Assembly (NCBI RefSeq): GCF_030684315.1
Contig: NC_081387.1
Location: 6,242,497-6,306,496 of the forward strand
From: Stegostoma tigrinum
Taxonomy: Eukaryota
Direction of reading: 5' to 3'
Length of the DNA: 64,000 nucleotides
Part shown: in pieces, positions 1 to 64,000 of the stretch
How the letters are laid out: each line of letters starts with the position of its first letter
Numbering within the stretch: the first letter of the stretch is position 1
Notes under the pieces: model-generated
Databases searched by the model: none
Seen by the model: the letters and a program-made list of their open reading frames with translations, nothing else
What the model was told of the DNA's origin: nothing
Made by a program: the position numbers and the translations under genes

Positions 1-60
1 GCAGAGGGATGCAACTCATGGCCATCCAGTCAATCCTGTAGGAATCCCCTGGCCTGAGGT
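1..60 (-). CDS. Probable MHC-I gene A connecting-peptide/transmembrane exon (truncated by window edge)
   Basis: Strong acceptor ttgtattctgatttcttcag at 61-80; the phase-1 frame reads [20 protein letters not shown]..., a short stalk entering a hydrophobic stretch. No other TM-like exon was seen between 61 and 8537. Confidence 0.55.
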
Positions 61-3000
61 CTGAAGAAATCAGAATACAAATTTACTGTGGCTCCTCAGA
101 GCAGAGGCCAAGAGCAGTGACTCCATGGGAATCACCAAGTTGCCAAGAATACGGTGTTGACAAAGTAGATCAAAGTGGTTCACGCTTTCAAATGCAAAAA
201 ATGATTTTCAAGGATATAACTGAGACTGGAACATTTAATGGTGATGGGAGGTTCAAATAGGCTGGGACATTTTTCCCCCCCGAGAGAGAGGTGTGACCTT
301 ATAGAGGTTTATAAAATCATGAGGAACACTGATAAGGTAATTAGCAAAAGGCCTTTTACCCCAGGGTAGGGGAGTCTAAAACTAGAGGACATAGGTTTAA
401 GTTGAGAGGGCGAGAGATTTAAAAGGTTCTGACGCACAACCTGTTCTGCACAGAGGGTGATTCGTATGTTGAACAAGCTGCCAAAGGAAATGGTAAATGT
501 GGTTACAATTAAAATGACATTTAAACAGGTACATGGATAGGAAAGATTTTGAGAGATATGGGCCAAACACAGGCAAACGGGGCTAGTTCAGTTTGGGAAA
601 GCTGGTCAGCATGGATAAGTTGGGCCAGAAGGGCCTGTTTCCATGCTGTATGACTATGAATTTGTAATGTCCAACAAATTTTAAACCTTTTTTTATATCT
701 ATGGTCCAATTCCATGTTATTATATTCCATTTCATGATATTGTACATTGATCACGAAACACATACAATCCCGCTTGCTGTGTGAACGACAAATGCAGCTG
801 TATCAGAGATATCTTAATACATACCTTATACAAGATTGTACACTTTAGCTGTTAGCAGCTGACAATGTCCTGCTTTTGTGGGGCTGTTTATGCCATGCTG
901 AAGTTATTCAAACTGAACAGCAAAAGCCAGAAGAAAGAATATTCAAATCAGACACTGGCATACACCCAGAATACAATTGATTCATTTCAATCTTACTTGG
1001 AGGCTTGATGATCACTGGTGGACATTGTTGATTTGAAGCTAGGTCAGCGTTCAGGGTTCAGTGACCCGAACCTCGGCTCCATTCCAAGATCAAAGTATTG
1101 TCACAATGGGCAGAATTATGGGTTGAGCAGCTCAGTTTACAAGTCAGATTTATTCACCAGTACAGATTGATGTCCTCATGTGTCAGAGATAAGCCTCTGG
1201 CAGATGTTTCACTCGCTCAGACTGCAATCTTGAAATTTAGGTGACAGTGATATAGGTTTATGGAATAATTAAACGGTCACAGCACTTAAGGAGGCTGGCC
1301 ATCTGAGGGGAACTCAACTCGTCATACACTCCTGTCCTTTCTTGGTAATGTTTTCTCTGAAGCCGTATATCCACAGGCCTTTTGAAAGTCACAAAGGAAT
1401 CTGTCTCACACTGCTCTGTTAGCTGAAGTGGAAAGGTATCCTCATATTGTTGTTGGCTATTTTGCCATTAATTAGCCTCATAATAGTGATCATCGATTTA
1501 CAGCCCATCCACCATTGGAGCAGTTTCTTCCTTTCAGTATCTGTCTAGGCATAGCATTATTTCAATCACTGCTATCCAGTTACTTCTCTGTATAGACACT
1601 TCCAAGTAGAACATTCCTGTTTTGTTTTTCAGGTAACATAAGAGAACTCACTCATTGCTAGAAACATTCTCACAAACCTTTCTGTGGCCCCTGTGAAGTT
1701 TTCCTCCAAGAAGAACAAAGGTGGGTGCAACAGGACACAATTCTGTCTTGAAACCAAATCTGCATCTTTATAAAATTCCCTCACAAATTCCTTGTTTATT
1801 TGTTCTGCACTTCAGTTTCTAGTGCACAATAGTGCTCATCTTTTTCTAACACCTTTTCCAGCCCACACAATAACATTCAAATGTTGGTGCACATATATCC
1901 CAGGTTTCCTGTTTACCCTTGCCCTTTCTAGAATTCTGCCTTTGTTTTACTATCGTTTCTCATTCTTAGTACCAAAATATATAACTTCACACTTCTCAGC
2001 ATTAAATTCCATCTGTCAATTGTTCGCATTCACCAAAACCTTCATGTCCATTATATGTTACCTTGAATAACTGAAGATGACTCAGAACAAGCTTCCTATG
2101 GTGTTCTAACTTACTTTGTATCAAGTCTTTTTTGATACGGTCTACCATTACTTTGAACGTTATTGTTTTATTTTTGGTGAAACAAACTTTCGTGAGAAAA
2201 TCTTTCCTTGAGAAAACAGCAGTTATTATGCAATAGAAACCAAAAGCCAATTCATAGATCACAGAATCCCTACAGTGTGGAAACAGGCCATTCAGCACAA
2301 CAAGTCCACAGTGAACTCAAGCATCCCACCCAAACCCATCCCTCTAATCTACACTTCCCTGAACAATATGGGCAATTTAGCATGCCCAATCCACCGCGCC
2401 TGCACACCTTTGGACACTGGGAGGAAACCAGAGCACCCAGAGGAAACTCACACAGACGCAGGGAGAATGTGCAAACTCCATACAGAGAGTTGCTAGAGGA
2501 TAGAATTGAACCTTGGCCCCTGGTGTTGTGAGGCAGCAGTGCTACCTACTGAGCCACCGTCACTACCATTTCTGAATGTTGTAAAATCAAGCATAATCAT
2601 GCACATGGGTGAGAAAATATTTTTTGCAAAGTTACTCTGTGATACATTAAAGAAAAACTTGCCTACCTCTTTGTCTCTTCCACCATATAAATATGATAAG
2701 AATAATTGCCAGTGACACCAGTACACCCAAGACAATCAGCCCCACATTTTTGCTGTTCTTCACTTTTCCTTCTGAAAAATATTATACAGCACTTTTGATT
2801 TTAAAATTTTGAATGGAAGGTCAATGACATACATAATCATATAGTCATAACATTGCTCAAGTAATGGGAATGTTTAATATGATTTCTATTCCCATGACAT
2901 GAAGTACACAATTTATTACTGTACTTAGAAACAAGGGAGGGGGAAGGGAGAATAAGTCTGAGGGTAGAAATTAAAAGAAGAAGATGGGGAGGATAAGGCC

Positions 3001-6000
3001 AGAAAAGGAAAAAGAAACAAAAAGAGGGGAAGCAACAAATGAAGGGACACAGAAATGGAGGAGGAGGTACAATTTTATCGGCCAAAAAAAGCTTCTCAAC
3101 TCAAATGATTCAAATGAATGACACGCACTTCTCTGTGCAATGGGCACATCTGCAAACTCTGAAATGTTCGCACTGCATGAGAGAAGGTCAACAGATGACA
3201 CAATCTGCTTGTTGAATCAGAACCTATCAAGAAGGTGCAGCAGTATGCCAGTCATTTGAACGTTCTCCACTGCTGAACAAGATCATAGCTTATCTGACTG
3301 CAATGAGAAATCAGCACAATGGCTCAGTATGATAACTTTTCTGTCCCTGGCTGAACAAGAATCTAACCATCCCTGCCGTAAAAATATTCAAGGACTCTGT
3401 TCCACTACCTTTTCAGGAAGAGAATACCAAACACTTGTGACCGTCCAAGAGAAAAATAAATTTACCTCATGTTAAATTGTTGATGTCTTATTTTCCAAAA
3501 CAGTGAGCTCTAGATCTCAATTCCTCAGAAAAGGGAACATATGCTCCAAATCAAACTTATCATGATCTGATAGGACCTTATATGTTGCAATCACATCATC
3601 ACTTACTCTTTTAACGTGCAGAAGATACGAGACGACTCTGTTCAACTGATCTCAATGAGACACTCCATTTATTTCCAGACATGTTAAAGAGACTCCTCTA
3701 ATGTCACAGCATTGGTGGAGAAATCAGTCAAATCAATAAATGATCTTGCTCCCAAGATAACATTTCAATGAGAGGCCTGCTTTGTTCCATTGAAGCTCAA
3801 TGTGAGCTGGAGGGGCAGCATTTTATTCTACACTCAGGCATTTTACGGCATTCAGGATTCAAATTGAGTTCAATAACTTCAGAGCATAAACACTGTCCTT
3901 CATTTTGATCACATCACCCAACCACATGTCCCCTGTTTGTGTCTTGCTGGATGTGACTCAGAGGTGCAAATTATTTTCTCCTATCCAATGTCTATATCGC
4001 ACTTCAATCACTCCTTTACTACCATAAGCACTCACCTTGTCTTTTGATACAATCACCCTTTACCATCTGTTCAACTTTTCTCTATGCCCACTTTTATCAA
4101 CATGCACAAAAACAATCAATTTGGTTCTAAGGAAGAGCCACTAGACTCAATGTTAACATTCTTACTCTTTCCACAGATTCCGGTAGAACTGCTGAGTTTC
4201 TCCAGCAGTTAAAATATAAATATTAGGATTTGAAGCATCCACGGTATTTTGCATTTATTTGGACTTATTCCAGGTGTTGGTCAGGGAAATCTTATTTCAA
4301 CTGTCACCAATCCATTTACATCCTTCCATAAATAACATGACCAGTAAAAGTGCAGTTTCCAAAGTGTGATTTCTCCTGTGGCCTGGATACTACACACTAT
4401 GTGCAGGAATATGTCATTGAACTCTTTCAGCATGTTCCACTCTGAAATGTGAAGATGCCTGTTTCTCTGCCAGATTCCTGCTTTCTTCCCAAACCCCTTG
4501 ATACTTTCGAATTCTAAAAATGCCTCTCTTTCTTTATTGAGTATATTCAGTGACTGCTCTCCACAGCCTTTTGTAATGGAGGGTTCCACAGGTTCAGGTC
4601 CCCTTGAGTGAAGAAATGTTTCCTCAAATCAGTCCAAAATGATGTACCCTTTATCCTCAGATTGTGTCCTTTGGTTTGAAACTCTCCAACTAGAGTAAAT
4701 ATCCTCACCTAATCCAGTCATTTCAGGCCTGTTAGAATTTTATGTTATCAATAAGATCTCCTCTCATTGTTTATTCTACATGCCTAGTCAAACCATCAAT
4801 GGCAGTCCTGTCATTCCCCAATATCAGCTGAGTAAATTTCCACTGCATTCTCTCTATGGCAAATATATCCTTTCATAGTTAGGGAGACCAAAATTGCAGG
4901 CAAAGCCCAGGTTTGGCCTCACCAATGCCGTGTATAACTGTAGTGGGCTATAGTCCAACAGATTTATTTGGAAATGTTTTCAAGTAAACCTGTTGGACTT
5001 TCACCTGGTGTCATGTGATTTCTGACCTTGTCCATCCCAGTCCAACACTGGCATCTCCACATCATAATTGCAACAGAACGTCACAACTTCTGAAATCAAA
5101 TCCTGTTGCAACGAAGCATTTGCTTTCTGAATTGCCTCTTGCACCTGCCTATTATCATTGACAGCTGTGTCAGACACCCAAATCCTCTCTTACATCCACT
5201 CTTCCCAATATACCATTTAAGTATTACTTTTCTTTCGGTTTTTCACACCGAAGTGTAAAACTTCACATTTATCCATCAGCCATGTGTTTGTTCACTCAAC
5301 TTGTCTAAATCACCTTGACGTCTCTTTGCATCTTCCTCACAACTCACAATCCCATCCAATTTTGCATTGGCAACAAACTTGGAAATGACGCATTCATTTC
5401 GCTCATCCAGATCTTTAATATATAGTGAATAACTGAGGCTGGATACCGAGCCTTGCTACACTATGTGAATCAATGTCTTCTATTCAGCAAACAAGACCCA
5501 TTTTTTCACACTGTGTTTCCTTTCTATCAACTAATTCTTAATCATTGCCAATTTGGAATAAGGCCAATTATGATGGTGTTCGGCAAGAACTTTCAAAAGC
5601 TGACCGGGCGAGGTTATTCTCAGGTGAAAGGGCAGGTGGAAAGGGGGAAGCCTTCCAAACTGAGGTAATGAAAGTTCACAGTCAGAATGTTTCTGTTAAT
5701 GTGAAGAGCAGGGCTGGTGGGTGCAGGGAATGGTGGATGACTAGGGAAATTAATACTCTGGTCAAGAAAAAGAGGAATATGGTTAGTTTTGACAGCAAGG
5801 AGCAAATGAATCCCTTGATGAGTATAAGGGCAGTAGGAGTATACTCAAGGGGGAAATCAGGAGGGAAAAAGGGAGATATGAGATAGCTTTGACAATAAGG
5901 TTAAGGAGAATCCAAGGAGATTCCACAAATACATTAAGGGCAAAAGAGTAACGAGGGAGAGAATGGGGTCCCTTAGAGAATATCAAGACTGTCTATGTGT

Positions 6001-9000
6001 GAAACCGCAGCAGATGGGTGAGATAATAAACAACTGTTTCATTTCAGTGTTTACTGTGGAGAAAGATATGGAAGCTAAAGAACTTGGAGACACAAATGTG
6101 ATCGCATGGAAAGTGTCATTATTACAGTGAAGGTGAAACACATTAAGGTGAATAAATCCCCAGGAACTCATCAAATGTATCGCAGAATTTTGTGAGAAGC
6201 TAGGAAGTGATTGTTGGGCCCCTTGCTGAGATATTTGTATCATCAGTTGCCACAGGTGAAGTGCCAGAAGGTTGTATGGTGGCTAATGTGGTACCATTAC
6301 TCAAGAAAGGTGGGAAGGAAAAGCCAGGGAGCTATAGACTGGTGAGCCTGAAATCAGTCATGGGAAAACTGTAGCAGGGGATTCTGAGGGATAGGATTTA
6401 TATATATTTGGAAAGGCAAGGACTGGGTAAAGATAGTCAACATGGCTTTGCGTGGGCAATCGTGTCTCACTAACTTGATTGTGTATTTTGAACATGCAGC
6501 AAGGACGATTGACGAAGGCGGAGCGTTGGACATAGTCCATATGGACTTCAGCAAGGTATTTGACAAGGTTCAGCCTGGGAGACTGGTTAGCAAAGTTAGG
6601 TCATGTGGAGTTCAGGGAGAGCTCGCAAATTTGGATACAAAATTGGCTCAAAGCTAGGAGACAGAAGGTGGTGGTAAATGGCTGTTTTATTTTGGACTGG
6701 AGGCCTGTGACATGTGGTGTGCCAAATGACTTGGTGCTGGGGCCACTGCTTTTTGTCATTTATATAAATGATTTGGATGAGATTTTAGGATGAATTGTTA
6801 GTGAATTTTCAGATGACACCAAAATTGGTGGTGTGCTGGACAGTGAGGAAGGTTACCTCAGAGTACAACAGGGCTTGATCAGATGAGCCATGTGCTGAGA
6901 AGTGGTCGATGGAATTTAATTGACATAAATGTTGGATTTTCGATTTTTTGTAAGGAAAATCAGAGCAGGAATTACACACTAAATGGTCGTGTCCTGCGAA
7001 GTGTTACCAAACAAAGAGACCTTGGGGTGCTCAGTCATACTTCCTTGAAGGTGTAGTCAGGAGTAGAGAGCGTATTGAAGAGAGAATTTGGTATGTGCCT
7101 TTATTGAACAGAGCATTGAGAATGGGAGTTAGGAGGTCATGTTGTGGCCATACAAGACATTGGTTAGGCCAGTCTTAGAATACTGAATTCAGTTCTGGTC
7201 TCCTTGCTGGAGAAAAGATGCTGCTAAACTTGAAACTGCACAGAAAACTTTTACAAGGATCTTGCTGGGGTTGGAGGGTTTGAGCTCTGGGTAGGCTGGG
7301 GCTATTTTCACTTGAATATCAGAGGCTGAAGGGTAACCTTTGAGGTTTATAAAATCATAAGGGACATGGATAGTATAAATAGTATAGGATCTTTTCCCAG
7401 TGTAGGGGAGTTCCAAAACCTGACAGCACAGGTTTAATGAGCAGGGGGAAAGATATAAAAGGGATGTAAGGGGCAATTCTTTTCACAGACGGCTGTGTGT
7501 GCATAGAATGAACTGCCAGAGGCTGGTATGATTACAACATTTAGAGAGGCATCTATATGGGTACCCGAATAGGAAGGGTTTGAGAGGGAGATCGGCCAAT
7601 TTCTGGCAAATGGATTAATTTAGAATACTTGGTTGGCATGGACGAGACGGACCAAAGGATCTGCTTCTGCGCTTTGCAGCTCTATGGCTCAATATTAGCC
7701 CTACCCCCATCTCATAATCTAAACAAACTTGCCTACTTCTTATCAAAAGCTTTCACAAAATCCAAATACACCCGATTGCTTGCTGATCTATTCTACTAAT
7801 TACATCCTCAAAAAACTCCAGCAGATCTGTTAAATCTAATTTGCATTTCATAAACTCATGCTACCTTTTTTCAATCCTGTTCATGCTTTTATGTTCTTTA
7901 CTCATTTTTTATAACAGATTCCAACATTTTACCCACTCCTGATGTTAGCTTAATTGGTCTCCAATTCTGTTCTTTCTTTCCCTCTCTTTTTAAGTCATGA
8001 GGTTACATTTGACACTCTCCCATCTGTCGGATCTGTTTCAGAGTCAATTGAATTTTGGAAGGTGACCACCAATACATCTAATAGTTTCTGAGCAACTTCC
8101 TTTAGTAATCTGAACTGCAATAACTAAAGGCCAACCTCCTCAATTTTGCATTTAATCACCTTTGCAATAAATGAAAATGTTCCGTTAGCTTTCCTAATAA
8201 CTTACTGCATCTACATACTAATCCTTTGTGATTCATGCACTAGGATACCTGGATCCCTTTGCATTTCACGATTCAGAGAATATGGAATTGTTATTCTTCC
8301 AACCAGAATAGACTAACAACTAATGGGGATGAGGGAGAAACACAGGAGTTGGTCAGGATTTATTTCGTTTAGGAAGTTCTACGGTTACTTACCAGAGCCT
8401 AAATGAAAAATTTTGAAGATTTGTAGGAGAAGCAGAGTTGACCGCGCTCTGATCAGCTTTCAGAGATCCGATTGCTTTGGGGTCTGTGGGCAACACAATA
8501 ATCATTAGTTGAAGGAGGATCCAGCAATAGTGCTTACCCCAAAGGACAGTCTTTCCGCCTGGGAAGCTGATGTGCTCAATATGACAGGCATATTGGCTGC
8601 CATCATATGGGTCGAATTGGAGGGTTGTCTTTAGTTGGAATGTCCCATCTTCATTGGGCAATAACCCAGTAGAGTTTGTCTCATGAGCAGGTTTTCCATT
8701 CTTCAACCAGGTCACGTTGATGGGCTGTGGGTAAAATCCAATCACAATGCATTGTAGAAAAGAGTGGCTGCCACTCTTGGCAATAATGGAGACCTCAGGG
8801 GGAGCTGTATGAAAGAAAGATAATTATTTCAACATCCACACAAATCACACAGTGCATTATTGGAGTCAAGGAAATTACATTTCGCTTTTCCTCCTTTTCT
8901 AAAACTGAATTAGCCACTAGTTAAAATGTATGTGTTTACAGTTCTCGCATGTAAGCCAATGCCTTGCACACCAACAAGCAAATCTACAATCATATTTTTA

Positions 9001-12000
9001 TTGACTTACTTTTTCTGCTTAAAGAGGCATTTCCAATTGAATAGTACGTCTTCCATAGATCTGGACAGTCATTTTCTAACAGGCTCTTGAAATAATGGTT
9101 CATCTTTGTTTCCTTATCCCATTTCTCTTTGAATTCTTTTGCAAACTTATCATGTATAATCCACACCAATGTATCTTTATCAAAACTGAGGATGTATCTG
9201 CCATCAAACGCAAACTTCAAAATCCCTTCATTCGGATCGGCATCATGCAGCTCACAGCCAAACAGTCCTTGCAGGTAATGGGTACCTAAACATTAATTCA
9301 GTCAATGAGCCCTTAAATATTCATTGCATCTGATCAAAACAAATCTGACAATTTTGGTTTATCATTTGATCCTTCATATCCAGCAGTACATTAAACAAGT
9401 GTACAAGCATTATTACACAGGATGATAGAAGTACAGCACAACAGCGAGAGCTTTAACAGTTGCCATCACAGACAGCCCAAGGGTACGGAAAGGCAGGAGA
9501 TGCAGGGAGGTGGGAGCGGGGGTTTGAGATGGAATTCGAGGATGGGGGTGGATGTAGCACTTGAAAGACAAGTGCAGTTAAAGCCACAACCAGCTCATTC
9601 ATAATCTCATTGATGGAGGAGCAGGACTGGTTCAATGGTTTCCTCCATGTATTACATTGCATAGTTGGGCTCAAAACTGCTGTCTGCAGTGATTTTCCTC
9701 TGCTAAATGAATGCATGCATTATGTTCAGTTCTTAATAGTGTTGCAACAATAGTTTTGGTAATCATACAATTGATACTTGGGAGAATTTTCTTAAAATAA
9801 TCCAGATTTTCACTGGTACTCTCAAGTGTCAGGCATGTCCCTTATTAATAATCAGCTGACCCTGGGAAATACCCAGTCTCTGATTTTATCTAATTTTATT
9901 AAACATTTGAATTCATCTATTTCTGTGAAAATACATTTGACTTCACAACTACAATACAGTGCCTCCTTCCAATTCGATCACTCCTCTGCAGCAAGTATTC
10001 TTGCTTAGTTTCTCAAACCACTTGCAGGATTATAAAAGAGCATCTGAGGTTTTCTTTAGGCCAGAGTCCCATATATCCATTTATTGTTTCAGGTGTAATG
10101 CTGCAATCTGCTGTCCATATTTCCCCGATGTTAAAATTAAAAAGTCTCCTGGTAGCTAAGTTCCAATTGAACTAAGTTGAAAAATCAGTGAGCACAATCA
10201 GACAGCCATGCACCCTATTCAGCGACAGTTTGAGTTGCAAATGTGAGGAGGAGGAGTGATAGTTTCTTTAGACTATTAATCCACAAGTGCAGCTAATGTT
10301 CTGGGTATGCAAGGCAGATGTTTGAGTTTGAATTCAACCAAAATATCAGGAAGTCACTGTCAATTCATGAAAAACCCACCTGTTCACTAACATTTTCAGG
10401 GAAGGAGATAAAACTCTCACCACCTGGTCTGGCCTACACGTGACTCCAGACCCACAGTAATGTGGTTGACCCTCAACAGCCCTCTGAAATGGCCCAGGAA
10501 GCCATTTGGGAGTAATCAATCACTATGAAGTCTCAACAAAGAAGACGGAGGTGCTAGGACAGGTGTTCAAGCTCCTGGCTCCTCTATTCACATGACCAAC
10601 TGCACCTTCTTGCAAAAATTTTCAATTTTCTTCGTTTGACTATTGAATCAAATTCATTTTGTTGGATGTGAGTTTGCTCGCTGAGCGGGAAGGTTAGTTT
10701 TCAGACGTTTCGTCATCTTTTTTATTTGAAAAAATATACTTTATTCATAGATGTACAAAATAATAAAACATTTCTGCACCTACCCAGTCATGCAGGCCGC
10801 TCCGGGTTACCCGGGGGTACGTACACCAACTAAAGGAAAAAAACAAAACAGAGAAAAAGAAACAAAAACAAAGAAAAAATTACCCTGGCAGTCGTCTCCC
10901 GCACAGTCCCCGTTGGCCCCCTGACCAATTGGGGAAGGCGCCAGCTGGGCCCAGTTACCAGATAGGATTCTTTTCCCTTTTCTGGACGAGGGGTTTCATA
11001 CGGTGGTCTTTCCCCACCACGCCTTGGCGGCGGCTGCCCCAAGCTTTAGCGCGTCCCTCAGCACGTAGTCCTGGACCTTGGAGTGCGCCAGTCTGCAACA
11101 CTCGGTCGGGGTCAGTTCTTTCAGCTGGAAGACCAGCAAGTTGCGGGCAGACCAAAGAGAGTCTTTCACCGCATTGATGGTCCTCCAGGCGCAGTTGATG
11201 TTGGTCTCGGTGTGCGTCCCGGGAAACAGCCAGTACAGCACGGAGTCCCACGTCACGGAGCTGCTCGGGACGAACCTTGACAAATACCACTGCATCCCCC
11301 TCCAGACCTCCTGCGCATAGGCACACTCCAGAAGGAGGTGATCGACAGTCTCGTCCCCCCCCCTGCAGCCGCCTCGAGGGCAGCGTGTGGTGGCGCAGAG
11401 TTTCCGGGCATGCATAAAGGATCTCATTGGCAGAGCCCCTCTCACCGCCAGCCAAGCAATGTCCTTGAGCTTGTTTGAAAGTTCTGGCGATGAGGCATTC
11501 TGCCAAACAACCTTGGCAGTCTGCGTGGGGAACCATACGACGGGATCCACCCTCTCCTTGTCCCAAAGGGTCTCAAGGATACTATGTGCTGACCACTGCC
11601 TGACGGCCTTGTGGTCAAAGGTGTTTCCTTTCAAAAATTTCTCCACGAAGGACAGGTGGTACGGGACGGTCCAACTACTCAGAGCGTTCCGCGGCAACGA
11701 GGCCAGGCCCATCCTTCGCAACACCGGGGACAGGTAGAACCTCAGTAAGTAGTGACACTTGGTGTTTGCGTACTGAGGATCTACGCACAGCTTGATGCAG
11801 CCGCACACAAAGGTAGCCAACAGGGCGAGGGTGGCATTCGGTACATCCTTCCCCCCATTTTCCAGGTCTTTGTACATGGTGTCCCTGTGGACCCGGTCCA
11901 TCCTCGACCCCCAAATGAAGTGGAAGATGGCCTGGGTGACCGCAGCGGAGCAGGTCCAGGGAATAGGCCAGGCCTGCGCCACATACAACAGTACCGAAAG

Positions 12001-15000
12001 GCCCATCGCACCTGACAACCAGGTTCTTACCCACGATGGAGAGGGACCGGAGCGACAACTGCCCAGCTTCTGCTTCAGTTTGGTGATACCCTCCTCCCAC
12101 ATCTTAGTGCATGCCCCAGCTTCACCGAACCAAACACCCAGCACCTTCAGGTAGTCTGTCCTGACGGTGAAGGGGATGAAGGAGCGGTCGTCCCTGTTCG
12201 CGAAGAACATGGCCTCGCTCTTACCCCTATTGACTTTGGCACCCGAGGCCAGTTCAAACTGGCCGCAGATGTCCAACAGCCTACTCACCGACCGACGATC
12301 AGTGCAGAAGACGGCGACGTTGTCCATGTACAGGGAGGTCTTGACCTGCAGGCCTCCGCTGCGTGGGATAGTCACGCCCTTCAGGCTCACGTCCTTCCTG
12401 ATGGATGTGGCGAAGGGCTCCATACAGCACACGAACAAGTCAGGAGAGAGCGGGCAGCCCTGCCTGACTCCAGATCTGACGGGAAAACTGTCCGATTCCC
12501 ACCCATTGATCGAGACTGCGCTAACGACGTTGGTGTAGACCAGCTGGATCCAATTGTGGATGCCCTCCCCGAATCCCAATTTGGAGATGACGTCCCTCAT
12601 GTAAGCATGAGAGACCCTGTCGAAGGCCTTCTCCTGGTCTAGGCTGACGAGGCAGGTGTCCACCCGCCTGTCCTGTACGTAGGCGATTGTATCCCTGATG
12701 AGCGCGAGGCTCTCAGTGATCTTCCTGCCCGGCACAGCACAGGTTTGGTCAGGGTGAATCACCGACTCCAGGACAGACCTGACCTGGTTGGCTCTGACCT
12801 TGGTCAGGATTTTGTCGTCCACATTCAAAAGTGAAGTGGGACGCCAATTCTTAATTTCTTCCCCCTCCCCCTTCCTCTTGTAAATGAGGGTGATGATGCC
12901 CTTCCTCATGGACTTGGACATTGCCCCTGCCCAAAGCGCACTATCGTACACCTCCAGCAGGTCCTGGCCGACCAGGTCCCAGAGTGCAGAATACAGCTCG
13001 ACCAGTAAGCCGTCACTCCCAGGAGTCTTATTCGTCTCCAAGGACTTGAGGGCTCTGGTCAGCTCATCCAGGGATATCGGCCGGTCCAGCCACTCCCTTG
13101 TGCTGTCATCTAAGAGCTCCGTGATAGACGACAGGGACGACTCAGAGGCCGTGCTGTCCCTGGGCTTCGCGTTGTACAGTCCAGCATAGAAGCATCTGCT
13201 GATCCTCAAAATGTCCGGCCGAGACGATGTCACCGAGCCGTCATCCTCCTTCAGCCAGCTAAGCACAGAGCTCTCTTTGTGCATCTTCTGAAAGAAGAAA
13301 CGCGAGCACGTCTCGTCCTGCTCCACGGAGCGGACCCTGGACCAGAAGATTATCCTGGAGGCCTCCGCGGCGAAGAGCGAGGCTTGCTGGCCCCTCACCT
13401 CGCAGAGGTCCTCCGTGACATCGACCCCCATCGACTGCAGAAGGAGCAGGTTCTGCATCCTTTTCTGGAGTCGCGACAGCTTTCCCCACCGCTCTCTCAC
13501 CTTCCAAACACCCTTGAGGACAAAGAACCTCTTGATGTTCTCCTTCACTGTCTCCCACCAGTCGCCCGGAGACTCAAAGAGGGGTTTCACGGTTCTCCAA
13601 TCAACGTACTCCCTCTTGGGCTCCTCGTTGTTCTCTGGGGTCAACAGAGTCGTGTTGAGCTTCCACGTTCCCTTGCCAGCCTGCTGGTCATCCTGTAAGT
13701 GACAGTCGGCCAGCAGGAGGCAGTGGTCAGAGAAGAACACCGGCTTGACACCGGTGGACCTGACCGAGAACGCCCGTGACACAAACAGGAAGTCTATCCT
13801 TAAGCAGATAGAACCGTCTGGCCGCGACCAGGTGTATCTCCGCTGCGCTCCGTCCTTCACCATGCCCATCAGGAATTTGGATGTGACGTCCAGTTGACTC
13901 CCCCCACCCGCTGTCCCCACGCCGGATCTTCCATTTGCATCGATGATGCAGTTGAAGTCTCCGCCTAGGATGGCCGGCCTGGACGTAGCCAGCAGGGGTG
14001 GAAGCCACTGCAGGACAGCCAACCATTTACTCCGTACCGCTGGGGTTTACACATTGATCAGCCTCAGGGGAGTGTTCCTGTAGGTAACATCAGCCACTAG
14101 GAGGCGCCCCCCACCACCTCCTGAACTTGAGAGATGGTGAAGTTGCGCCCCCGCAGCAGAATAGTCAGGCCCGAGGAGCGACAGTCGTTACCCCCCGACC
14201 AGATCGAAGGCCCACAGGTCCAGGCGCCCGACCATTTCCCGTACCTGCCGAGGTGCGGTATCCCGCACTCCTGCAGAAACAGGAGGCCCGCCTTGATGGT
14301 GGTCAGGTAGGCCAACGTGGATACACATCTTGCGGTGGACTTGACGCTGCGCACATTAATGCTCGCAACTCGTACCCCCATTGTGGGCAGTGACCGCAAT
14401 ACCCTTCCCAAGTCCAAGGTCCAGCCCCTCCATCTGTCCCTTCATGCCAATTGCCCGGGCTAACTGCTGGACGCACTCCGGGCTCAGGAATACGGAGGCA
14501 GGAGAGTCCGGCTCTGGGTCAGGCTGGGGACGCGCTGTTTTCTCCTTCCCACCTGAAGGTTGCGGGGGGCCCTCCAGGTCCCCAGTGGCACGTGGCTGGG
14601 TGTCAGAGGGAGCCGCAGGACGCCTCCCGTCACCTGGAAGCAGGGTGCTGCTTTCCTTCTCCATTGAGATCTTTAGCTTCTGCTTTGGGCGGGCCTCCTC
14701 CGAATCTCCCTCGTCAGAGGAGCTCTTATAGCCCCCCTGTAGCTGCCTCTTCCCGCCTGATGGTTGCGGTACCTGGGCCCACGGGTGCGCCTTCCTCCTC
14801 GCCTTCCGGACCATCGTCCACTCCCCTGGGTCACCTGTCACCTCCTCCATCGACTCCGGGTTGTCGGGGGGGAGCGGAGCCTGCAGGGGCGCTTTGCGGG
14901 CCTCGGGTCCCTCCTGCGGGGCTGGTCCCTCCTGCACGACCTAGACCTCCTGCACATTAGGGGGGTCCTTGCAGGGGCCTGGTGCCTTCCTTTCCTCCAG

Positions 15001-18000
15001 GGGGGGCTTGCCCCGCATTGCCCATGCCGGCAACCTGGGCGTAGGTGGTCCCCCGCCGCGGGCATGCCCTATAGAAGTGGCCCGCTTCCCCACAAAGGTT
15101 GCAGCTTTTCTCTTGTGGGCAATCCTTTGCAAGGTGACCCTCCTTCCTGCAGTTCCTGCAGATGGTTGCAGTCGGCCGCCACGTGACCTGACCTACCGCA
15201 GGCATGGCAGACTTTCGGTTGCCCTGCGTAGGTCAGGGAGCCCTTGCTCCCGCCGATCGCGAAGCTGGATGGTGGGTGTATGATGTTCCCATCCGCGCCC
15301 ATCCTCAGCATCACCCTGACCTGCCTCTTACTGGTCCAGATGCCAAAGGGGTCCATGATGTCAGTTAGGTCCCCTTCCACCTTCGCGTACCTTCCAAGGA
15401 AGGTCAGGACATCAACTGCTGGCACATGCAGGTTGTACATGTGTACAGTCACCATACGGCTCCTCTGCGCTGGCATCACAAACAGCGGGACAGCGGTCAA
15501 TATAGAGAGGGGGCCCTCACCTCCTTTCTCCTTGAAAACCTCCAGGAAGCGCTCGCAAAGCTTGGCACGCCTGAAGGTCACGTCGTAAAAACCTCCTCCG
15601 GGGAAATCCTGCAGGCAGTAAATGTCCGCAGCAGCGAACCCACAACAGTCCAACAGGACCCTCTTCACGAAGAAGGTGCGGTCCACAGGTGCACCTTCAT
15701 CCACCTTCTTCACGGAAACGCGGATGGTGTTCCGGACCCCCTGACCTGGGGCACGAGCACTCGCCGCAGCCATCGTTGCAGGTTGGCTGCTCCCCTGAAC
15801 CAGCGTTAGGCCGAAGCCAGCATTAAGATCCACCAGTTGCAAGGGTGCACAGCCAACCCGACGTCTTCTTTCCAGCTCCAACAGTCGTGCTCTCCTCTTC
15901 TCGGTCCACAAAAGAGTGGGTCTTTATTTTGTTCTGGATGTAAGCTGGTTCACTGAGCTGGAAGGTTTGTTCCCAGACGTTTCATCACCTTTTTTTTTTA
16001 TTTGAAAAAATATACTTTATTCGTAAGATGTACAAAAAATAAAACATATTTACACACCTACCCAGTCATGCAAGCCGCTCCGGGTTACCCAGGGGGTACA
16101 TACACCAACTAAAGGAAAAAAAAACAAAACAGAAAAAAAAACAAAGCAAAGAAAAATACCCCAGCAGTCGTCACCCCGCACAGCCCCAGTTGGCCCCCTG
16201 ACCAGTTGGGGAAGGCGCCAGCTGGGCCCAGTTACCAGATAGGATTCTTTTCCCTTTTCTGGACGAGGGGGCTCATACGGTGGTCTTTCCCCACCGCGCC
16301 TTGGCGGCGGCTGCCCCAAGCTTTAGCGCGTCCCTCAGCACGTAGCCCTGGACCTTGGAGTGCGCCAGTCTGCAACACTCGGTCGGGGTCAGTTCTTTCA
16401 GCTGGCAGACCAGCAAGTTGCGGGCAGACCAAAGAGCGTCTTTCACCGCATTGATGGTCCTCCAGGCGCAGTTGATGTTGGTCTCGGTGTGCGTCCCGGG
16501 AAACAGCCCGTAGAGCATGGAGTCCCGCGTCACGGAGCTGCTCGGGACGAACCTCGACAAATACCACTGCATCCCCCTCCAGACCTCCTGCGCATAGGCA
16601 CACTCCACAAGGAGGTGATCAACAGTCTCGTCCCCCCCGCAGCCACCTCGAGGGCAGCGTGCGGTGGTGCAGAGATTCCGGGCATGCATAAAGGATCTCA
16701 CTGGCAGAGCCCCTCTCACCGCCAGCCAAGCAATGTCCTTGTGCTTGTTTGAAAGTTCTGGCGATGAGGCATTCTGCCAAACGACTTTGGCAGTCTGCAT
16801 GGGGAACCACACGACGGGATCCACCCTCTCCTTTTCCCGAAGGGTCCTGAGGATACTACGTGCTGACCACTGCCTGACGGCCTTGTGGTCAAAGGTGTTT
16901 CCTTTCAAAAATTTCTCCACGAAGGACAGGTGGTACGGAACGGTCCAACTACTCGGAGCGTTCCGCGGCAACGAGGCCAGGCCCATCCTTCGCAACACCG
17001 GGGACAGGTAGAACCTCAGTAAGTAGTGACACTTGGTGTTTGCGTACTGAGGATCTACGCACAGCTTGATGCAGCCACACACAAAGGTAGCCGTCAGGGC
17101 GAGGGTGGCGTTCGGTACACCCTTTCCCCCATTTCCCAGGTCTTTGTACATGGTATCTCTGCGGACCCGGTCCATCCTCGACCCCCAAATGAAGTGGAAG
17201 ATGGCCCGGGTGACCGCAGCGGCGCAGGTCCAGGTAATAGGCCAGGCCTGCGCCACATACAACAGTACCGAAAGCCCCTCGCACCTGACAACCAGGTTCT
17301 TACCCGCGATGGAGAGGGACCGGAGCGTCCACCTGCCCAGCTTCTGCTTAAATTTGGAGATACGCTCCTCCCAAGTCTTAGTGCATGCCCCAGCTCCACC
17401 AAACCAAACACCCAGCACCTTCAGGTAGTCTGTCCTGACGGTGAAGGGGATGAAGGAGCGGTCGTCCCAGTTCCCGAAGAACATGACCTCGCTCTTACCC
17501 CTATTGACTTTGGCACCCGAGGCCAGTTCAAACTGGCCGCAGATGTCCAACAGCCTACTCACCGACCGACGATCGGTGCAGAAGACGGCGACATCATCCA
17601 TGTACAGGGAGGTCTTGACCTGCAGGCCTCCGCTGCCTGGGATAGTCACGCCCCTCAGGCTCACGTCCTTCCTGATGGAGGCGGCGAAGGGCTCCACACA
17701 GCACACGAACAAGGCAGGAGAGAGCGGGCAGCCCTGCCTGACTCCAGATCTAACAGGAAAACTGTCTGATTCCCACCCGTTGATCGAGACTGCGCTAACG
17801 ATGTTGGCGTAGAGCAGCCGGATCCAATTGCGGATGCCCTCCCCGAACCCCAATTTGGAGAGGACGTCCCTCATGTAAGCATGAGAGACCCTGTCGAAGG
17901 CCTTCTCCTGGTCCAGGCTGACGAGGCAGGTGTCCACCCGCCTGTCCTGTACGTAGGCGATCATATCCCTGATGAGCGCGAGGCTCTCAGCGATCTTCCT

Positions 18001-21000
18001 GCCCGGCACAGCACAGGTTTGGTCAGGGTGAATCACCGACTCCAGGACAGACCTGACCCGGTTGGCAATGACCTTGGCCAGGATTTTGTAGTCCACGTTC
18101 AAAAGTGAAATGGGACGCCAATTCTTAATTTCTTCCCTCTCCCCCTTCCTCTTGTAAATGAGGGTGATGATGCCCTTCCTCATGGACTTGCACATTTCCC
18201 CTGCCCGAAGCGCACTATCGTACACCTCCAGCAGGTCCTGGCCGACCAGGCCCCACAGAGCAGAATACAGCTCGACCGGTAAGCCATCACTTCCGGGAGT
18301 CCTATTCCTCTGCAAGGACTTGAGGGCTCTGGCCAGCTCGTCCAGGGATATCGGCCGGTCCAGCCACTCCCTCGTGCCGTCGTCTAAGACCTCCGTGATA
18401 GACGACAGGAACGACTCGGAGGCCGTGCTGTCCGTGGGCTTCGTGTCGTACAGTCCGGCAGAGAAGGATCTGCTGATCCTCAAAACGTCGGGCCGAGACG
18501 ACGTCACCGAGCCGTCGTCCTCCTTCAGCCGGCTAAGCACAGAGCTCTCTTTGTGCACCTTCTGAAAGAAGAAACGCGAGCACGTCTCGTCCTGCTCCAC
18601 GGAGCGGACCCTGGACCGGAAGATTATCCTGGAGGCCTCCACGGCGAAGAGCGAGGCTTGCTGGCCCCTCACCTCGCGGAGGTCCTCCGTGACATCGACC
18701 CCCATCAACTGCAGAAGGAGCAGGTTCTGCACCCTTTTCTGGACTCGCGACAGCTTTCCCCGCCTCTCTCTTACCTTCTGAACACCCTTGAGGACAAAGA
18801 ACCTCTTGATGTTCTCCTTCACCGTCTCCCACCAGTCGCCTGGAGACTCAAAGAGGGGTTTCACGGTTCTCCAACCGGTGTACTCCCTCTTAAGCTCCTC
18901 GACGTTCTCTGGGGTCAACAGAGTCGTGTTGAGCTTCCACGTCCCCTTGCCGGCCGGCTGGTCGTCCTCTAAGTGACAGTCGGCCAACAGGAGGCAGTGG
19001 TCAGAGAAGAACACCGGCTCGACACCAGTGGATCTGACCGAGAACGTCCGTGACACAAACAGGAAGTCTATCCTTGAGCGGATAGACCCGTCTGGCCGCG
19101 ACCAGGTGTACCTCTGCTGCGCTCCGTCTGCAGGGGTGCTGAAGACGTCGAGCAGCTTAGCGTCCTTCACCGTGCCCATCAGGAATCTGGACGTGACGTC
19201 CAGTTGAATCCCCCCACCCGCTGTCCCCACGCCGGATCTTCCATCTGCATCAATGATGCAGTTGAAGTCTCCGCCTAGGATGACCGGCCTGGACGTAGCC
19301 AGCAGGGGTGGAAGCCGCTGCAGGACGTCCAACCGCTCACTCCGTATCACTGGGGCGTACACGTTGATCAGCCTCAGGGGAGCATTCCTGTAGGTGATGT
19401 CAGCCACTAGGAGGCGCCCCCCCACCACCTCCTGAACTTGAGAGATGGTGAAGTTGCGCCCCCGCAGCAGAATAGCCAGGCCCGAGGAGCGACAGTCGTT
19501 ACCCCCCGACCAGATCGAAGGCCCACAGGTCCAGGCGCCGGACCATTTCCCGTACCTGCCGAGGTGCGGTATCCCGCACTCCTGCAGAAACAGGAGGTCC
19601 GCCTTGATGGTGGTCAGGTAGGCCAACGTGGACACACATCTCGCGGTTGACTTGACGCTGCGCACATTAATGCTCGCAATTCGTACCCCCATTGTGGGCA
19701 GTGACCGCAGTACCCTCCCCAGGTCCAAGGTCCAGCCCCTCCATCTGTCCCTTCATGCCCATTGCCCGGGCTAACTGCTGGACGCTCTCTGGGCTCAGGA
19801 AACCATCTGTGCTGCCTTCCGGGTGGCATCCCCCCGCCAGGGGTGCGGAGGCAGGAGGGTCCGGCTCCGGATCAGGCTGGGGACTTGCTGTTTCCTCCTT
19901 CCCGCCTGGAAGTTCCGGGGGGCCCTCCAGTGCTCCAGCGGCACTTGACTGGGTGTCGGAGTGAGCCTCAGGACGCCTCCCGTCACCTGGAAGCGGGGTG
20001 CTGCTTTCCTTCCCCCTCGAGACCTTTAACTTCTGCTTCGGGTGGGCCCTCTCCGAATCCTCCTCGTCAGAGGAGCTCTTATAGCCCCCCTGTAGCTGCC
20101 TCTTCCCTCCTGATTGTTGCGGTTCCTGGGCCCGTCGACGCACCTTCCTCCTCGCTTTCCGGACTGTAGTCCACTCCCCTGGGCTGCCTGCCGCCGCCTC
20201 CATTGGCTCCGGGTTGTCGGGGGGGATCGGAGCCTGCAGGGGTGCTTTGCTGGCCTCGGGCCCATCCTGCAGGGCTGGGCCCTCCTGCACGGCCTGGCCC
20301 TCCTGCACATTAGTGGGGTCCTTGCTGGGCCCTGGTGCCTTCTTCTCCTCCGGGGGGCTGGCCCCGCATTGCCCCTGCCGGCGACCTGGGCGTAGGTGGT
20401 ACCCCGCCGCGGGCATGCCCTATAGAAGTGGCCCGCTTCCCCGCAAAGGTTGCAGCTTCTCTCTCGTGGGCAATCCTTTGCAAGGTGTCCCTCCTTCCTG
20501 CAGTTCCTGCAGATGGTGGCTTTGCAGTCGGCCACCACGTGACCTGACCTACCACAGGCATGGCAGACTTTAGGTTGCCCTGCATAGGTCAGGTAGCCCC
20601 TGCTCCCGCCGATCGCGAAGCTGGACGGTGGGTGTGCGACATTCCCGTCTGCGCCCATCCTCAGCGTCACCTTGACCTGCCTCTTACTCGTCCAGATGCC
20701 AAAGGGGTCCACGATGTCAGTTAGGTCCGCTTCTACCTTCACGTACCTTCCGAGGAAGGTCAGGACATCAACTGCTGGCACATGCGGATTGTACATGTGT
20801 ACAGTCACCATACGGCTCCTCTGCGCTGGCATCACAAACAGCGGGACAGCGGTCAATACCGAGAGGGGGCCCTCACCTCCTTTCTCCTTGAAAACCTCCA
20901 GGAAGCGCTCGCAAAGCTTGGCACTCCGGAAGGTCACGTCGTAAAAACCCCCTCCGGGGAAATCCTGCAGGCAGTAAATGTCCGCAGCAGCAAACTCACA

Positions 21001-24000
21001 ACAGTCCAACAGGACCCTCTTCACGAAGAAGGTGCGGTCCACAGGTGCACCTTCATCCACCTTCTTTACAGAAACACGGATGGTGTTCCGGACCCCCTGA
21101 CCTGGGGCACGAGCACTTGCCGCAGCCATCGTTGCAGGTTGGCTGCTCCCCTGAACCAGCGTTAGGCCGAAGCCAGCATTAAGATCCACTGGTCGCAAGG
21201 GTGCACAGCCAACCCAACGTCCTCCTTTCACCTCCAAGACAGCACTCTCGTCCTCTCAGTCCACAAGAGAGTGGGTCTTTATTGTGTTTGAGATGTAAGC
21301 TAGTTCACTGAGCTGTGAGGTTTGTCCCCAGATGTTTTGTCACCATTCTAGGTAACATCAACAGTGAGCCTCCGATGAAGCGCTGGTGCTATGTCCCACT
21401 TTCTATTTATCTGTTTAGGTTTCCTTGGATTGGTGATGTCATTTCCTGCATTGGTGATGTCATTTCCTGTTCTTTTTCTCAGAGGATGGTAGGTTGGCTC
21501 CGAATCAATCAACACATTGTCAACACAATCAACATCAACAAACCTAAACAGATAAATAGAAAGCGGGACATAACACCAGCGCTTCTTCGTAGACTCACTG
21601 ATGACGTTACCTAGAATGGTGACGAAACGTCTGAAAACTAACCTTTGAGCTCAGCGAGCAAACTCACATCCAGAAACTCAACCTGAGCTACAAATCTTCT
21701 CAAAACTCACTCATTCATTTTGTCTTCTGTGTCTGGCTGTAGTGGTGAGGAGAGGTTGCGGATAGCTGCTGAGCAGCTGATCCAGCCCATTCCTCATGGC
21801 CATGGCAATTGTGGCTTGAGCAACTGTCGAACCCTTGATGGCTTGGGGTTAGTCCTTCTCCTTGGAGTTTCAGAGGCAGAGTGAACGATCGCTCAATCCT
21901 CAGGAGTTCACTTGGATGGTCCTTCGGTCCTTGGAAGTTGAGAATGGGCCCCAGTCCTCAAGAGTTGGGACAGCCTCCATGTCTGGTGGCAGGTGCAGTA
22001 TCGGTAGCCATGAGGCAGCTTTGGCAGAGGTGACATCCTGGGTCTGGTCGGCGACTGTGCACACTGCTTCAGCACGCTTCCTCCTCAGTGTTGCGGCCTC
22101 AGGGCCAACTTTGCTGGATGTTGAGTAAGGCATAACTCATAGCTACTTCTGAAATCAAGAATCCATGGTTGGAGCAAAAAGTGGAATTTTTCTTCACTTT
22201 GTTTGCATTGTTTCTCTTTTATAGTGTATACAATTAAGATAGTGCTGGATTAATGGTGGCAGCTTATACACATTTTCATGAACACATAACAATAAATTAC
22301 TGTAGTAACATAATAATAAAGAAATGCAACAGGCTGGAGCATCAACCTAAGGACCGGAAATGACAATGGCAAAAACAGACCTGTCAGCATTGCAAAGTCC
22401 TCGCTACTAAGTCGGGAGTTTGTGCTAAAATTGGGTCAGCTGTCTCTCACTAGTCATACTAGACATAGTCATACTCATGGAATCATACCTTTTAAACAAT
22501 GAAACCAACAACACCTCCATCATCCCTGGATAGGTACTTTCCCACCAGCAGGGCAGAGCCAGTAAAGATGACAGCACAGTGGTATACAGTCATATGCTCC
22601 TCCATGTTGAAAGCACCTGGAAGAATCAGAGGGTGGCAAGGGCACAGAATGCACTTGGGTGCCCGATTTCAATGTCCACCACCCACAGTGGCTCAGTAGT
22701 ACGACTACTGATCAAGCTGGTTGGGTCCGAAAGGACATCACTGTCAGACAGGGTCTATGGCATGGGGTAAGGCAACCAACAAAAAGGGAGAAACATATTT
22801 GATCTTATCCTTACCAATCTGCTAGCTGCAGGTGCATCTGTCCATGACAGTTCCAGAAAGAGTGACCGCCGTACAGTCCTCTTGGAGATAATGTCTCCCT
22901 TTCACGTTAATAATACACTCCATCATGTGGTGTGGCATGACAATCATGCAAATTGGGTCAGGTTTTGAATAGATTAAGTGACTCAAGACTGGGCTTCCGT
23001 GAGGCAGTGTGGGTAATCAACAGCAGCAGAACTGTGCTCCAAAACAGTCTGCAACCTCATGGCTTGCAATATCCCTCACTCGACTATAGTCACTAAGCCA
23101 GGGGTTACCTCTAGTTCAATGGAGAATGCAGGAAGGCATGCCAGGAGAAGCACCAGGCACACCTAAAAATGAGCTGTCAATGTGGTGACATTACCAAATA
23201 GTGCTACTTGCATGCCAAACAGCATAAGCTGATATCCACAGCTAAGCAGTCCCACACCAATTGATCAGATCTAAGATCTGCAGTCCTGCCACGTCCAGTT
23301 GCTCATGGTGGTAAACAATTAAATAACTGACTGGAGAAAGAAGGCACCAAAATATCCCATCCTCAGTGATGGGTAAGCCCAACATGCCAGTGCAAAAAGA
23401 TAAACTTGGAGCATTCACAACAGTATTTGACCAGAAGTTCCGAGTAGATCATACATCTTGGTCTCATCTGGTGGTTCCCATCGTTACAGATTTCAGTCTT
23501 CAGCCAATTTAATTCTCTCCAGGTGACACCAATAAATGGCTGGAGGCACTGGAAACTATTAAGACTCTCGGTCCTGACAACATTCTGAAATAATATTGGA
23601 GACTTGTGGCCCAGAGACTTGTGCTGCTCCCTTAGTCAAGCTGTCCCAGCATAGCTGCAACACTGGCATCCCCCTGACACTATGGAAAATTGCCCAGTAT
23701 GTCTTGTACACAAAAGCAGGACAAATCCAACGCAATCAATTCCCACCCCCATCAGTCTACCCTCAATCATTAGTAAATTGATGGAAGATGTCCTTGGGAG
23801 GGTTATCAAGCAGCACATGCTCAGCAATAATCTGCTTAGTGATGCCCAGTTTGCATTCCGCCAGGGCCACTTGGCTCCCAAAATCATTACAGCCTTGGCT
23901 GAAACATGGACAAAAGAGCTGAATTCCACAGGTGAGACTGACCGAGCGTGACATCAAGGATGTCTAGAACAATTGGAATCAGTGGGAAATCTCTTTGCTG

Positions 24001-27000
24001 ATTGGAGTCATAACTTACAGAAAGGAAGATAGCTGTTCTTTAAATCATGGGTCATAGAATGCCTACAGTGTGGAAACATTCACCCATTGCCCTCCCAAGA
24101 ACATCCCGCCCAGACCCATCCCCTTACCTTGGCCCTGTAACCCACATTTTCCATGGCGAACACCCAACCTGCACATGTTTGGACTATGGGAGGAAACTGG
24201 AGCTTCCAAAGGAAACCCACGCAGGCATAATGGCAATGCACAAACTCCAGTCAGTCACCCGAGGGTGGAATCAAACATGGGTCCCTAGTACTGAGGCAGC
24301 AGTGCCAACCACTGAGCTACTGCATTTCTCTAACCACTGTGCCATTCTTGTTGGAGGTTAGTGATCTCAAGCTCCAGAACATCTCTGCAGGAGTTCCTCA
24401 GGGTAATATTCAAGGTCCAAACATCTTCAGCTGCTTCATCAATGACCTTCGCTCCATCACAAGGTCAGAAGTGGGAATGTACGCTGATGATTGTGCAATG
24501 TTCAGCACCATTCGAGACTCCTCTGATGAGAAACCAATACATGTTAAAATGTAACAAGATCTGACCTATATCCAGGCTTGAGCTGATGATTGGCAAGTAA
24601 CATTTGTACCACACAAATGCCAGGTACTGACCATCTCCAGTAAGAGACCATATAGCCACCATCCCTTGATACTCAATGCTGTTATCATCACTGAATCTCC
24701 CATTCTTAATAACCTGGGAAGTACCATTGACTAGGAACTCAACTGGACTCACCATATAAATACAGTGGCTCCAATAGCAGATCAGAGGTAAAGCACACTG
24801 CAGCAAGTAACTCACCTCCTGAATTCCCGAAGCATTTCCATCATCTAACATAGTCAAGTCAGGAGTAGAATATAGAACATAGAACAATACAGCGCAGAAC
24901 AGGCCTTTCGGCCCTCGATGTTGCGCCAACCTGTGAACTAATCTAAGCCCATCCCCCTACACTATCCCATCATCATCCATCTGCTTATCCAAGGACTGTT
25001 TAAATGCCCCTAATGTGGCTGAGTTAACTACGTTGGCAGGCAGGGCGTTCCACGCCCTTACCACTCTCTGAGTAAATAACCTGCCTCTGACATTTGTCTT
25101 CAATCTATCACCCCTCAATTTGTAGCTATGCCCCCTCGTACAAGCTGACATCAACATCCTCGGAAAAAGACTCTCACAGTCCACCCTAACTAATCCTCTG
25201 ATCTTCTTGTATGTCTCTATTAAATCCCCTCTTAGCCTTCTTCTCTCCAATGAGAACAGATCCAAGTCCCTCAGCCTTTTTTCATAAGACCTTTGCTCCA
25301 GACCAGGCAACATCCTGGTAAATCTCCTCTGCACCTTTTCCAATGCTTCCAAATCCTTCCTGTAATGGGGCGACCAGAACTGCACGCAATATTCCAAGTG
25401 AGGCCACACTATGATGGTATACTCTCCCTAGATGGGCGCAGCTTCAGCAACACAGAAAAAAATCTTGACACCATCAGGACTAGGCAGCCCACGTGATCGG
25501 CAACACATCCAGAAGCATCCACCTCCTTCACCATTGACACTCAGTACACACTGCTACAATCACAAGATGCACCACAGAAATTCACCAAAGATCCTTAGAC
25601 AGCACCTTCCAAACTGCCAACCACTGCTACCCTCGAGGACAAGGGCAGCAGATACAAGGAAACAGCCACATCTGCAAGCTCTCCTCCAAGCTACTCACCA
25701 TCCTGACTTGGAAATATATCACTGTTTCTTCACTGCCACTGGATCAAAGTCCTATCGTTCCCTCTCCAAGGACATTTTGCATCTAGCTAGAACACATACG
25801 CTGCAGTGACTCAATTACACAGCTCACCACCACTTTCCCAGGGCAACTAGGCACATGCAGTAAATGCAGCTCAGCCTGTGGTGCACAAACACAAGGCAAT
25901 TTATAAAAAAACAAAAGGGAAAGAGTAAAGGAAAATCAAATGACATTGGCAGGAAAGGTCTAGCAGATAGCAGAATGGTTCAACACTCCTGTTGCACAGT
26001 TCCCATCCAACAGGAAAATCACCTGTCATTCACTGCCTTCACTTCAAATGAATAAACTCACTTGATGTTTGGTTTTCTTTCTGGAGCCATTCATCAGCCT
26101 GTCCCTTAATGATTCCATGGAAGCCAGATTCGGTGATAGTGCACTGTTCCCAGTAAGTCTTGTCAAATGCTTCCGCCATCCATTTTTGCCTTGGAACGGT
26201 TATTTTCATATTGCTGTCAAAATAGTATATCTCACAGCCATCCAAAATCCCCAGGACACTATACTCTGGTAAATCAGGTCTCCCATGATTTAAGGTGTAC
26301 TGATACAGCAGGGAATGAGACTCTAGAGGAGAAAAAGAAGAAATCCTCACTATTGGCAAATCAAACACTGAAAATATCACAAAACTAAAACAAAACAACA
26401 AATTTCAGAGTCTGGAGTTCTGAAACTAAAACAGAAATTGCTGGCGAAACTCAGTGGGTCTGACGGCATCTGTGGAGTGAAAACAAACTAAAAGGTTTTA
26501 AGTCCAGTGACCCTTCCTCACAGCTGATTGCAGCTTACTAAATGACTTGAAATGATAAGCAAATCATAACACATTACACAGAAGATAAACGTCCGCACTC
26601 CTGTGTTCAATCAATATAGGCACAAAGAGCCTGAGAAATAAACTGTATACATTAAGAAGAAATTTTCGAGAAATATATTCCAAAAATCCTATTTTATGAT
26701 AATGTGCGCTGTTGAAAGCAGCTAACGAAATTTGATCGAGTGACAACAAAGGAAAGGCAGTATCGGTTAGACGGTGAACAGCACAGACAGGAACAGGCAG
26801 GCAAGGGCCTTTCCGAGTATCTGCTTCCTTGGCCTTTGCAAACAGGACAGCCAAGTTTGTGGGCTTCAAAGGTACTATCAGAGGAGGCTTATAGAACTTT
26901 AGAGTCATACAGCACAGAAACAGTTCTTTTGGTCAAACCAGTTGATGCCAAACATAATCCCAAACTGAGCTCGTCCTACCTGCCTGTGCCTGGCACATCC

Positions 27001-30000
27001 ACCACTTCCTCAAGAAGTTCATTCCACATGCAAACCACCCTCTTTGTAAAAACATTTTGCCCCTTGTGTCTTTTTTTAAAATCTCTCTCCTCTCACCTTA
27101 AAAATATACCCTCAGTCTTGAAATCCCCCATCATACAGAAAAGACACCTACTATTAACTTATCAATACCCCTCATGATTTTTTAACATCTATAATGTCAC
27201 CTCTCAACTTTCTACACTCCCGGGAAAAAAGCCTGTCTTTATAAGTGATACCTTCCCTTCCCAACCACATCCTGATGAATCTCTTTTGAACCCTTTCCAG
27301 CCTAATGATATCTGTCCTATTGCAGTACTGGACACAGTACCACAGAAGGGGCCTCACCAATGTCCTGTGCAACATCAACATGATTTACCAACTCCAATAC
27401 TCAAAGGACTCATAAATGAAGTCAAGCATGCTAAACACCTTTCCAGCCACCTTGTCGATATGTGACACAAACTTCAAAGCATTACATCCCTGAACCTCTA
27501 TGTCCCTCAAGTCTGCAACAATACCCAAGAGTCTACCATTAATTGTATAGGTCCTGACTCTGTTTGTTCCATAAAAATGCAACATCTTGCATTCATCCAA
27601 ATAGAACTCCATCTGCCATTTTTCAGCTCATTGAACCATTTAATCAGGATTCCTTTATAATCTGAGAGAACCTTCTTCACTACAGACTATGTCACCGAAT
27701 TTGGTGCCGTCTGCGAACTCACGAACCATGCCTTCAATATTGTCATAAAAATTATTCATAGCAATGACAAACAAACAGGATCCAGAATCGACGCCTGTGG
27801 AAAAACACTGGTGACAGGCTCCAGTCTGAAAAGCAACCCTCTACCACCACGATAACAAAGTGTGGAGCTGGATGAACACAGCAGGCCAAGCAGCATCTTA
27901 GGAGCACAAAAGCTGACGTTGGGAGTCTCGACCATTCATCACAAAAGGGGGATGGGGAGAGGGTTCTGAAATAAATAGGGTGAGGGGGGAGGTGGATCAA
28001 AGATGGATAGAGGAGAAGATAGGTGGAGAGGAGACAGACAAGTTAAAGAGGCGGGGATGAAGCCAGTGGAGGTGAGTGTAGGTGGGGAGGTAGGGAAGGG
28101 ATAGGTCAGTCCGGGGAGGGTGGACAGGTCAAGGGGACGAGATGAGGTCAGTAGGTAGGAAATGGAGGTGCGGCTTGAGGTGGGTGGAGGGGATAGGTGA
28201 GAGGAAGGACAGGTTAGGGAAGCGGGAATGAGCTGGGCTGGTTTTGGGATGCAGTAGGGGGGGAGGGGAGATTTTGAAGCTTGTGAAGTCCATGTTGATA
28301 CCATTGGGCTGCAGGGTTCCCAAGCGGAATATGAGTTGCTGTTCCTGCAACCTTCATTTAGCATCAGTGTGGCACTGCAGGAGGCCCAGGATGGACATGT
28401 CGACTAAGAAAATGATGCGGGATTTGAAATGACTTGCGACTGAGATGTGCAGTTGTTTATTGTGAGCCGAGCACAGGTGTTCTGCAAAGCGGTCCCCAAT
28501 CCTCCACTTGGTTTCCCCAATGTAGAGGAGGCCACAACGGGGACAGCGGATGCAGTATACCACATTGGCAGATGTGCAGGTGAACATCTGCTTGATGTGG
28601 AAAGTCTTCTTCGAGCCTGTGATGTGGGTGAGGGAGGAGGTGTGGGGACGAGTGTGACACTTCCTGCGGTTGCAGGGGAAAGTGCCAGGTGTGGTGTGGT
28701 TGGAGGGGAGTGTGGAGTGGACAAGGGAGGCCCAGAGAGAGTGGTCTCTCCGGAAGGCAGATAAGAGTGGGGATGGAAAAATGTCTTTAGTGGTGGGGTC
28801 GGATTATAGGTGGCGGAAGTGTCGGAGGATGATGTGTTGGATCCGGAGCTTGGTGGGGTGGTACGTGAAGATGAGGGGGATTCTCTTTTGGCAGTTATTA
28901 CGGGGACAGGGTGTGAGGGATGAGTTGCGGGAAATGTGGGAGTCACGGTCGAGGGCGTTCTTGACCACTGCCGGGGGGGTGTTGCAGTCCTTGAAGAAGG
29001 AGGACATCTGAGATGTTCGAGAGAGGAATGCCTCATCCTAGGAGCAGATGCGGCAGGGGTGAAGGAATTAGGAATAGGAGGAGGTGTATTCTAGGTAGCT
29101 GTGGGAGTCGGTGGGCTTTAAATGGATATCAGTTTCTAGCTGATTGCCTGAGATGGAGACAGAGAGGTCCAGGAAGGTGAGGAATGTGTTGGAGATGGTC
29201 CAGGTGAACTTGAGGTTGGGGTGGAAGGTGTTGGTGAAGTGGATGAACTGTTTGAGTTCCTCTTGGGAGAACGAGGCGGTAACGGAGAAAGAGGCGGGGT
29301 TTGGGGCCAGTGTAGGTGCAGAAGAGGGACTGTTCCACATAACCTACAAAGAGGCAGGAATAGCTTGGGCCCATGCGGATACCCATGGCCACACCCTTTG
29401 TCTGTAGGAAGTAGGAAGAATCGAAAGAGAAGTTATTGAGGGTGAAGACAAGTTCGGCTAGGCGTTTGAGGGTGTCGGTGGTGGGGGACTGGTCAAGCCT
29501 GCAGGACAGGAAGAAGCGGAGGGCCTTTAGGGGAATGCAGGTGTATAGGGACTGGATGTCCATGGTGAAAATGAGGTGTTGGGGGCCGGGGAATTGGAAT
29601 TGGAAGTTCTGGAGGAGGTGGAGGGCATGGGTGTGTCACGGACGTAGGTGGGGAGTTCCTGGACCAAGGGGGAGGAAATGGAGTCCAGATAGGTAGAGCT
29701 GAGTTCGGCGGGGCAGGAGTAGGTGGAGACAATGGGTCAACCAGTGCAGGAGGGTTGTGGATTTTGCGAAGGAGATAGGAGCAGACTGTGGAGGGTTGGG
29801 GAACAATGAGGTTGGAGGCTGTGGGTGGGAGGTCACCTGAGGTGGTGAGGTTGTGGATGGTTTGGGAGATGATGGTTTGGTGCTCAGCGATGGGGTCCTG
29901 ATCCAGGGAGCGGTAGGAGGAGGTGTCGGAGAGTTGGCATTTGGCCTCGGTGATGTAGAGGTCAGTGCGCCATACTACAACTGCACCTCTCTTGTTTGCG

Positions 30001-33000
30001 GGCCTCTACCACCACTCGCTATCTTGATGAGTTGCTGTCATGAGATTTGTAAATGTTCACGCCACTGCCACTCTACATTTATGATTGAAGGAATTTGTGT
30101 TTAAAGGTGGTGGATGTAGTGCCAATCAAGTGAGAAACTGTATCTTGGATAATGTCCAGCTTCTACTGGAGCTAGACTCATCCAGGCAAATGCAGAGCAT
30201 TCCACCACTCTCTTCTTGTATGCCTTGTAGATGTTAGAAAGGCATTTGTAGACGGGCAGTGTGCTTCTACCACAGAATGCCAAGCATCTAACCTGTTGTT
30301 ATGGCCATCGTATCTGCAGTTAATTCAGGTGCATTCCTGGTTCATAGTATTGTTTGGGCTATTGATAATTGGAGGTTCAACAATGGCGATGCCATTGAAT
30401 GTCAAAGGTGAGGTAGGTAGCTTCTACCTTGTTGGATACGGCCAATTACTTGCTACCTCTGACACAAATTTGACATCAATGATTTAGGCATGTGTATGGT
30501 GAGGACAAAATAGATCAGAGTTTTGATGCCTGTCATTGACACTCAAGGAAGTGATTAGAAGTAAATGTAAATGTGGGAACTGCATCCTGATTATTTTCTA
30601 CTTGGTTCAGTTGATGAATAATCCTACCCAGAGATTTCCATTACAACACAAATCACTCAAATGAATAACCAAATATCTCAATACAGTCATTTCCTACATA
30701 ATCTGGAAAACTAATGGGTTACAGTCTCTTCAAAACAAGAGAGAAATATTGAACTCAAGCATTCTCTGTGCACAAAAACTTTTCACCACTTAACTTACCA
30801 ATGATCAGTAATGGAAATTCTGATGTATTATTTACCTTGGTGCCCTAGACTGAGGGGTAGGGAAAAGTAGTCTTGAGAGAATAAGCTCACAAATTTCAGT
30901 CACCTCGATCAACTCTCACCAGAAATGAAACTCAGTGCCTTTCTTCCCAGTATAATTCAATGCCTCATTCACAACTGAGAAGGTAAAAGTGTGCTTCAAC
31001 TATATTAACAATGAATATGCCACAAATGGAATACTATGTGCAGTTCTAGTCATCATACAATCAAAGATGTGATTGCACCAGAGAGGGTGCAGGTGTCATT
31101 CAACAACATGCAACCTGGAATGAAAGTTCTCAGTTATGAGGAGAGATGGGAAAAGTTTGTTTTCTGGGAGCAGAGGGGAATCAGGGTGGAGGGGTGGGGG
31201 GTGGGGGTGATGGATGAAGCTGATTAAGGTATTAAAAAATTATGAGAGGCAGAATCAGATTAGATCAGGAGAATTTTTCATCATGGTAGACATATCTAAG
31301 ACCAGACGGCATCGGTTTAAGGTGAGCAGCAAGTGATTTAAAGGAGACCCGATTGAAAGATGTTTCACCCAGAGGATGATAAATAAGGAGTATGATGCCA
31401 GTGAGGGTGGTGGAGGCAATGACTCTCACACCATTAAGAAGCATCTGGCTGAGCACTTAAAATTTCAGGGCACAGTAGGCGAAAGACAAAGTGCAGACAA
31501 ATGGGATCAATGTAGATTGGTTTCCCTTCCATTTTCCCTCCATTATAAGGTCAGAAATGGGGATGTTTGCTGATCATTGCAAATGTTCAGCATTGTTTGC
31601 TATTCCTCAGAGACTGAAACAGTCCATTTCCAAATGCAGCAAGACCTGGACACGAGTCAGGCTTGCAATGCTCAGTGGTCAGTGATATTGACACCACACA
31701 CATGTGTCATCTACTGACCAACTGAAATAGTTTCATTCTCACCTACCTCCCTTTGATATTCAATGGTGTTATCATTACTGAAACCCTCCGGATCAACTTC
31801 CTGGGGGGACAGTCATCCTCAACCTGAAGTGGATGAACCACATGTACAATGTGGCTGTAAGAGCAGGCCAGATGTTGGGAATTCTGCAGTAACTCACCAC
31901 AAACAACCTGCTTAATTCTTCCCATATCCAAATATAATTGCTATTCCTTCATAATACTGGAAGCCCCTGACATATGGCACTGTGGGTGTATCTAAACACG
32001 AAAGGACTTTATTTGTTCAGGAAGGCAGCTCATCACCACCTTCTCAAGGGCAACTGTTCCCTTTCCAAGTGTCAATAACAAGAGGGTAAAATTTTAATGC
32101 GAGAGGCAGGAGGTTCACAGGGGATTTGAAGAAAGGCCTTTTACACCCAGAGGGGGCTGGAATATACTGCCTGGGAGGGGCAGCTGAAGTGGGAAACTTC
32201 ACAACCTTTAAAAAAATCGATGTATGAGTCCTTACGGAGCACATTCACCGTTATGGGCTCAACACTCGGGAGTGGGACTAATGTAGATTTAGTGTATTTT
32301 TGGTAGGACAGGCTTGATGGATTAAAGTGCCTCTTGTGTACTATATGATTCTATGATTCTACCTCAGGATGAGCAATAAATGCAAGCCCAGCCAGAAACA
32401 CTCAGTACAATTTGGCCTTTCGCTTATATTTAATTGCAACTTTCATAAATATGGTCCGTCACAAGTCTGGGGTCAATCAATAATCTGGAACAGTACCCTG
32501 GGAAACACCCAGTCTATCACTAATCTCACAACAGAGAACATCTGGAGAGAGATACTGGGAAACCCCTCCTGACCAGGGAACATCTGGAGTGATTTTTGAT
32601 TTTCTTCAGTAATGTCTCATGTATAGAGTTGCAGTGAAGAATTTTATTTAACTAAAGTCTGATCTGCGATTCATCAGCACAACTGGGAAAGATGTGCAGT
32701 GAGTGAATCCAGATTAAAATGAGGAGAGACAGGAATATTTGGGAGGATGAAGTGAGAGACCAGGAGGGACAGTCACTGTGTGAACAGTCTCTCTGTCAAA
32801 CAGGGGGGATGGACAATGCAGAGCTGGACCCTCGCTGTCCTTCGCTGAGCTTTTTAATCACCCCTTTATACATGACCAGTAGGATGCTGCTGTCTGAGAT
32901 AATCGGACCTATTCAGCCAGGAAGGCATCACAGCTGAGCCTGGAGTGGATTAACCATGGAGTATCCTTCTCCTCCCCACCGTCTTTACAAAATTTTGACC

Positions 33001-33371
33001 AGAAGTGGTGAAGATGTTTAGCTCTTCCCAATTGTTGTGAAAATTAAAATTGTCCTTTAGGATTATTTCCCATTTGCTCTGAGCTTCCCTGATCTCACGG
33101 TTTCTATATCCTGCTGTCAGGAGACCTGGATACAAATCCCATCAGAGTCTCCCAGACTGTGCTGTCTACAATGTGTAAAATATCAGGCTGGCTGTATTAC
33201 AGGCGGCTGGTCAAACAGCCCCGATTTCAAACTCTCACCAAGAGATTCACATTCACCCCAGAGACAGAGAGAGAGAGAGAGAGAGGGAGAGAGAAGGGAA
33301 TGCTAAATTCTGTACTTACCGGGAGAGACCGAGGAAAAACACAGGGAGATGGAGAAAAGGGTCATCAACAT
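1..33371 (-). CDS. MHC class I heavy chain-like gene A (nonclassical-like), multi-exon, 3' end runs off the window
   Basis: Joined exons 33371-33320, 26322-26062, 9285-9010, 8804-8538 (and probably 60-1) give an open frame: signal peptide, alpha1 ([10 protein letters not shown]...PRQKWM...YWEQ...NQTS), alpha2 ([12 protein letters not shown]...FAFDG...KEKWD...LENDC), alpha3 C1-set Ig (C...[15 protein letters not shown]...PNEDGTFQ...YACHIEH). All introns are GT-AG, phase 1. Confidence 0.9.
280..660 (+). mobile_element. CR1 LINE 3' end fragment
   Basis: gaccttatagaggtttataaaatcatgagg ... gggcctgtttccatgctgtatgact. Confidence 0.8.
2253..2567 (-). mobile_element. Shark tRNA-derived SINE (HE1-like)
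   Basis: The - strand head gtggctcagtaggtagcactgctgcctcac...ggttcaattc has A/B boxes; body gagtttgcacattctccc; CR1-like 3' tail. Confidence 0.85.
4330..5530 (-). mobile_element. Degenerate CR1 LINE fragment
   Basis: Reverse-strand CR1 RT/3'-end-like text (gtgaagaaatgtttcctc, ggagaccaaaattgc). Confidence 0.6.
5545..7690 (+). mobile_element. CR1 LINE fragment, degenerate
   Basis: SCLTNLI...[35 protein letters not shown]; typical CR1 3' end. Confidence 0.9.
8538..8804 (-). CDS. MHC-I gene A alpha3 (Ig C1-set) exon
   Basis: 267 nt; acceptor tctttctttcatacag, donor G|gtaagc; PPEVSI...[21 protein letters not shown]...[10 protein letters not shown]...[10 protein letters not shown]...W. Confidence 0.94.
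9010..9285 (-). CDS. MHC-I gene A alpha2 exon
   Basis: 276 nt; acceptor atgtttag, donor A|gtaagt; [12 protein letters not shown]...[19 protein letters not shown]...KEKWD...[14 protein letters not shown], with both canonical cysteines. Confidence 0.93.
10718..15973 (-). mobile_element. Tx1-type (L1 clade) non-LTR retrotransposon, copy 1, full length but mutated
   Basis: ORF1 with CCHC knuckles (frameshifted); ORF2 with APE endonuclease (GDFN, SDH), RT (YMDN instead of YMDD) and C-terminal Cys-His motif; AATAAA and poly(A) at the 10718 end; highly similar to copy 2. Confidence 0.93.
10996..14383 (-). pseudogene. Tx1 copy 1 ORF2, disrupted
   Basis: Split into ORFs 14097..14417 and 10996..14022; small deletion in the endonuclease domain; catalytic YMDD changed to YMDN. 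Confidence 0.85.
16273..19692 (-). CDS. Tx1 ORF2p: AP endonuclease + reverse transcriptase + C-terminal zinc-binding motif (intact)
   Basis: [11 protein letters not shown]...LQE...GGDFN...SRIDF...SDH; [46 protein letters not shown]; CPRGGC...[10 protein letters not shown]. Confidence 0.93.
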   Translation of the reverse strand: MGVRIASINVRSVKSTARCVSTLAYLTTIKADLLFLQECGIPHLGRYGKWSGAWTCGPSIWSGGNDCRSSGLAILLRGRNFTISQVQEVVGGRLLVADITYRNAPLRLINVYAPVIRSERLDVLQRLPPLLATSRPVILGGDFNCIIDADGRSGVGTAGGGIQLDVTSRFLMGTVKDAKLLDVFSTPADGAQQRYTWSRPDGSIRSRIDFLFVSRTFSVRSTGVEPVFFSDHCLLLADCHLEDDQPAGKGTWKLNTTLLTPENVEELKREYTGWRTVKPLFESPGDWWETVKENIKRFFVLKGVQKVRERRGKLSRVQKRVQNLLLLQLMGVDVTEDLREVRGQQASLFAVEASRIIFRSRVRSVEQDETCSRFFFQKVHKESSVLSRLKEDDGSVTSSRPDVLRISRSFSAGLYDTKPTDSTASESFLSSITEVLDDGTREWLDRPISLDELARALKSLQRNRTPGSDGLPVELYSALWGLVGQDLLEVYDSALRAGEMCKSMRKGIITLIYKRKGEREEIKNWRPISLLNVDYKILAKVIANRVRSVLESVIHPDQTCAVPGRKIAESLALIRDMIAYVQDRRVDTCLVSLDQEKAFDRVSHAYMRDVLSKLGFGEGIRNWIRLLYANIVSAVSINGWESDSFPVRSGVRQGCPLSPALFVCCVEPFAASIRKDVSLRGVTIPGSGGLQVKTSLYMDDVAVFCTDRRSVSRLLDICGQFELASGAKVNRGKSEVMFFGNWDDRSFIPFTVRTDYLKVLGVWFGGAGACTKTWEERISKFKQKLGRWTLRSLSIAGKNLVVRCEGLSVLLYVAQAWPITWTCAAAVTRAIFHFIWGSRMDRVRRDTMYKDLGNGGKGVPNATLALTATFVCGCIKLCVDPQYANTKCHYLLRFYLSPVLRRMGLASLPRNAPSSWTVPYHLSFVEKFLKGNTFDHKAVRQWSARSILRTLREKERVDPVVWFPMQTAKVVWQNASSPELSNKHKDIAWLAVRGALPVRSFMHARNLCTTARCPRGGCGGDETVDHLLVECAYAQEVWRGMQWYLSRFVPSSSVTRDSMLYGLFPGTHTETNINCAWRTINAVKDALWSARNLLVCQLKELTPTECCRLAHSKVQGYVLRDALKLGAAAAKARWGKTTV
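19667..21129 (-). CDS. Tx1 ORF1p (zinc-knuckle nucleic-acid-binding protein), one frameshift near 20350
   Basis: [12 protein letters not shown]...[42 protein letters not shown]; the C-terminal part continues in ORF 19667..20416. Confidence 0.8.
21595..21634 (+). ncRNA. Minimal type I hammerhead-ribozyme-like motif in the Penelope terminal repeat
   Basis: UCA-CUGAUGA-c-GUUACC-uagaau-GGUGAC-GAAA-CGUC-UGA: conserved core, 6-bp helix II, palindromic ACGU helix III, 3-bp helix I. Penelope pseudo-LTRs are known to carry minimal hammerheads. Activity is untested. Confidence 0.6.
24045..24345 (-). mobile_element. Shark tRNA-derived SINE (HE1-like) inserted in a LINE
   Basis: Same SINE motifs as 2253-2567. 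Confidence 0.8.
24868..25410 (-). mobile_element. CR1 LINE 3' end (young)
   Basis: [20 protein letters not shown]...[12 protein letters not shown]; (agaacat)n tail. Confidence 0.9.
26062..26322 (-). CDS. MHC-I gene A alpha1 exon
   Basis: 261 nt; acceptor tttttctcctctag, donor A|gtgagt; [28 protein letters not shown] motifs (within ORF 26039..26401). Confidence 0.92.
26890..27850 (-). mobile_element. CR1 LINE 3' fragment
   Basis: [14 protein letters not shown]..., DECKMLHF. Confidence 0.8.
27850..29995 (-). mobile_element. Penelope-like element, degenerate (RT + GIY-YIG)
   Basis: ORF fragments [11 protein letters not shown]...[16 protein letters not shown]; [26 protein letters not shown]; 3' terminal repeat near 27850-27960. 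Confidence 0.9.
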
Positions 33372-33400
33372 TCTGGCACAGTCCACTGTCTGTATTCCAA
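32677..33400 (-). repeat. Inverted duplicated segment (leader exon + start of following intron), partner of 40892-41630
   Basis: Colinear reverse-complement similarity over ~720 bp, including a shared (GA)n/(TC)n microsatellite. Confidence 0.9.
33320..33371 (-). CDS. MHC-I gene A signal peptide exon ([17 protein letters not shown])
   Basis: ATG at 33371, 52 nt, hydrophobic, ends G|gtaagt; homologous to the gene B leader; correct orientation upstream of the alpha1 exon. Confidence 0.75.
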
Positions 33401-33779
33401 TCAAGCCCTGGGAATTAAATATTCCTGGGAAGGGAGAAATAATCATAGTTTGGGGGCTGGGGAAAATAAAACAAAACAGAATTGCAAGATGTCGCTTTGA
33501 CCGTTGGACTGAAGTTGGATCCTTTCCTAATGACTCGGAGTGGGAGTGACTGGTTGGTTTGTCTCAGAAAGAAAACTCCGCAGTTAAAAACGAGGAAGGG
33601 CTGACCATCACCAGTCCCCGTGAGATTGAACCGCCTGAAGGTTCTGGTTGAGTCTGAGATACAAAAACTGATGGGAATGTTTCCCTCGGGGGCAGCGAAC
33701 ACACACCGACTGGGATATTTTTTACCAGGTGGTGGTGGGGGTGAAGCTGGCAGCATCAGGCCCCTGAGGCCCGGGATCT

Positions 33780-34040
33780 GCCCGGTTTTCTTTTCACCTT
33801 TTCTCGGTCTTTTCTATTTTCCTGATTTTCCTGTGGAGAGCTCGGGGAGCTTCCTGCTCTCTGTGGTTTCGGTTTATTTTCTGTGTTTCCGGGTGGCAAC
33901 ACTGCACATCACTTCTCACTGAGTTTGTAACAAAAGCCACATGACAAACAAATACTGTCTAATTGGCTAAAATTCACATTCTCTTCAGTTTGCGGCGCGT
34001 TATGTTTTCGCTTTTGGCTTCCACTCAGCGGCGGCACGGA
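33780..34040 (-). promoter_or_regulatory. Probable promoter region of gene A (IRF-E-like motifs, CCAAT box, local CpG cluster)
   Basis: GGTTTCGGTTT (~33865), GTTTTCGCTTTT (~34003), ATTGG (~33962, CCAAT on the - strand), CpG-rich tgcggcgcgt/gcggcggcacgg. Confidence 0.4.
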
Positions 34041-34711
34041 GGGAGGTGGCTCAGATGAAATGTGGGACTGATTGACACAGCAGCCACTCCTGCTCGATGC
34101 CCTCAGGGAGATGGTGCGGACTGTCCCTCAGCTTTCACACCACGGGAGAGAAATATCATTCTCTGTCACTTCTGAACACAACCAAGGATATATTTCCCTC
34201 CACTCCCCTCCCTGCTTTCCGGGGGGACCGCTCTCTCTCCACTCCGCACCAGCACCACCGCCTCTCCCTGCAACCGCAGGAAGTGCTACTTCCCGAACGA
34301 GGGTCTCAGTTTCTTGTGGCTCTCGGCTTTGGTCCCCTCCCGGTGTGTTCACCGTTGACAGTCAATGTTTGATTAAGGACACCATCAAAATGTTCTTTTC
34401 TGGTTGCTTAGGATCTGTCCTTCCGATAGAGGATCAGTTACCTCATCCCCTTAAATCTAACAGGCATTGCCAGCTGCAGCCTGCTCCTCTCCCCGAGAGA
34501 TATCGTTCACGTGGCACTGTTGTGTTAAACATGCCCTCCAATCTGAGTAATACCATGCCACTTCTCTCCCACTGATGAAAAAGATCTGTTTGGAAGTGGC
34601 GATTGCAGTCCTGTATGAGGATCTCATCTGGAAAAGCGGAAACAATGTGAAAGTTCGCAATGACCATGAGAAAGTTCGCTTTGCCAAAAAATGAGGGAAG
34701 TTTTAACCAGA

Positions 34712-35000
34712 CAGGTTTTAACAGTGAGTGGGAGGGAGAGACGGAGTTAGGAGGGGAATGAAATGAGTCTGACAGATTTTAACAGAGTGGGAGGGAGAGA
34801 CGGGGTCAAGAGGGGAATGAAATGATTCTGACAGATTTTAACAGAGTGGGAGGGAGAGACGGGGTCAAGGGGGAATGAAATGATTCTGACAGATTTTAAC
34901 AGAGTGGGAGGGAGAGACGGGGTCAAGAGGGGAATGAAATGATTCTGACAGGTTTTAACAGTGAGTGGGAGGGAGAGACGGGGTCAAGAGGGGAATGAAG
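34712..35000. repeat. Minisatellite, ~5 copies of a 57-60 bp unit
   Basis: acagattttaacagagtgggagggagagacggggtcaagaggggaatgaaatgattctg repeated. Confidence 0.93.
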
Positions 35001-35649
35001 ACGGTAAAAATATATCGATGATAGAAGTTAAGATGTCACTTCTGGAATCGGGAAGAATTTGGGAATGGCAAAATCAGGAGCTGAGAAAACAGAAGAAGAA
35101 TATGAGAAATTGAATAAAATATAAAATTAGTGTGAAATATTCTCGATCATTCACTTGACCCAGTATTCTGCATTAATTAACCAGGCTGTCACAGCTCAGT
35201 GCAGAGGGAGAAGAGGATGAGGGATTGGAAGGAGAGAAGAAGAGACTGGTGTTTTAAGGAACTGGAGACTGAGTGGGGAGTGTTACATCTTCCAGTCCCT
35301 TCTATGTCATTCCCAGCGCTCTGTCCCCTCAGCCACTTACTGCAAGCTGTTGTGTAGGTCTCACTTGGTGAATGTGTCGAAGCAAAATAAATGTCCATGA
35401 GAATGTGGAATAACTCATTGTCAGAGTGAGAACATAACAAATGTGAAGGAATGGCCACTGAGTCAGAAATCCTCATTCCCACACTTTCCTCCATCTTTAC
35501 ACTGCATGGAGATTCTGAAGATTTCTTCCATTTCATCGACAGTCGGTCAGTGAGGATGTGAGTGTATGTAATGCATTTAATCAGCAATATGGGAATGGAT
35601 CAGACAAAGAAAAAGCAGGTAGGGAACAAGACATATTGATACTCAGAGA

Positions 35650-37510
35650 TCATAATAACAGCCGATGCTGGAGTCAGAGAGAACACAATGTCAAGCTGGA
35701 GGAACACGGCAGGCCAGGCAACATCAAAGGAGCAGTAAAGTTGATGTTTCAGGTCAGAAACCTTCTTCAGAAAACTCTGTGTCCCGACCCAAAACATCAA
35801 TTTCCCTGCTCCTCTGATGCTGTGTTCCTCTAACTCCACATTGCATTCTCTCTGACGTCAGCATCAGCAGTTATTACTATTTCTGAGTGTGCTGTAATCC
35901 CAATGCGAAACCCATTTTCCGAAGACATGTTGATATATGTGTATCTGTGTGTGAAAAATTATCGGTGGGTGAAAACCAGGCCTCCAGGAAATCTCGTGCT
36001 TGTATTTGCCTTGCTTGTCCTCGTCCTATAACTTTGTCCCAGTCAAATTGACGTCCCATGTCAGAGGGCATTGAAATGAGGGCGAATTGGTCGTGACGTT
36101 TTGTTGTGAGGTGGTGTTCATGTATCCTGGTGATGGGTTTCCTGCCCATCTGTCCTGTGTAGTGTTTCTAGTGGACTGCATGAAATCAGAGTGAGACCGA
36201 ACAACAGCCCTTCAGCAGAGGTTACATAGCACTGACAATGTCCCCTAGGAAGGAGATGAAACGTTTGCAAAAAAAAAGTCAGCTCAACAAACCAATCAGT
36301 AACTCCAACTGCAACCTGAGCTAATGGTTTTCAATAAATCATTAAACACGAGGCTAGATTGAGTGAAGTGCAGGTGTTGCTTCACCTGGAAGGTGTGTCT
36401 GGGACTTTGGAGGAGGTAAATACAGAGTGTTCTGTGGTTTTTGCCATGGGAGCGTGAGAAGGAATGGCAGAGGAGTGGACCAGAGTGTCCCAAAGGGATT
36501 GGTCCTTGCAGAACGCTGACAGGGAGGGGAGGGGAATATGTGTCTGGCTGTAGCATCCACTGGAGGTGATGGAAATGGCAGCTAATAGTCCTTTGGGTTT
36601 GGAGGCTGGTAGGGTGCTAGGTAAGAAACAGGGGGACTGTATCGCTGTTGTGATAGGGCGAGGGCAGAAGTGCAGGAGATGGGTCAAACATGGTATTGGA
36701 GAATCGGCGTTTGATGCAAAAGTTGGACATATCTGAAGAGCCCCTGTGGTCGGTGGCATCATCAGGACAGATGTCATGGAGATGGGGAAACTGGCAGATT
36801 GGGAAGGAGTCCCGACAGGAAACAAGGGTGAAGGGATACAGCTGAAGTAACTGTGGGAGTCAATGTGTTGGTGGCCAGTCTATTCCCAGAAATGGAAACA
36901 GAGATGTCAAGGAAAACAAGGGAGGAGTCAGGGATGGGCCATGTGAAAGTGAGGGCAGGGAGGTAAGTGGAAGCAAAATTGATAAAAACTTCCAATTCCA
37001 GAAGAGCGAGGGAAGCAGCACTGTTGATGTCATGGAGAAAGAGTTGTGAGGAGGGACACAAGGAGGACTGGATCAAGAAATGGTCCACAAACCCCACAAA
37101 AAGACAGGATTAACTGGGGCTCATGTGAATACTCATGGCCACAGCTTTGACCTGAAGAAAGTGTGAAGAGTTAAAGGAGAAGTTGTTCGAAGTGAGGATG
37201 AGCCAGGCAGAGGAGACTGGTATTGGATGGGCAAGGTTCAGGCTTTTTTTCCAGGAAGAAGCGGAGGACCCTGAGACCATCCTGATGAAGGAGATGGATG
37301 TGTGAAAAGATTGCACATTCATGGTGAAGAGGAGGTGACTGGAGCCTGCAAACTGGAAATTTTAAAACTGACATGAAGCATACAAGAAAGGGGTTAGACT
37401 TGGGGGCAAAAAATCGAAACAATGGACCAGTGCAGGTGGTACTGTTTGTGGATTTTGAAAAGAAGGTCGAAGCGGACTACACTGGGTTGGAGGATTATGA
37501 ACTGGGACTA
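35650..37510 (-). mobile_element. Old Penelope-like fragments (two families)
   Basis: GRKPITRIHEH...FDWDKV...ARDFLEAWFS (GIY-YIG C-terminal region); NNFSFNSSHFLQVKAVAM (RT); terminal-repeat remnants at ~35660-35870 and ~36190-36330. Confidence 0.75.
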
Positions 37511-37511
37511 C

Positions 37512-37990
37512 TCTGGATGCTTTGGAGAGGGTTCAGAGGAGGTTTACCAGGATGCTGCCTGGACTGGAGGGCTTATCTTATGAAGAGAGGTTGACTGAGC
37601 TCGGTCTCTTTTCATTGGAGAAAAGGAGGAGGAGAGGGGACCTAATTGAGGTATACAAGATAATGAGAGGCATAGATAGAGTTGATAGCCATAGACTATT
37701 TCCCAGGGCAGAAATGGCTAGCACGAGGGGTCATAGTTTTAAGCTGGTTGGAGGAAAGTATAGAGGGGATGTCAGAGGCGGGTTCTTTACACAGAGAGTT
37801 GTGAGAGCATGGAATGCGTTGCCAGCAGCAGTTGTGGAAGCAAGGTCATTGGGGTCATTTAAGAGACTGCTGGACATGCATATGGTCACAGAAATTTGAG
37901 GGTGCATACATGAGGATCAATGGTCGGCACAACATCGTGGGCTGCAGGGCCTGTTCTGTGCTGTACTGTTCTATGTTCTATGTTCTATGT
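37512..37990 (+). mobile_element. CR1 LINE 3' end (young), inserted in a Penelope fragment
   Basis: [23 protein letters not shown]...; (tgttcta)n tail. Confidence 0.92.
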
Positions 37991-38599
37991 ACTCTTCTTG
38001 GAGAAGGAAACATTGAGAGAAAATTTGATAGGAGGTGCTGTGTTCGTTAGACAGTTGAACATACAATGAGAAAGTGGTCCCATGGGTGCAATGAACAAAA
38101 CCTATCAGTGACTGGCTTAAGGGTAGTGGCAAAAGAACCAGGGGTCACAGAAAAAGAATACAAGATTCAGGAACAGGAGTAGGCCATTCGGCCTCTCGAG
38201 GCTAGCTTTGCCATTTGATAAGCTCATCAGATAATTACCTCACATCTATCTCCCCATCTACCCTCCCTAAACCTTCTCATTTTATCATCTGTTTGAAGAA
38301 CCGGAAGAATGGGAACAGTAGGAGGCTATTCTGTTACTGAATCCTGATTGAGTTGCTTAATTACAGTGGGAATTATTAGGATTTGGGACACAGGGCTTAA
38401 GAGTGTAATACAGGTAGATTTGATTGCACCTTCCAAAAGGGCTTAGGATAATTACCTGAAAAGGAAAGATTTGCTGGGTTCTGTTGAAGAAGCTAGAGAC
38501 ATAGAGCCAGCAGAGTTACATTCACAGAGGGCTAGAATGGAGGCTCTGGGCCAAATGGCCTCCTTCCAGGTTACAACCATTGTGTGATTCTGTGATTCC

Positions 38600-40375
38600 A
38601 GGTACAAAAATGTGGATCGCTCACTCTGGGGAAAGACCCTTCAAGAACAATATGTGAAGCAAGACTTTCAGCCAGTCACTGAACCCTTTGGTGCACCAGC
38701 ACATTCACACGGGGGTGAAGCTGTAATGGTGAAGTGGGGAACACAACTGTCACCCAGTCTTCGAGAAGGCAATTGCCCCCTTCTCATCCCTCATGATACA
38801 TCAGTGCACCCCCACCAGGGAGAGAACTTTACACTGAAGCCTTCACTCAGGCCTCCTTGCTACTGGCTTGTCAGAGCACACACAGTTGAGGATGAGGGAC
38901 AGTGTGGGATTTAGCAGCAGAGCCATATCATTGTCTCCAAGCTTCCAGAAGAGAACAGCGCACCTTCCCGCCAATATCCAATGTGTTCTGACTGTGAGGG
39001 GCTTTGGGGAGATGCCTCAGCTGCTTATCCTCCCTCCAAAATGAAAGTATTGGTAAGAGGTTATGCCTGGTGGCTGTGACATAGCTGCATTGTGATGCAG
39101 TGCCTAGAATGCCAACAAGGACAGGAGCTGCTGCTGGTGGTGCTGCCATATTCCTGGGAATGGCTGGGTAAACCCTCGACTTGGCTACAGTCAACTATGC
39201 CAGTACTTTCATGGGCTCGATATTGCTGGTCATTGGGGATGCCCATTCAAAGAGGTTGGGCACACATGGACCTCTTTTGGCAAACTCAGGGATGATGAAT
39301 GAAAAGTTGCGAGCATCATTTGCGATACACGGACTCCCAGAAGTATTTTTCGTGGACATTTACTAGCAGGGAATTTGAGTATTTCCTAAAGTCAAATGGC
39401 ATTTGGCACATAAGGACAACTCTGTACCATCCATCATCCAGTCTAGTGGTCTGGCAGAAAGTACAGTCCAAAACATATAGCATCAATTGATTCCACACTC
39501 TTCCAATTCATTGTTGACTCTTCATGAAACTGCAGGAGTATCTCCAGCCAAGTTGCTTCTGGGGAGAGGGCTCTGCACCAGATTAATCCTGATATTCCTG
39601 GACATCGGTTAAGGTGAAATGACAGCAGAAATACCATGTTTCCTCTAAGCAAGAGAGACAAGTCACTTCCAGGGGTCGAAGTTTGGCGCCGAACCCATGG
39701 AAATGGCCCTGCATTGACAAAAGCAGAGTTTGACACAAGGACAGGTTCCATGACATATGAAGTCTGGGTAGGCGAGGTGGTCCTGAACAAAAATGTGGAT
39801 CACTTGAAAGCTATTACCTTGCAAACAGGGCAGGAGCAAAACATATCTGCTCCTCAGAAAGGCCAGGAGGCCTGCCAGAAACAGTGGGTTCTCCCCATAC
39901 ACCTCGTGTGGAGGAAACTTCAGAGTCTGAGATGGATGTAGCCTCAAGACCATTACCACTGGAAGTAGAAGGTAAAACTCTCCACAGATGCTCTGGATGC
40001 AAAAGGTGGGTTACGGTGGTGTACGTGCTGCCAGTGTCAGAATCCAGCTCAGAGGAACCAGGCTTGGGGCAAAAGCATAGCAGGCAGTCCTGAGAAAGAC
40101 CAGGCCTACATCCCTGCGCTTGGAGGAGTGGGGGAGAATGGTGGGGAGGTGGGTTGGTGTGACATTGTAATTGGAACCAGGTGGACCCATGGACTATGAG
40201 ATCCTTGATTGGGGTTGTTAACCTGGGCTAATCAGGGAGTCCTGGCTGACAGATATACACAGGGGATTCAGGGTCTCCTCACCTCAGGGACTGACTCCAA
40301 GCTGGCTGGCTGTGTACTGAGCTAATGCACACAATGGGTGACTTGGTGAAAAATACCATCCCCCATTGCAATTGT
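38600..40375 (+). mobile_element. Gypsy LTR retrotransposon remnant (integrase + 3' LTR ~40166-40375)
   Basis: Frameshifted integrase motifs (CLECQQ...WEW..KP, LRASFAIHGLPE, FTSREFEYFLKSNGIWHIRTTLYHP); purine tract followed by an LTR starting TGTAA. Confidence 0.75.
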
Positions 40376-40776
40376 TTCCCACATTAACAGGAGAGTGACA
40401 GGACGGACTCACACTAATAGGAGAGTGTGAAGAGGGAGACACACTGACAGGAAACTGTGGGCAGGGGTGTGACATGAACAGGAGTATTAGGGTGTAATGT
40501 GGAGCTGTATTCACATAGAGTTGTTCCTGACTTAATGAGGTGTCGGTGAAATAACTAAACCCTCTCAATCAACGTCTGTGCAGTCGACACACCCAATGTT
40601 CCTTGCTCGTTTTATCGAATGTTCGAAGTCGGTTAGTGAACTCCTGAGCTTGTTTCTCCTGATAACTGGCAAGCGACTGTTTTTCATTTGATTGGCTCTT
40701 TTTGTCAGGTGAAGCCAATCACTGCAGTCAGGCATGATCAAAGCTCAGTGAGGCAAAGTCCTAATAAACATCTTTA

Positions 40777-40791
40777 TTTCCTTTCAGTTTC
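40777..40791 (+). promoter_or_regulatory. ISRE/IRF-E-like element upstream of the gene B start codon
   Basis: TTTCCTTTCAGTTTC contains TTTC-NN-TTTC about 130 bp 5' of the ATG; CCAAT/ATTGG boxes near 40691 and 40715; class I genes are known IRF targets. Confidence 0.45.
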
Positions 40792-40891
40792 TACTCATAT
40801 ACCTTTCGTTTAAGTCGATGTTAAATCAATTCTCCAGAGGCATGTTTTTGCCTTTTCCAGTTTAGAAACATCCCTCACAGTACACCAGTCC

Positions 40892-41000
40892 CTGAATAGA
40901 GACAGTGCATCCCCAGAATGTTGATGACCCTTTTCTCCATTTGCCTGTGTTTTTCCTGGGTCTCTCCTGGTAAGTACAGAATTCAGCTTTCCCTTCCCTC

Positions 41001-41039
<39 letters not shown>

Positions 41040-41630
41040 GTCTCTGGGGTGAATGTGAATCTCTTGGTGAGAGTTTGAAATGGGGGCTATTTGACCAGCC
41101 GCCTGTTATACAGCCAGCCTGATATTTTACACATTGAAAGCAGCACAGCCTGGGAGACTCTGATGGGATTTGTGCCCAGGTCTCCTGACAGCAGGATTCA
41201 GAAACCCACAGATCAGAGAAGTTCACAGCAAGTGGGAAATGGTTCAAATGGACAATTTTAATTTTCACATCGATTGGGAGAAACCAAACAGCTTCACCTG
41301 TCCTGGTCTAAAGTCAATAAATACTGTGGGGAGAAGAATGATATTCCATGTTTAAAACACCCCAGGCTCAACTCTGATCCCCTCATGATTGAATAGCCCG
41401 AGTTATCTCAGACACCAGCATCCTACTGGCTGTGTGTAAAGGGGCGATGAAAAAGCTCAGTGAAGGACAGGGGGGACCCTGGTCTGGATTGTCCATCCCC
41501 CCTGTTTGACAGAGAGACTGTTCACACAGTGACTGTCCCCCATGGTCTCACACTTCATCCTCCCAAATATTCCTGTTTCTTTTCTTTTAAATTTGGATTC
41601 ACTCATTCCACATTTTTCCTGGTTATGAGC
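40892..41630 (+). repeat. Inverted duplicated segment, partner of 32677-33400
   Basis: For example ggaatatttgggaggatgaagtg at ~32732 matches the reverse complement of ~41551-41573. Confidence 0.9.
40918..40969 (+). CDS. MHC-I gene B signal peptide exon ([17 protein letters not shown])
   Basis: ATG at 40918, 52 nt, hydrophobic, donor G|gtaagt. Confidence 0.85.
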
Positions 41631-44600
41631 GGAAAGCACAAACCAGCCCTCAGGTTATCCTGAATTCCTCACTCCTGGTAATCCCTGGTTAGCAGTGTCC
41701 ATTTAATATTTCTCTTCAATTTATTCCAGGTTTCTGTTCCAGGTTAGTGATTGCATCGGTGTGACCCGGCCACTGTTTCAGGTCAGCGATCTTCTGTTTC
41801 CTCCTCCAGTCCCTGGATTGTGGCCCAGCCTCTCCCCTGTGTCCACACTGATTCCATTGAGTGTCTCTGTGACTCTGATTCCGTGTTTACTCCCTGTTCT
41901 GAGAGGCTGCAGTATCTAATTCTGACCCAGTTCAATCTGATTCTGTTCATAATATCTGACAGGAATCTGACAGTGTGATGAAGTGGTGGATTATTGCAGA
42001 TTGGCACCATATGGGAGGGGCCTCATGAGGATGAGCTGGAAGTGTGTGTAAATGTTCATTAGCCTGTACCTAATATTTGATTTACAGAGACAACATGTTT
42101 AAAGTTAGTCTCTCACATTAGTGACGCCCTTGGGATTTGTGATGTTGCCACGGTCGGTGAAGCCCAAATACATGAATATGATGTTTTTCATGCTGGGCTT
42201 CAGTTACCAGCTACTTTCAATGTTTGCTTTACAGAGACTAATGTGCACACTGGGATTTACACAGCGGTTTCTGGAATTCAAGACTTGCCTGAGGTGATGC
42301 ATATGGCAATGGTCAATGGAATTAAAATAAGTTCTGGTGACAGTAAAACCGGTCAGTGCATCCCGAGGCAGCAGTTCATGGTAGAATCTTTCAATGCGAA
42401 ATTCTGGGATTCTGTCACAAGCATGGTGCACCAATGTGCAAACACAGCAAAGGAAATTTTGAGTACAATAATGAAGAGGACAAGCCAGACATCTGGTAAG
42501 GTGTCAGAGATAATGGGAACTGCAGATGCTGGAGAAACCGAGATAACAAAGTGTGGAGCTGGATGAACACAGCAGGCCAACCAGCATCTCAGGAGCACAA
42601 AAGCTGACGTTTTGGGCCCAGATGCTTCATCAGAAATGGGGGCGAGGGAGAGCGTTCTGAAATAAATAGGGAGAGAGGGGGAGGCAGATAGAGGATGGAT
42701 AGAGGAGAAGATAGGTGGAGAGGAGATAGACAGGTTAAAGAGCAGGGGATGGAGCCTGGAGAGGTGAGTGCAGGTGGGGAGGTAGGGAGGGGATAGGGCA
42801 AGGGGGGTGAGATGAGATTAATAGGAAGGAAATGAGGGTGCGGCTTGAGGTGGGAGAAGGGGACAGGTGAGAGGAGGAACAGGTTAGGGAGGGGGGAACA
42901 AGCTAGGCTGGTCTTGGGATGCAGTAGGGGGAGGGGAGATTTTGAAACTTGTGAAATCCACCTTGATACCATTGGGCTGCAGGGTTCCCAAGCGGAATAT
43001 GAGTTGCTGTTTCTGCAACCTTTGGGTGGCATCATTGTGGCACTGCAGGAGGCAAGGATGGACATGTAAGCGGTTCCCAAGCCTCCGCTTGGTTTCCCCA
43101 ATGTAGAAGAGGCCACACCGTGTACAGCGGATGCAGTATACCACATTGGCAGATGTGCAGGTGAACCTCTGCTTAATATGGAAAGTCTTCTTGGGGCCTG
43201 GGATGGGGGTGAAGGGGGAGGTGTGGGGGCAGGTGTAGCACTTCCTGTGGTTGCAGGGGAAGGTGTCGGGTGTGGTGGGGTTGGCGGACAAGGGAGTCCC
43301 AGAGAGAATGGTCCCTCCGGAAGGCAGGTAAGGGTAGGGATGGAAAAGTGTCTTTGGTGGTGGGGTCCGATTGCAGATGGCGGAAGTGTCAGAGGATGAT
43401 GTGTTGGATCCGGAGGTTTGTAGGGTGGTATGTGAGGACAAGGGGTACACTCTTTTGGTTGTTATTGCGGGGACGGGGTGTGAGGGATGAATTGCGGGAA
43501 ATGCAAGGGACATGGACAAGGGCATTCTCGACCACTGTGGGGGGGCGGGGGGAGGTTGCAGTCCTTGAAAAGCAAGAGCATCTGAGATGTACGGGAGAGG
43601 AATGCCTCATCCTGGGAGCAGATGCGGCGGAGGCGAAGTAATTAGGAAGAGGGAATGGCATTTTTGCAGGAAGGTGGGTGGGAGGACGTGTATTCTAGGT
43701 AGTTGTGGGAGTCAGTGGGCTTTAAATGGAGGTCAGAGATAATGGGAACTGCAGATGCTGGAGAATCCAAGATAATAAAATGTGGGGCTGGATGAACACA
43801 GCAGGCCAAGCAGCATCTCAGGAGCACAAAAGCTGACGTTTCGGGCCTAGACCCTTCATCAGGGAGGGGTATGGGGAGATGATTCTGAAATAAATAGGGA
43901 GAGAGGGGGAGGCGGACTGAAGATGGATAGAGGAGAAGATAGGTCGAAAGGAGAGTATGGGTGGGAAGGTAGGGAGGAGATAGGTCAGTCTAGGGAAGAC
44001 GGACAGGTCAAGGTGGCGGGATGAGGTGGTAGGTAGGAAATGGAGGTGCGGCTTGAGGTGGGAGGAAGGGATGGGTGAGAGGAAGAACAGGTTAGGCAGG
44101 TTGGGACGAGCTGGACTGGTTTTGGGATGCAGTGTGGGGAGGGGAGATTTTGAAGCTGGTGAAATCCACATTGATGCCATTGGGCCGCAGTGCTCCAAGC
44201 GGAATATGAGTTGCTGTTCCTGCAACCTACGGGTGGCATCATTATGGCACTGCAGGTGGCCCAGGATGGACATGTCTTCTGAGGAATAGGAGGGGTAGTT
44301 GAAATGGCTCACGACTGGGAGATGCAGCTGTTTACTGTGAACTGAGCATCGGTGTTCTGGAAAGCGGTCCCCAAGCCTCCGCTTGGTTTCCCAAATGTAG
44401 AGGAAGCCACACCGTGTACAATGGATGCAGTATACCACATTGGCGGATGTGCAGGTGAACATCTGCTTGATATGGAAAGTCTTCTTGGGGCCTGGGATGG
44501 GGGTGAAGGGGGAGGTGTGGGGGCAGGTGTAGCACTTCCTGTGGTTGCAGGGGAAGGTGTCGGGTGTGGTGGGGTTGGCGGACAAGGGAGTCCCAGAGAG

Positions 44601-47600
44601 AATGGTCCCTCCGGAAGGCAGGTAAGGGTAGGGATGGAAAAGTGTCTTTGGTGGTGGGGTCCGATTGCAGATGGCGGAAGTGTCAGAGGATGATGTGTTG
44701 GATCCGGAGGTTTGTAGGGTGGTATGTGAGGACAAGGGGTACACTCTTTTGGTTGTTATTGCGGGGACGGGGTGTGAGGGATGAATTGCGGGAAATGCAA
44801 GGGACATGGACAAGGGCATTCTCGACCACTGTGGGGGGGCGGGGGGAGGTTGCAGTCCTTGAAAAGCAAGAGCATCTGAGATGTACGGGAGAGGAATGCC
44901 TCATCCTGGGAGCAGATGCGGCGGAGGCGAAGTAATTAGGAAGAGGGAATGGCATTTTTGCAGGAAGGTGGGTGGGAGGACGTGTATTCTAGGTAGTTGT
45001 GGGAGTCAGTGGGCTTTAAATGGAGGTCAGAGATAATGGGAACTGCAGATGCTGGAGAATCCAAGATAATAAAATGTGGGGCTGGATGAACACAGCAGGC
45101 CAAGCAGCATCTCAGGAGCACAAAAGCTGACGTTTCGGGCCTAGACCCTTCATCAGGGAGGGGTATGGGGAGATGATTCTGAAATAAATAGGGAGAGAGG
45201 GGGAGGCGGACTGAAGATGGATAGAGGAGAAGATAGGTCGAAAGGAGAGTATGGGTGGGAAGGTAGGGAGGAGATAGGTCAGTCTAGGGAAGACGGACAG
45301 GTCAAGGTGGCGGGATGAGGTGGTAGGTAGGAAATGGAGGTGCGGCTTGAGGTGGGAGGAAGGGATGGGTGAGAGGAAGAACAGGTTAGGCAGGTTGGGA
45401 CGAGCTGGACTGGTTTTGGGATGCAGTGTGGGGAGGGGAGATTTTGAAGCTGGTGAAATCCACATTGATGCCATTGGGCCGCAGTGCTCCAAGCGGAATA
45501 TGAGTTGCTGTTCCTGCAACCTACGGGTGGCATCATTATGGCACTGCAGGTGGCCCAGGATGGACATGTCTTCTGAGGAATAGGAGGGGTAGTTGAAATG
45601 GCTCACGACTGGGAGATGCAGCTGTTTACTGTGAACTGAGCATCGGTGTTCTGGAAAGCGGTCCCCAAGCCTCCGCTTGGTTTCCCAAATGTAGAGGAAG
45701 CCACACCGTGTACAATGGATGCAGTATACCACATTGGCGGATGTGCAGGTGAACATCTGCTTGATATGGAAAGTCTTCTTGGGGCCTGGGATGGGGGTGA
45801 AGGGGGAGGTGTGGGGGCAGGTGTAGCACTTCCTGTGGTTGCAGGGGAAGGTGTCGGGTGTGGTGGGGTTGGCGGACAAGGGAGTCCCAGAGAGAATGGT
45901 CCCTCCGGAAGGCAGGTAAGGGTAGGGATGGAAAAGTGTCTTTGGTGGTGGGGTCCGATTGCAGATGGCGGAAGTGTCAGAGGATGATGTGTTGGATCCG
46001 GAGGTTTGTAGGGTGGTATGTGAGGACAAGGGGTACACTCTTTTGGTTGTTATTGCGGGGACGGGGTGTGAGGGATGAATTGCGGGAAATGCAAGGGACA
46101 TGGACAAGGGCATTCTCGACCACTGTGGGGGGGCGGGGGGAGGTTGCAGTCCTTGAAAAGCAAGAGCATCTGAGATGTACGGGAGAGGAATGCCTCATCC
46201 TGGGAGCAGATGCGGCGGAGGCGAAGTAATTAGGAAGAGGGAATGGCATTTTTGCAGGAAGGTGGGTGGGAGGACGTGTATTCTAGGTAGTTGTGGGAGT
46301 CAGTGGGCTTTAAATGGAGGTCAGAGATAATGGGAACTGCAGATGCTGGAGAATCCAAGATAATAAAATGTGGGGCTGGATGAACACAGCAGGCCAAGCA
46401 GCATCTCAGGAGCACAAAAGCTGACGTTTCGGGCCTAGACCCTTCATCAGGGAGGGGTATGGGGAGATGATTCTGAAATAAATAGGGAGAGAGGGGGAGG
46501 CGGACTGAAGATGGATAGAGGAGAAGATAGGTCGAAAGGAGAGTATGGGTGGGAAGGTAGGGAGGAGATAGGTCAGTCTAGGGAAGACGGACAGGTCAAG
46601 GTGGCGGGATGAGGTGGTAGGTAGGAAATGGAGGTGCGGCTTGAGGTGGGAGGAAGGGATGGGTGAGAGGAAGAACAGGTTAGGCAGGTTGGGACGAGCT
46701 GGACTGGTTTTGGGATGCAGTGTGGGGAGGGGAGATTTTGAAGCTGGTGAAATCCACATTGATGCCATTGGGCCGCAGTGCTCCAAGCGGAATATGAGTT
46801 GCTGTTCCTGCAACCTACGGGTGGCATCATTATGGCACTGCAGGTGGCCCAGGATGGACATGTCTTCTGAGGAATAGGAGGGGTAGTTGAAATGGCTCAC
46901 GACTGGGAGATGCAGCTGTTTACTGTGAACTGAGCATCGGTGTTCTGGAAAGCGGTCCCCAAGCCTCCGCTTGGTTTCCCAAATGTAGAGGAAGCCACAC
47001 CGTGTACAATGGATGCAGTATACCACATTGGCGGATGTGCAGGTGAACATCTGCTTGATATGGAAGGTCATCTTGGGGCCTGGGATGGTGGTGAGGGAGG
47101 AGGTGTGGGGGCAAGTGTAATACATCCTGCGGTTGCAGGGGAAAGTGCCGGGTGTGGTGGGGTTGGCAGGGAGTGTGGAGTGGACAAGGGAGTCGTGGAG
47201 AGTGTGGTGTCTCCGGAAGGCAGACAAGCGTGGGGTGGGAAAAATGTCTTTGGTGGTGGGGTCGGATTGTAGATGGCGGAAGTGTCGGAGGATGATGCGT
47301 TGTATCCGGAGGTTGGTGGAGTGGTATGTGAGGACGATGGGGATTCTCTTCTGGCGGTTATTGCAGGGGCAGGGTGTGAGGGATGAGTTGCGGATAATGC
47401 GGGAGACACGGTCGAGGGCGTTCTCGACCACTGTGGAGGGAATGCTCTGGCCCTTGCAGAACGAGGACATCTGGGATGTGCGGGAGTGGAATGCCTCACC
47501 CTGGGAGCAGATGCAGTGGAGGTGAAGGAATTGGGAATAAGGGCTGGAATTTTTGCACGAAGGTGGGTGGACGGATGTGTATTCTAGGTAGCTGTGGGAG

Positions 47601-50600
47601 TCGGTGGGCTTGAAATGGACATCGGTTTGTAGGTGGTTGCCTGAGATGGAGAGGCCCAGGAAGGTGAGAGATGTGTTGGAGATGGTCCAGGTGAAATTGA
47701 GTTTCGGGTGGGAGGTGTTGGTGAGGTGGATGAACTGTTCGAGCTCCTCTTGGGAGCATGAGGCGGCACCGATACAGTCATCAAAGTAACGGAGGAAAAG
47801 GTGGAGTTTGGGGCCTGTGCAGGTGCAGAAGAGGGACTGTTCCACGTAACCTACAAAGAGGCAGGCATAGCTTGGGCCCATGCGGATACCCATGGTCACT
47901 CCCTTAGTCTGTAGGATGTGGGAGGAGTCGAAAGAGAAGTTGTTGAGGGTGATGACGAGTTCGGCTCGGCGGATGAGTGTGTCGGTGGAGGGGGACTGGT
48001 CGGGTCTGTGGGACAGGAAGAAGCGGAGGGCCTTGATGCCATCTGCATGAGGAATACAGGTGTATAGGGACTGGACGTCCATGGTGAAAATGAGGTATTG
48101 GAGACTGGGGAATTGGAAGTTTTGGAGGAGGTGGAGGGTGTGGATGCTGTCACGGACACAGCTAGGGAGTTCCTGGACCAAGGGGGAGAAAATGGAGTCG
48201 AGATAAGTGGAGATGAGGTCGGTGGGGCAGGAGCAGGCAGTGACAATGGTTCGAGAAGGGCAGTCAAGTTTGTGGATTTTGGGAAGGAGATAGAAGCGGG
48301 ACGTGCGGGATTGGGAACGATGAGTTTACAGGCTGTGGAAGGGAGGTCACCTGAGGCGATGGGGTTGTGGATGGTTTCGGAAGTACTGCTTTGGTGGCCA
48401 GGGATGAGGTCATGATCCGGGGGCAGTAGGAGGAAGCGTCGGAGAGCTGATACCTGACCTCAGCAATGTAGAGATCTGTGTGCCATTCTACAACTGCGCC
48501 TCTCTTGTCCGTGGGTTTTATGGTGAGGTTGGAATTGGAGCAGAGGGAGCGGAGGGCTGCATGTTCTGCCGGGGAGAGGCTGGAGTGGGTGAGAGGGGCG
48601 GAGAGGTTGAGTCAATTGATATCTTGACGGCACTTGGAGATGAAGAAGCCGAGGGAGGGTAGGAAGCCTTGGGGTGGTGTCCAGGAGGAGGGGGTGTGCT
48701 GGAGGCGGGTGAAGGGGTCAGCTGAGGGGTGGTCAGGCTCACGGTTAAAGAAGTAAGTGAGAGGGCAGAGGAGGCAGAAAAACTGTTCAACGTCTAAGCG
48801 TGAGTGGTATTCGTTGATGTGTGGGTGGGGGAGAACAAAGGTGAGCACCGTACTGAGGAATGACCGCTCGTCCTTAGCGAGAGGGAGATCTGAGGGGATG
48901 GTGAAAACTCGGCAGGGCTGGGTGCTACTGTCTCCAACCACATCTCATGTATGACATGTCAGGCAAAATTCGACCACAACCTTACACAGCCCAGGCCAAG
49001 AAAAATGCTTTTGTGTTTTGGCTTGAGTTTTCCTGAACCGCAACTAAACTCTTAATGGTAATTCATGTGCTCCCTACAGCACCTCCATTGTATAGAATGC
49101 CAGTAATAGAACATGATAAACTTTTGTCCATTTCTCATCCTCCTGATTACGTGATGGTCTCCATTTCCTCAATAAGGCATCATTTTTAAGATAGTAACGT
49201 TCAGAGATACACTCATATACTTTGGTGTATCTTTCCAATGCAGTTGCTTTGTGTTTTCCTCTTCCTCTTCTCATTCAGTTAATTGCTCTGAACTAAAAAT
49301 ACCGACTTTGTTCTCTACCTTTTCTTATTTTTCTCAACCATTTGATTGAACATGGTCTCTGACAATTGTATCTCAATTTTCTTATCTTTCTTCTTTGATC
49401 TCTCTTCCTGCTTCAACCTGTACCTTTGCGAACTAGTTATTACACAGTCAGGAAAAATTCCAGGATATATTACCCACAATACCCCAGTTCCCTACTTTCC
49501 ACTGGCTTTTCAACCGCAGTAGTATCAATCCCACCTGTAATTTAACTATTATTAGCAAGGACAAATTTTATTCTTGGAACTGAGAATTTCTCCAATTCCT
49601 TTCAACCACTTCCCCACACTTCACCAGACTCTCCAACCTCACTCGATATAATGGAACGTTTCTCTTCTCACCAAGAATTCCACTTATTACCACTTTTCCT
49701 GGCAATACTACTTCTGAATTATGTATCTCCTCATCACTCAACATCAAAGATCACTACGCTTCCCTATCTCTTAAAATTGTAGTTTCTTTACCTGCTCCTT
49801 CTGGCAAATATGAGTGAACCTTAACGTCGCAAGTAAATTCTTGAAGGAAATGTGGCACTTCCTCCTCGTCCAACTCCTGATCAGGTTGTACATTCTGTAG
49901 CAGCTTTTTAACTTCCGCTGTGCTTTCCCTTACGGCTTTAGCAAAATTCACTGGCTTGCCCTGTTTTCCCCATATCCATCTTCCCAGTGCTTTGTCTGAA
50001 CCACCACCACTGTGACTTCGTGTGGCCGAGTTTATTGCAGTGAGGTTTATTGCAGAGGGTTTTAATTTCTCTTTCCCTCTCATGGGTTCCCTTTTTACCC
50101 TGTGGTAAACTGTCTTTACTATCTTCAATGAGATTTCCATTTCGCTTACCACCCAAGGATTTCTCTTTTCCCCAATTTCTATCCCCCACAGATTGAAATT
50201 GATGTCAGAAGCCAAATTTGAATTATAAACCAACCCATAATCATCTGCCATTTCTGCTGCTAATCATGCTGTTTTAGCTCTGTGCTATACCACATGAGTT
50301 CTCACTATCTCATGAAGTGAATTTTTGACCTCCTCCAAAATAATTATCTCTCCAAGATTGTCATGTGTTTGACCTATTTTTATTGCCCTTATCCACCTAT
50401 CAAAATTACTTTGTTTGATCCTTTCAAACTCAATGTATATTTGACCAGGGTCCCTCCTGAGATCCCTGAAACATTACCAGTAGGCTTCTGGCTCTGATTC
50501 ATCTGCACACCTGGCTTTCTTCACCTCCTCCTACTCTTCAGGTACCTCCTCTGATAGTCATGCAAACACCTCACCAGCTCAAACTACAATTTTGTTTCGG

Positions 50601-53600
50601 TCAACAAAAGCCACATGTTCACTGGCCATTTCATTGATTTAGCCATGTTCTCAAATGAAACGACAAAGGCTTCCACGGCTTCTCATTGAACTTATGCATT
50701 GCTGATCCCAACTGGGCCAATGGCTGCAGTGAGTTTGCTCATCATCACTATCCTCCTCACTAAGCTTATCTTTTACCTTCATGTTTGCCCTTGTAAGCCA
50801 ACTTTCCTCTCCATTTGACAACTTCTGAAGTTCAAACTCTCTCCTTCTGCTACGACTATTCTCTTCCTCTCTTTTGCTTCCAATACAAGCTGTTCCATTT
50901 GCTATTGAATTTTAGCCAAACCCAAAGATTCCACCTGCAATTTCAGAGATTGTAAATGCCAAGGTATTGCTGTATTTTCCTGCTCTTTTCACACAGACAA
51001 AAGGAACCCCAGCTCCAGCTGGTCTGCCAATTCTAAAAGCACACTTCCTCTAAAGCTCCTGAAGTGACTTTGTCCACCCCTCAGAAACCCATAGTGAGTG
51101 GAAAAGTCATTACTTCACACGGAAAACCCAGTTTAAACTAACCAAATGCAACACTAGCACTTGCCACTCACTGCCTTCAACCTAATGTGGAATTAAAGGT
51201 TTTGATCTGGACTAAAGCCCCCAGTTTATTATGGACCGGATCTGACCCCCTCGAAATATTTTATGAACGTTTCCTTGACCCTCACTTTGTTCTTATTTTA
51301 AATGCAAAAGTAACACGGTGTGTTCCGGGTGCGAGTCAAGTTGTTAAAGTACTCAATGTGATGCAGAACAAAATTTATTCAAACACTACAATTAAAATAC
51401 TACAGAAGAATGGAGAACTTAGAAGAACTTAACCACTGGAAAACTTAGCAGAATAATGGATATAGTAAATATTACTAAGTAAATGTTCAAATATAACATC
51501 CCACGAATACACTCCTTGGCAAAAGGGCAAATTCCAAAATTAGATTTTGTCACATGCAATGCCTGCAATAGGATGGGAAGCCCCATCTTCCAGCTGTAAC
51601 AGAGAGAGGAGAAAGAATAGCTTCTAATTCTTCAAAAGACCAGCAGCCACTCTAAAACCTAAAAGCTGAATAAAATTAGCAATCCTGGTGTGTGAGAGCT
51701 GGCCACCCAGCTTCTATAATTCCAATTTCTACAAACAAAACCCGAAGTGTGACCAGCTGTTTACATGATCATAGACTGCTTGGCATCCCACGTTCAATCT
51801 CCCTCTTAAAAGAACCAGGCAAAATACGCCGATTAAAGCCACAGTAGCATCACATAAACAACTTAGAGATCTACCCTGTTCTCCATTCCATGAAGCTCAG
51901 GGGGACAGAATTCACAGCTCCATGGGTCTGAGTGTCCTCGTAAGTAACACATGGAGTCCGATCGTGGGCCAGGGACTGTGGCAGGCTGACAGACCGGCCA
52001 AGGGTGGCCATGACTAAATTCCCTAGAATGCTACTTGTGGTCTAAACAAATAATGACCTGCAGTGAAAACAGCTATTGCTGGAGAAATTCAGCAGGCCTG
52101 GCAGCAACTGTGCAGAAAAAAATAGAGTCAATTGTTGCAGGTTCAATGACCCTTCTTTAGGATTGACCACATAGACTGGGATTATCGCTCCAGGATTGTG
52201 AGAATGTGAAGACTGAAATTCTGACCCAGATTCAACAGGCATTTTGCTTATTTATGAGACATGAAGCATTCACTAGAGAAAGGGGCAGTGACCTGAGCCT
52301 GGAATATCAGACAATTCAGTTCCTGGGGATTAGCACCATGTGTAACCACTCTCTCAATCCTGTTTGATTGGACCATTTCTCAGTTTGTGAATATTGATTC
52401 ATTATTGATTATTAACCCCGATTTCGTTACTGACAGGAATTCACACTTTTCAACGGATAACTACTGTTGATGTCAGTGATGATGGAAGCATTAAGAGATC
52501 GATGAGATTTGGATTTGATGGAAAGGATTTTATTAGTTTACAACCAGACAGAATGAAATGGATTGCATCCAATCACATTGCAGTGATGACGAAAGAGAAA
52601 TGGGATTCAGATAAATCCTGGAACAACTACTGGGAAGTACATCTGGAAGAGGTACTTGTGCAGAATTTAAACAGATATCTAGAAGCAGCAAAGGGATTTT
52701 TCAAAAGGAAAGGTATGTGTTTCAGTTTTTGATCTCAAGTTCTGATCTAACCTCACTGATCTATGAAACCGATCAACCATTCCATTCCATGTCTGTCTAT
52801 TGTTTCTGTTCTCACCCTTTCCCATCACAGTTCAGCCTGTAGTGTTCATCTCCAGAAATGAGCCCAATCATCAGGACAAGCCGCTCACTCTCTCCTGCCT
52901 GGTCACTGGATTTTATCCTGTAGACATCGAGGTGACCTGGCTAAGGAATGGAGAGGTTGTGTCTGAGACACAATCCTCAGGGATTCGACTGAACCATGAT
53001 GGGACCCATCAGATCCAGAAAGAGATTGGAATCAGTGCTGGGGATGAGGATCAATATTCCTGCCAAATTGAACACAGCAGCATGACAGACACCAGGCTCT
53101 ATCAGTGGGGTAAGGTACTGGACTGTGTGTGTGTCAGTGTCTGTCTGTGTGTGAGTGCATACACATGAATTTGCCTTTTGGCCCCTCAGGCCTGTTTCTC
53201 CCCATTCAGCAAGGTCCTGTCTGATCCTGATCTGTCCCTCACTACCCTTTACCCATTCCTCCTCTATGTCTCTTGCTGCCCTTCCCAAATGAAACCCTCC
53301 TGATCTCGAGCTGGAAACATTCATTTGATCCTCAGTGCTCACAACATTTTGGTGAGATTTCCAGTACAATTTTGTGAGGAAAAGTTGCTTCATTTCACTT
53401 CTAAGTGACCTCACTCTAATTTGAAGATAGTTCCATGTTGTCCTGGATTTCTGTGCCATATAATACCTGCAGTGATTGCAACAGGGTTTCAACAGCTGGA
53501 ACACATAGAATATAAGTTCCTTGATTGGGCTTGTTAACCTGAACCAATCAGGTAGCCCTGACTAACATATAAAATGGGCGAGTGTCAACAATATTGAGAC

Positions 53601-56600
53601 TCTTGAAAGATGCCCTACTTAAGTCTACAAAAGTGAAGGAATTATCAAACTAATCCGTTCTGCGGAATGGGCAGCAGTCATTGGAACGATTTTAAAGCCT
53701 ATTGGGTTGGCTCACTTGTGTGGGGATTTTAAACAAGGTGCAAACCACTTTTGACAGATGGATTTGTGTGCAAACCTGGTGGGGATTGTGGGGCAACTGC
53801 CCTTCATGACCCTGGCCATGAACCACACTTACTTGCCAGTGTTGAGACCAGCTTCCCAGAAGCATGCTGCAATGAATACCCATCGGGGATTGTACCAATA
53901 TAAAAGACTGTCATTTGGGATATCGTCAGCCAATTCAATTTTTCAGTGGGCAATCAAACATTTTATAAGGTCTACCCCTGGTCACCACTTACTCAGATGC
54001 CAATTACCCAATAACAGGGAAAACTAAAAGGAGAACTGAAAGAAATTTGATAAAGTTCTAAGGTGTTTTTCCAAGGCAGGCATATGCCTAAGAAGGGAAA
54101 AATGTGTATCCCAGTTCCCCCTAGTGATCTCCGTGGGCTGCAAAGTCAACAAGACCGGGTTACACCCGTTGGAAGATACAGCGAGCAAGATCAAAGGTGC
54201 CCTCGCACCTACCTTAGGTCATGTCTTGGGCTGGCAAATTATTTTTGGAAGTTCATACATAACCTGTTCTCCAACCTGACACCATTACATCAACTCCTTT
54301 TGCAAAAAAAGCTTAAGCCTTGGAAATAGTTGCAAAAATAAACTGGAGCTTTCTATGAGGTGAAGAGACAACTATCATCCTCCAAGGATTGGCACACTAT
54401 GATGCCAAGAAAGATCTGACATTCATTGACATGCAATGCCTATTCACATGGCATTAGAGTCATATTAGCTCAAGGTGGCCCAATAGAGAGCAGTGCCCAA
54501 GGGCGCATACACCCAGGACTTTGGCTAACAGACTGTACATAAATCCAGACAGAGAAAAAAGGATTGACAGTCATATTTGGAGTCTGGAAGTCCACCAGTA
54601 CCTTTATGTGTGAAAATTTGTGACAATCGTGAAACACAAATTCCTACTTGGTGTGCTTAAAGAGGACAAGGCAGTGCCACCTATAGTTTTGGGCTGCATT
54701 CAGTGATGTATTCTAACAGTAAGTGCTTATAATTATAAGTTAGAACACATTCCGGGTGTGAGTAGCAAATATGGATGCATTGAGCTGCCTAACATTAGCA
54801 AATACACCACCAGTCTTATGCCCAATGGACGAGCCTGTAATGGTATTTATTTTTGGACATGTTCCCAACCAGAGCTGACAATGTCAGACTTTGGACACAG
54901 AAAGATCTAGTTCTTTCAAAACGGAAGCAACTGGCATTGATAGGGGAAAGCAAAGGGTCTTTGAAATCCTTTGAATTGCACCTGGAGAGACCAGCAGAGG
55001 ATGGCATGTTGTTATGGGGGGGGCAAGCCCTGAGCAAATGAAGCCACCAAATACTGGCTGAAATCCACCAGGAGTTTCCAAAATGAGGATGTTTTGTTGT
55101 GAATTTATGTCTGGTGGCCAGGCCTGGTTGCAGACAGAGCCATGTTGGTGGGGCAGTGCCCAGTGTGCCAACAAGGACAAAAATTACCACCAACAGTGCT
55201 CCCACATTCAAGGGAATGTTCGGGTAAACCTTGGACTTTGTTACATACTGACTATGCAGGTGCTTTCATGGTCACAAAGTTCTTAGTCATTGTAGATAGT
55301 AGCTGCACCTTTGATCTTGCTCACTGTACCTCCCTCATGGTCCGATCTGACCGAGTCTCATTTGCCAGCATTTGGGCATTTCCCTCTGAAGCCTTTCTAT
55401 CTACATACCCATCTGGATGCCTCTATTGGTGATTTTGGTATCATCTGCAAACTTACTAACTGTGCCTCATATATTCGCATCCAAATCATTTACGTGGAAC
55501 ACACAGCATAGGAATGGGGCCTTCCGACCACGATGTTGTGCCGAACATGTTGCCAAATGAAACTAATCCTGTCCTTGGCCCATATCACTCCTTGTGCTTT
55601 TCTAAATTTCCCTTAAATGCCCTTATTGTATATTCCTCAACCACAACCCTGGCAGTGTGTTCAAGACTCCTACAAGTCTCTGTATAAAAAACTTGTCCCT
55701 CACATCTTCTTTGAACATTTCCCCCGCTCACCTCAAATGTACACCCCCTAGTCTTAGACATTTCAACACTGGGAACAAGATTCTGACCATCTACCCTGTC
55801 TAAACATCTGGTAATGTTATAGAGTTTAATTATGTCTGCCCTCAGCCTCCGCTGCTCAAGAGAAAACAGGCCATGTTTTTCAAGCCTCTCTTTATACCTC
55901 ATTCGCCCCAATCCAGGCAACATCCTTTCAATAATGTGGTGACCAGAATTGCACACAATACTCTAAGTGTGGCCTAACCAAAGTCATATAAATCTGCAAC
56001 ATGAAATCCTGCCTCTTACACTCAAGTCCTCGACCAATAAAGGCAAACATATCACATGCCTTCTTTCCCGCCCTATCTACTTGTGTGGCCGCTTTCAGGG
56101 AGGTATGGAATTAAACCCCAGACCCTTGTGTACATCAATGCTGTTCAGTGTCCTGCCGTTAACTGTATCCTTTTCCTTAACATTTGATCTCCCAAAGTGC
56201 AGCACCTCACACTTACCCAGATTAAACTCCATCTTCCAATTTTCTGCCCATATCTATAATTGATCTAGATAAATGATGTAAGACAGTGGAGTGAGCACCA
56301 ATCCTTGCGGGACATCACTGGTCACAGGCCTCCAGTCTGAAAGGCAACCCTCGACCACCATCTTCTGTATCCCACCTTCAAGCCAATTTTAATATTCAAT
56401 CGGCTAGCTCCCCTTGGATCCCACATGATCGAACTTTATTAACTAGTCCGCCATGCAGAACTTTCTCGAACACTTTGCTGAAGTCCATTTGGACAATATC
56501 TACCACTCTGCCTCCTCCAGTCTTTTTTGTGACATCTTCAGAAAAACTCAATCAAGTTAGTGAGACACGATTCCCCACACACAAAGCCATGTTGACTATT

Positions 56601-59600
56601 TCTGATCAGCCCTTGCTTTCTAAATGCATGGAAACCCTGTCCCAGAATCCCCTCCAACAACAAACTCACTGCTGATGTAAGTCTCATCATTCTCTTGTTC
56701 CCCGGCTTTTCATTACAGCCTTTCTGAAATAATGGCACCACATTAGCCAAAAACCAGTCTTCTGGCACCTCACCCATAGTTGTTGATGATTGAAAAATCT
56801 AAGCGAGGCACCGAGTAATCGAGCTCCCCACAAAGTGCTGGGTAACACCTGATCAGATCCTGAGAATTTATCTTCCTTTATGCCTTTTAAAACCTCCATC
56901 ACTTCCTTTTCTATAATACAGACAGCTTCCAAGTCATCACTATTTGTTTGCCCAAGTTCCCTAGTTCCCATGTCCTTCACAGTAAGTACTGACACAAAGC
57001 ATTTGATTCGAGCTGGCCACAGTTCAATGGTACAATACCCTATCAGGGATGGCAGTGGAACAACAATGGCAGGTCTTTCTGGATATAATGCAAAAGGTGC
57101 AGGATCAGTTCATACCAAAGAGGAAGAAAGATCCTAAGGGGAGGCAGGGGCGGCCGTGGCTGACGAGGGAAGTTAAGGACTGTATAAAAATAAAAGAGAA
57201 GAAGTATAACATAGCAAAGATGAGCGGGATGCTGGAGGACTGGGAAGCTTTTAAAGAGCAACAGCGGATAACTAAAAAGGCAATACACAGAGAAAACATG
57301 AGTTATGAAGGAAAACTGGCCAAAAATATAAAGGAGGATAGTAAAAGCATTTTTAGGTATGTGAAAAGAAAAAAAATGGTTAAGGCTAAAATTGGGCCCT
57401 TGGAGTCAGAAACGAGTGAATTTATTATGGGGAACAAGGAAATGGCAGAAGAGTCGAATAGGTACTTTGGATCTGTCTTCACTAGGGAAGACACAAGCAA
57501 TCACCCAGATGCAGTAGTGGCTGAAGGACCGAGGGTAATGAACGAACTGAAGGGTATTTATATTCGGCAGGAAATGGTGTTGGAGAGATTGTTAGGTCTG
57601 AAGGCTGATAAGTCCCCGGGACCTGATGGTCTGCATCCCAGGGTACTTAAGGAGGTGGCTGTAGAAATTGTGGACGCGTTGGTAATTATTTTCCAAGGTT
57701 CTATAGATTCAGGATCAGTTCCTGCGGATTGGAGGGTGGCAAATGTTGTCCCACTTTTCAAGAAAGGAGGGAGAGAGAAAACAGGGAATTATAGACAGGT
57801 TAGCCTGACGTCAGTGGTGGGAAAGATGCTGGAGTCAATTATAAAAGATAAAATTATGACTCATTTGGATAGCAGTAACAGGATAGGTCAGAGTCAGCAT
57901 GGATTTATGAAGGGCAAATCGTGCTTGACTAATCTTCTGGAATTTTTTGAGGATGTTTCTATGAAGATGGATAAGGGAGAGCCAGTGGATGTAGTATACC
58001 TGGACTTTCAGAAAGCCTTTGATAAGGTCCCACATAGGAGATTGGTGAACAAAATTAGGGCACATGGTATTGGGGGCAAAATACTGAGTTGGATTGAAAA
58101 TTGGCTGGCTGACAGGAAGCAAAGAGTAGTGATAAACGGGTCCCTTTCGGAATGGCAGGCAGTGACCAGTGGGGTACCACAAGGTTCGGTGCTGGGACCG
58201 CAGCTGTTTACGATATATATTAATGATATAGACGAAGGCAATAGAAGTAATATTAGCTAATTTGCTGATGACACAAAGTTGGGTGGCAGTGTGAAATGTG
58301 AGGAGGATGTTATTAGAATACAGGCTGACTTGGACAGGCTAGGTGAGTGGACGGATGCATGGCAGATGCAACTTGATGTGGATAAATGTGTGGTTATACA
58401 CTTTGGTGGCAAGAACACGAAGGCAGATTACTATCTCTATGGAGTCAAGTTAGGTAAAGGGGAAGCACAACGAGATCTAGGTGTTCTTGTACATCAGTCA
58501 ATGAAAGCAAGCATGCAGGCACAGCAGGCAGTGAAGGAAGCTAATAGCATGCTGGCCTTCATCACAAGAAGAATTGAGTATAGGAGCAAAGAGGCCCTTC
58601 TGCAGCTGTACAGGGCCCTGGTGAGACCGCACCTGGAGAATCGTGTGCAGTTTTGGTCTCCCAATTTGATGAGGGACATTCTTGCTATTGAGGGAGTGCA
58701 GCGTAGATTCACAAGGTCAATGCCCGGAATGGCGGGACTATCATATGTTGAAAGATTGGAGCGACTGGGCTTGTATACTCTTGAGGTTAGAAGGATGAGA
58801 GGGGATCTGATTGAGACGTATAAGATTATTAAGGGATTGGACACTGTGGAGGCAGGAAGCATGTTTCCACTGATGGGTGAGTCCAGGACCAGAGGACACT
58901 GTTTAAAAATAAGGGGTAGGCCATTTAGAACAGAGTTGAGGAGAAACTTCTTCACCCAGTGAGTGATGGATATATGGAATGCTCTGCCCCAGAAGACAGT
59001 GGAGGCCAACTCTCTGGATGCTTTCAAGAAAGAGATAGAGCTCTTAAAGATAGTGGAATCAAGGGTTATGGGAATAAGGCAGGAACAGGATACTGATTGT
59101 GGATGATCAGCCATGATCATAATGAATGGTGGTGCTGGCTCAAAGGGCCAAATGGCCTACTCCAGCACCTATTGCCTATTGTCTATTGTCTATTGTCATA
59201 ATTCACCAATCTTCGGTGGTCCACACATCAATGGCCACTTTGATCATTAAGGTGCCTTATTCTCTCTCTAATTACTCTCTTGCCCTTAATCTACTGACAG
59301 AATCTGTTTGGATTATCCATAACCCGACTTGCCAAAGCTATCTCATGTTGCCTTTTTGCCCTCCTGATTTCCCTCTGAAGTACACTCCTGATGTCCTTAT
59401 TGTCTTCTTAGGATTCACTGAATCCTTGTTGTCGATACCTGACACACGCCTCTTCTTTTTTCTTGAGCAGAACCTTAACTTCTCGAGTCATCCAGCATTC
59501 CCTACACCTACCAGCCTTGCCCTCTGCACTAACAGGAACATATTGCCTCTGAACTCTCATTATCATATTCTTAAAGGAACGTTCCCCCACCCCCGCCAAT

Positions 59601-60731
59601 TTCCCAGCTATCCCTTCGCCTGTGAATAACCTAACCTATCAACTTTTGAAAGTTCCCATCTAATACTGTCAAAAAGAGCCTGGTGCTTTAGAGACTGCCC
59701 GTATTGGATGTCAAACAAGTTGGAACTCAACCCCTTGCTAAAATGCCCCAGGAAGCTCTCCAAGCCAAATGACTGGCCAAAATCCTTGGGCTCAGGGTTG
59801 GAGGGAAGCAACGATTGTAATGAGACCTCAGAGAATATGAGTTCCATGATTGAACAAGATTAACAGCCCCAATCAGGGAGCCCTGGCTGACAAATAAAAA
59901 GGTCAGCCTCAGAGATGCTGAAATTCTGCTTTCTGTCTCTGAATGAGCCAACACTAACATCAAGGACTATTCAATAAAGGGTGACTTGGTGATGGATACC
60001 AGCCTCTGTTGGAGTTTCTGCAATGGGATTTGGAGAGTAAAATTGGGTGAGGGACAACCCATTTTTTGAACCAATCCTATCAAATCCCAATGGGTGAGTA
60101 CAGTTAAAATTATTCCCAATCAACACAGAACTGGGAATGGATCCAGGAAGAGCGATAATCCTGATATTCTTGCAATTCATTTCAGAAATCCCAGAAAACA
60201 GCACGGAACATTTCCATCTTGTAATTGTTATTGGAATAGTCATTCTAATAGCTTTAATATTTGAAACAGTCATCTGGAAAAGGCCATGGAAAGGTAAGAA
60301 AACCAGAGAGGGAAATTTAGAAATGAGGGTTCACAATCAGTGTGGGAAAATGTCCAGGACTGGAAGTACAGTGCACTGTGTTGAACGGGAACTGATTGAA
60401 ACTCTACACATAAATGCACAAGTATAAACAGGTCTTGCTGACCTGATCTTCCTTTGTGTGATTGGCCCAGGTGAGTTTGAATATTGATCATTAACCAACC
60501 TCGCATACTTACATTCTTTCTGACTGAACATCAATAGAATAGAACAGATCTCCAAAACGTCCATAAAGTGGAAGGATGGAGAGGAGTGTGAGAAAGAGGA
60601 TTTTTTACACAATCTCCATTCCCTTGCATTTGTTGTGTTCTCACTCTCTGAGAATGGATTATTCCCCATTCTAATGGGCATATATTTTGTTTCTGCAGAT
60701 TCACCAAGTGGGACCTATATGCCAGCTCACA
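40918..60731 (+). CDS. MHC class I heavy chain-like gene B (nonclassical-like), multi-exon; terminal exon not identified
   Basis: Exons 40918-40969, 42235-42495, 52437-52712, 52831-53109, 60186-60293, 60699-60731 splice in frame (all phase 1, GT-AG) to leader-alpha1-alpha2-alpha3-TM-cytoplasmic. Confidence 0.92.
42235..42495 (+). CDS. MHC-I gene B alpha1 exon
   Basis: 261 nt; acceptor tgtttgctttacag, donor G|gtaagg; [21 protein letters not shown]...DS...PRQQFM...FWD...KRTSQTS, colinear with gene A alpha1. Confidence 0.9.
42503..48940 (-). mobile_element. Penelope-like element cluster (RT + GIY-YIG) with internal tandem triplication
   Basis: ORF 46406..48181: [42 protein letters not shown]; four terminal-repeat copies starting near 42503, 43732, 45026, 46320; the last three contain CTGATGAAGGGTCTAGGCCCGAAACGTC on the - strand. 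Confidence 0.92.
43178..47060. repeat. Three tandem 1294-bp copies
   Basis: Identical ORFs recur at exact 1294-bp offsets (43270/44564/45858; 43642/44936/46230; 43985/45279/46573). Confidence 0.95.
48960..51855 (-). mobile_element. Degenerate Gypsy (Gmr1-like) LTR element: LTR ~51228-51855, gag, protease, pre-integrase region
   Basis: PBS-like AACTGGGGGC at ~51215-51225 on the - strand; MADDY, decayed knuckle [15 protein letters not shown] protease-like, [14 protein letters not shown]. Confidence 0.6.
52437..52712 (+). CDS. MHC-I gene B alpha2 exon
   Basis: 276 nt; acceptor ttactgacag, donor G|gtatgt; GIHTFQR...[11 protein letters not shown]...W...TKEKWDSD...LEE...LNRYLE. Confidence 0.93.
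52831..53109 (+). CDS. MHC-I gene B alpha3 (Ig C1-set) exon
   Basis: 279 nt; acceptor ctttcccatcacag, donor G|gtaagg; [21 protein letters not shown]...NHDGTHQI...YSCQIEHSS...W. Confidence 0.95.
55305..57005 (-). mobile_element. Degenerate CR1 LINE (continues at ~59200-59690 beyond the nested young CR1)
   Basis: [47 protein letters not shown]. Confidence 0.8.
57006..59195 (+). mobile_element. CR1 LINE, 5'-truncated, young; ORF2 broken by premature stops
   Basis: [49 protein letters not shown], then stop, FADDTK, then [24 protein letters not shown]; ends in (tattgtc)n. Confidence 0.95.
60186..60293 (+). CDS. MHC-I gene B connecting peptide/transmembrane exon
   Basis: 108 nt; acceptor attcatttcag, donor G|gtaaga; [36 protein letters not shown] (hydrophobic run plus basic stop-transfer). 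Confidence 0.88.
60699..60731 (+). CDS. MHC-I gene B cytoplasmic exon
   Basis: 33 nt; acceptor ttttgtttctgcag, donor A|gtaagt; [11 protein letters not shown] contains the YxxA motif typical of the class I cytoplasmic exon. Confidence 0.82.
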
Positions 60732-61209
60732 GTAAGTGACTGAGGGGACGGAGTGTTGGGAAAGATGCTGAAAGGGTTGGAAGGAGTAGAATTACATTCT
60801 CCTGGATGGAACATGTATCATTTTACGCACAATGCAATTCTTCACGACTCACTTATCCTTCTCTTCCCCAGCTCCACAGCCCCAAGACCTCTCCTTGCAA
60901 TCCTCATTGCCCCTCCCCATTTCCATAACCCCACTCCCTATCCCTCCCGCACCCCTCCCCATCCCCCTCCCATTCTACACCCTTGATTCCCTTTCATTTG
61001 TGCTGTGTCAGGGTGGTTAGTTAATGTTGAGGGGAATTGAATTCTGTGTCCAGTGAGTTAGAGAGAATAGTTCAGAGTGCGTTTTTATATATTTTATTCA
61101 ACTTCTCACACTCATCTTATTATCTCAGCTTTGGATGTCTCTATTCCAGCATCATAATGAAGTCAGTGATATTTCAAATTCTCACTGTAATTTGGAACAT
61201 CTTTCTTCC

Positions 61210-64000
61210 CCTCCAGACCCTGCCTCACCCTCCCGGACACTGTTAAAACCCACCAGACTACCTTCATTCCCTTCCAGACCCTGTCTCACCCTCCCGGACA
61301 CTGTTAAAACCCAGCAGACTAAATTCACTCCCTTCCATACCCTGCCTCACCCTCACGGACACTGTTAAAACCCACCAGACTAACTTCACTCCCTTCCTGA
61401 CCCTGTCTCACCCTCCCGGACACTGTTAAAACCCACCAGACTAAATTCACTCCCTTCCATACCCTGCCTCACCCTCACGTACACTGTTAAAACCCACCAA
61501 ACTAAATTCACTCCCATCCATACCCTGCCTCACCCTCCCAGGCACTGTTAAACCCCACCAGACTAAATTCACTCCCTTCCTGACCCAGTCTCACCCTCCC
61601 AGACACTGTTAAAACCCACCAGACTAAATTCACTCCTATCCTGATCCTGCCTCACTCTCCCAGACAGTGTTAAATCCCACGAGACTAAATTCACTCCCTT
61701 CCTGACCCAGTCTCACCCTCCCGGACACTGTTAAAACCCACCAGACAAATTCACTCCCTTCCTGACCCTGTCTCACCCTCCCAGACACTGTTAAAACCCA
61801 CCAGACTAAATTCACTCCCTTCCTGACCCAGTCTCACCCTCCCGGACACTGTTAAAACCCACCAGACCAATTCACTCTCTTCCTGACCCTGTCTCACCCT
61901 CCCAGACACTGTTAAAACCCACCAGACTGAATTCACTCCTATCCTGATTCTGCCTCACCCTCCCAGACACTGTTAAAACCCACCAGACTAAATTCACTCC
62001 CTTCCTGACACAGTCTCACCCTCCCAGACACTGTTAAAACCCACCAGACTAAATTCACTCCTATCCTGATCCTGCCTCACCCTCCCGGACACTGTTAAAA
62101 CCCACCAGACTAAATTCACTCCCTTCCTGACCCAGTCTCACCCTCCCAGACACTGTTAAAACCCACCAGACTAAATTCACTCCTATCCTGATCCTGCCTC
62201 ACCCTCCCAGACAGTGTAAAAACCCACCAGACTAAATTCACTCCCTTCCTGACCCAGTCTCACCCTCCCAGACACTGTTAAAACCCACCAGACTAAATTC
62301 ACTCCAATCCATAGCCTGCCTCACCCTCCCAGACACTGTTAAAACCCACCAGACCAATTCACTCCCTTCCTGACCGTGTCTCACCCTCCTAGACGCTGTT
62401 AAAACCCACCAGACTAAATTCACTCCCATCCATACCCTGCCTCACCCTCCCAGGCACTGTTAAAACCCACCAGACTAAATTCACTCCCTTCCTGACCCAG
62501 TCTCACCCTCCCGGACACTGTTAAAACCCACCAGACCAATTCACTCCCTTCCTGACCCAGTCTCACCCCCCCAGACACTGTTTAAACCCACCAGACTAAA
62601 TTCACTCCCTTCCTGATCCTGTCTCACCCTCCCGGACACTGTTTAAACCCACCAGACTAAATTCACTCCCTTCCTGACCCAGTCAAACCCTCCCGGACAC
62701 TGTTAAAACCCACCAGACTAAATTCACTCCTATCCTGATCCTGCCTCACCCTCCCAGACACTGTTAAAACCCACCAGACTAAACTCACTCCCTTCCTGAC
62801 CCAGTCTCACCCTCCCAGGCACTGTTAAAACCCACCAGACTAAATTCACTCCCTTCCTGACCCAGTCAAACCCTCCCGGACACTGTTAAAACCCACCAGA
62901 CTAAACTCACTCCTATCCTGATTCTGCCTCACCCTCCCAGATGGAGTTAAAACCCACCAGACTAAATTCACTCCCTTCCTGAACCAGTCAAACCCTCCCG
63001 GACACTGTTAAAACCCACCAGACTAAATTCACTCCTATCCTGATCCTGCCTCACCATCCCTGATGCAGTTAAAACCCACCAGACTAAATTCACTCCCTTC
63101 CTGACCCTGTCTCACCCTCCCGGACACTGTTAAAAACCCACCAGACTAAATTCACTCCCTTCCTGGCCCAGTCTCACCCTCCCGGACACTGTTAAAACCC
63201 ATCAGACTAAATTCACTCCCCCGCCCCGATCCTGCCTCACCCTTTCGGACACTGTTAAAACCCACCAGACTAAATTCACTCCCTTCCTGACCCAGTCTCA
63301 CCCTCCCAGACACTGTTAAAACCCACCAGACTAAATTCACTCCTATCCTGATCCTGCCTCACTCTCCCAGACAGTGTTAAAACCCACGAGACTAAATTCA
63401 CTCCCTTCCTGACCCAGTCTCACCCTCCGAGACACTGTGAAAACCCACCAGACTAAATTCTCTCCTATCCTGATCCTGCCTCACTACCCCCAGACACTGT
63501 TAAAACCCACCAGACTAAATTCACTCCCTTCCTGATCCTGCTCACCCTCCCAGATGCAGTTAAAACCCACCAGACTAAATTCACTCCCTTCCTGATCCTG
63601 CCTCACCCTCCCAGACACTGTTTAAACCCACCAGACTAAATTCACTCCCTTCCTGACCCAGTCTCACCCTCCCAGACATTGTTAAAACCCACCAGACTAA
63701 ATTGACTCCTATCCTGATCCTGCCTCACCGTCCCAGACACTGTTAAAACCCACCAGACTAAATTCACTCCCTTCCTGACCCAGTCTCACCCTCCCGGACA
63801 CTGTTAAAACCCACCAGACTAAATTCACTCCCCCCTGCCGATCCTGCCACACCCTCCCGGACACTGTTAAAACCCACCAGACCAATTCACTCCCTTCCTG
63901 ATCCAGTCTCACCCTCCCGGACACTGTTAAAACCCACCAGACCAATTCACTCCCTTCCTGACCCTGTCTCACCCTCCCAGATGCAGTTAAAACCCACCAG
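61210..64000. repeat. 61-bp minisatellite array, ~45 copies, continues past the window end
   Basis: cagactaaattcactcccttcctgacccagtctcaccctcccagacactgttaaaacccac repeated with variant units. Confidence 0.98.

What the first reader, a model, noticed from the sequence alone, without database searches (positions are those of the whole stretch)
10652..21723. Candidate sequence-specific Tx1 retrotransposon that targets the hammerhead-ribozyme motif of Penelope elements
Seen: two diverged full-length Tx1 copies lie head-to-tail, and all three junctions carry the same 16-mer (plus strand cagacgtttcgtcatc 10702-10717, cagacgtttcatcacc 15974-15989, cagatgttttgtcacc 21329-21344; most differences are CpG decay). 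Both poly(A) tails attach at the same base of this motif. The host element's other inverted arm (21598-21633) preserves an empty site, CTGATGAcGTTACCTAGAAT^GGTGACGAAACGTCTG, which places the insertion at the loop II/helix II boundary of a hammerhead-like core. Established: Tx1-clade LINEs are often target specific (Xenopus Tx1L in the Tx1D DNA transposon; others in U2 snRNA, 5S rRNA, tRNA spacers or microsatellites), and Penelope pseudo-LTRs carry minimal hammerheads. Inference: this family parasitises another retroelement through its conserved ribozyme sequence, an abundant safe harbour. I am not aware of this target having been described but cannot search for it.
Basis: partly seen in the sequence, partly recalled or inferred. 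Interest (0 to 1): 0.9.

Follow-up and report, generated by a model that had tools for sequence, protein, structure and literature searches.

The report
Shark LINE targeting a Penelope hammerhead
Two copies of a Tx1-type jumping gene sit head to tail at one exact bond inside the small hammerhead-ribozyme motif of a Penelope-like repeat in a shark genome, and each copy carries a piece of that repeat at its front end that rebuilds the motif, which looks like a new target for a group of elements already known to aim at other repeats.

Summary
Two minus-strand LINE copies lie head to tail: A at 10718-15989 and B at 15990-21344. They are 93% identical. ORF1 has RNA-binding domains plus CCHC knuckles, and ORF2 has APE, RT and zf-RVT domains. 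Both poly(A) tails abut G of GGTGAYGAAACGTCTG. The other arm of the host inverted repeat keeps the empty site at 21617|21618.

The host motif has every hallmark of the published Penelope-type minimal hammerhead. The insertion lies between loop 2 and the 3' strand of helix II, 14 nt upstream of the predicted cleavage site.

New here: the shared flank is about 55 nt long, not 16. It is not a target-site duplication. The two "leaders" share differences from the local host sequence, so the element carries them and each insertion regenerates the full site.

Contigs from public runs show the same poly(A)/GGTGAC junction in other copies and under a second species label. This argues against a single local accident.

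Ribozyme-dependent 5' processing is an attractive idea but untested, because no RNA runs were available. I found no paper describing this target. The scan had already noted the same pattern on other pieces of this genome. Verdict: a new variant of the known target-specific Tx1 kind.

The parts
10663..10717 (-). Distal piece of the interrupted host arm. It holds the 3' half of the hammerhead (GATGACGAAACGTC) plus the tail to ACATCCA, directly after the poly(A) of copy A.
   Evidence: 94% identical to the right arm at 21620-21672; alignment A1.
10718..15934 (-). Tx1-like copy A, body and poly(A). This is the older, more decayed copy, with 42-nt and 36-nt deletions relative to B. ORF2 fragment at 10996-14022 and ORF1 fragment at 15069-15911.
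   Evidence: Pfam hits to Exo_endo_phos (partial), RVT_1, zf-RVT, ZCCHC3-type RBDs and zf-CCHC; alignment with B.
15935..15989 (-). 55-nt host-derived leader of copy A (GGTGAT...ACATCCA), joined directly to the poly(A) of copy B.
   Evidence: 81% identical to the host right arm but shares GG17-18, A22 and other states with leader B.
15990..21289 (-). Tx1-like copy B, body and poly(A). Mechanical ORFs: ORF2 at 16273-19728 (1151 aa) and ORF1 at 20026-21237 (403 aa).
   Evidence: Pfam hits to Exo_endo_phos, RVT_1, zf-RVT; two ZCCHC3-type RBDs plus CCHC knuckles. Relatives in amphibians, Takifugu and sharks.
21290..21344 (-). 55-nt host-derived leader of copy B (GGTGAC...ACATCTC).
   Evidence: Empty host copies in the reads diverge from it right after GTCTG: loose ends at 21329 in 57 contigs.
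21331..21364 (-). Hammerhead rebuilt across the 5' junction of copy B. The host supplies CTGTTGA t GTTACC tagaat. The element supplies GGTGAC AAAA CATC. The core has since decayed at three positions.
21345..21422 (-). Proximal piece of the interrupted host arm, upstream of the insertion bond.
   Evidence: 91% identical to 21540-21617 in inverted orientation.
21423..21539 (.). 117-nt spacer between the two host arms.
21540..21708 (+). Intact host arm. Many other copies end their similarity at 21708 and some at 21672.
   Evidence: loose ends at 21672 and 21708.
21598..21631 (+). Intact minimal hammerhead with the empty Tx1 site between 21617 and 21618. Predicted cleavage is after C21631.
   Evidence: Helix II hairpin in the MFE fold, z = -2.5.

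Best explanation
This is a target-specific LINE of the L1/Tx1 group that integrates into one family of Penelope-type minimal hammerhead motifs.

Inferred mechanism: its APE endonuclease nicks the bottom strand at 5'-GTCACC^ATTCTA-3', which corresponds to top-strand TAGAAT^GGTGAC at the loop 2 / helix II boundary. Reverse transcription is primed from the poly(A).

Shown by sequence: the transposing RNA starts with about 55 nt derived from the Penelope-like element, running from the hammerhead 3' half (or its cleavage site) to the short-form 3' end ACATCCA. Each insertion therefore recreates a complete target and hammerhead at its own 5' junction. A later copy can enter that rebuilt site, which builds head-to-tail arrays with the youngest copy at the 5' end. 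Here B appears to have entered the site rebuilt by A.

Inferred roles of the leader: homology that seals the 5' junction, and possibly placement of the LINE behind the Penelope promoter and ribozyme.
For: - Same bond at two poly(A) junctions, one 5' junction and one empty site.
- Local host halves match the other arm at 91-94%. The leaders match it at only about 75-81% and share derived states with each other. They are therefore RNA-templated and not a target-site duplication.
- LINE domain architecture. A type-I ORF1 of RRM plus CCHC is described as consistent with the Tx1 clade (PMC5203782).
- In the reads, 7 contigs (organism A) and 1 contig (organism B) join the poly(A) to host-type sequence at 21618. 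At least 20 contigs bridge poly(A) into the motif at 15990. A contig from another sample bridges the 5' junction. 92,707 contigs were laid on the stretch.
- A and B differ at sites that are polymorphic across the family, in both directions.
- B, the 5' copy, has longer ORFs than A.
- The motif meets the min-HHR descriptors.
- Four hammerheads of another Penelope family and one decayed copy of a third family in the same window are unoccupied.
Against: - I could read only one locus directly.
- The read evidence consists of short contigs from runs that may include the assembly's own sample.
- RT phylogeny against labelled Tx1 and L1 references was not possible.
- The host family was not linked to its own RT/GIY-YIG ORF.
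- Rfam finds no hammerhead here. Published min-HHRs lack a loop 3, which may be why the Rfam models miss this one.
- The A-versus-B polymorphism argument could be blurred by recurrent CpG decay.
Confidence: 0.82

Rival explanations
1. Ribozyme hijack, an extension of the main reading. The LINE has no promoter of its own. It is co-transcribed from the Penelope pLTR, and the hammerhead rebuilt at the 5' junction cuts the transcript at GUC^UG. The LINE RNA would then begin at U15 of the motif, and the first 14 nt (GGTGACGAAACGTC) would be a true target-site duplication.
For: Leader-specific differences from the host begin immediately after GTCTG, so the RNA 5' end lies at or before motif position 17 and the cleavage site at 14/15 fits. 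The 5'UTR before the first ATG of ORF1 is only about 215 nt. Helix I at the junction is 4 bp (CUCA/UGGG) against 3 bp in the host. R2 offers a precedent of ribozyme processing from a co-transcript, cited in PMC4494074 and PMC4209133.
Against: No RNA data were available. The 14-16 nt that would decide the question are invariant. Metazoan min-HHRs cleave poorly in vitro and need dimers. In Anolis PAc the hammerhead is protein-assisted, is dispensable for insertion in vitro, and no RNA-seq reads start at the cut site. Internal array members lack the 5' half of the ribozyme.
Confidence: 0.25
2. One chance insertion followed by local tandem duplication, through unequal crossing-over between the leader and the downstream flank. 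There would be no target specificity.
For: Both copies lie in one locus. The 55-nt direct repeats could support unequal exchange. A and B share at least one allele that is rare in the family, at 17623.
Against: The spacer between A and B is leader-type from position 17 on, so any crossover would be confined to a 16-nt identical stretch. Other contigs, including one under a second species label, show the same poly(A)/GGTGAC bond next to host-type flanks. A and B each carry alleles shared with sizeable fractions of the family. Other pieces of this genome were independently noted with the same junction (those notes are unchecked).
Confidence: 0.05
3. The 55-nt repeat is an unusually long target-site duplication made at each insertion. 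The element would carry no leader.
For: The structure [55 nt]-element-poly(A)-[55 nt] is formally what a long TSD looks like.
Against: Leader A differs from the adjacent flank at about 19% of positions, while that flank is 94% identical to the older paralogous arm. The two leaders share states that are absent from both local host copies.
Confidence: 0.05

Closest known systems
Target-specific Tx1-clade LINEs: Xenopus Tx1L in the piggyBac-type Tx1D; crocodilian Tx1-Mar in Mariner-N4_AMi; Tx1-9_AMi in Harbinger; Tx1-8_Crp and Tx1-4_AMi in LTR retrotransposons; Keno in U2; Kibi and Koshi in microsatellites (PMC4494074)
   Same: APE plus RT LINE with an RRM/CCHC ORF1 and a poly(A) tail. Insertion is at a fixed position of another repeated sequence, including other transposable elements. 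Some Tx1 families carry foreign heads (U1/U2-derived) at the 5' end.
   Different: The target is a Penelope-like retroelement, specifically its hammerhead motif. The 5' head is homologous to the sequence just downstream of the element's own insertion site, so it rebuilds the target and the ribozyme. I found no report of this target. Repbase and Dfam could not be consulted.
R2 and other LINEs with HDV-like ribozymes at the 5' end (Eickbush & Eickbush 2010; Ruminski et al. 2011, as cited in PMC4209133 and PMC4494074)
   Same: A site-specific LINE with a self-cleaving ribozyme motif positioned at its 5' junction with the target. Co-transcription with the target is plausible.
   Different: R2 has a restriction-like endonuclease and encodes its own HDV-like ribozyme. 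Here the ribozyme would be a hammerhead, half supplied by the target and half by the element. Its activity is untested.
Penelope-like element minimal hammerheads (Cervera & De la Pena 2014, PMC4209133; Anolis PAc, PMC11167929)
   Same: The host motif has the CUGAUGA and GAAA boxes, an unpaired nucleotide after A9, a G10.1-C11.1 pair, a long helix II, no loop 3 with a palindromic ACGU, a short helix I, and pairs of copies on opposite strands 100-700 bp apart. As in PAc, an ATG inside CUGAUGA opens a reading frame that runs into the tail.
   Different: For this host family no RT/GIY-YIG ORF was seen in the window, and self-cleavage was not tested.

Membership tests
Tx1 clade (L1 group) non-LTR retrotransposon | ORF2 with an N-terminal APE endonuclease, RT and a C-terminal zinc-binding domain | tested here: met
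   Exo_endo_phos 1.3e-16, RVT_1 4.8e-39, zf-RVT 7.3e-11 in copy B.
Tx1 clade (L1 group) non-LTR retrotransposon | Type-I ORF1 (RNA-binding domains plus CCHC knuckles) rather than Transposase_22 | tested here: met
   RBD_ZCCHC3_1st, RBD_ZCCHC3_2nd, zf-CCHC and zf-CCHC_2 hits, with no Transposase_22. This architecture is described as consistent with the Tx1 clade in PMC5203782.
Tx1 clade (L1 group) non-LTR retrotransposon | RT phylogeny places it within Tx1 rather than L1 proper | not testable with these tools
   No labelled reference set was available. The nearest named relatives are unnamed amphibian proteins (45-48% identity) and Takifugu Q76B34 (36%). The Atlas gave only generic names.
Tx1 clade (L1 group) non-LTR retrotransposon | Target-specific insertion, using the PMC4494074 criterion that more than 20% of flanks belong to one sequence type | tested here: inconclusive
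   All 3 junctions in the window and several read contigs share the bond. No genome-wide percentage could be computed.
Penelope-type minimal hammerhead (min-HHR) | Catalytic boxes CUGAUGA and GAAA, and a UH cleavage triplet | tested here: met
   21598-21631: CTGATGA ... GAAA CGTC^. 4 such motifs in the window against 0 in 50 shuffles.
Penelope-type minimal hammerhead (min-HHR) | [quoted passage not shown] | tested here: met
   c | GTTACC/GGTGAC, 6 bp including one G-U. Descriptor taken from PMC4209133.
Penelope-type minimal hammerhead (min-HHR) | No loop 3, with palindromic 15.2-16.2 (dimer-type helix III) | tested here: met
   GAAA-CG-UC, palindrome ACGU.
Penelope-type minimal hammerhead (min-HHR) | Helix I of 4-5 bp | tested here: inconclusive
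   Only 3 bp (UCA/UGA) in the host copy and 4 bp (CUCA/UGGG) at the Tx1 5' junction.
Penelope-type minimal hammerhead (min-HHR) | Located in the pLTR of an element that encodes RT plus GIY-YIG | tested here: inconclusive
   Not shown for the target family. Shown in the same window for another family: 1,294-bp units with a weak, sub-threshold GIY-YIG hit (42884-43525) and a weak RVT_1 hit (46406-48181), each unit carrying CTGATGA a GGGT ctag GCCC GAAA CGTC.
Penelope-type minimal hammerhead (min-HHR) | Self-cleavage | not testable with these tools
   Needs in vitro transcription or RNA end mapping. No Rfam hammerhead model matched.
Ribozyme-processed co-transcribed LINE (R2-like mode) | Transcript reads through from the target, and the ribozyme defines the 5' end | not testable with these tools
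   No RNA run holds the stretch.

The most novel reading that the evidence does not exclude
An APE-type LINE uses a split hammerhead. The target Penelope element supplies the promoter, helix I 5' strand, the CUGAUGA box and half of helix II. The 14-nt target duplication and the LINE's own leader supply the rest. Each integration would then assemble a ribozyme that trims the LINE RNA out of a Penelope-driven co-transcript. This would be the first hammerhead-processed LINE and a case of one retroelement borrowing another's catalytic RNA.
Probability: 0.25. Interest if true: 0.85.

Novelty: new variant of a known kind. Interest (0 to 1): 0.6.

Why it matters
Target-specific LINEs are models for how mobile elements find safe harbours, and they are starting points for programmable gene-insertion tools. 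Several constraints may act on this target at once: the ribozyme core, possibly the start of the Penelope ORF, and by analogy with Anolis PAc the Penelope tail. The target is also present in very many copies, so it would be hard for the target to mutate away. The self-regenerating target explains the head-to-tail arrays. It also gives a clean, testable prediction about whether a LINE can exploit another element's ribozyme and promoter.

Tried and rejected
- Rfam, at gathering thresholds on the whole window and at E<=10 on 21250-21750, gave no hammerhead family and only chance miRNA/snoRNA hits.
Related shark loci (Chiloscyllium, Heterodontus) could not be fetched to test the target in other species.
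- A metagenome scan for poly(A)+GGTGAYGAAACGTCTG gave one hit in what reads like a bacterial coding sequence, taken as chance.
- The protein Atlas returned only generic RT clusters.
- No RNA runs were found, so expression and 5' ends could not be examined.
- Kojima & Fujiwara 2004 and Christensen et al. 2000 are not held. Details of Tx1L rest on PMC4494074 and on my own memory.
- My first hammerhead scan assumed no unpaired base after A9 and missed the motif. It was corrected after reading PMC4209133.
- The long-TSD reading and the single-duplication reading were considered and judged unlikely; see the rival explanations.
- TRF missed the 1,294-bp array because its maximum period is 500. The repeat finder found it.
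Full report
**What is there**

On the minus strand the region reads as follows. First comes the host sequence ending ...CTGTTGA-T-GTTACC-TAGAAT (21364-21345). Copy B follows (21344-15990), then copy A (15989-10718). Last comes the host sequence GATGACGAAACGTCTGAAAAC...ACATCCA (10717-10663).

The 16-mer GGTGACGAAACGTCTG occurs four times at two or fewer mismatches, with one more distant match at 36252. Chance expectation is 0.35, and 0 of 100 shuffles reached 5 matches. Both poly(A) tails join the first G of the motif.

The copies are 5,272 and 5,355 nt long and 93.3% identical. About 72% of the mismatches are transitions, and many lie in CpG context.

Copy B has a 1,151-aa ORF2 with Exo_endo_phos, RVT_1 and zf-RVT domains. 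Its 403-aa ORF1 has two ZCCHC3-type RNA-binding domains and CCHC knuckles. Copy A has the same domains in shorter, broken frames and two in-frame-sized deletions of 42 and 36 nt. Other copies in the reads carry 1-nt differences relative to B at several ORF positions (table 4). I therefore do not claim that B is intact.

**The host**

Positions 21292-21422 and 21540-21670 are inverted-repeat arms, 84% complementary and 117 nt apart. The right arm carries the motif CTGATGA c GTTACC tagaat GGTGAC GAAA CGTC^TG at 21598-21633.

I read Cervera & De la Pena 2014 (PMC4209133) for the defining traits of the minimal hammerheads of Penelope-like elements (PLEs). The motif shows:
- both catalytic boxes;
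- an unpaired base between A9 and 10.1;
- a G10.1-C11.1 pair;
- a long helix II of 6 bp;
- no loop 3, with a palindromic ACGU (dimer-type helix III);
- a GUC cleavage triplet;
- a short helix I;
- dual copies on opposite strands a few hundred bp apart.

A descriptor built from these traits finds 4 motifs in the window and 0 in 50 shuffles.

The other three motifs, plus a decayed fourth, sit once per unit in a 1,294-bp tandem array at 42.5-47.6 kb. That array gives a weak, sub-threshold GIY-YIG hit, and a weak RVT_1 hit lies upstream of it. In this very window, therefore, such motifs accompany what looks like a Penelope-like element, although of another family. For the target family itself no RT/GIY-YIG ORF was seen.

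The ATG inside CUGAUGA opens a frame. In this copy the frame stops at TGA 21646-21648. Nearly all other copies read C at 21647. In Anolis PAc the ORF likewise starts at the hammerhead, and reverse transcription starts a little downstream at two adjacent sites (PMC11167929). Here other copies lose similarity at 21672 and at 21708, which may be the analogous two ends.

Rfam finds no hammerhead. Published min-HHRs lack a loop 3, which may be why the Rfam models miss this one.

**Position of the insertion**

The bond is TAGAAT|GGTGAC, between loop 2 and the 3' strand of helix II. It lies 14 nt upstream of the predicted cleavage site and falls in codon 6 of the frame above.

The similarity among the three junctions runs for about 55 nt, from GGTGAC to ACATCCA (alignment A1). 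ACATCCA is exactly where the interrupted arm ends and where some other copies end (21672).

This repeat is not a target-site duplication. The flank after copy A is 94% identical to the right arm, and the proximal arm piece is 91% identical to it. The leaders of A and B match the right arm at only about 75-81%. They also share states that both local host copies lack: GG instead of AA at positions 17-18, A instead of T at position 22, and several more.

The leader is therefore copied from the element's RNA. The RNA 5' end must lie at or before motif position 17. The switch from "same in all" to "leader-specific" falls right after GTCTG, and 57 read contigs from empty host copies break away from leader B at 21329, the same point.

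One consequence follows from sequence alone. Every insertion recreates the full site, and a full hammerhead, at its 5' junction (21331-21364). This explains head-to-tail arrays that grow at the 5' end. It fits B, the 5' copy, being better preserved than A.

**Is it more than one local accident?**

I laid contigs from four public runs on 15900-21760. The family is highly repeated: 92,707 contigs from run X1 were laid.
- Seven X1 contigs and one contig from X6, which carries a different species label, join the poly(A) at 15992 to 21618 on the opposite strand. That is poly(A) followed by host-type GGTGACGAAAC... at exactly the same bond. One of the seven may be the window's own 10717/10718 junction.
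- At least 20 contigs cross 15990 with 1-2 fewer T, which indicates a tandem or motif-adjacent arrangement elsewhere.
- A 392-nt contig from X5, a small run from another study, bridges the 5' junction.
- No pile of loose ends at 15990 appears among the supported rows.

At sites where the reads show family-wide polymorphism, A carries minority alleles at 20204 and 20206 (about 27% of depth). B carries minority alleles at, for example, 19208 (a transversion, about 21%). This favours two insertions from different source copies.

A tandem duplication by unequal exchange would also need its crossover inside the 16-nt identical stretch, because the A-B spacer is leader-type from position 17 on.

Caveats apply. 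The contigs are short. X1-X4 may be the assembly's own sample. Depth is not copy number. CpG recurrence can mimic shared polymorphism.

Earlier notes from this scan report the same pattern on at least eight other pieces of this genome, and one was followed up with the same verdict. I treat these as leads, not as evidence.

**Specificity**

The four hammerheads of the other Penelope family (helix II GGGT/GCCC) are unoccupied. So is a decayed copy of a third family at 36231-36267. In the target family, one of two arms is occupied. The sample is small, but it suggests that recognition includes the family-specific loop 2 / helix II sequence and not only the universal core.

**Mechanism**

Shown: the fixed bond, the poly(A) junction, the RNA-templated host-derived leader, and the regenerated site.

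Inferred from knowledge of APE LINEs:
- a bottom-strand nick at GTCACC^ATTCTA, followed by target-primed reverse transcription;
- 5' joining helped by homology between the leader cDNA and the target downstream sequence.

Hypothesis, which I put at about 25%: the element is transcribed from the Penelope pLTR, and the rebuilt hammerhead cuts at GUC^UG. The first 14 nt would then be a real target-site duplication.
- For: the position of the divergence switch, the short 5'UTR (about 215 nt before the first ATG of ORF1), and one extra base pair in helix I at the junction.
- Against: there are no RNA data; min-HHRs are weak and work as dimers; and PAc shows no reads starting at the cut site and no need for cleavage in vitro.
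- An ancestral template switch onto a hammerhead-cleaved Penelope RNA would also give a leader that begins at the cut site. Template switching is the proposed origin of the U1/U2 heads on SINEU elements, and some crocodilian Tx1 families carry the same kind of head (PMC4494074).

**Comparison and novelty**

Tx1-clade families are known to target piggyBac, Mariner and Harbinger DNA transposons, LTR retrotransposons, microsatellites, satellites, and U2, U5 and 5S genes (PMC4494074). A Penelope hammerhead target was not found in four full-text searches. Repbase and Dfam could not be checked.

Clade assignment rests on domain architecture and on the nearest relatives: amphibians at 45-48% identity, Takifugu Q76B34 at 36%, and shark and ray ORF1s at 45-78%. 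No labelled phylogeny was possible.

I class this as a new variant of a known kind. It is solid as a target-specific LINE and speculative as a ribozyme hijacker.

**Tools**

Noticed in passing
window 42503-47620, minus strand; RT-like ORF 46406-48181: A tandem array of four 1,294-bp units (the three upstream units match one another at up to 100%; the 3'-terminal unit is more diverged) gives a weak, sub-threshold GIY-YIG hit (ORF 42884-43525). A weak RVT_1 hit lies upstream. Each unit carries a minimal hammerhead, CTGATGA a GGGT ctag GCCC GAAA CGTC. It is intact at 43835-43862, 45129-45156 and 46423-46450 and decayed at about 42603-42632. None is occupied by the Tx1 element.
   Followed up: partly
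window 36231-36345, plus strand: A decayed hammerhead-bearing fragment of a third family (CTGACAA t GTCCCC ... GGAGAT GAAACGTT). Its downstream part (AACCTGAGCTA...) resembles the long tail of the target family. It is unoccupied.
   Followed up: partly
window 57049-58260, plus strand (further ORFs to 59629): Another reverse-transcriptase ORF (RVT_1, E = 7e-27), unrelated at the DNA level to the Tx1 copies. It is probably a different LINE. Not classified.
   Followed up: no
window 21601-21708, plus strand: The ATG inside the CUGAUGA box opens a frame through the hammerhead and the tail. The local copy has TGA at 21646-21648, where nearly all other genomic copies read C at 21647. The peptide stretch around K-R-L (encoded by GAAACGTCTG) recurs in the 36.2-kb fragment.
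   Followed up: partly
Read-laying run X10 (organism C), window 16288-18892: Only ten contigs were laid, 8 of them at >=99% identity. They cover just the ORF2 part at depth 3-6, in a run under a different species label. This could be low-level cross-sample carry-over or a very recent shared element. Unexplained.
   Followed up: no
window 10640-10662 versus 15915-15934: Just beyond ACATCCA, the flank of the interrupted arm (ACAAAATGAA) and the Tx1 sequence after the leader (ACAAAATAAA) share about 10 nt. The host-derived part of the Tx1 5' end may therefore be slightly longer than 55 nt.
   Followed up: no

Follow-up and report, generated by a model that had tools for sequence, protein, structure and literature searches.

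The stretch of 64,000 nucleotides from Stegostoma tigrinum analysed here (NC_081387.1:6242497-6306496, hereafter the window, with positions counted from its first letter) contains two LINE copies of Tx1 type, arranged head to tail on the minus strand and lying within the hammerhead-ribozyme motif of a Penelope-like element (PLE). A 16-bp target-site duplication (TSD), GGTGACGAAACGTCTG, is present in three copies, which flank and separate both LINE copies and are abutted by their A-tails. In the sense of the LINEs (minus strand), the order is PLE upstream half, TSD1, copy 2, TSD2, copy 1, TSD3 and PLE tail, with the following features.

10663-10701, minus strand: PLE tail of the interrupted (left) arm, AAAACTAACC...CACATCCA, the host continuation past the insertion site, downstream of copy 1
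10702-10717, minus strand: TSD copy 3, GATGACGAAACGTCTG, between copy 1 and the PLE tail
10718-15973, minus strand: LINE copy 1, 5256 bp, with an ORF2 fragment at 10996-14022 and the ORF1 region at 15069-15911
10718-10723, minus strand: short A-tail of copy 1
15935-15973, minus strand: leader of copy 1, 39 nt, PLE-tail-like, 30/39 identical in register
15974-15989, minus strand: TSD copy 2, GGTGATGAAACGTCTG, the sole host sequence separating both LINE copies, hammerhead 3' half only
15990-21328, minus strand: LINE copy 2, 5339 bp, with ORF2 at 16273-19728 and ORF1 from the ATG at 21129
15990-15999, minus strand: A-tail of copy 2
21290-21328, minus strand: leader of copy 2, 39 nt, PLE-tail-like, 25/39 identical in register
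21329-21344, minus strand: TSD copy 1, GGTGACAAAACATCTG, with two CpG decays destroying G12 and the C15.2-G16.2 pair
21345-21368, minus strand: upstream half of the junction hammerhead, CTCA-CTGTTGA-TGTTACC-TAGAAT (helix I 5' strand CTCA, A6-mutated box CTGTTGA, helix II 5' strand, loop II)
21369-21593, no strand assigned: inner part of the host inverted repeat, whose arms pair up to 21422/21540, with a centre of 117 nt
21594-21633, plus strand: intact minimal hammerhead motif of the uninterrupted arm, an empty target site, carrying its predicted cut site at 21631/21632
21634-21672, plus strand: PLE tail of the uninterrupted arm, where arm homology stops at ...CACATCCA

Five differences are observed among the TSD copies, four of which are CpG-type transitions; the fifth is a non-CpG G-to-A change in TSD3.

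A domain search of the copy 2 ORF2 product (1151 aa) returned Exo_endo_phos (1.3e-16), RVT_1 (4.8e-39) and zf-RVT (7.3e-11), and this combination of an APE endonuclease, a reverse transcriptase and a C-terminal zinc-binding region is that of a Tx1-clade ORF2. ORF1 carries RBD_ZCCHC3_1st, RBD_ZCCHC3_2nd and zf-CCHC in both copies, again as in the Tx1 clade. The closest ORF2 relatives are LINE proteins of amphibians and teleosts (820-1010 bits), human L1 ORF2p scoring 246 bits, and the relatives of ORF1 at 59-67% identity come mostly from sharks and rays. The element looks like a LINE of the L1/Tx1 group, of Tx1 type as judged from its domains and from the bit scores of its relatives. It also displays a trait found in many, though not all, members of the Tx1 clade, one defined target with a constant TSD, as seen in the three 16-bp TSDs of the window and in 15 contigs described below.

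The host sequence is a 383-bp inverted repeat, each arm of which is a PLE 3' end with a minimal hammerhead motif. The arms diverge from each other by 6-10%, and through the inverted repeat the PLE tail of the left arm is 91% identical to 21615-21672. The repeat is read, from its sequence, as two 5'-truncated PLE 3' ends placed head to head; this inverted fragment is all that the window holds of the host subfamily, with no full-length PLE elsewhere in it and no PLE reverse-transcriptase ORF adjoining the fragment. PLE minimal hammerheads were described by Cervera & de la Pena 2014 (PMC4209133) and by Lunse et al. 2017 (as cited in PMC6765202). Their CUGAUGA and GAAA boxes are accompanied by a short helix I and by a helix II of 6-8 bp preceded by a bulged base; helix III is absent, and the motifs occur as pairs on opposite strands, 100-700 bp apart (PMC4209133). 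PLE copies terminate shortly past the hammerhead (PMC11167929). In the uninterrupted arm (21594-21672, plus strand), the motif reads CTCA-CTGATGA-C-GTTACC-TAGAAT-GGTGAC-GAAAC-GTC/TG, the slash marking the predicted cut, and is followed by the tail; positions 21598-21631 match exactly the core CUGAUGA...GAAA with its GUC cleavage triplet. A bulged C, a 6-bp helix II (GUUACC/GGUGAC) and GAAACGUC are present, in line with the long helix II of PLEs, and so is the palindromic ACGU involved in dimer formation where helix III is missing (PMC4209133). The two host motifs lie on opposite strands, 234 bp apart. Assignment of the host to PLEs fits this architecture and arrangement, on which it is based. 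The curated Rfam hammerhead models gave no match at gathering score over the whole window, nor at E<=10 within 9500-23000, which is expected for a motif without helix III. Helix I is typically about 4-5 bp long in PLE minimal hammerheads, and 2 bp in D. virilis (PMC4209133). The host motif differs from the typical ones by the lack of an Rfam hammerhead score and by a helix I of only 3 bp when formed with its own PLE tail.

Each LINE copy opens with a 39-nt leader, in register with the PLE sequence 3' of the ribozyme cut site. Its ungapped identity to the PLE tail ranges from 64% in copy 2 to 77% in copy 1, the level of 30/39 being reached in 0 of 200,000 shuffles, and the host tails agree with one another at 36/39. 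The homology ends where the host arms cease to resemble each other, which is the PLE terminus, and the first three leader bases, beside the nick, are among the mismatches to the target. At eight positions the two leaders share a difference from both host tails, and the host tail downstream of copy 1 retains the PLE state. The leader thus came with the LINE rather than through a long target duplication. The preliminary description had both Tx1 copies begin with a target-like segment distinct from the host, and had attributed this segment to the Tx1 element from the diagnostic differences common to both copies; the sequences are confirmed and the attribution holds. Comparison of these sequences supports a derivation of the leader from PLE sequence 3' of the hammerhead cut site. 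It might be objected that the 39 nt are host sequence, homologous to the host as they are up to the PLE terminus, in which case the LINE would start after ...ACATCC and the duplication would measure about 55 bp. But the tail downstream of copy 1 agrees with its sister arm to the extent given above, and the eight differences from it found in both upstream copies include transversions, a pattern unexpected among three copies of one host stretch. Contigs from other loci moreover show an A-tail, GGTGAC...GTCTG and then a PLE-type tail. Contradicted by the differences common to both leaders, the objection has next to no chance of being right.

Public-run contigs lying on the stretch number 89,230 and 51,077 in two runs. 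None of the public runs holding the stretch is an RNA run. Fifteen contigs, from three runs, show the canonical 3' junction of other loci, an A-tail joined directly to GGTGAC and the PLE tail, and in three contigs a copy-1-like leader with its TSD is joined to the PLE upstream half. These contig sequences indicate a LINE family that would be very abundant and site-specific. One locus has been read base by base, and the leader elsewhere is seen in the three joint contigs.

The element is probably a site-specific LINE of the L1/Tx1 group that targets the 3' half of the PLE hammerhead and possesses a heritable PLE-derived leader in register with its target. Within this conserved half of the minimal motif, the LINE endonuclease would nick the bottom strand between TAGAAT and GGTGAC and the top strand 16 bp further, 2 nt past the ribozyme scissile bond, and this stagger would generate the 16-bp duplication. 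The leader would be a diverged copy of the last ~40 nt of the PLE, from the cut site to its 3' terminus; we infer that, in an ancestor, a single event of read-through or template switching joined the LINE body to a PLE copy at its end, and that the leader has been inherited across the family since. Owing to the leader's register with the target, each 5' junction newly formed would read as an uninterrupted PLE, with a complete minimal hammerhead and a target-like site. Arrays would grow by successive insertions at the regenerated site, and transcription would proceed by read-through from the PLE promoter.

The tandem pair lends itself to several interpretations. Copies 1 and 2 diverge by 6.7%, a value similar to that between the host arms; 115 of their 351 differences are CpG-type, and the ORF2 differences are evenly spread over the codon positions (67/53/72, p=0.22). 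The longest intact ORF is 1151 aa in copy 2 versus 1008 aa in copy 1, and copy 2 is free of 36- and 42-bp gaps. The two copies may be one insertion duplicated later. In a purely local version of this scenario, one LINE with an unusual 5' end would have been inserted, and its tandem duplication would have resulted either from unequal exchange involving its TSDs or from a dimeric read-through RNA that was retrotransposed; the leader would then be uninformative about the family. The neutral look of the differences and the host-like level of divergence would suit it, but the contigs in which the PLE upstream half is joined to a copy-1-like leader could not arise from copy 1 of this locus. Nor could a donor at the canonical site give rise to a tail-like leader through simple 5' transduction, which renders a one-off origin unlikely, and the local version is improbable. 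It is tentatively conceivable, on the other hand, that the leader has been kept because it preserves the downstream sequence needed by the endonuclease, the 5' junction thereby remaining a good target and arrays being extended from their upstream side. Its register and its degree of identity to the target, the very presence of a tandem pair, and the longer intact ORFs of the upstream copy 2, as would befit a later insertion at a leader-bearing junction, all point in this direction. Recognition of the TSD plus one flank would however yield identical arrays, and the leader departs from the target precisely at the nick, in its first three bases. Tx1-mobilised elements without a target-like head already form tandem insertions around a 16-bp duplication, as exemplified by SINEU-3, the head of which derives from U2 (PMC4494074).

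Together, the PLE upstream half and the copy 2 leader are shaped like a complete minimal hammerhead. With either leader, helix I is 4 bp long, versus 3 bp with the PLE tail, in agreement with the earlier proposal that it is as good as or better than that of the host. The decayed core bases reported at this junction (CTGTTGA, AAAACATC) were both correctly identified, and the motif (21331-21364) is mutated in its core at A6, G12 and 16.2. The suggestion that a hammerhead is rebuilt across the 5' junction stands, as regards its form, in front of copy 2 and fails in front of copy 1, where the junction between the copies is limited to the 3' half of the motif (16 nt). RNA folding predicts that the leader G-run is held in a local 5-bp hairpin, so that the hammerhead-like fold lies 6.6-7.5 kcal/mol above the MFE fold, versus 5.7 with the PLE's own tail. 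Helix I is also suboptimal: relative to GGCUCA, the majority PLE strand, mismatches begin at position 1.5.

Could this ribozyme make the 5' end of the LINE RNA? The LINE would be transcribed by read-through from the PLE promoter, and the PLE hammerhead, using the leader as helix I 3' strand, would cut after GUC; the LINE RNA would begin with UG followed by GG(A/G)AC, and the insertion site and leader would have been selected for that. Several features are consistent with this scheme. The 2 nt from the scissile bond to the top-strand nick, TG, are assignable to either the TSD or the element, which makes the DNA 5' end compatible with an RNA starting exactly at the cut. The 16-bp stagger keeps the entire catalytic core upstream of the LINE, hardly any of a type I hammerhead stays on the downstream product, and the passage of helix I from 3 to 4 bp reaches the range typical of PLE minimal hammerheads (PMC4209133). 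Promoters have been reported in PLE pLTRs (PMC6765202), and ribozyme-processed LINE co-transcripts have precedents in R2 and L1Tc (PMC3774820, PMC6765202). However, the junction core is dead here (A6, G12 and the 15.2-16.2 pair being mutated), and there is no CUGAUGA box upstream of copy 1; without a complete upstream ribozyme in front of internal copies, processing would be limited to the first copy of an array. The first bases of the leader are predicted to pair within it, which makes the hammerhead-like fold costlier, helix I is imperfect as noted, and the second motif lies here on the opposite strand. PLE minimal hammerheads are moreover weak, slow in vitro and dimer-dependent (PMC4209133, PMC6765202), and for the Anolis PAc PLE no RNA ends were found at the hammerhead site (PMC11167929). 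Ribozyme trimming of the LINE RNA, as proposed in the preliminary description, is only partly supported by these sequence features, and the scheme as a whole is doubtful. In R2 elements whose cleavage falls upstream of the junction, the co-transcript has been proposed to anneal to the target and prime the second strand. By analogy, an uncleaved read-through RNA, the PLE part of which would anneal to the target and prime second-strand synthesis, is a serious candidate for the 5' end here, although short of a probable one. An internal start at the leader is a possibility to be held tentatively, hammerhead cleavage is rather unlikely, and some other mechanism takes what little remains.

Several target-specific LINEs are known in the Tx1 clade: Tx1L inserts in the piggyBac-type Tx1D, Keno in U2 snRNA genes (Kojima 2015, PMC4494074), Tx1-Mar in Mariner-N4_AMi, and others in Harbinger and LTR elements (PMC4494074). 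The present element resembles them by its APE-type endonuclease, by the choice of one defined site in a multicopy sequence, often another transposon, by its 16-bp TSD (reported there for the Mariner target) and by tandem insertions sandwiching the TSD (PMC4494074). Captured 5' sequences also exist in some of these families, as U1/U2 heads (PMC4494074). In contrast, the target is here the catalytic core of a PLE hammerhead, a Tx1-clade target not found in the literature searched. The captured head, unlike theirs, corresponds to target sequence immediately 3' of the insertion site and is in register, such that the 5' junction mimics an uninterrupted target. This anatomy, a Tx1 LINE in a PLE hammerhead with a PLE-like leader, is real and seems to be undescribed.

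Co-transcripts of R2, L1Tc, RTE and Baggins LINEs are processed by HDV-like ribozymes (PMC3774820, PMC6765202). As in R2, a site-specific LINE without an evident promoter of its own lies here downstream of a host transcription unit, a self-cleaving-ribozyme motif spans or adjoins the 5' junction, and 5' junctions are expected to be more or less uniform depending on where the cut falls with respect to the junction. The R2 ribozyme is HDV-like and located in R2's own 5' end, whereas here the core is not in the LINE's 5' end but in the host PLE, upstream of the TSD, the LINE giving only the helix I 3' strand, 2-6 nt. Cleavage has been demonstrated for R2; here it would be a prediction from the motif. 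In its most complete form, the interpretation would be that a LINE lineage parasitises the PLE, inserting 2 nt past the scissile bond and borrowing both the promoter and the ribozyme of the PLE for its RNA 5' end, with a leader that supplies helix I and regenerates the target. This full combination is unlikely, but if true, it would represent the first LINE processed by a ribozyme encoded by another transposon.

On the best reading, the element at this locus is a Tx1-type LINE that targets the hammerhead core of a Penelope-like element (PLE) site-specifically and carries an inherited leader captured from a PLE tail. Its map was drawn from a reading of both strands and the location of a repeated 16-mer, and was verified base by base. 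It bears out the anatomy proposed in the preliminary description, namely Tx1 copies, target-site duplications (TSD1 to TSD3) and target-like 5' ends.

Features of the interrupted PLE arm, in element order, and of the uninterrupted arm
21368-21345, minus strand: PLE upstream half, CTCA-CTGTTGA-TGTTACC-TAGAAT
21344-21329, minus strand: TSD1, GGTGACAAAACATCTG
21328-15990, minus strand: LINE copy 2, 5339 bp
15989-15974, minus strand: TSD2, GGTGATGAAACGTCTG
15973-10718, minus strand: LINE copy 1, 5256 bp
10717-10702, minus strand: TSD3, GATGACGAAACGTCTG
10701-10663, minus strand: PLE tail, AAAACTAACC...CACATCCA
21594-21633, uninterrupted arm: intact motif, CTCA / CTGATGA / C / GTTACC-TAGAAT-GGTGAC / GAAAC / GTC / TG (cut expected between GTC and TG)

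Each LINE copy ends in a short A-run adjoining a duplication. Four of the five differences between the duplications are CpG-type transitions, the remaining one being a non-CpG G-to-A change in TSD3. Without the LINE insertions, the host forms an inverted repeat of 383 bp, in which the intact motif is followed by a 39-nt tail and arm-to-arm homology ends behind this tail. In the minimal PLE hammerheads of Cervera and de la Pena (PMC4209133), a long helix II is preceded by a bulged base, helix I is short, and helix III is missing, with a palindromic ACGU. The host motif agrees with them in the bulged base, the long helix II, the missing helix III, the palindromic ACGU and the short helix I, as well as in the dual arrangement on opposite strands reported there at 100-700 bp, its boxes lying 234 bp apart. 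PLE copies have their 3' end shortly beyond the hammerhead (PMC11167929), and the 39-nt host tail is thus consistent with a PLE. The Rfam hammerhead models gave no match to the motif, as expected since it has no helix III; this is a limit of the models and not evidence against the motif. No PLE reverse-transcriptase gene was found beside the host fragment, so that its PLE identity is inferred from architecture.

Public contigs matching the stretch are numerous (89,230 and 51,077 in two runs from the same organism). Their majority letters depart from the window at 21586, 21590 and 21593, and no majority difference falls within the hammerhead core among the contigs listed; judging from these sequences, the intact arm is probably the usual motif of the host family. 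No part of this very abundant element is more conserved than the hammerhead core, and site-specific LINEs usually have targets of this kind.

Other repeats are present in the window. A second, different Penelope-like element lies at 42589-48181 on the minus strand, in a region of strong positive GC skew. Its 591-aa ORF (46406-48181) matches RVT_1 weakly and precedes tandem units of 1294 bp, all of which have the motif CTGATGA-A-GGGTCTAGGCCC-GAAAC-GTC. About 200 nt around this motif are identical in three units, two units have 333-aa ORFs of equal length, and a fourth unit (42603-42633) is decayed. A 61-bp satellite (61207-64000, 45.8 copies, 87% matches) continues past the window end, and a 59/117-bp tandem repeat occupies 34710-34999 (4.9 copies, 94% matches).

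Copy 1 and copy 2 of the LINE are 93.3% identical, with 351 differences, 115 of them CpG-type, and with 42 and 36 bp present in copy 2 and absent from copy 1. Neither the LINE nor the host arm recurs elsewhere within the 64-kb window. The ORF2 of copy 2 (1151 aa) contains an APE-type endonuclease, a reverse transcriptase and a zf-RVT domain, and ORF1 combines CCHC knuckles with two ZCCHC3-type RNA-binding domains. ORF2 has its top relatives in amphibians (Pleurodeles, Xenopus) and teleosts (Takifugu, Coilia), with identities of 36-48% and scores of 820-1010 bits; human L1 ORF2p reaches 246 bits. The relatives of ORF1 at 59-67% identity come for the most part from sharks and rays, which makes a cartilaginous fish the probable source of the window. 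On protein sequence, the LINE fits the Tx1 clade. The dN/dS ratios between the copies are 0.51 for ORF2 and 0.27 for ORF1. Such values below 1 were considered as a sign of independent insertions, a reading rejected because the ORF2 differences are flat by codon position (67/53/72, p=0.22; non-CpG 34/33/36). The copies may thus represent one insertion duplicated, or two near-simultaneous insertions. CpG content was used to look for an internal promoter, but over its first 200 nt the LINE proved no richer in CpG than in the remainder, a result that speaks neither for nor against such a promoter.

The leader, that is the first 39 nt of each copy, directly follows the duplication and aligns ungapped and in register with the PLE tail. 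Identity to this tail is 30/39 in copy 1 and 25/39 in copy 2, and 30 matches were reached in none of 200,000 shuffles; the two host tails are identical to each other at 36/39 positions. Eight differences from both host tails are common to both leaders. An explanation of the leader as host sequence, within a long duplication, fails on this point, since all three copies would then share one host ancestor stretch. The leader thus arrived with the LINE, and the initial proposal that the target-like 5' segment belongs to the Tx1 element stands. PLE subfamilies with other tails do exist, as seen from 54 contigs of run X2 that follow the PLE motif to ...GTCTGAA and from 21634-21635 continue into another tail (loose-end consensus CGAAAACAAGCCAGCTCGGTGAGCAAGTCA). 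This alternative consensus has some leader-type bases (…ACAA…, CAGCTC, GTGA), and the source of the leader may be another PLE subfamily. About 17 nt at each LINE RNA start, together with the duplication TG, are predicted to form a 5-bp hairpin (21310-21330 and 15957-15975, minus strand), UGGGA/UUCCA in copy 1 and UGGGG/CCUCA in copy 2, in different pairing registers.

Judging from contigs, comparable junctions probably occur at other loci. An A-tail joined to GGTGAC and a PLE-type tail was seen in 15 contigs from three runs, and a copy-1-like leader and duplication joined to the PLE upstream half in three contigs, a joint that cannot stem from copy 1 of this locus. Two of the latter, from run X2, share the 15978/21339 joint and have AATCA in place of the core letters GTTTC (GAAAC when read in the sense of the element), which would make this a junction variant that lacks the GAAA box; the third, from run X1, has this joint too, and none of its letters is listed as replaced. 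In a metagenome scan, the 5' junction drew seven matches, all by chance and without PLE or leader context, and scans of viral collections for independent copies gave no match. Over 15750-21700, run X11, from a related species, has many ORF2-like contigs with 85-95% likeness. ORF1, the 5' UTR and the PLE arms are nearly uncovered there, with the exception of one 125-nt piece (21164-21288, 97.6%), whose alignment breaks off 2 nt before the leader (21290). Compared with the reverse transcriptase, the 5' part and the target may be confined to a narrower lineage.

The preliminary description proposed that a PLE hammerhead, completed by the leader, could trim the LINE RNA at GUC. Ribozyme processing of this kind is a live minority reading, rather unlikely on present evidence. 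The rebuilt hammerhead is complete in form (CUCA / CUGNUGA / helix II / GAAAC / GUC / UGGG), and its helix I does reach 4 bp with the leader, versus 3 bp in the PLE. In favour of processing, the 16-bp stagger leaves the entire core upstream of the LINE. The top-strand nick lies 2 nt beyond the scissile bond and the TG can be assigned to the duplication or to the element, so that a LINE RNA beginning exactly at the cut would yield the observed DNA. However, the junction core at this locus is decayed, as had been noticed, with A6, G12 and one helix III pair lost, and the junction ahead of copy 1 has the 3' half of the motif only. Helix I is not optimised relative to the majority PLE strand. In nearest-neighbour folding, the G-run of the leader is engaged in its own 5-bp hairpin, and the hammerhead-like fold lies 6.6-7.5 kcal/mol above the optimum with the leader, versus 5.7 with the PLE tail. 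Monomer and homodimer minimum-energy folds pair GAUG with CGUC, the catalytic fold being missing for the PLE itself too; folding thus cannot decide activity, and shows only the competing hairpin of the leader. Minimal PLE motifs moreover require a partner and cleave slowly (PMC4209133, PMC6765202), the partner here being on the opposite strand, and no RNA ends were found at the Anolis PLE hammerhead (PMC11167929).

The same anatomy could arise from uncut transcripts started in a PLE, the PLE sequence of the cDNA annealing to the 16-nt overhang of the target and priming second-strand synthesis. This route gives a precise, in-register junction, with donor-type sequence from the nick onward. Such a model has been put forward for R2 elements whose cleavage lies upstream of the junction (PMC3774820). 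Array growth, first attributed to target regeneration, need involve no mimicry: SINEU-3, mobilised by Tx1, inserts in tandem around a duplication of 16 bp, and its head is not related to its target; Tx1 families carrying captured U1/U2 heads are also known (PMC4494074).

A literature search, with Repbase Reports outside its scope, turned up no paper in which Tx1 elements are connected with hammerheads or Penelope targets. Target-specific LINEs are models of how retrotransposons find safe sites, and are under development as programmable insertion tools. If true, a LINE lineage that targets the 16 most conserved bp in the ribozyme of another retroelement would add a new class of target and clearly exemplify a transposon parasitising a transposon, to which the in-register copy beyond the cut adds. 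Such a lineage would also provide a natural test of in vivo cleavage by the enigmatic minimal hammerheads of PLEs, because active ones should have left a record in thousands of LINE 5' ends of this genome. Should the ribozyme reading fail, the leader remains informative on how 5' junctions form in site-specific LINEs.

What the first reader, a model, noticed from the sequence alone, without database searches (positions are those of the whole stretch)
32677..41630. Two very divergent MHC class I genes share a recently duplicated leader-exon module
Seen: the leader exons are 48/52 nt identical (15/17 aa) and ~650 bp of the following intron, including a microsatellite, align in inverted orientation. 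Yet the alpha1 domains match at only 24/87 aa by my ungapped count, and alpha2/alpha3 are also clearly divergent. Signal peptides and introns normally diverge faster than alpha3. Inference: exon shuffling or gene conversion moved a leader/regulatory module from one class I lineage to another, making one gene a chimera and possibly co-regulating the pair.
Basis: partly seen in the sequence, partly recalled or inferred. Interest (0 to 1): 0.75.

Follow-up and report, generated by a model that had tools for sequence, protein, structure and literature searches.

The report
Shark MHC gene with borrowed leader
In this zebra shark sequence, a young extra copy of a reportedly CD1-like immune gene (UGA) has lost its own first exon and sits in frame behind the first exon of a very distant MHC class I family, so it is likely a working hybrid gene, although no RNA evidence for the joined transcript was found.

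Summary
Observation confirmed: leaders 48/52 nt and 15/17 aa, 84% over 737 nt inverted, ectodomains 26-39% identical. The window matches zebra shark proteins. Gene A's body belongs to the UGA lineage; gene B belongs to the multicopy UEA-type family. All 20 other UGA proteins examined (17 species), including a zebra shark paralog 7/308 aa from gene A, have a different leader, and that leader is absent from the window. But the module was not recently copied between A and B. It is the UEA family's standard leader (54 of 64 hits), B's whale shark ortholog has it, A and B share no upstream sequence, and another UEA gene (XP_059495517-21) matches A's first 42 codons exactly: the likely donor. The same leader also heads two shark UDA proteins, so it has crossed lineages before. 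RefSeq models the splice, but I found no RNA or junction-spanning read. Verdict: real, apparently unremarked cross-lineage leader capture by a known kind of mechanism.

The parts
33320..33371 (-). Gene A leader exon, UEA-type (17 codons + 1 nt, phase 1, GT donor)
   Evidence: equals N-terminus of P0076
33372..33446 (-). In-frame 25-codon upstream extension; with the leader, 42/42 aa identical to UEA gene P0081
32476..33319 (-). UEA-derived 5' part of gene A intron 1, homologous to gene B intron 1
30834..32475 (.). Inferred junction zone between UEA-derived and UGA-derived DNA; mostly repeats
   Evidence: tables 2 and 8; exact breakpoint not determined
30006..30833 (-). Intron 1 stretch likely shared with the second UGA copy; a 1027-nt contig covers it and appears to continue near 27841 without the intervening LINE
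   Evidence: tables 3 and 8 (the join is inferred from equal depth and length)
27847..29995 (.). LINE-like insertion in gene A intron 1, related to copies at 42542-48508
26062..26322 (-). Gene A alpha1 exon (UGA)
9010..9285 (-). Gene A alpha2 exon (UGA)
8538..8804 (-). Gene A alpha3 exon
2667..2771 (-). Gene A transmembrane exon; the last coding exon was not found in the window
33447..34709 (-). Upstream (putative promoter) region of gene A; no homology to gene B's upstream; contigs here are deeper than their neighbours
34710..35643 (-). Orphan 3' relic of another UEA-type gene: cytoplasmic exon 35373-35341 with acceptor AC instead of AG, flanking intron and 59-bp minisatellite; homologous to 60421-61211
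40918..40969 (+). Gene B leader exon
40970..42234 (+). Gene B intron 1 (homology to A to about 41790)
42235..42495 (+). Gene B alpha1 exon (UEA-type)
52437..52712 (+). Gene B alpha2 exon (no cysteines)
52831..53109 (+). Gene B alpha3 exon
60186..60293 (+). Gene B transmembrane exon

Best explanation
Gene A is a zebra-shark-specific duplicate of the non-classical class I gene UGA that lacks the UGA leader and lies in frame behind a UEA-type leader exon, likely joined by a rearrangement within intron 1 and likely spliced into a hybrid transcript. Shown: the two halves have different parents, the native leader is absent from the window, the five exons give an open frame with GT-AG sites. Inferred: UGA duplicated after the split from whale shark; the 5' end (upstream region, leader, about 850 nt of intron 1) came from the UEA gene XP_059495517-21 or a very close copy, not from gene B; the join lies in the repeat-rich 30834-32475 zone. 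Because the leader would be cleaved, the mature protein would be almost plain UGA, and the predicted effect is on where and when it is expressed. The A-B likeness is ordinary UEA paralogy, likely refreshed by gene conversion among leader and alpha3 exons.
For: alpha1 and alpha2 hit PDB 9CH4 at 1e-51 and 1.6e-51; the 9CH4 stretches shown there read the same as nurse shark 'UGA' in the PMC10751288 supplement (compared by eye). Tree of 75 ectodomains: gene A sister to zebra shark P0001 (100/98), whale shark outside; gene B sister to whale shark P0013 (100/100) in a separate clade. One clade for all carriers of this leader is rejected, p-AU 4e-38 on 25 of the 75 rows. 0 of 20 other UGA rows have the leader; best identity 3/17. 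Five native leaders score at most 40 anywhere in the window against about 120 for self; the control leader finds both exons. Spliced window exons equal the first 320 aa of P0076; first 42 codons equal P0081. A and P0001 differ at 7/308 sites, A keeping the whale shark residue at 4 and P0001 at 2. In 3 of 3 runs of organism B the three listed contigs on the UGA body and on 33301-34676 are 1.4-2.1 times deeper than five listed contigs at 34970-42526 (weak, depth is not copy number). Among 46 UEA rows leaders are more alike within than between species for pairs with distant alpha1 (0.92 vs 0.86, permutation p 0.0005).
Against: No read or contig shown spans 30834-32475, and none joins 33320 to 26322 (tables were cut and repeats swamped them). 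No independent transcript-derived protein with this leader on a UGA body appeared among the 7 members of the cluster or 18 hits. RefSeq models are predictions and I could not see their support. The donor locus and native UGA locus were seen only as proteins. The 5' part looks identical to its donor while the body is about 2% from its paralog, which needs two steps or continued conversion. A dead UEA 3' relic lies just upstream, so the area holds debris.
Confidence: 0.62

Rival explanations
1. The DNA arrangement is real but silent: a leaderless partial UGA duplicate lies beside an orphan UEA leader, and the splice is only a gene-model prediction.
For: No RNA join seen. An orphan UEA cytoplasmic exon with a broken acceptor lies 2 kb upstream. 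The duplicate is young enough to be intact without selection.
Against: Leader, phase and all splice sites fit, the frame is open, and A's terminal branch is not longer than the paralog's (0.008 vs 0.016). RefSeq lists two isoforms with this leader.
Confidence: 0.18
2. Assembly mis-join or false duplication: the 5' end of a UEA locus was stitched to a UGA allele through repeats.
For: Both halves have near-identical counterparts elsewhere and the junction zone is repetitive. No bridging contig is listed.
Against: Runs X2 and X4 (two samples) show the paralog's letters as differences in alpha1, with extra depth from a second path at some sites; a contig apparently lacking the intron-1 LINE exists; both halves show raised depth. 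These support two copies, not the join itself.
Confidence: 0.1
3. One shared exon: the leader at 33371-33320 is the first exon of the UEA gene XP_059495517-21 whose body lies left of the window, with the UGA copy nested in its first intron and reached by alternative splicing; or a native UGA leader lies beyond position 64000.
For: It explains the 42/42 identity without duplication. The body of P0081 is not in the window, so its place is unknown to me.
Against: The two sets of models are numbered as separate isoform series. The contig on 33301-34676 is as deep as those on the two-copy UGA body.
Confidence: 0.07
4. One reading: the module moved recently between gene A and gene B and co-regulates them.
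For: Adjacent, inverted, 84% alike; A, B and P0081 share M3/T4 that a fourth zebra shark gene (P0029) lacks, which suggests some recent conversion in exon 1.
Against: A better match exists (17/17 to P0081 against 15/17 to B); B's whale shark ortholog has the leader; no shared upstream sequence.
Confidence: 0.03

Closest known systems
Elasmobranch MHC-Ib lineage UGA (nurse shark sequence in PMC10751288 Supplemental File 10; PDB 9CH4; called CD1-like and single or low copy in PMC12562908, there as personal communication)
   Same: alpha1-alpha3 and transmembrane exon of gene A are orthologous; 27/308 aa from whale shark.
   Different: Gene A has a foreign leader; zebra shark has two copies. Lipid binding not tested here.
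Shark multicopy MHC-Ib family (labelled 'Gcirratum_UCA_NODE_26056' in that supplement; the name UEA for it rests on the paper's text about a multicopy cluster with UDA and on my recall of Almeida 2021)
   Same: Gene B is an ordinary member; the leader is the family's standard one.
   Different: In gene A only the 5' module is from this family.
KIR fusion genes formed by unequal crossing-over at intronic repeats (PMC7516082, passages seen)
   Same: Hybrid of two cluster members, parents retained, repeats at the inferred join.
   Different: KIR parents are close paralogs and binding or signalling domains are shuffled; here parents are about 33% identical in the ectodomain and only the leader/upstream part is swapped. 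That review says class I fusion genes are not known to its authors in hominoids.
Intron-2 recombination of alpha1 and alpha2 exons in teleost classical class I (PMC6523485, passages seen)
   Same: Class I exons recombined through a long intron.
   Different: Mostly allelic, changes the groove; here intron 1, between lineages, groove unchanged.
Concerted evolution of class I genes by gene conversion (PMC1397804, passages seen)
   Same: Leader and alpha3 track species while alpha1/alpha2 keep old sub-lineages.
   Different: Here a near-identical leader also spans UEA and shark UDA.

Membership tests
UGA lineage (gene A) | alpha1/alpha2 close to nurse shark UGA | tested here: met
   against 9CH4; for the label (by eye)
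UGA lineage (gene A) | Ectodomain nests among shark and ray orthologs | tested here: met
   clade of 21 rows, 100/99
UGA lineage (gene A) | Native UGA-type leader | tested here: not met
   so gene A is filed as a UGA-bodied chimera, not a plain UGA
UGA lineage (gene A) | Lipid binding like CD1 | not testable with these tools
   reported for the lineage in PMC12562908 only
UEA-type multicopy family (gene B) | Multicopy, sharks only | tested here: met
   63 of 64 hits named as sharks, 1 unnamed, no ray
UEA-type multicopy family (gene B) | Similarity to the labelled nurse shark reference | tested here: inconclusive
   alpha2/alpha3 resemble the entry labelled UCA_NODE_26056 by eye; no entry is labelled UEA; the name is recalled
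UEA-type multicopy family (gene B) | Hydrophobic groove lacking classical anchor residues (recalled) | not tested
   not examined
Chimeric (fusion) gene | 5' and 3' parts from different parent genes | tested here: met
Chimeric (fusion) gene | Intact frame and splice sites across the join | tested here: met
Chimeric (fusion) gene | Junction confirmed in independent DNA | tested here: inconclusive
   both halves present, no bridging contig listed
Chimeric (fusion) gene | Spliced hybrid transcript | tested here: inconclusive
   RefSeq models only; no RNA holder listed
Leader-peptide ligand system like HLA-E/Qa-1 | Conserved class I leader presented by a class Ib molecule to an NK receptor | not testable with these tools
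   only the conservation was measured

The most novel reading that the evidence does not exclude
The 17-residue leader with its intron-1 block is a selected, portable cassette of the shark class Ib cluster. It is as conserved as alpha3 across sharks (0.87 between species against 0.52 for the UGA leader), is identical on UEA and on two UDA proteins whose ectodomains are 33% alike, and has now captured a UGA copy. It could be a shared regulatory module or a leader-peptide self signal like the one HLA-E/Qa-1 presents, repeatedly recruiting ancient lineages into one expression or surveillance programme.
Probability: 0.15. Interest if true: 0.8.

Novelty: new variant of a known kind. Interest (0 to 1): 0.52.

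Why it matters
UGA is reported as one of two candidate shark forerunners of CD1. A natural second copy with the same groove but another family's 5' end would let one compare expression of two near-identical proteins under different control. The shared UEA/UDA leader shows 5' ends moving between class I lineages far too divergent in the groove exons to recombine there, which affects phylogenies and primers based on leaders, and poses a testable question: why is this signal peptide so conserved?

Tried and rejected
No genome is held for the window, so donor and native loci could not be read as DNA. RNA search: no RNA holder listed among 5 runs; not evidence either way. Laying 4 runs on 18 kb: joints table dominated by repeats, no 33320-26322 joint among those shown. 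Run X1 (organism A) has one contig on alpha1 at about 92%, uninformative on the chimera. Metagenome scan with a 24-nt leader pattern gave one contig, L001, a chance 25-nt match in bacterial-looking DNA. Promoter motif scan: single ISRE-like and kB-like hits, not shared in position between A and B; inconclusive. UDA plus UEA as sister lineages: not rejected when the holocephalan-like UDA is included (p 0.49), rejected without it (p 0.016), so descent versus capture for UDA stays open. The holocephalan-like UDA P0156 has a 17-aa leader with 7 identities but a score of 25, no better than unrelated proteins. Literature: searches listed no paper describing this chimera or the shared leader; Almeida 2020 (UDA) and 2021 (UEA) are not held and may discuss leaders. 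No earlier scan findings.

Full report
Observation. The inverted homology is real: 32678-33397 against 41627-40894, 84% over 737 columns, score 1055 against at most 45.5 in 30 shuffles, fading out near 32476/41790. The leader exons match at 48/52 nt and 15/17 aa. The ectodomain exons match at 23/86, 24/91 and 36 of 92 columns. Homology starts only about 26 nt before the ATG; the upstream regions are unrelated (23 against a shuffled mean of 24).

Identity of the genes. Window exons joined by coordinates equal the first 320 residues of zebra shark XP_059495377.1 (P0076, gene A) and the first 325 of XP_059495577.1 (P0085, gene B). Gene A alpha1 and alpha2 hit PDB 9CH4 at about 1e-51, and the 9CH4 stretches printed there read the same as nurse shark 'UGA' in Supplemental File 10 of PMC10751288 (by eye). 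A review (PMC12562908, passages) calls UGA single or low copy and CD1-like, citing a personal communication. Gene B falls in a large family: 63 of 64 hits are named shark proteins and none is a ray. The supplement labels a similar nurse shark sequence UCA; I call the family UEA from the paper's text (passages) and from recall.

Whose leader is it? 54 of the 64 gene B relatives carry the same 17-residue leader type (53 scored 61 or more, P0039 has a shortened form; the other 10 models start otherwise). Among 248 proteins scanned, nothing outside this family, gene A and two UDA-type proteins scored above 25. UGA has its own leader: 20 of 20 other UGA rows from 17 shark and ray species, best identity to A's leader 3/17 (P0003, P0246 and isoforms were left out of that set; P0003 has a repetitive start and P0246 a native-type one). 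That includes a second zebra shark UGA, XP_059495352.1 (P0001), only 7/308 residues from gene A. Five native leaders find nothing above 40 in the window, against about 120 for self, while a control leader finds both exons. In a 75-row ectodomain tree gene A is sister to P0001 (100/98) with whale shark outside, and is the only one of 21 UGA rows with this leader; gene B is sister to whale shark P0013, which has the leader. A single clade for all leader carriers is rejected (p-AU 4e-38, 25 of 75 rows). Gene A is therefore a chimera, younger than the zebra/whale shark split.

Donor. Not gene B. A third zebra shark gene, XP_059495517-21 (P0045, P0081-84), from another UEA sub-clade, matches A at 17/17 in the leader and 42/42 including an upstream in-frame stretch that B lacks; its body is not in the window. 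Just upstream of A's 5' region lies an orphan UEA 3' end (35643-34710, 476/632 aligned columns to gene B's 3' region, cytoplasmic exon with a broken acceptor), so a patch of UEA-cluster DNA of at least 3 kb abuts the UGA copy. In three runs of organism B the listed contigs on 33301-34676 and on the UGA body are 1.4-2.1 times deeper than five listed contigs at 34970-42526, and the paralog's alpha1 letters appear as differences. The tool warns that depth is not copy number, so this is weak support for two copies of each half. A 1027-nt contig covers 30006-30833 and appears to continue near 27841, that is, a copy without the intron-1 LINE. UGA-derived DNA thus likely reaches 30833 and UEA-derived DNA 32476; the gap is mostly repeats and is the inferred join.

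Why A and B still look alike. Among 46 UEA rows, between-species identity is 0.87 for the leader, 0.50 alpha1, 0.70 alpha2, 0.86 alpha3; within species 0.93, 0.53, 0.73, 0.93. For pairs with distant alpha1 the leader is more alike within species (63 pairs, 0.92) than between (657 pairs, 0.86), permutation p 0.0005, pairs not independent. Variants track species across sub-clades, for example one substitution in 6 of 6 basking shark rows. This fits concerted evolution of leader and alpha3, as argued for mammalian class I (PMC1397804, passages). By contrast the UGA leader behaves normally: 0.52 against 0.70-0.78 for its domains (55 pairs).

A wider pattern. The same leader, letter for letter, heads Mustelus XP_078073773.1 (P0128) and an unnamed protein from a 1195-nt contig (P0135, likely a spliced transcript given its length); both resemble the supplement's UDA entries by eye and group apart from UEA. 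UDA and UEA ectodomains are 33% alike. Classical-type and UBA-type shark proteins have other leaders. Whether UDA and UEA share it by descent or capture is unresolved. Only two UDA proteins were seen.

How it likely works. Shown: open frame, phase-1 join, GT-AG at all five exons, no excess change on A's branch. Inferred: transcription from the UEA-derived upstream region, splicing of 33320 to 26322, cleavage of the leader, and a nearly normal UGA protein expressed in the donor's pattern. Not shown: any RNA. No RNA holder was listed, no junction appears, and the support behind the RefSeq models could not be seen. Rivals: silent debris (0.18), mis-assembly (0.10), one shared exon (0.07).

Comparison and verdict. 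The mechanism resembles KIR fusion genes (PMC7516082, passages) and teleost class I exon recombination (PMC6523485, passages), but joins lineages only a third alike and swaps only the 5' end. Eight searches listed no description of it; the two primary lineage papers and their supplements were not available and could mention the shared leader. New variant of a known kind; interest 0.52.

Noticed in passing
window 10653-21347 (-), in gene A intron 2: Two tandem copies (91% alike) of a 5.3-kb LINE; the second has a stop-free 1159-codon frame with endonuclease, reverse transcriptase and zf-RVT domains, so it may be a young, intact element.
   Followed up: partly
window 43068-47619, in gene B intron 2: A 1294-bp LINE fragment repeated in tandem about three and a half times at 94-96% identity; could be real or an assembly feature.
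   Followed up: no
window 61203-64000 and 34710-34999: A 61-bp minisatellite of more than 2.8 kb in gene B's 3' intron, related (about 73%) to the 59-bp array upstream of gene A; a possible recombination point.
   Followed up: partly
window 60699-60731 (+): A normal-looking cytoplasmic exon of gene B with AG and GT sites that RefSeq model P0085 does not use; the model's C-terminus may be wrong.
   Followed up: partly
window 42088-42234 (+): A second possible acceptor with a similar sequence context 147 nt upstream of gene B alpha1, in the same open frame.
   Followed up: no
window 52437-52712 (+): Gene B alpha2 has no cysteines, so the usual alpha2 disulfide is absent.
   Followed up: no
P0128, P0135: Shark UDA-type proteins carry exactly the UEA consensus leader.
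   Followed up: partly
P0106 (Leucoraja XP_055486430.1): A divergent class I protein that is sister to the whole UGA clade (100/99, long branch), perhaps a further lineage.
   Followed up: no
P0005, P0004, P0003 (sawshark); P0006, P0245, P0248 (sawfish): UGA appears in three copies in each of these species, against its description as single or low copy.
   Followed up: no

Follow-up and report, generated by a model that had tools for sequence, protein, structure and literature searches.

The alpha2 domain of MHC class I molecules is braced by a disulfide bond between C101 and C164 (HLA numbering), a bridge regarded as an ancestral MHC feature (PMC8236899). Wu et al. 2021 (PMC8236899) describe how this bridge, together with G100, raises the alpha2 helix and lets W167 close off the end of the groove, and eight residues are listed as anchors (Y7, Y59, R84, T143, K146, W147, Y159 and Y171; Grimholt 2015, PMC4364491). 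Among nonclassical molecules, human MR1 binds ligands as a Schiff base through K43 (PMC11506377), and chicken MHC-Y, the product of an expanded class Ib family, has been solved with N-myristoylated glycine (PDB 9eb3). Extra alpha1 cysteines are described in nonclassical fish class I sequences of the teleost P, S and some U lineages (positions 36/67 in P and U, 6-9/48 in S), where they are conserved within lineages and the alpha2 pair is kept (PMC4364491). Sharks are reported to carry two expanded class Ib families, UBA, which derives from UAA, and the older UEA, alongside single-copy UDA, UFA and UGA (PMC12562908); multicopy UEA is described as clustering with UDA and UFA (Verissimo 2023, PMC10751288).

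The window analysed here, a stretch of 64,000 nucleotides of zebra shark (Stegostoma tigrinum) DNA, contains two class I genes, termed gene A and gene B (Table 1). By its reading frame and exon structure, gene B is intact; it belongs to a multicopy family of nonclassical MHC class I genes found shark-wide. Its seven exons, from 40918 to 61157, form an open frame of 346 codons (stop included) with canonical splice sites throughout, and they show the heavy-chain architecture of leader, alpha1, alpha2, alpha3, transmembrane and cytoplasmic exons in phase 1, with a class I fold. The first 325 residues of the predicted protein agree without exception with the zebra-shark RefSeq model XP_059495577.1 (P0065), which bears the automatic name MR1-like. 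The 3' end of that model is built from other exons, in place of which the window supplies a cytoplasmic tail of the family type; the 127-residue tail of the model looks mis-predicted. The alpha1 letters are the same in contigs of four sequencing runs, all from one sample that is possibly the source of the window itself. In an AlphaFold model of gene B the class I platform is retained, with pLDDT 77-94 across residues 21-190, a prediction that speaks to compatibility with the fold rather than to stability without the bond, given that AlphaFold already knows the MHC fold. A 1294-bp unit resembling a mobile element is repeated in tandem about four times within intron 2, at about 42500-47600, and three of the copies are 97-100% alike.

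Table 1. Positions within the window of the exons and selected codons of genes A and B
Feature	Position	Strand	Remarks
Gene A, class Ib, head-to-head with gene B	33446-33318, 26323-26057, 9285-9010, 8804-8537, about 2835-2668	-	
Gene B exon 1, leader peptide	40918..40969	+	ATG at 40918; agrees with N-terminus of P0065
Gene B exon 2, alpha1 domain (G7, H24, C45, F59, C70, R84, S86)	42235..42495	+	
Gene B Cys45 codon TGC	42357..42359	+	Aligned to MR1 K43; kept in 30/34 of subclade
Gene B Cys70 codon TGT	42435..42437	+	Private to this copy within subclade (His in 30/34)
Gene B Ser86 codon AGC	42483..42485	+	N86 glycosylation site gone; kept in 75/76 family members
Gene B exon 3, alpha2 domain without cysteines	52437..52712	+	
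Gene B Val101 codon GTT, replacing Cys101	52466..52468	+	From alignment to HLA chains
Gene B Trp152 to Trp156, groove-facing aromatics	52619..52633	+	W152 in 75/76, W156 in 76/76
Gene B Leu164 codon CTT, replacing Cys164	52655..52657	+	Site hypervariable across family
Gene B exon 4, alpha3 Ig-C1 domain	52831..53109	+	Both cysteines kept; private P235L
Gene B exon 5, connecting peptide and transmembrane helix	60186..60293	+	Glu versus Gly in orthologue
Gene B exon 6, cytoplasmic, family-type tail with Tyr	60699..60731	+	Predicted; absent from RefSeq model
Gene B exon 7, coding part up to stop TAA	61129..61157	+	Predicted

An earlier note on this DNA had described the alpha2 domain of gene B as free of cysteines, with C101 replaced by valine and C164 by leucine, and translation and alignment to HLA chains confirm both replacements. 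Translation of the alpha2 exon, which is bounded by AG and GT and in phase 1, gives a class I alpha2 domain of 91 residues; its residues 2-89 align to HLA positions 93-180, the alignment from which its numbering is taken. The two alpha1 cysteines that the same note placed near positions 45 and 70 are equally real, being C45 and C70 of exon 2; the HLA numbering of this domain leans on P47-R48 and W60, which we take to be its landmarks, and is further supported by an ungapped alignment to MR1. Loss of the alpha2 cysteines is rare in general, since both are kept in 175 of 186 alpha2 domains from outside the family (only C101 in nine, only C164 in one and neither in one). These domains come from a background set of 150 non-family proteins with 196 alpha2 domains, after exclusion of ten that do not span both sites. 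C164 is missing from nine sporadic non-shark alpha2 domains, and both cysteines from one; these occur in P0167, P0168, P0171, P0173, P0179, P0225, P0249 and P0259, several of them within multi-domain tandem models. HLA alleles with cysteine mutations show low expression, which was not used as evidence here.

The alpha2 exon and a whale-shark paralogue, used as queries in protein searches, recovered a large family that, among the matches listed, spans 13 named shark species in six orders. It includes the squalomorphs Heptranchias (sevengill shark) and Pristiophorus (sawshark), and Galeomorphi and Squalomorphi are thus both represented. All named family-level matches are sharks among the 120 of 152 matches listed, and no relatives between 55% and 42% identity were seen, in word-based and 50%-cluster searches that can hide members. 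The family has several copies per species, including tandem fused models. From 149 proteins, 114 aligned pieces passed a full-length filter, of which 93 were unique (79 family, 14 others); removal of three near-duplicates left 76 non-redundant family rows with full three-domain cores, partial and exon-skipping models being excluded. Excluded RefSeq isoforms of the family (P0061-P0064, P0125 and others) are missing part or all of alpha2, and P0125 joins alpha1 directly to alpha3.

C101 is present in none of the 76 family members. Site 101 is always aliphatic (V in 70, A in three, I in two, L in one), whereas C164 persists in six members scattered across the tree, at a site that is hypervariable, and both alpha3 cysteines are found in 79/79 family rows. 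Loss of the C101-C164 bond is therefore almost certainly an old lineage trait rather than something special to gene B, and these counts lend strong support to the earlier reading of the pattern as lineage-level remodelling rather than decay. In quick trees, as were all trees of this analysis, the family is monophyletic (SH-aLRT 98 and 97) and divides into three main subclades.

By elimination, the family including gene B very probably corresponds to the shark UEA lineage, an assignment made because it is multicopy, is not derived from UAA and adjoins a different class Ib gene that matches PDB 9ch4. That neighbour, gene A, is open from alpha1 to alpha3 and keeps both alpha2 cysteines; its alpha2 matches 9ch4 with an E value of 1e-50, and both are likely UFA or UGA. 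Membership in UBA was rejected on the grounds that the best trees place the family apart from the clade that contains UAA and that it shares only 29% identity with a dogfish classical-type sequence, forming its own clade (SH-aLRT 97-98), though a grouping of family and UAA is not rejected by the AU test (p 0.45). UDA, UFA and UGA, which are single- or low-copy lineages, were set aside because the family is multicopy and only 23% identical to nurse-shark QGX07421.1, which is probably UDA, and 26% to gene A in alpha2. Classical (UAA) identity of gene B was likewise rejected, given that it keeps five of the eight anchors, has V101 and L164 where the C101-C164 pair should be, and with S86 lacks the N86 glycan. 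The UEA locus is marked by a cluster with UDA and UFA between brd2/b2m and hsd17b8/rxrb flanks; the window shows the head-to-head class Ib gene, and the flanks lie outside it. Almeida et al. 2021 is said to describe UEA as restricted to sharks, absent from rays and chimaeras, and divided into three sublineages, reportedly with degenerate anchors, a hydrophobic groove and a distant kinship to UCA. The family tree and groove counts given here fit these traits. The likeness would extend to copy number, an apparent occurrence in sharks only (in the searches made) and in both Galeomorphi and Squalomorphi, origin apart from UAA, a UFA/UGA-like neighbour, degenerate peptide anchors, a more hydrophobic groove, relation to NC1/UCA and three subclades. 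No family-level difference from UEA was found, the only differences being specific to the gene B copy (C70, N86S, P235L and the transmembrane Glu).

No protein match carries the name UEA, and the term is absent from the text of the Verissimo 2023 supplement, whose figure labels may be pictures. A statement that shark UEA or UCA lack the alpha2 cysteines was not found in the literature searched; the primary papers were outside its scope, so this is no sign that the trait is unpublished. Almeida et al. 2021 likely reports the loss, which is obvious in any alignment. The earlier note had held that novelty would fall if the pattern were a documented hallmark of a named lineage, and this largely applies: the loss is a hallmark of the whole lineage, while the identity of that lineage with UEA is likely only. 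Novelty is limited because the family has likely been named already and the gene is in RefSeq.

Outside the family, the same loss is seen in spiny dogfish Sqac-UAA*NC1 (Q8HWI9, AAN78091.1), which we take to be UCA. Like the family, it lacks C101, C164, G100, W167 and Y7; it shares V101, W152 and W156 with gene B, also has valine at 164, and carries the W97 typical of the family. Unlike the family, it has in addition lost T143, K146 and W147. Its alpha2 aligns to that of gene B without gaps at 37% identity, but over alpha1 and alpha2 together the identity is only 27%. NC1 is the favoured sister of the family (SH-aLRT 91-94), which suggests that the loss in the family and NC1 likely had a single origin; no firmer statement is made because the AU test leaves alternatives to this position (p 0.36, 0.45). 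No close relatives of NC1 were found in the protein collection.

The missing bond is one part of a dismantled N-terminal lock, since G100, C101, W167 and Y7 are lost together, each being found in 0/76 members; Y159 persists in 15/76. Gene B itself keeps R84, T143, K146, W147 and Y171 among the eight peptide-terminus anchors and has G7, F59 and H159 in place of the others. Across the family, W147 (76/76), K146 (69/76) and T143 (58/76) are kept, R84 in only 18/76. The F half of the groove carries a conserved aromatic cluster (W133, W156 and M114 in 76/76, W152 in 75/76, W97 in 52/76), and paralogues differ most from one another at the A/B end, with entropies of 2.4-2.7 bits at positions 5, 24, 34, 45, 99, 159, 163, 164 and 167 against an alpha2 mean of 0.94. 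Mean groove hydropathy, averaged over 37 groove positions, is 0.50 in gene B, 0.34 in the family median (range -0.32 to 1.10) and 0.86 in NC1, compared with 0.02 to -0.67 in eight other non-NC1 rows of two shark clades; the family values overlap those of bony-fish outgroups (up to 0.59).

The loss of the cysteines has likely remodelled the groove to accept unusual antigens; a non-peptide ligand for gene B is plausible. The best overall explanation, held with only slightly better than even confidence, is a UEA-type, disulfide-free family with a C-anchored ligand that lacks a free N-terminus. V101 and the aromatic cluster would replace the covalent brace by hydrophobic packing, and the alpha2 helix, so freed, would open or reshape the A/B end. 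An acidic C-terminal end of the ligand would sit in the constant aromatic F half, and a lipid-tailed, blocked or extended N-terminal part would fill the paralogue-specific A/B end, with paralogues presumably differing in how that end is filled. The chain would pair with beta2-microglobulin and might be read by innate-like T or NK receptors. The ligand class itself, an acidic C-terminal end joined to a lipid-tailed, N-blocked or N-extended peptide, is proposed tentatively, at somewhat less than even confidence. A parallel is offered by chicken MHC-Y (YF1*7.1; PDB 3p73, 9eb2-9eb6), which belongs to an expanded class Ib family as gene B does and gives the best PDB match to its alpha2, although the match is weak and its margin slight (E 2.8e-16, against 2.4e-13 for ordinary class I); unlike gene B, MHC-Y keeps both alpha2 cysteines and is separately derived. 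Against the C-anchored ligand stand the scarcity of R84, the chance that T143, K146 and W147 are kept for folding and not for a carboxylate, and the invariant W152 and W156, which could block the groove at its middle so that only small molecules would fit; the faint likeness to MHC-Y, the overlap of hydropathy with outgroups and its wide range within the family weigh in the same direction.

The same groove residues bear on two further readings. The loss of the N-end anchors, the raised hydropathy and the many aromatics would suit a groove that binds pure lipids or hydrophobic metabolites in the manner of CD1 or EPCR, with no peptide part, and the neighbouring UFA/UGA are reported as lipid binders (PMC12562908). 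This is unlikely, however, as K146 and T143 are widely kept, polar or charged residues line the A/B end (R99, H159, H/R167, H70) and the bulky tryptophans would narrow a lipid channel. Somewhat more doubtful is an empty or closed groove, in which the molecule would serve as a ligand-free receptor partner, as MIC or HFE do, and bracing would be dispensable: every N-end anchor has decayed, and the invariant W152, W156, W147, W133 and M114 could fill the cleft, but variation among paralogues is highest precisely at groove-facing A/B positions. Diversification towards a ligand or a receptor at the groove fits this pattern because it is those positions that vary most.

A disulfide-free family of dozens of genes that predates the split of galeomorphs and squalomorphs constitutes a natural experiment on the role of the brace and on folding without it. 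It ties the brace to closure of the N-terminal end of the groove, because G100, W167 and Y7 were lost along with C101. The conserved aromatics of the F half, the variable A/B end and C45 provide concrete residues for mutation.

The earlier note had further proposed an alternative alpha1 disulfide, for which the family gives no support. The C45-C70 pair occurs in 1/76 members, gene B alone, and C70 in only two; the whale-shark orthologue XP_048448350.1, 93% identical over alpha1 and alpha2, has H70. Both sites line the groove in the model, on strand 4 and the alpha1 helix, and strand-to-helix alpha1 pairs have been suggested in the teleost P lineage and in some U sequences, although the proposed pair there is 36-67 and not 45-70 (PMC4364491), and gene B is a single copy where the teleost cysteines are conserved across lineages. 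A substitute bond does not appear to be needed, since 22/76 members have no cysteine at all in alpha1 or alpha2. HLA geometry places residue 67 between 45 and 70, whose C-beta atoms, some 9-11 A apart, would be too distant for a bond. That a C45-C70 disulfide stands in for the lost alpha2 bond is thus extremely improbable, and the extra cysteine pair of gene B is likely incidental. In P0002, P0022 and P0025, C36 occurs together with C45, the two being likely neighbours in the hairpin of strands 3 and 4 and a better candidate for an alpha1 disulfide than 45-70; three other members have C9 with C45, and C71 is found in 8/76.

C45 is the more widespread of the two cysteines, found in 31/76 members, the other 45 carrying M, T, I or S. 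It is present in 30 of the 34 members of a subclade of carpet, mackerel and ground sharks (SH-aLRT 88), where, among the alpha1 groove positions counted, it and H70 share first place in conservation; three of its four losses are to serine. Among its bearers in this subclade, 18/30 have no other cysteine in the groove domains, and no partner recurs consistently. A Cys-His or metal site formed by C45, H24 and H/C70 was considered but set aside, since H70 is common outside the C45 clade too and H24 is rare (4/76).

C45 aligns without gaps to K43 of MR1, which appears as K in 8bp6, as a modified residue X in 4iiq and as A in the K43A mutant 4lcw. MR1 and gene B share the class I fold, with C45 at the Schiff-base position, but MR1 is mammalian and single-copy and keeps the alpha2 disulfide and an aromatic A' cage, and orthology is not implied. 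Identity of gene B with MR1 was rejected in view of the cysteine at the K43 site, G7, H159, N167 and the absent disulfide. The likeness of C45 to K43 is best treated as a positional match only. Nevertheless, the alignment and the conservation over three orders raise the question of whether the thiol of C45 is reactive and forms covalent bonds with small electrophilic ligands in the A/B pocket, converging on K43 of MR1, with the tryptophan cluster bounding a small pocket; R97 and Y155 of gene B, which presumably match R94 and Y152 of MR1, were counted in favour. A family some 350 million years old would on this account have dropped its N-terminal lock, and a three-order subclade would then have gained an unpaired cysteine at the K43 site, yielding a thiol-based covalent presenter. 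Its ligands would be electrophilic metabolites or acylated ligands, with H70 (C70 in gene B) facing C45 across the pocket. Both the reactive thiol and the covalent presenter are very unlikely: 45/76 members lack C45, shared ancestry inflates the conservation count, polymorphism at position 45 is normal for a pocket residue and cysteine there may simply be a small hydrophobic lining, the MR1 cage (Y7, R9, W156, W164) is unmatched, and similarity to MR1 in alpha1 is not significant (E 0.08-0.5).

The condition of the gene B copy deserves separate consideration. Constraint on this copy is likely somewhat relaxed, with Cys70 as a private change that may be drift, because gene B departs from ten well-conserved columns, including N86S and P235L, and has a Glu within its transmembrane helix. 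Outright decay of the copy, with C70 and its other oddities as drift, is rather unlikely, and would in any case leave the family-wide alpha2 loss unexplained. For decay speak the ten departures, counted at columns with conservation of 90% or more (fourth-ranked of 76, the median being 4; orthologue 4), N86S as the sole case in 76, P235L, the transmembrane Glu and an end branch of 0.084 against 0.015 in the whale-shark orthologue; the whale shark may, however, evolve slowly, and the open frame and canonical splice sites on all seven exons point the other way. In addition, 7/8 residues around position 70 differ from the orthologue, for which selection or conversion is equally possible. With the N86 site lost, the only sequon of gene B lies in the membrane-proximal stalk.

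The leader exons of gene A and gene B, on opposite strands, are near-identical, and the same leader is found in the probable UDA clade. The first 43 residues of the RefSeq family model P0074 match the leader exon of gene A at 100%. Leaders may be shared or converted among lineages that are otherwise 23-29% identical, or the model may be mis-joined.
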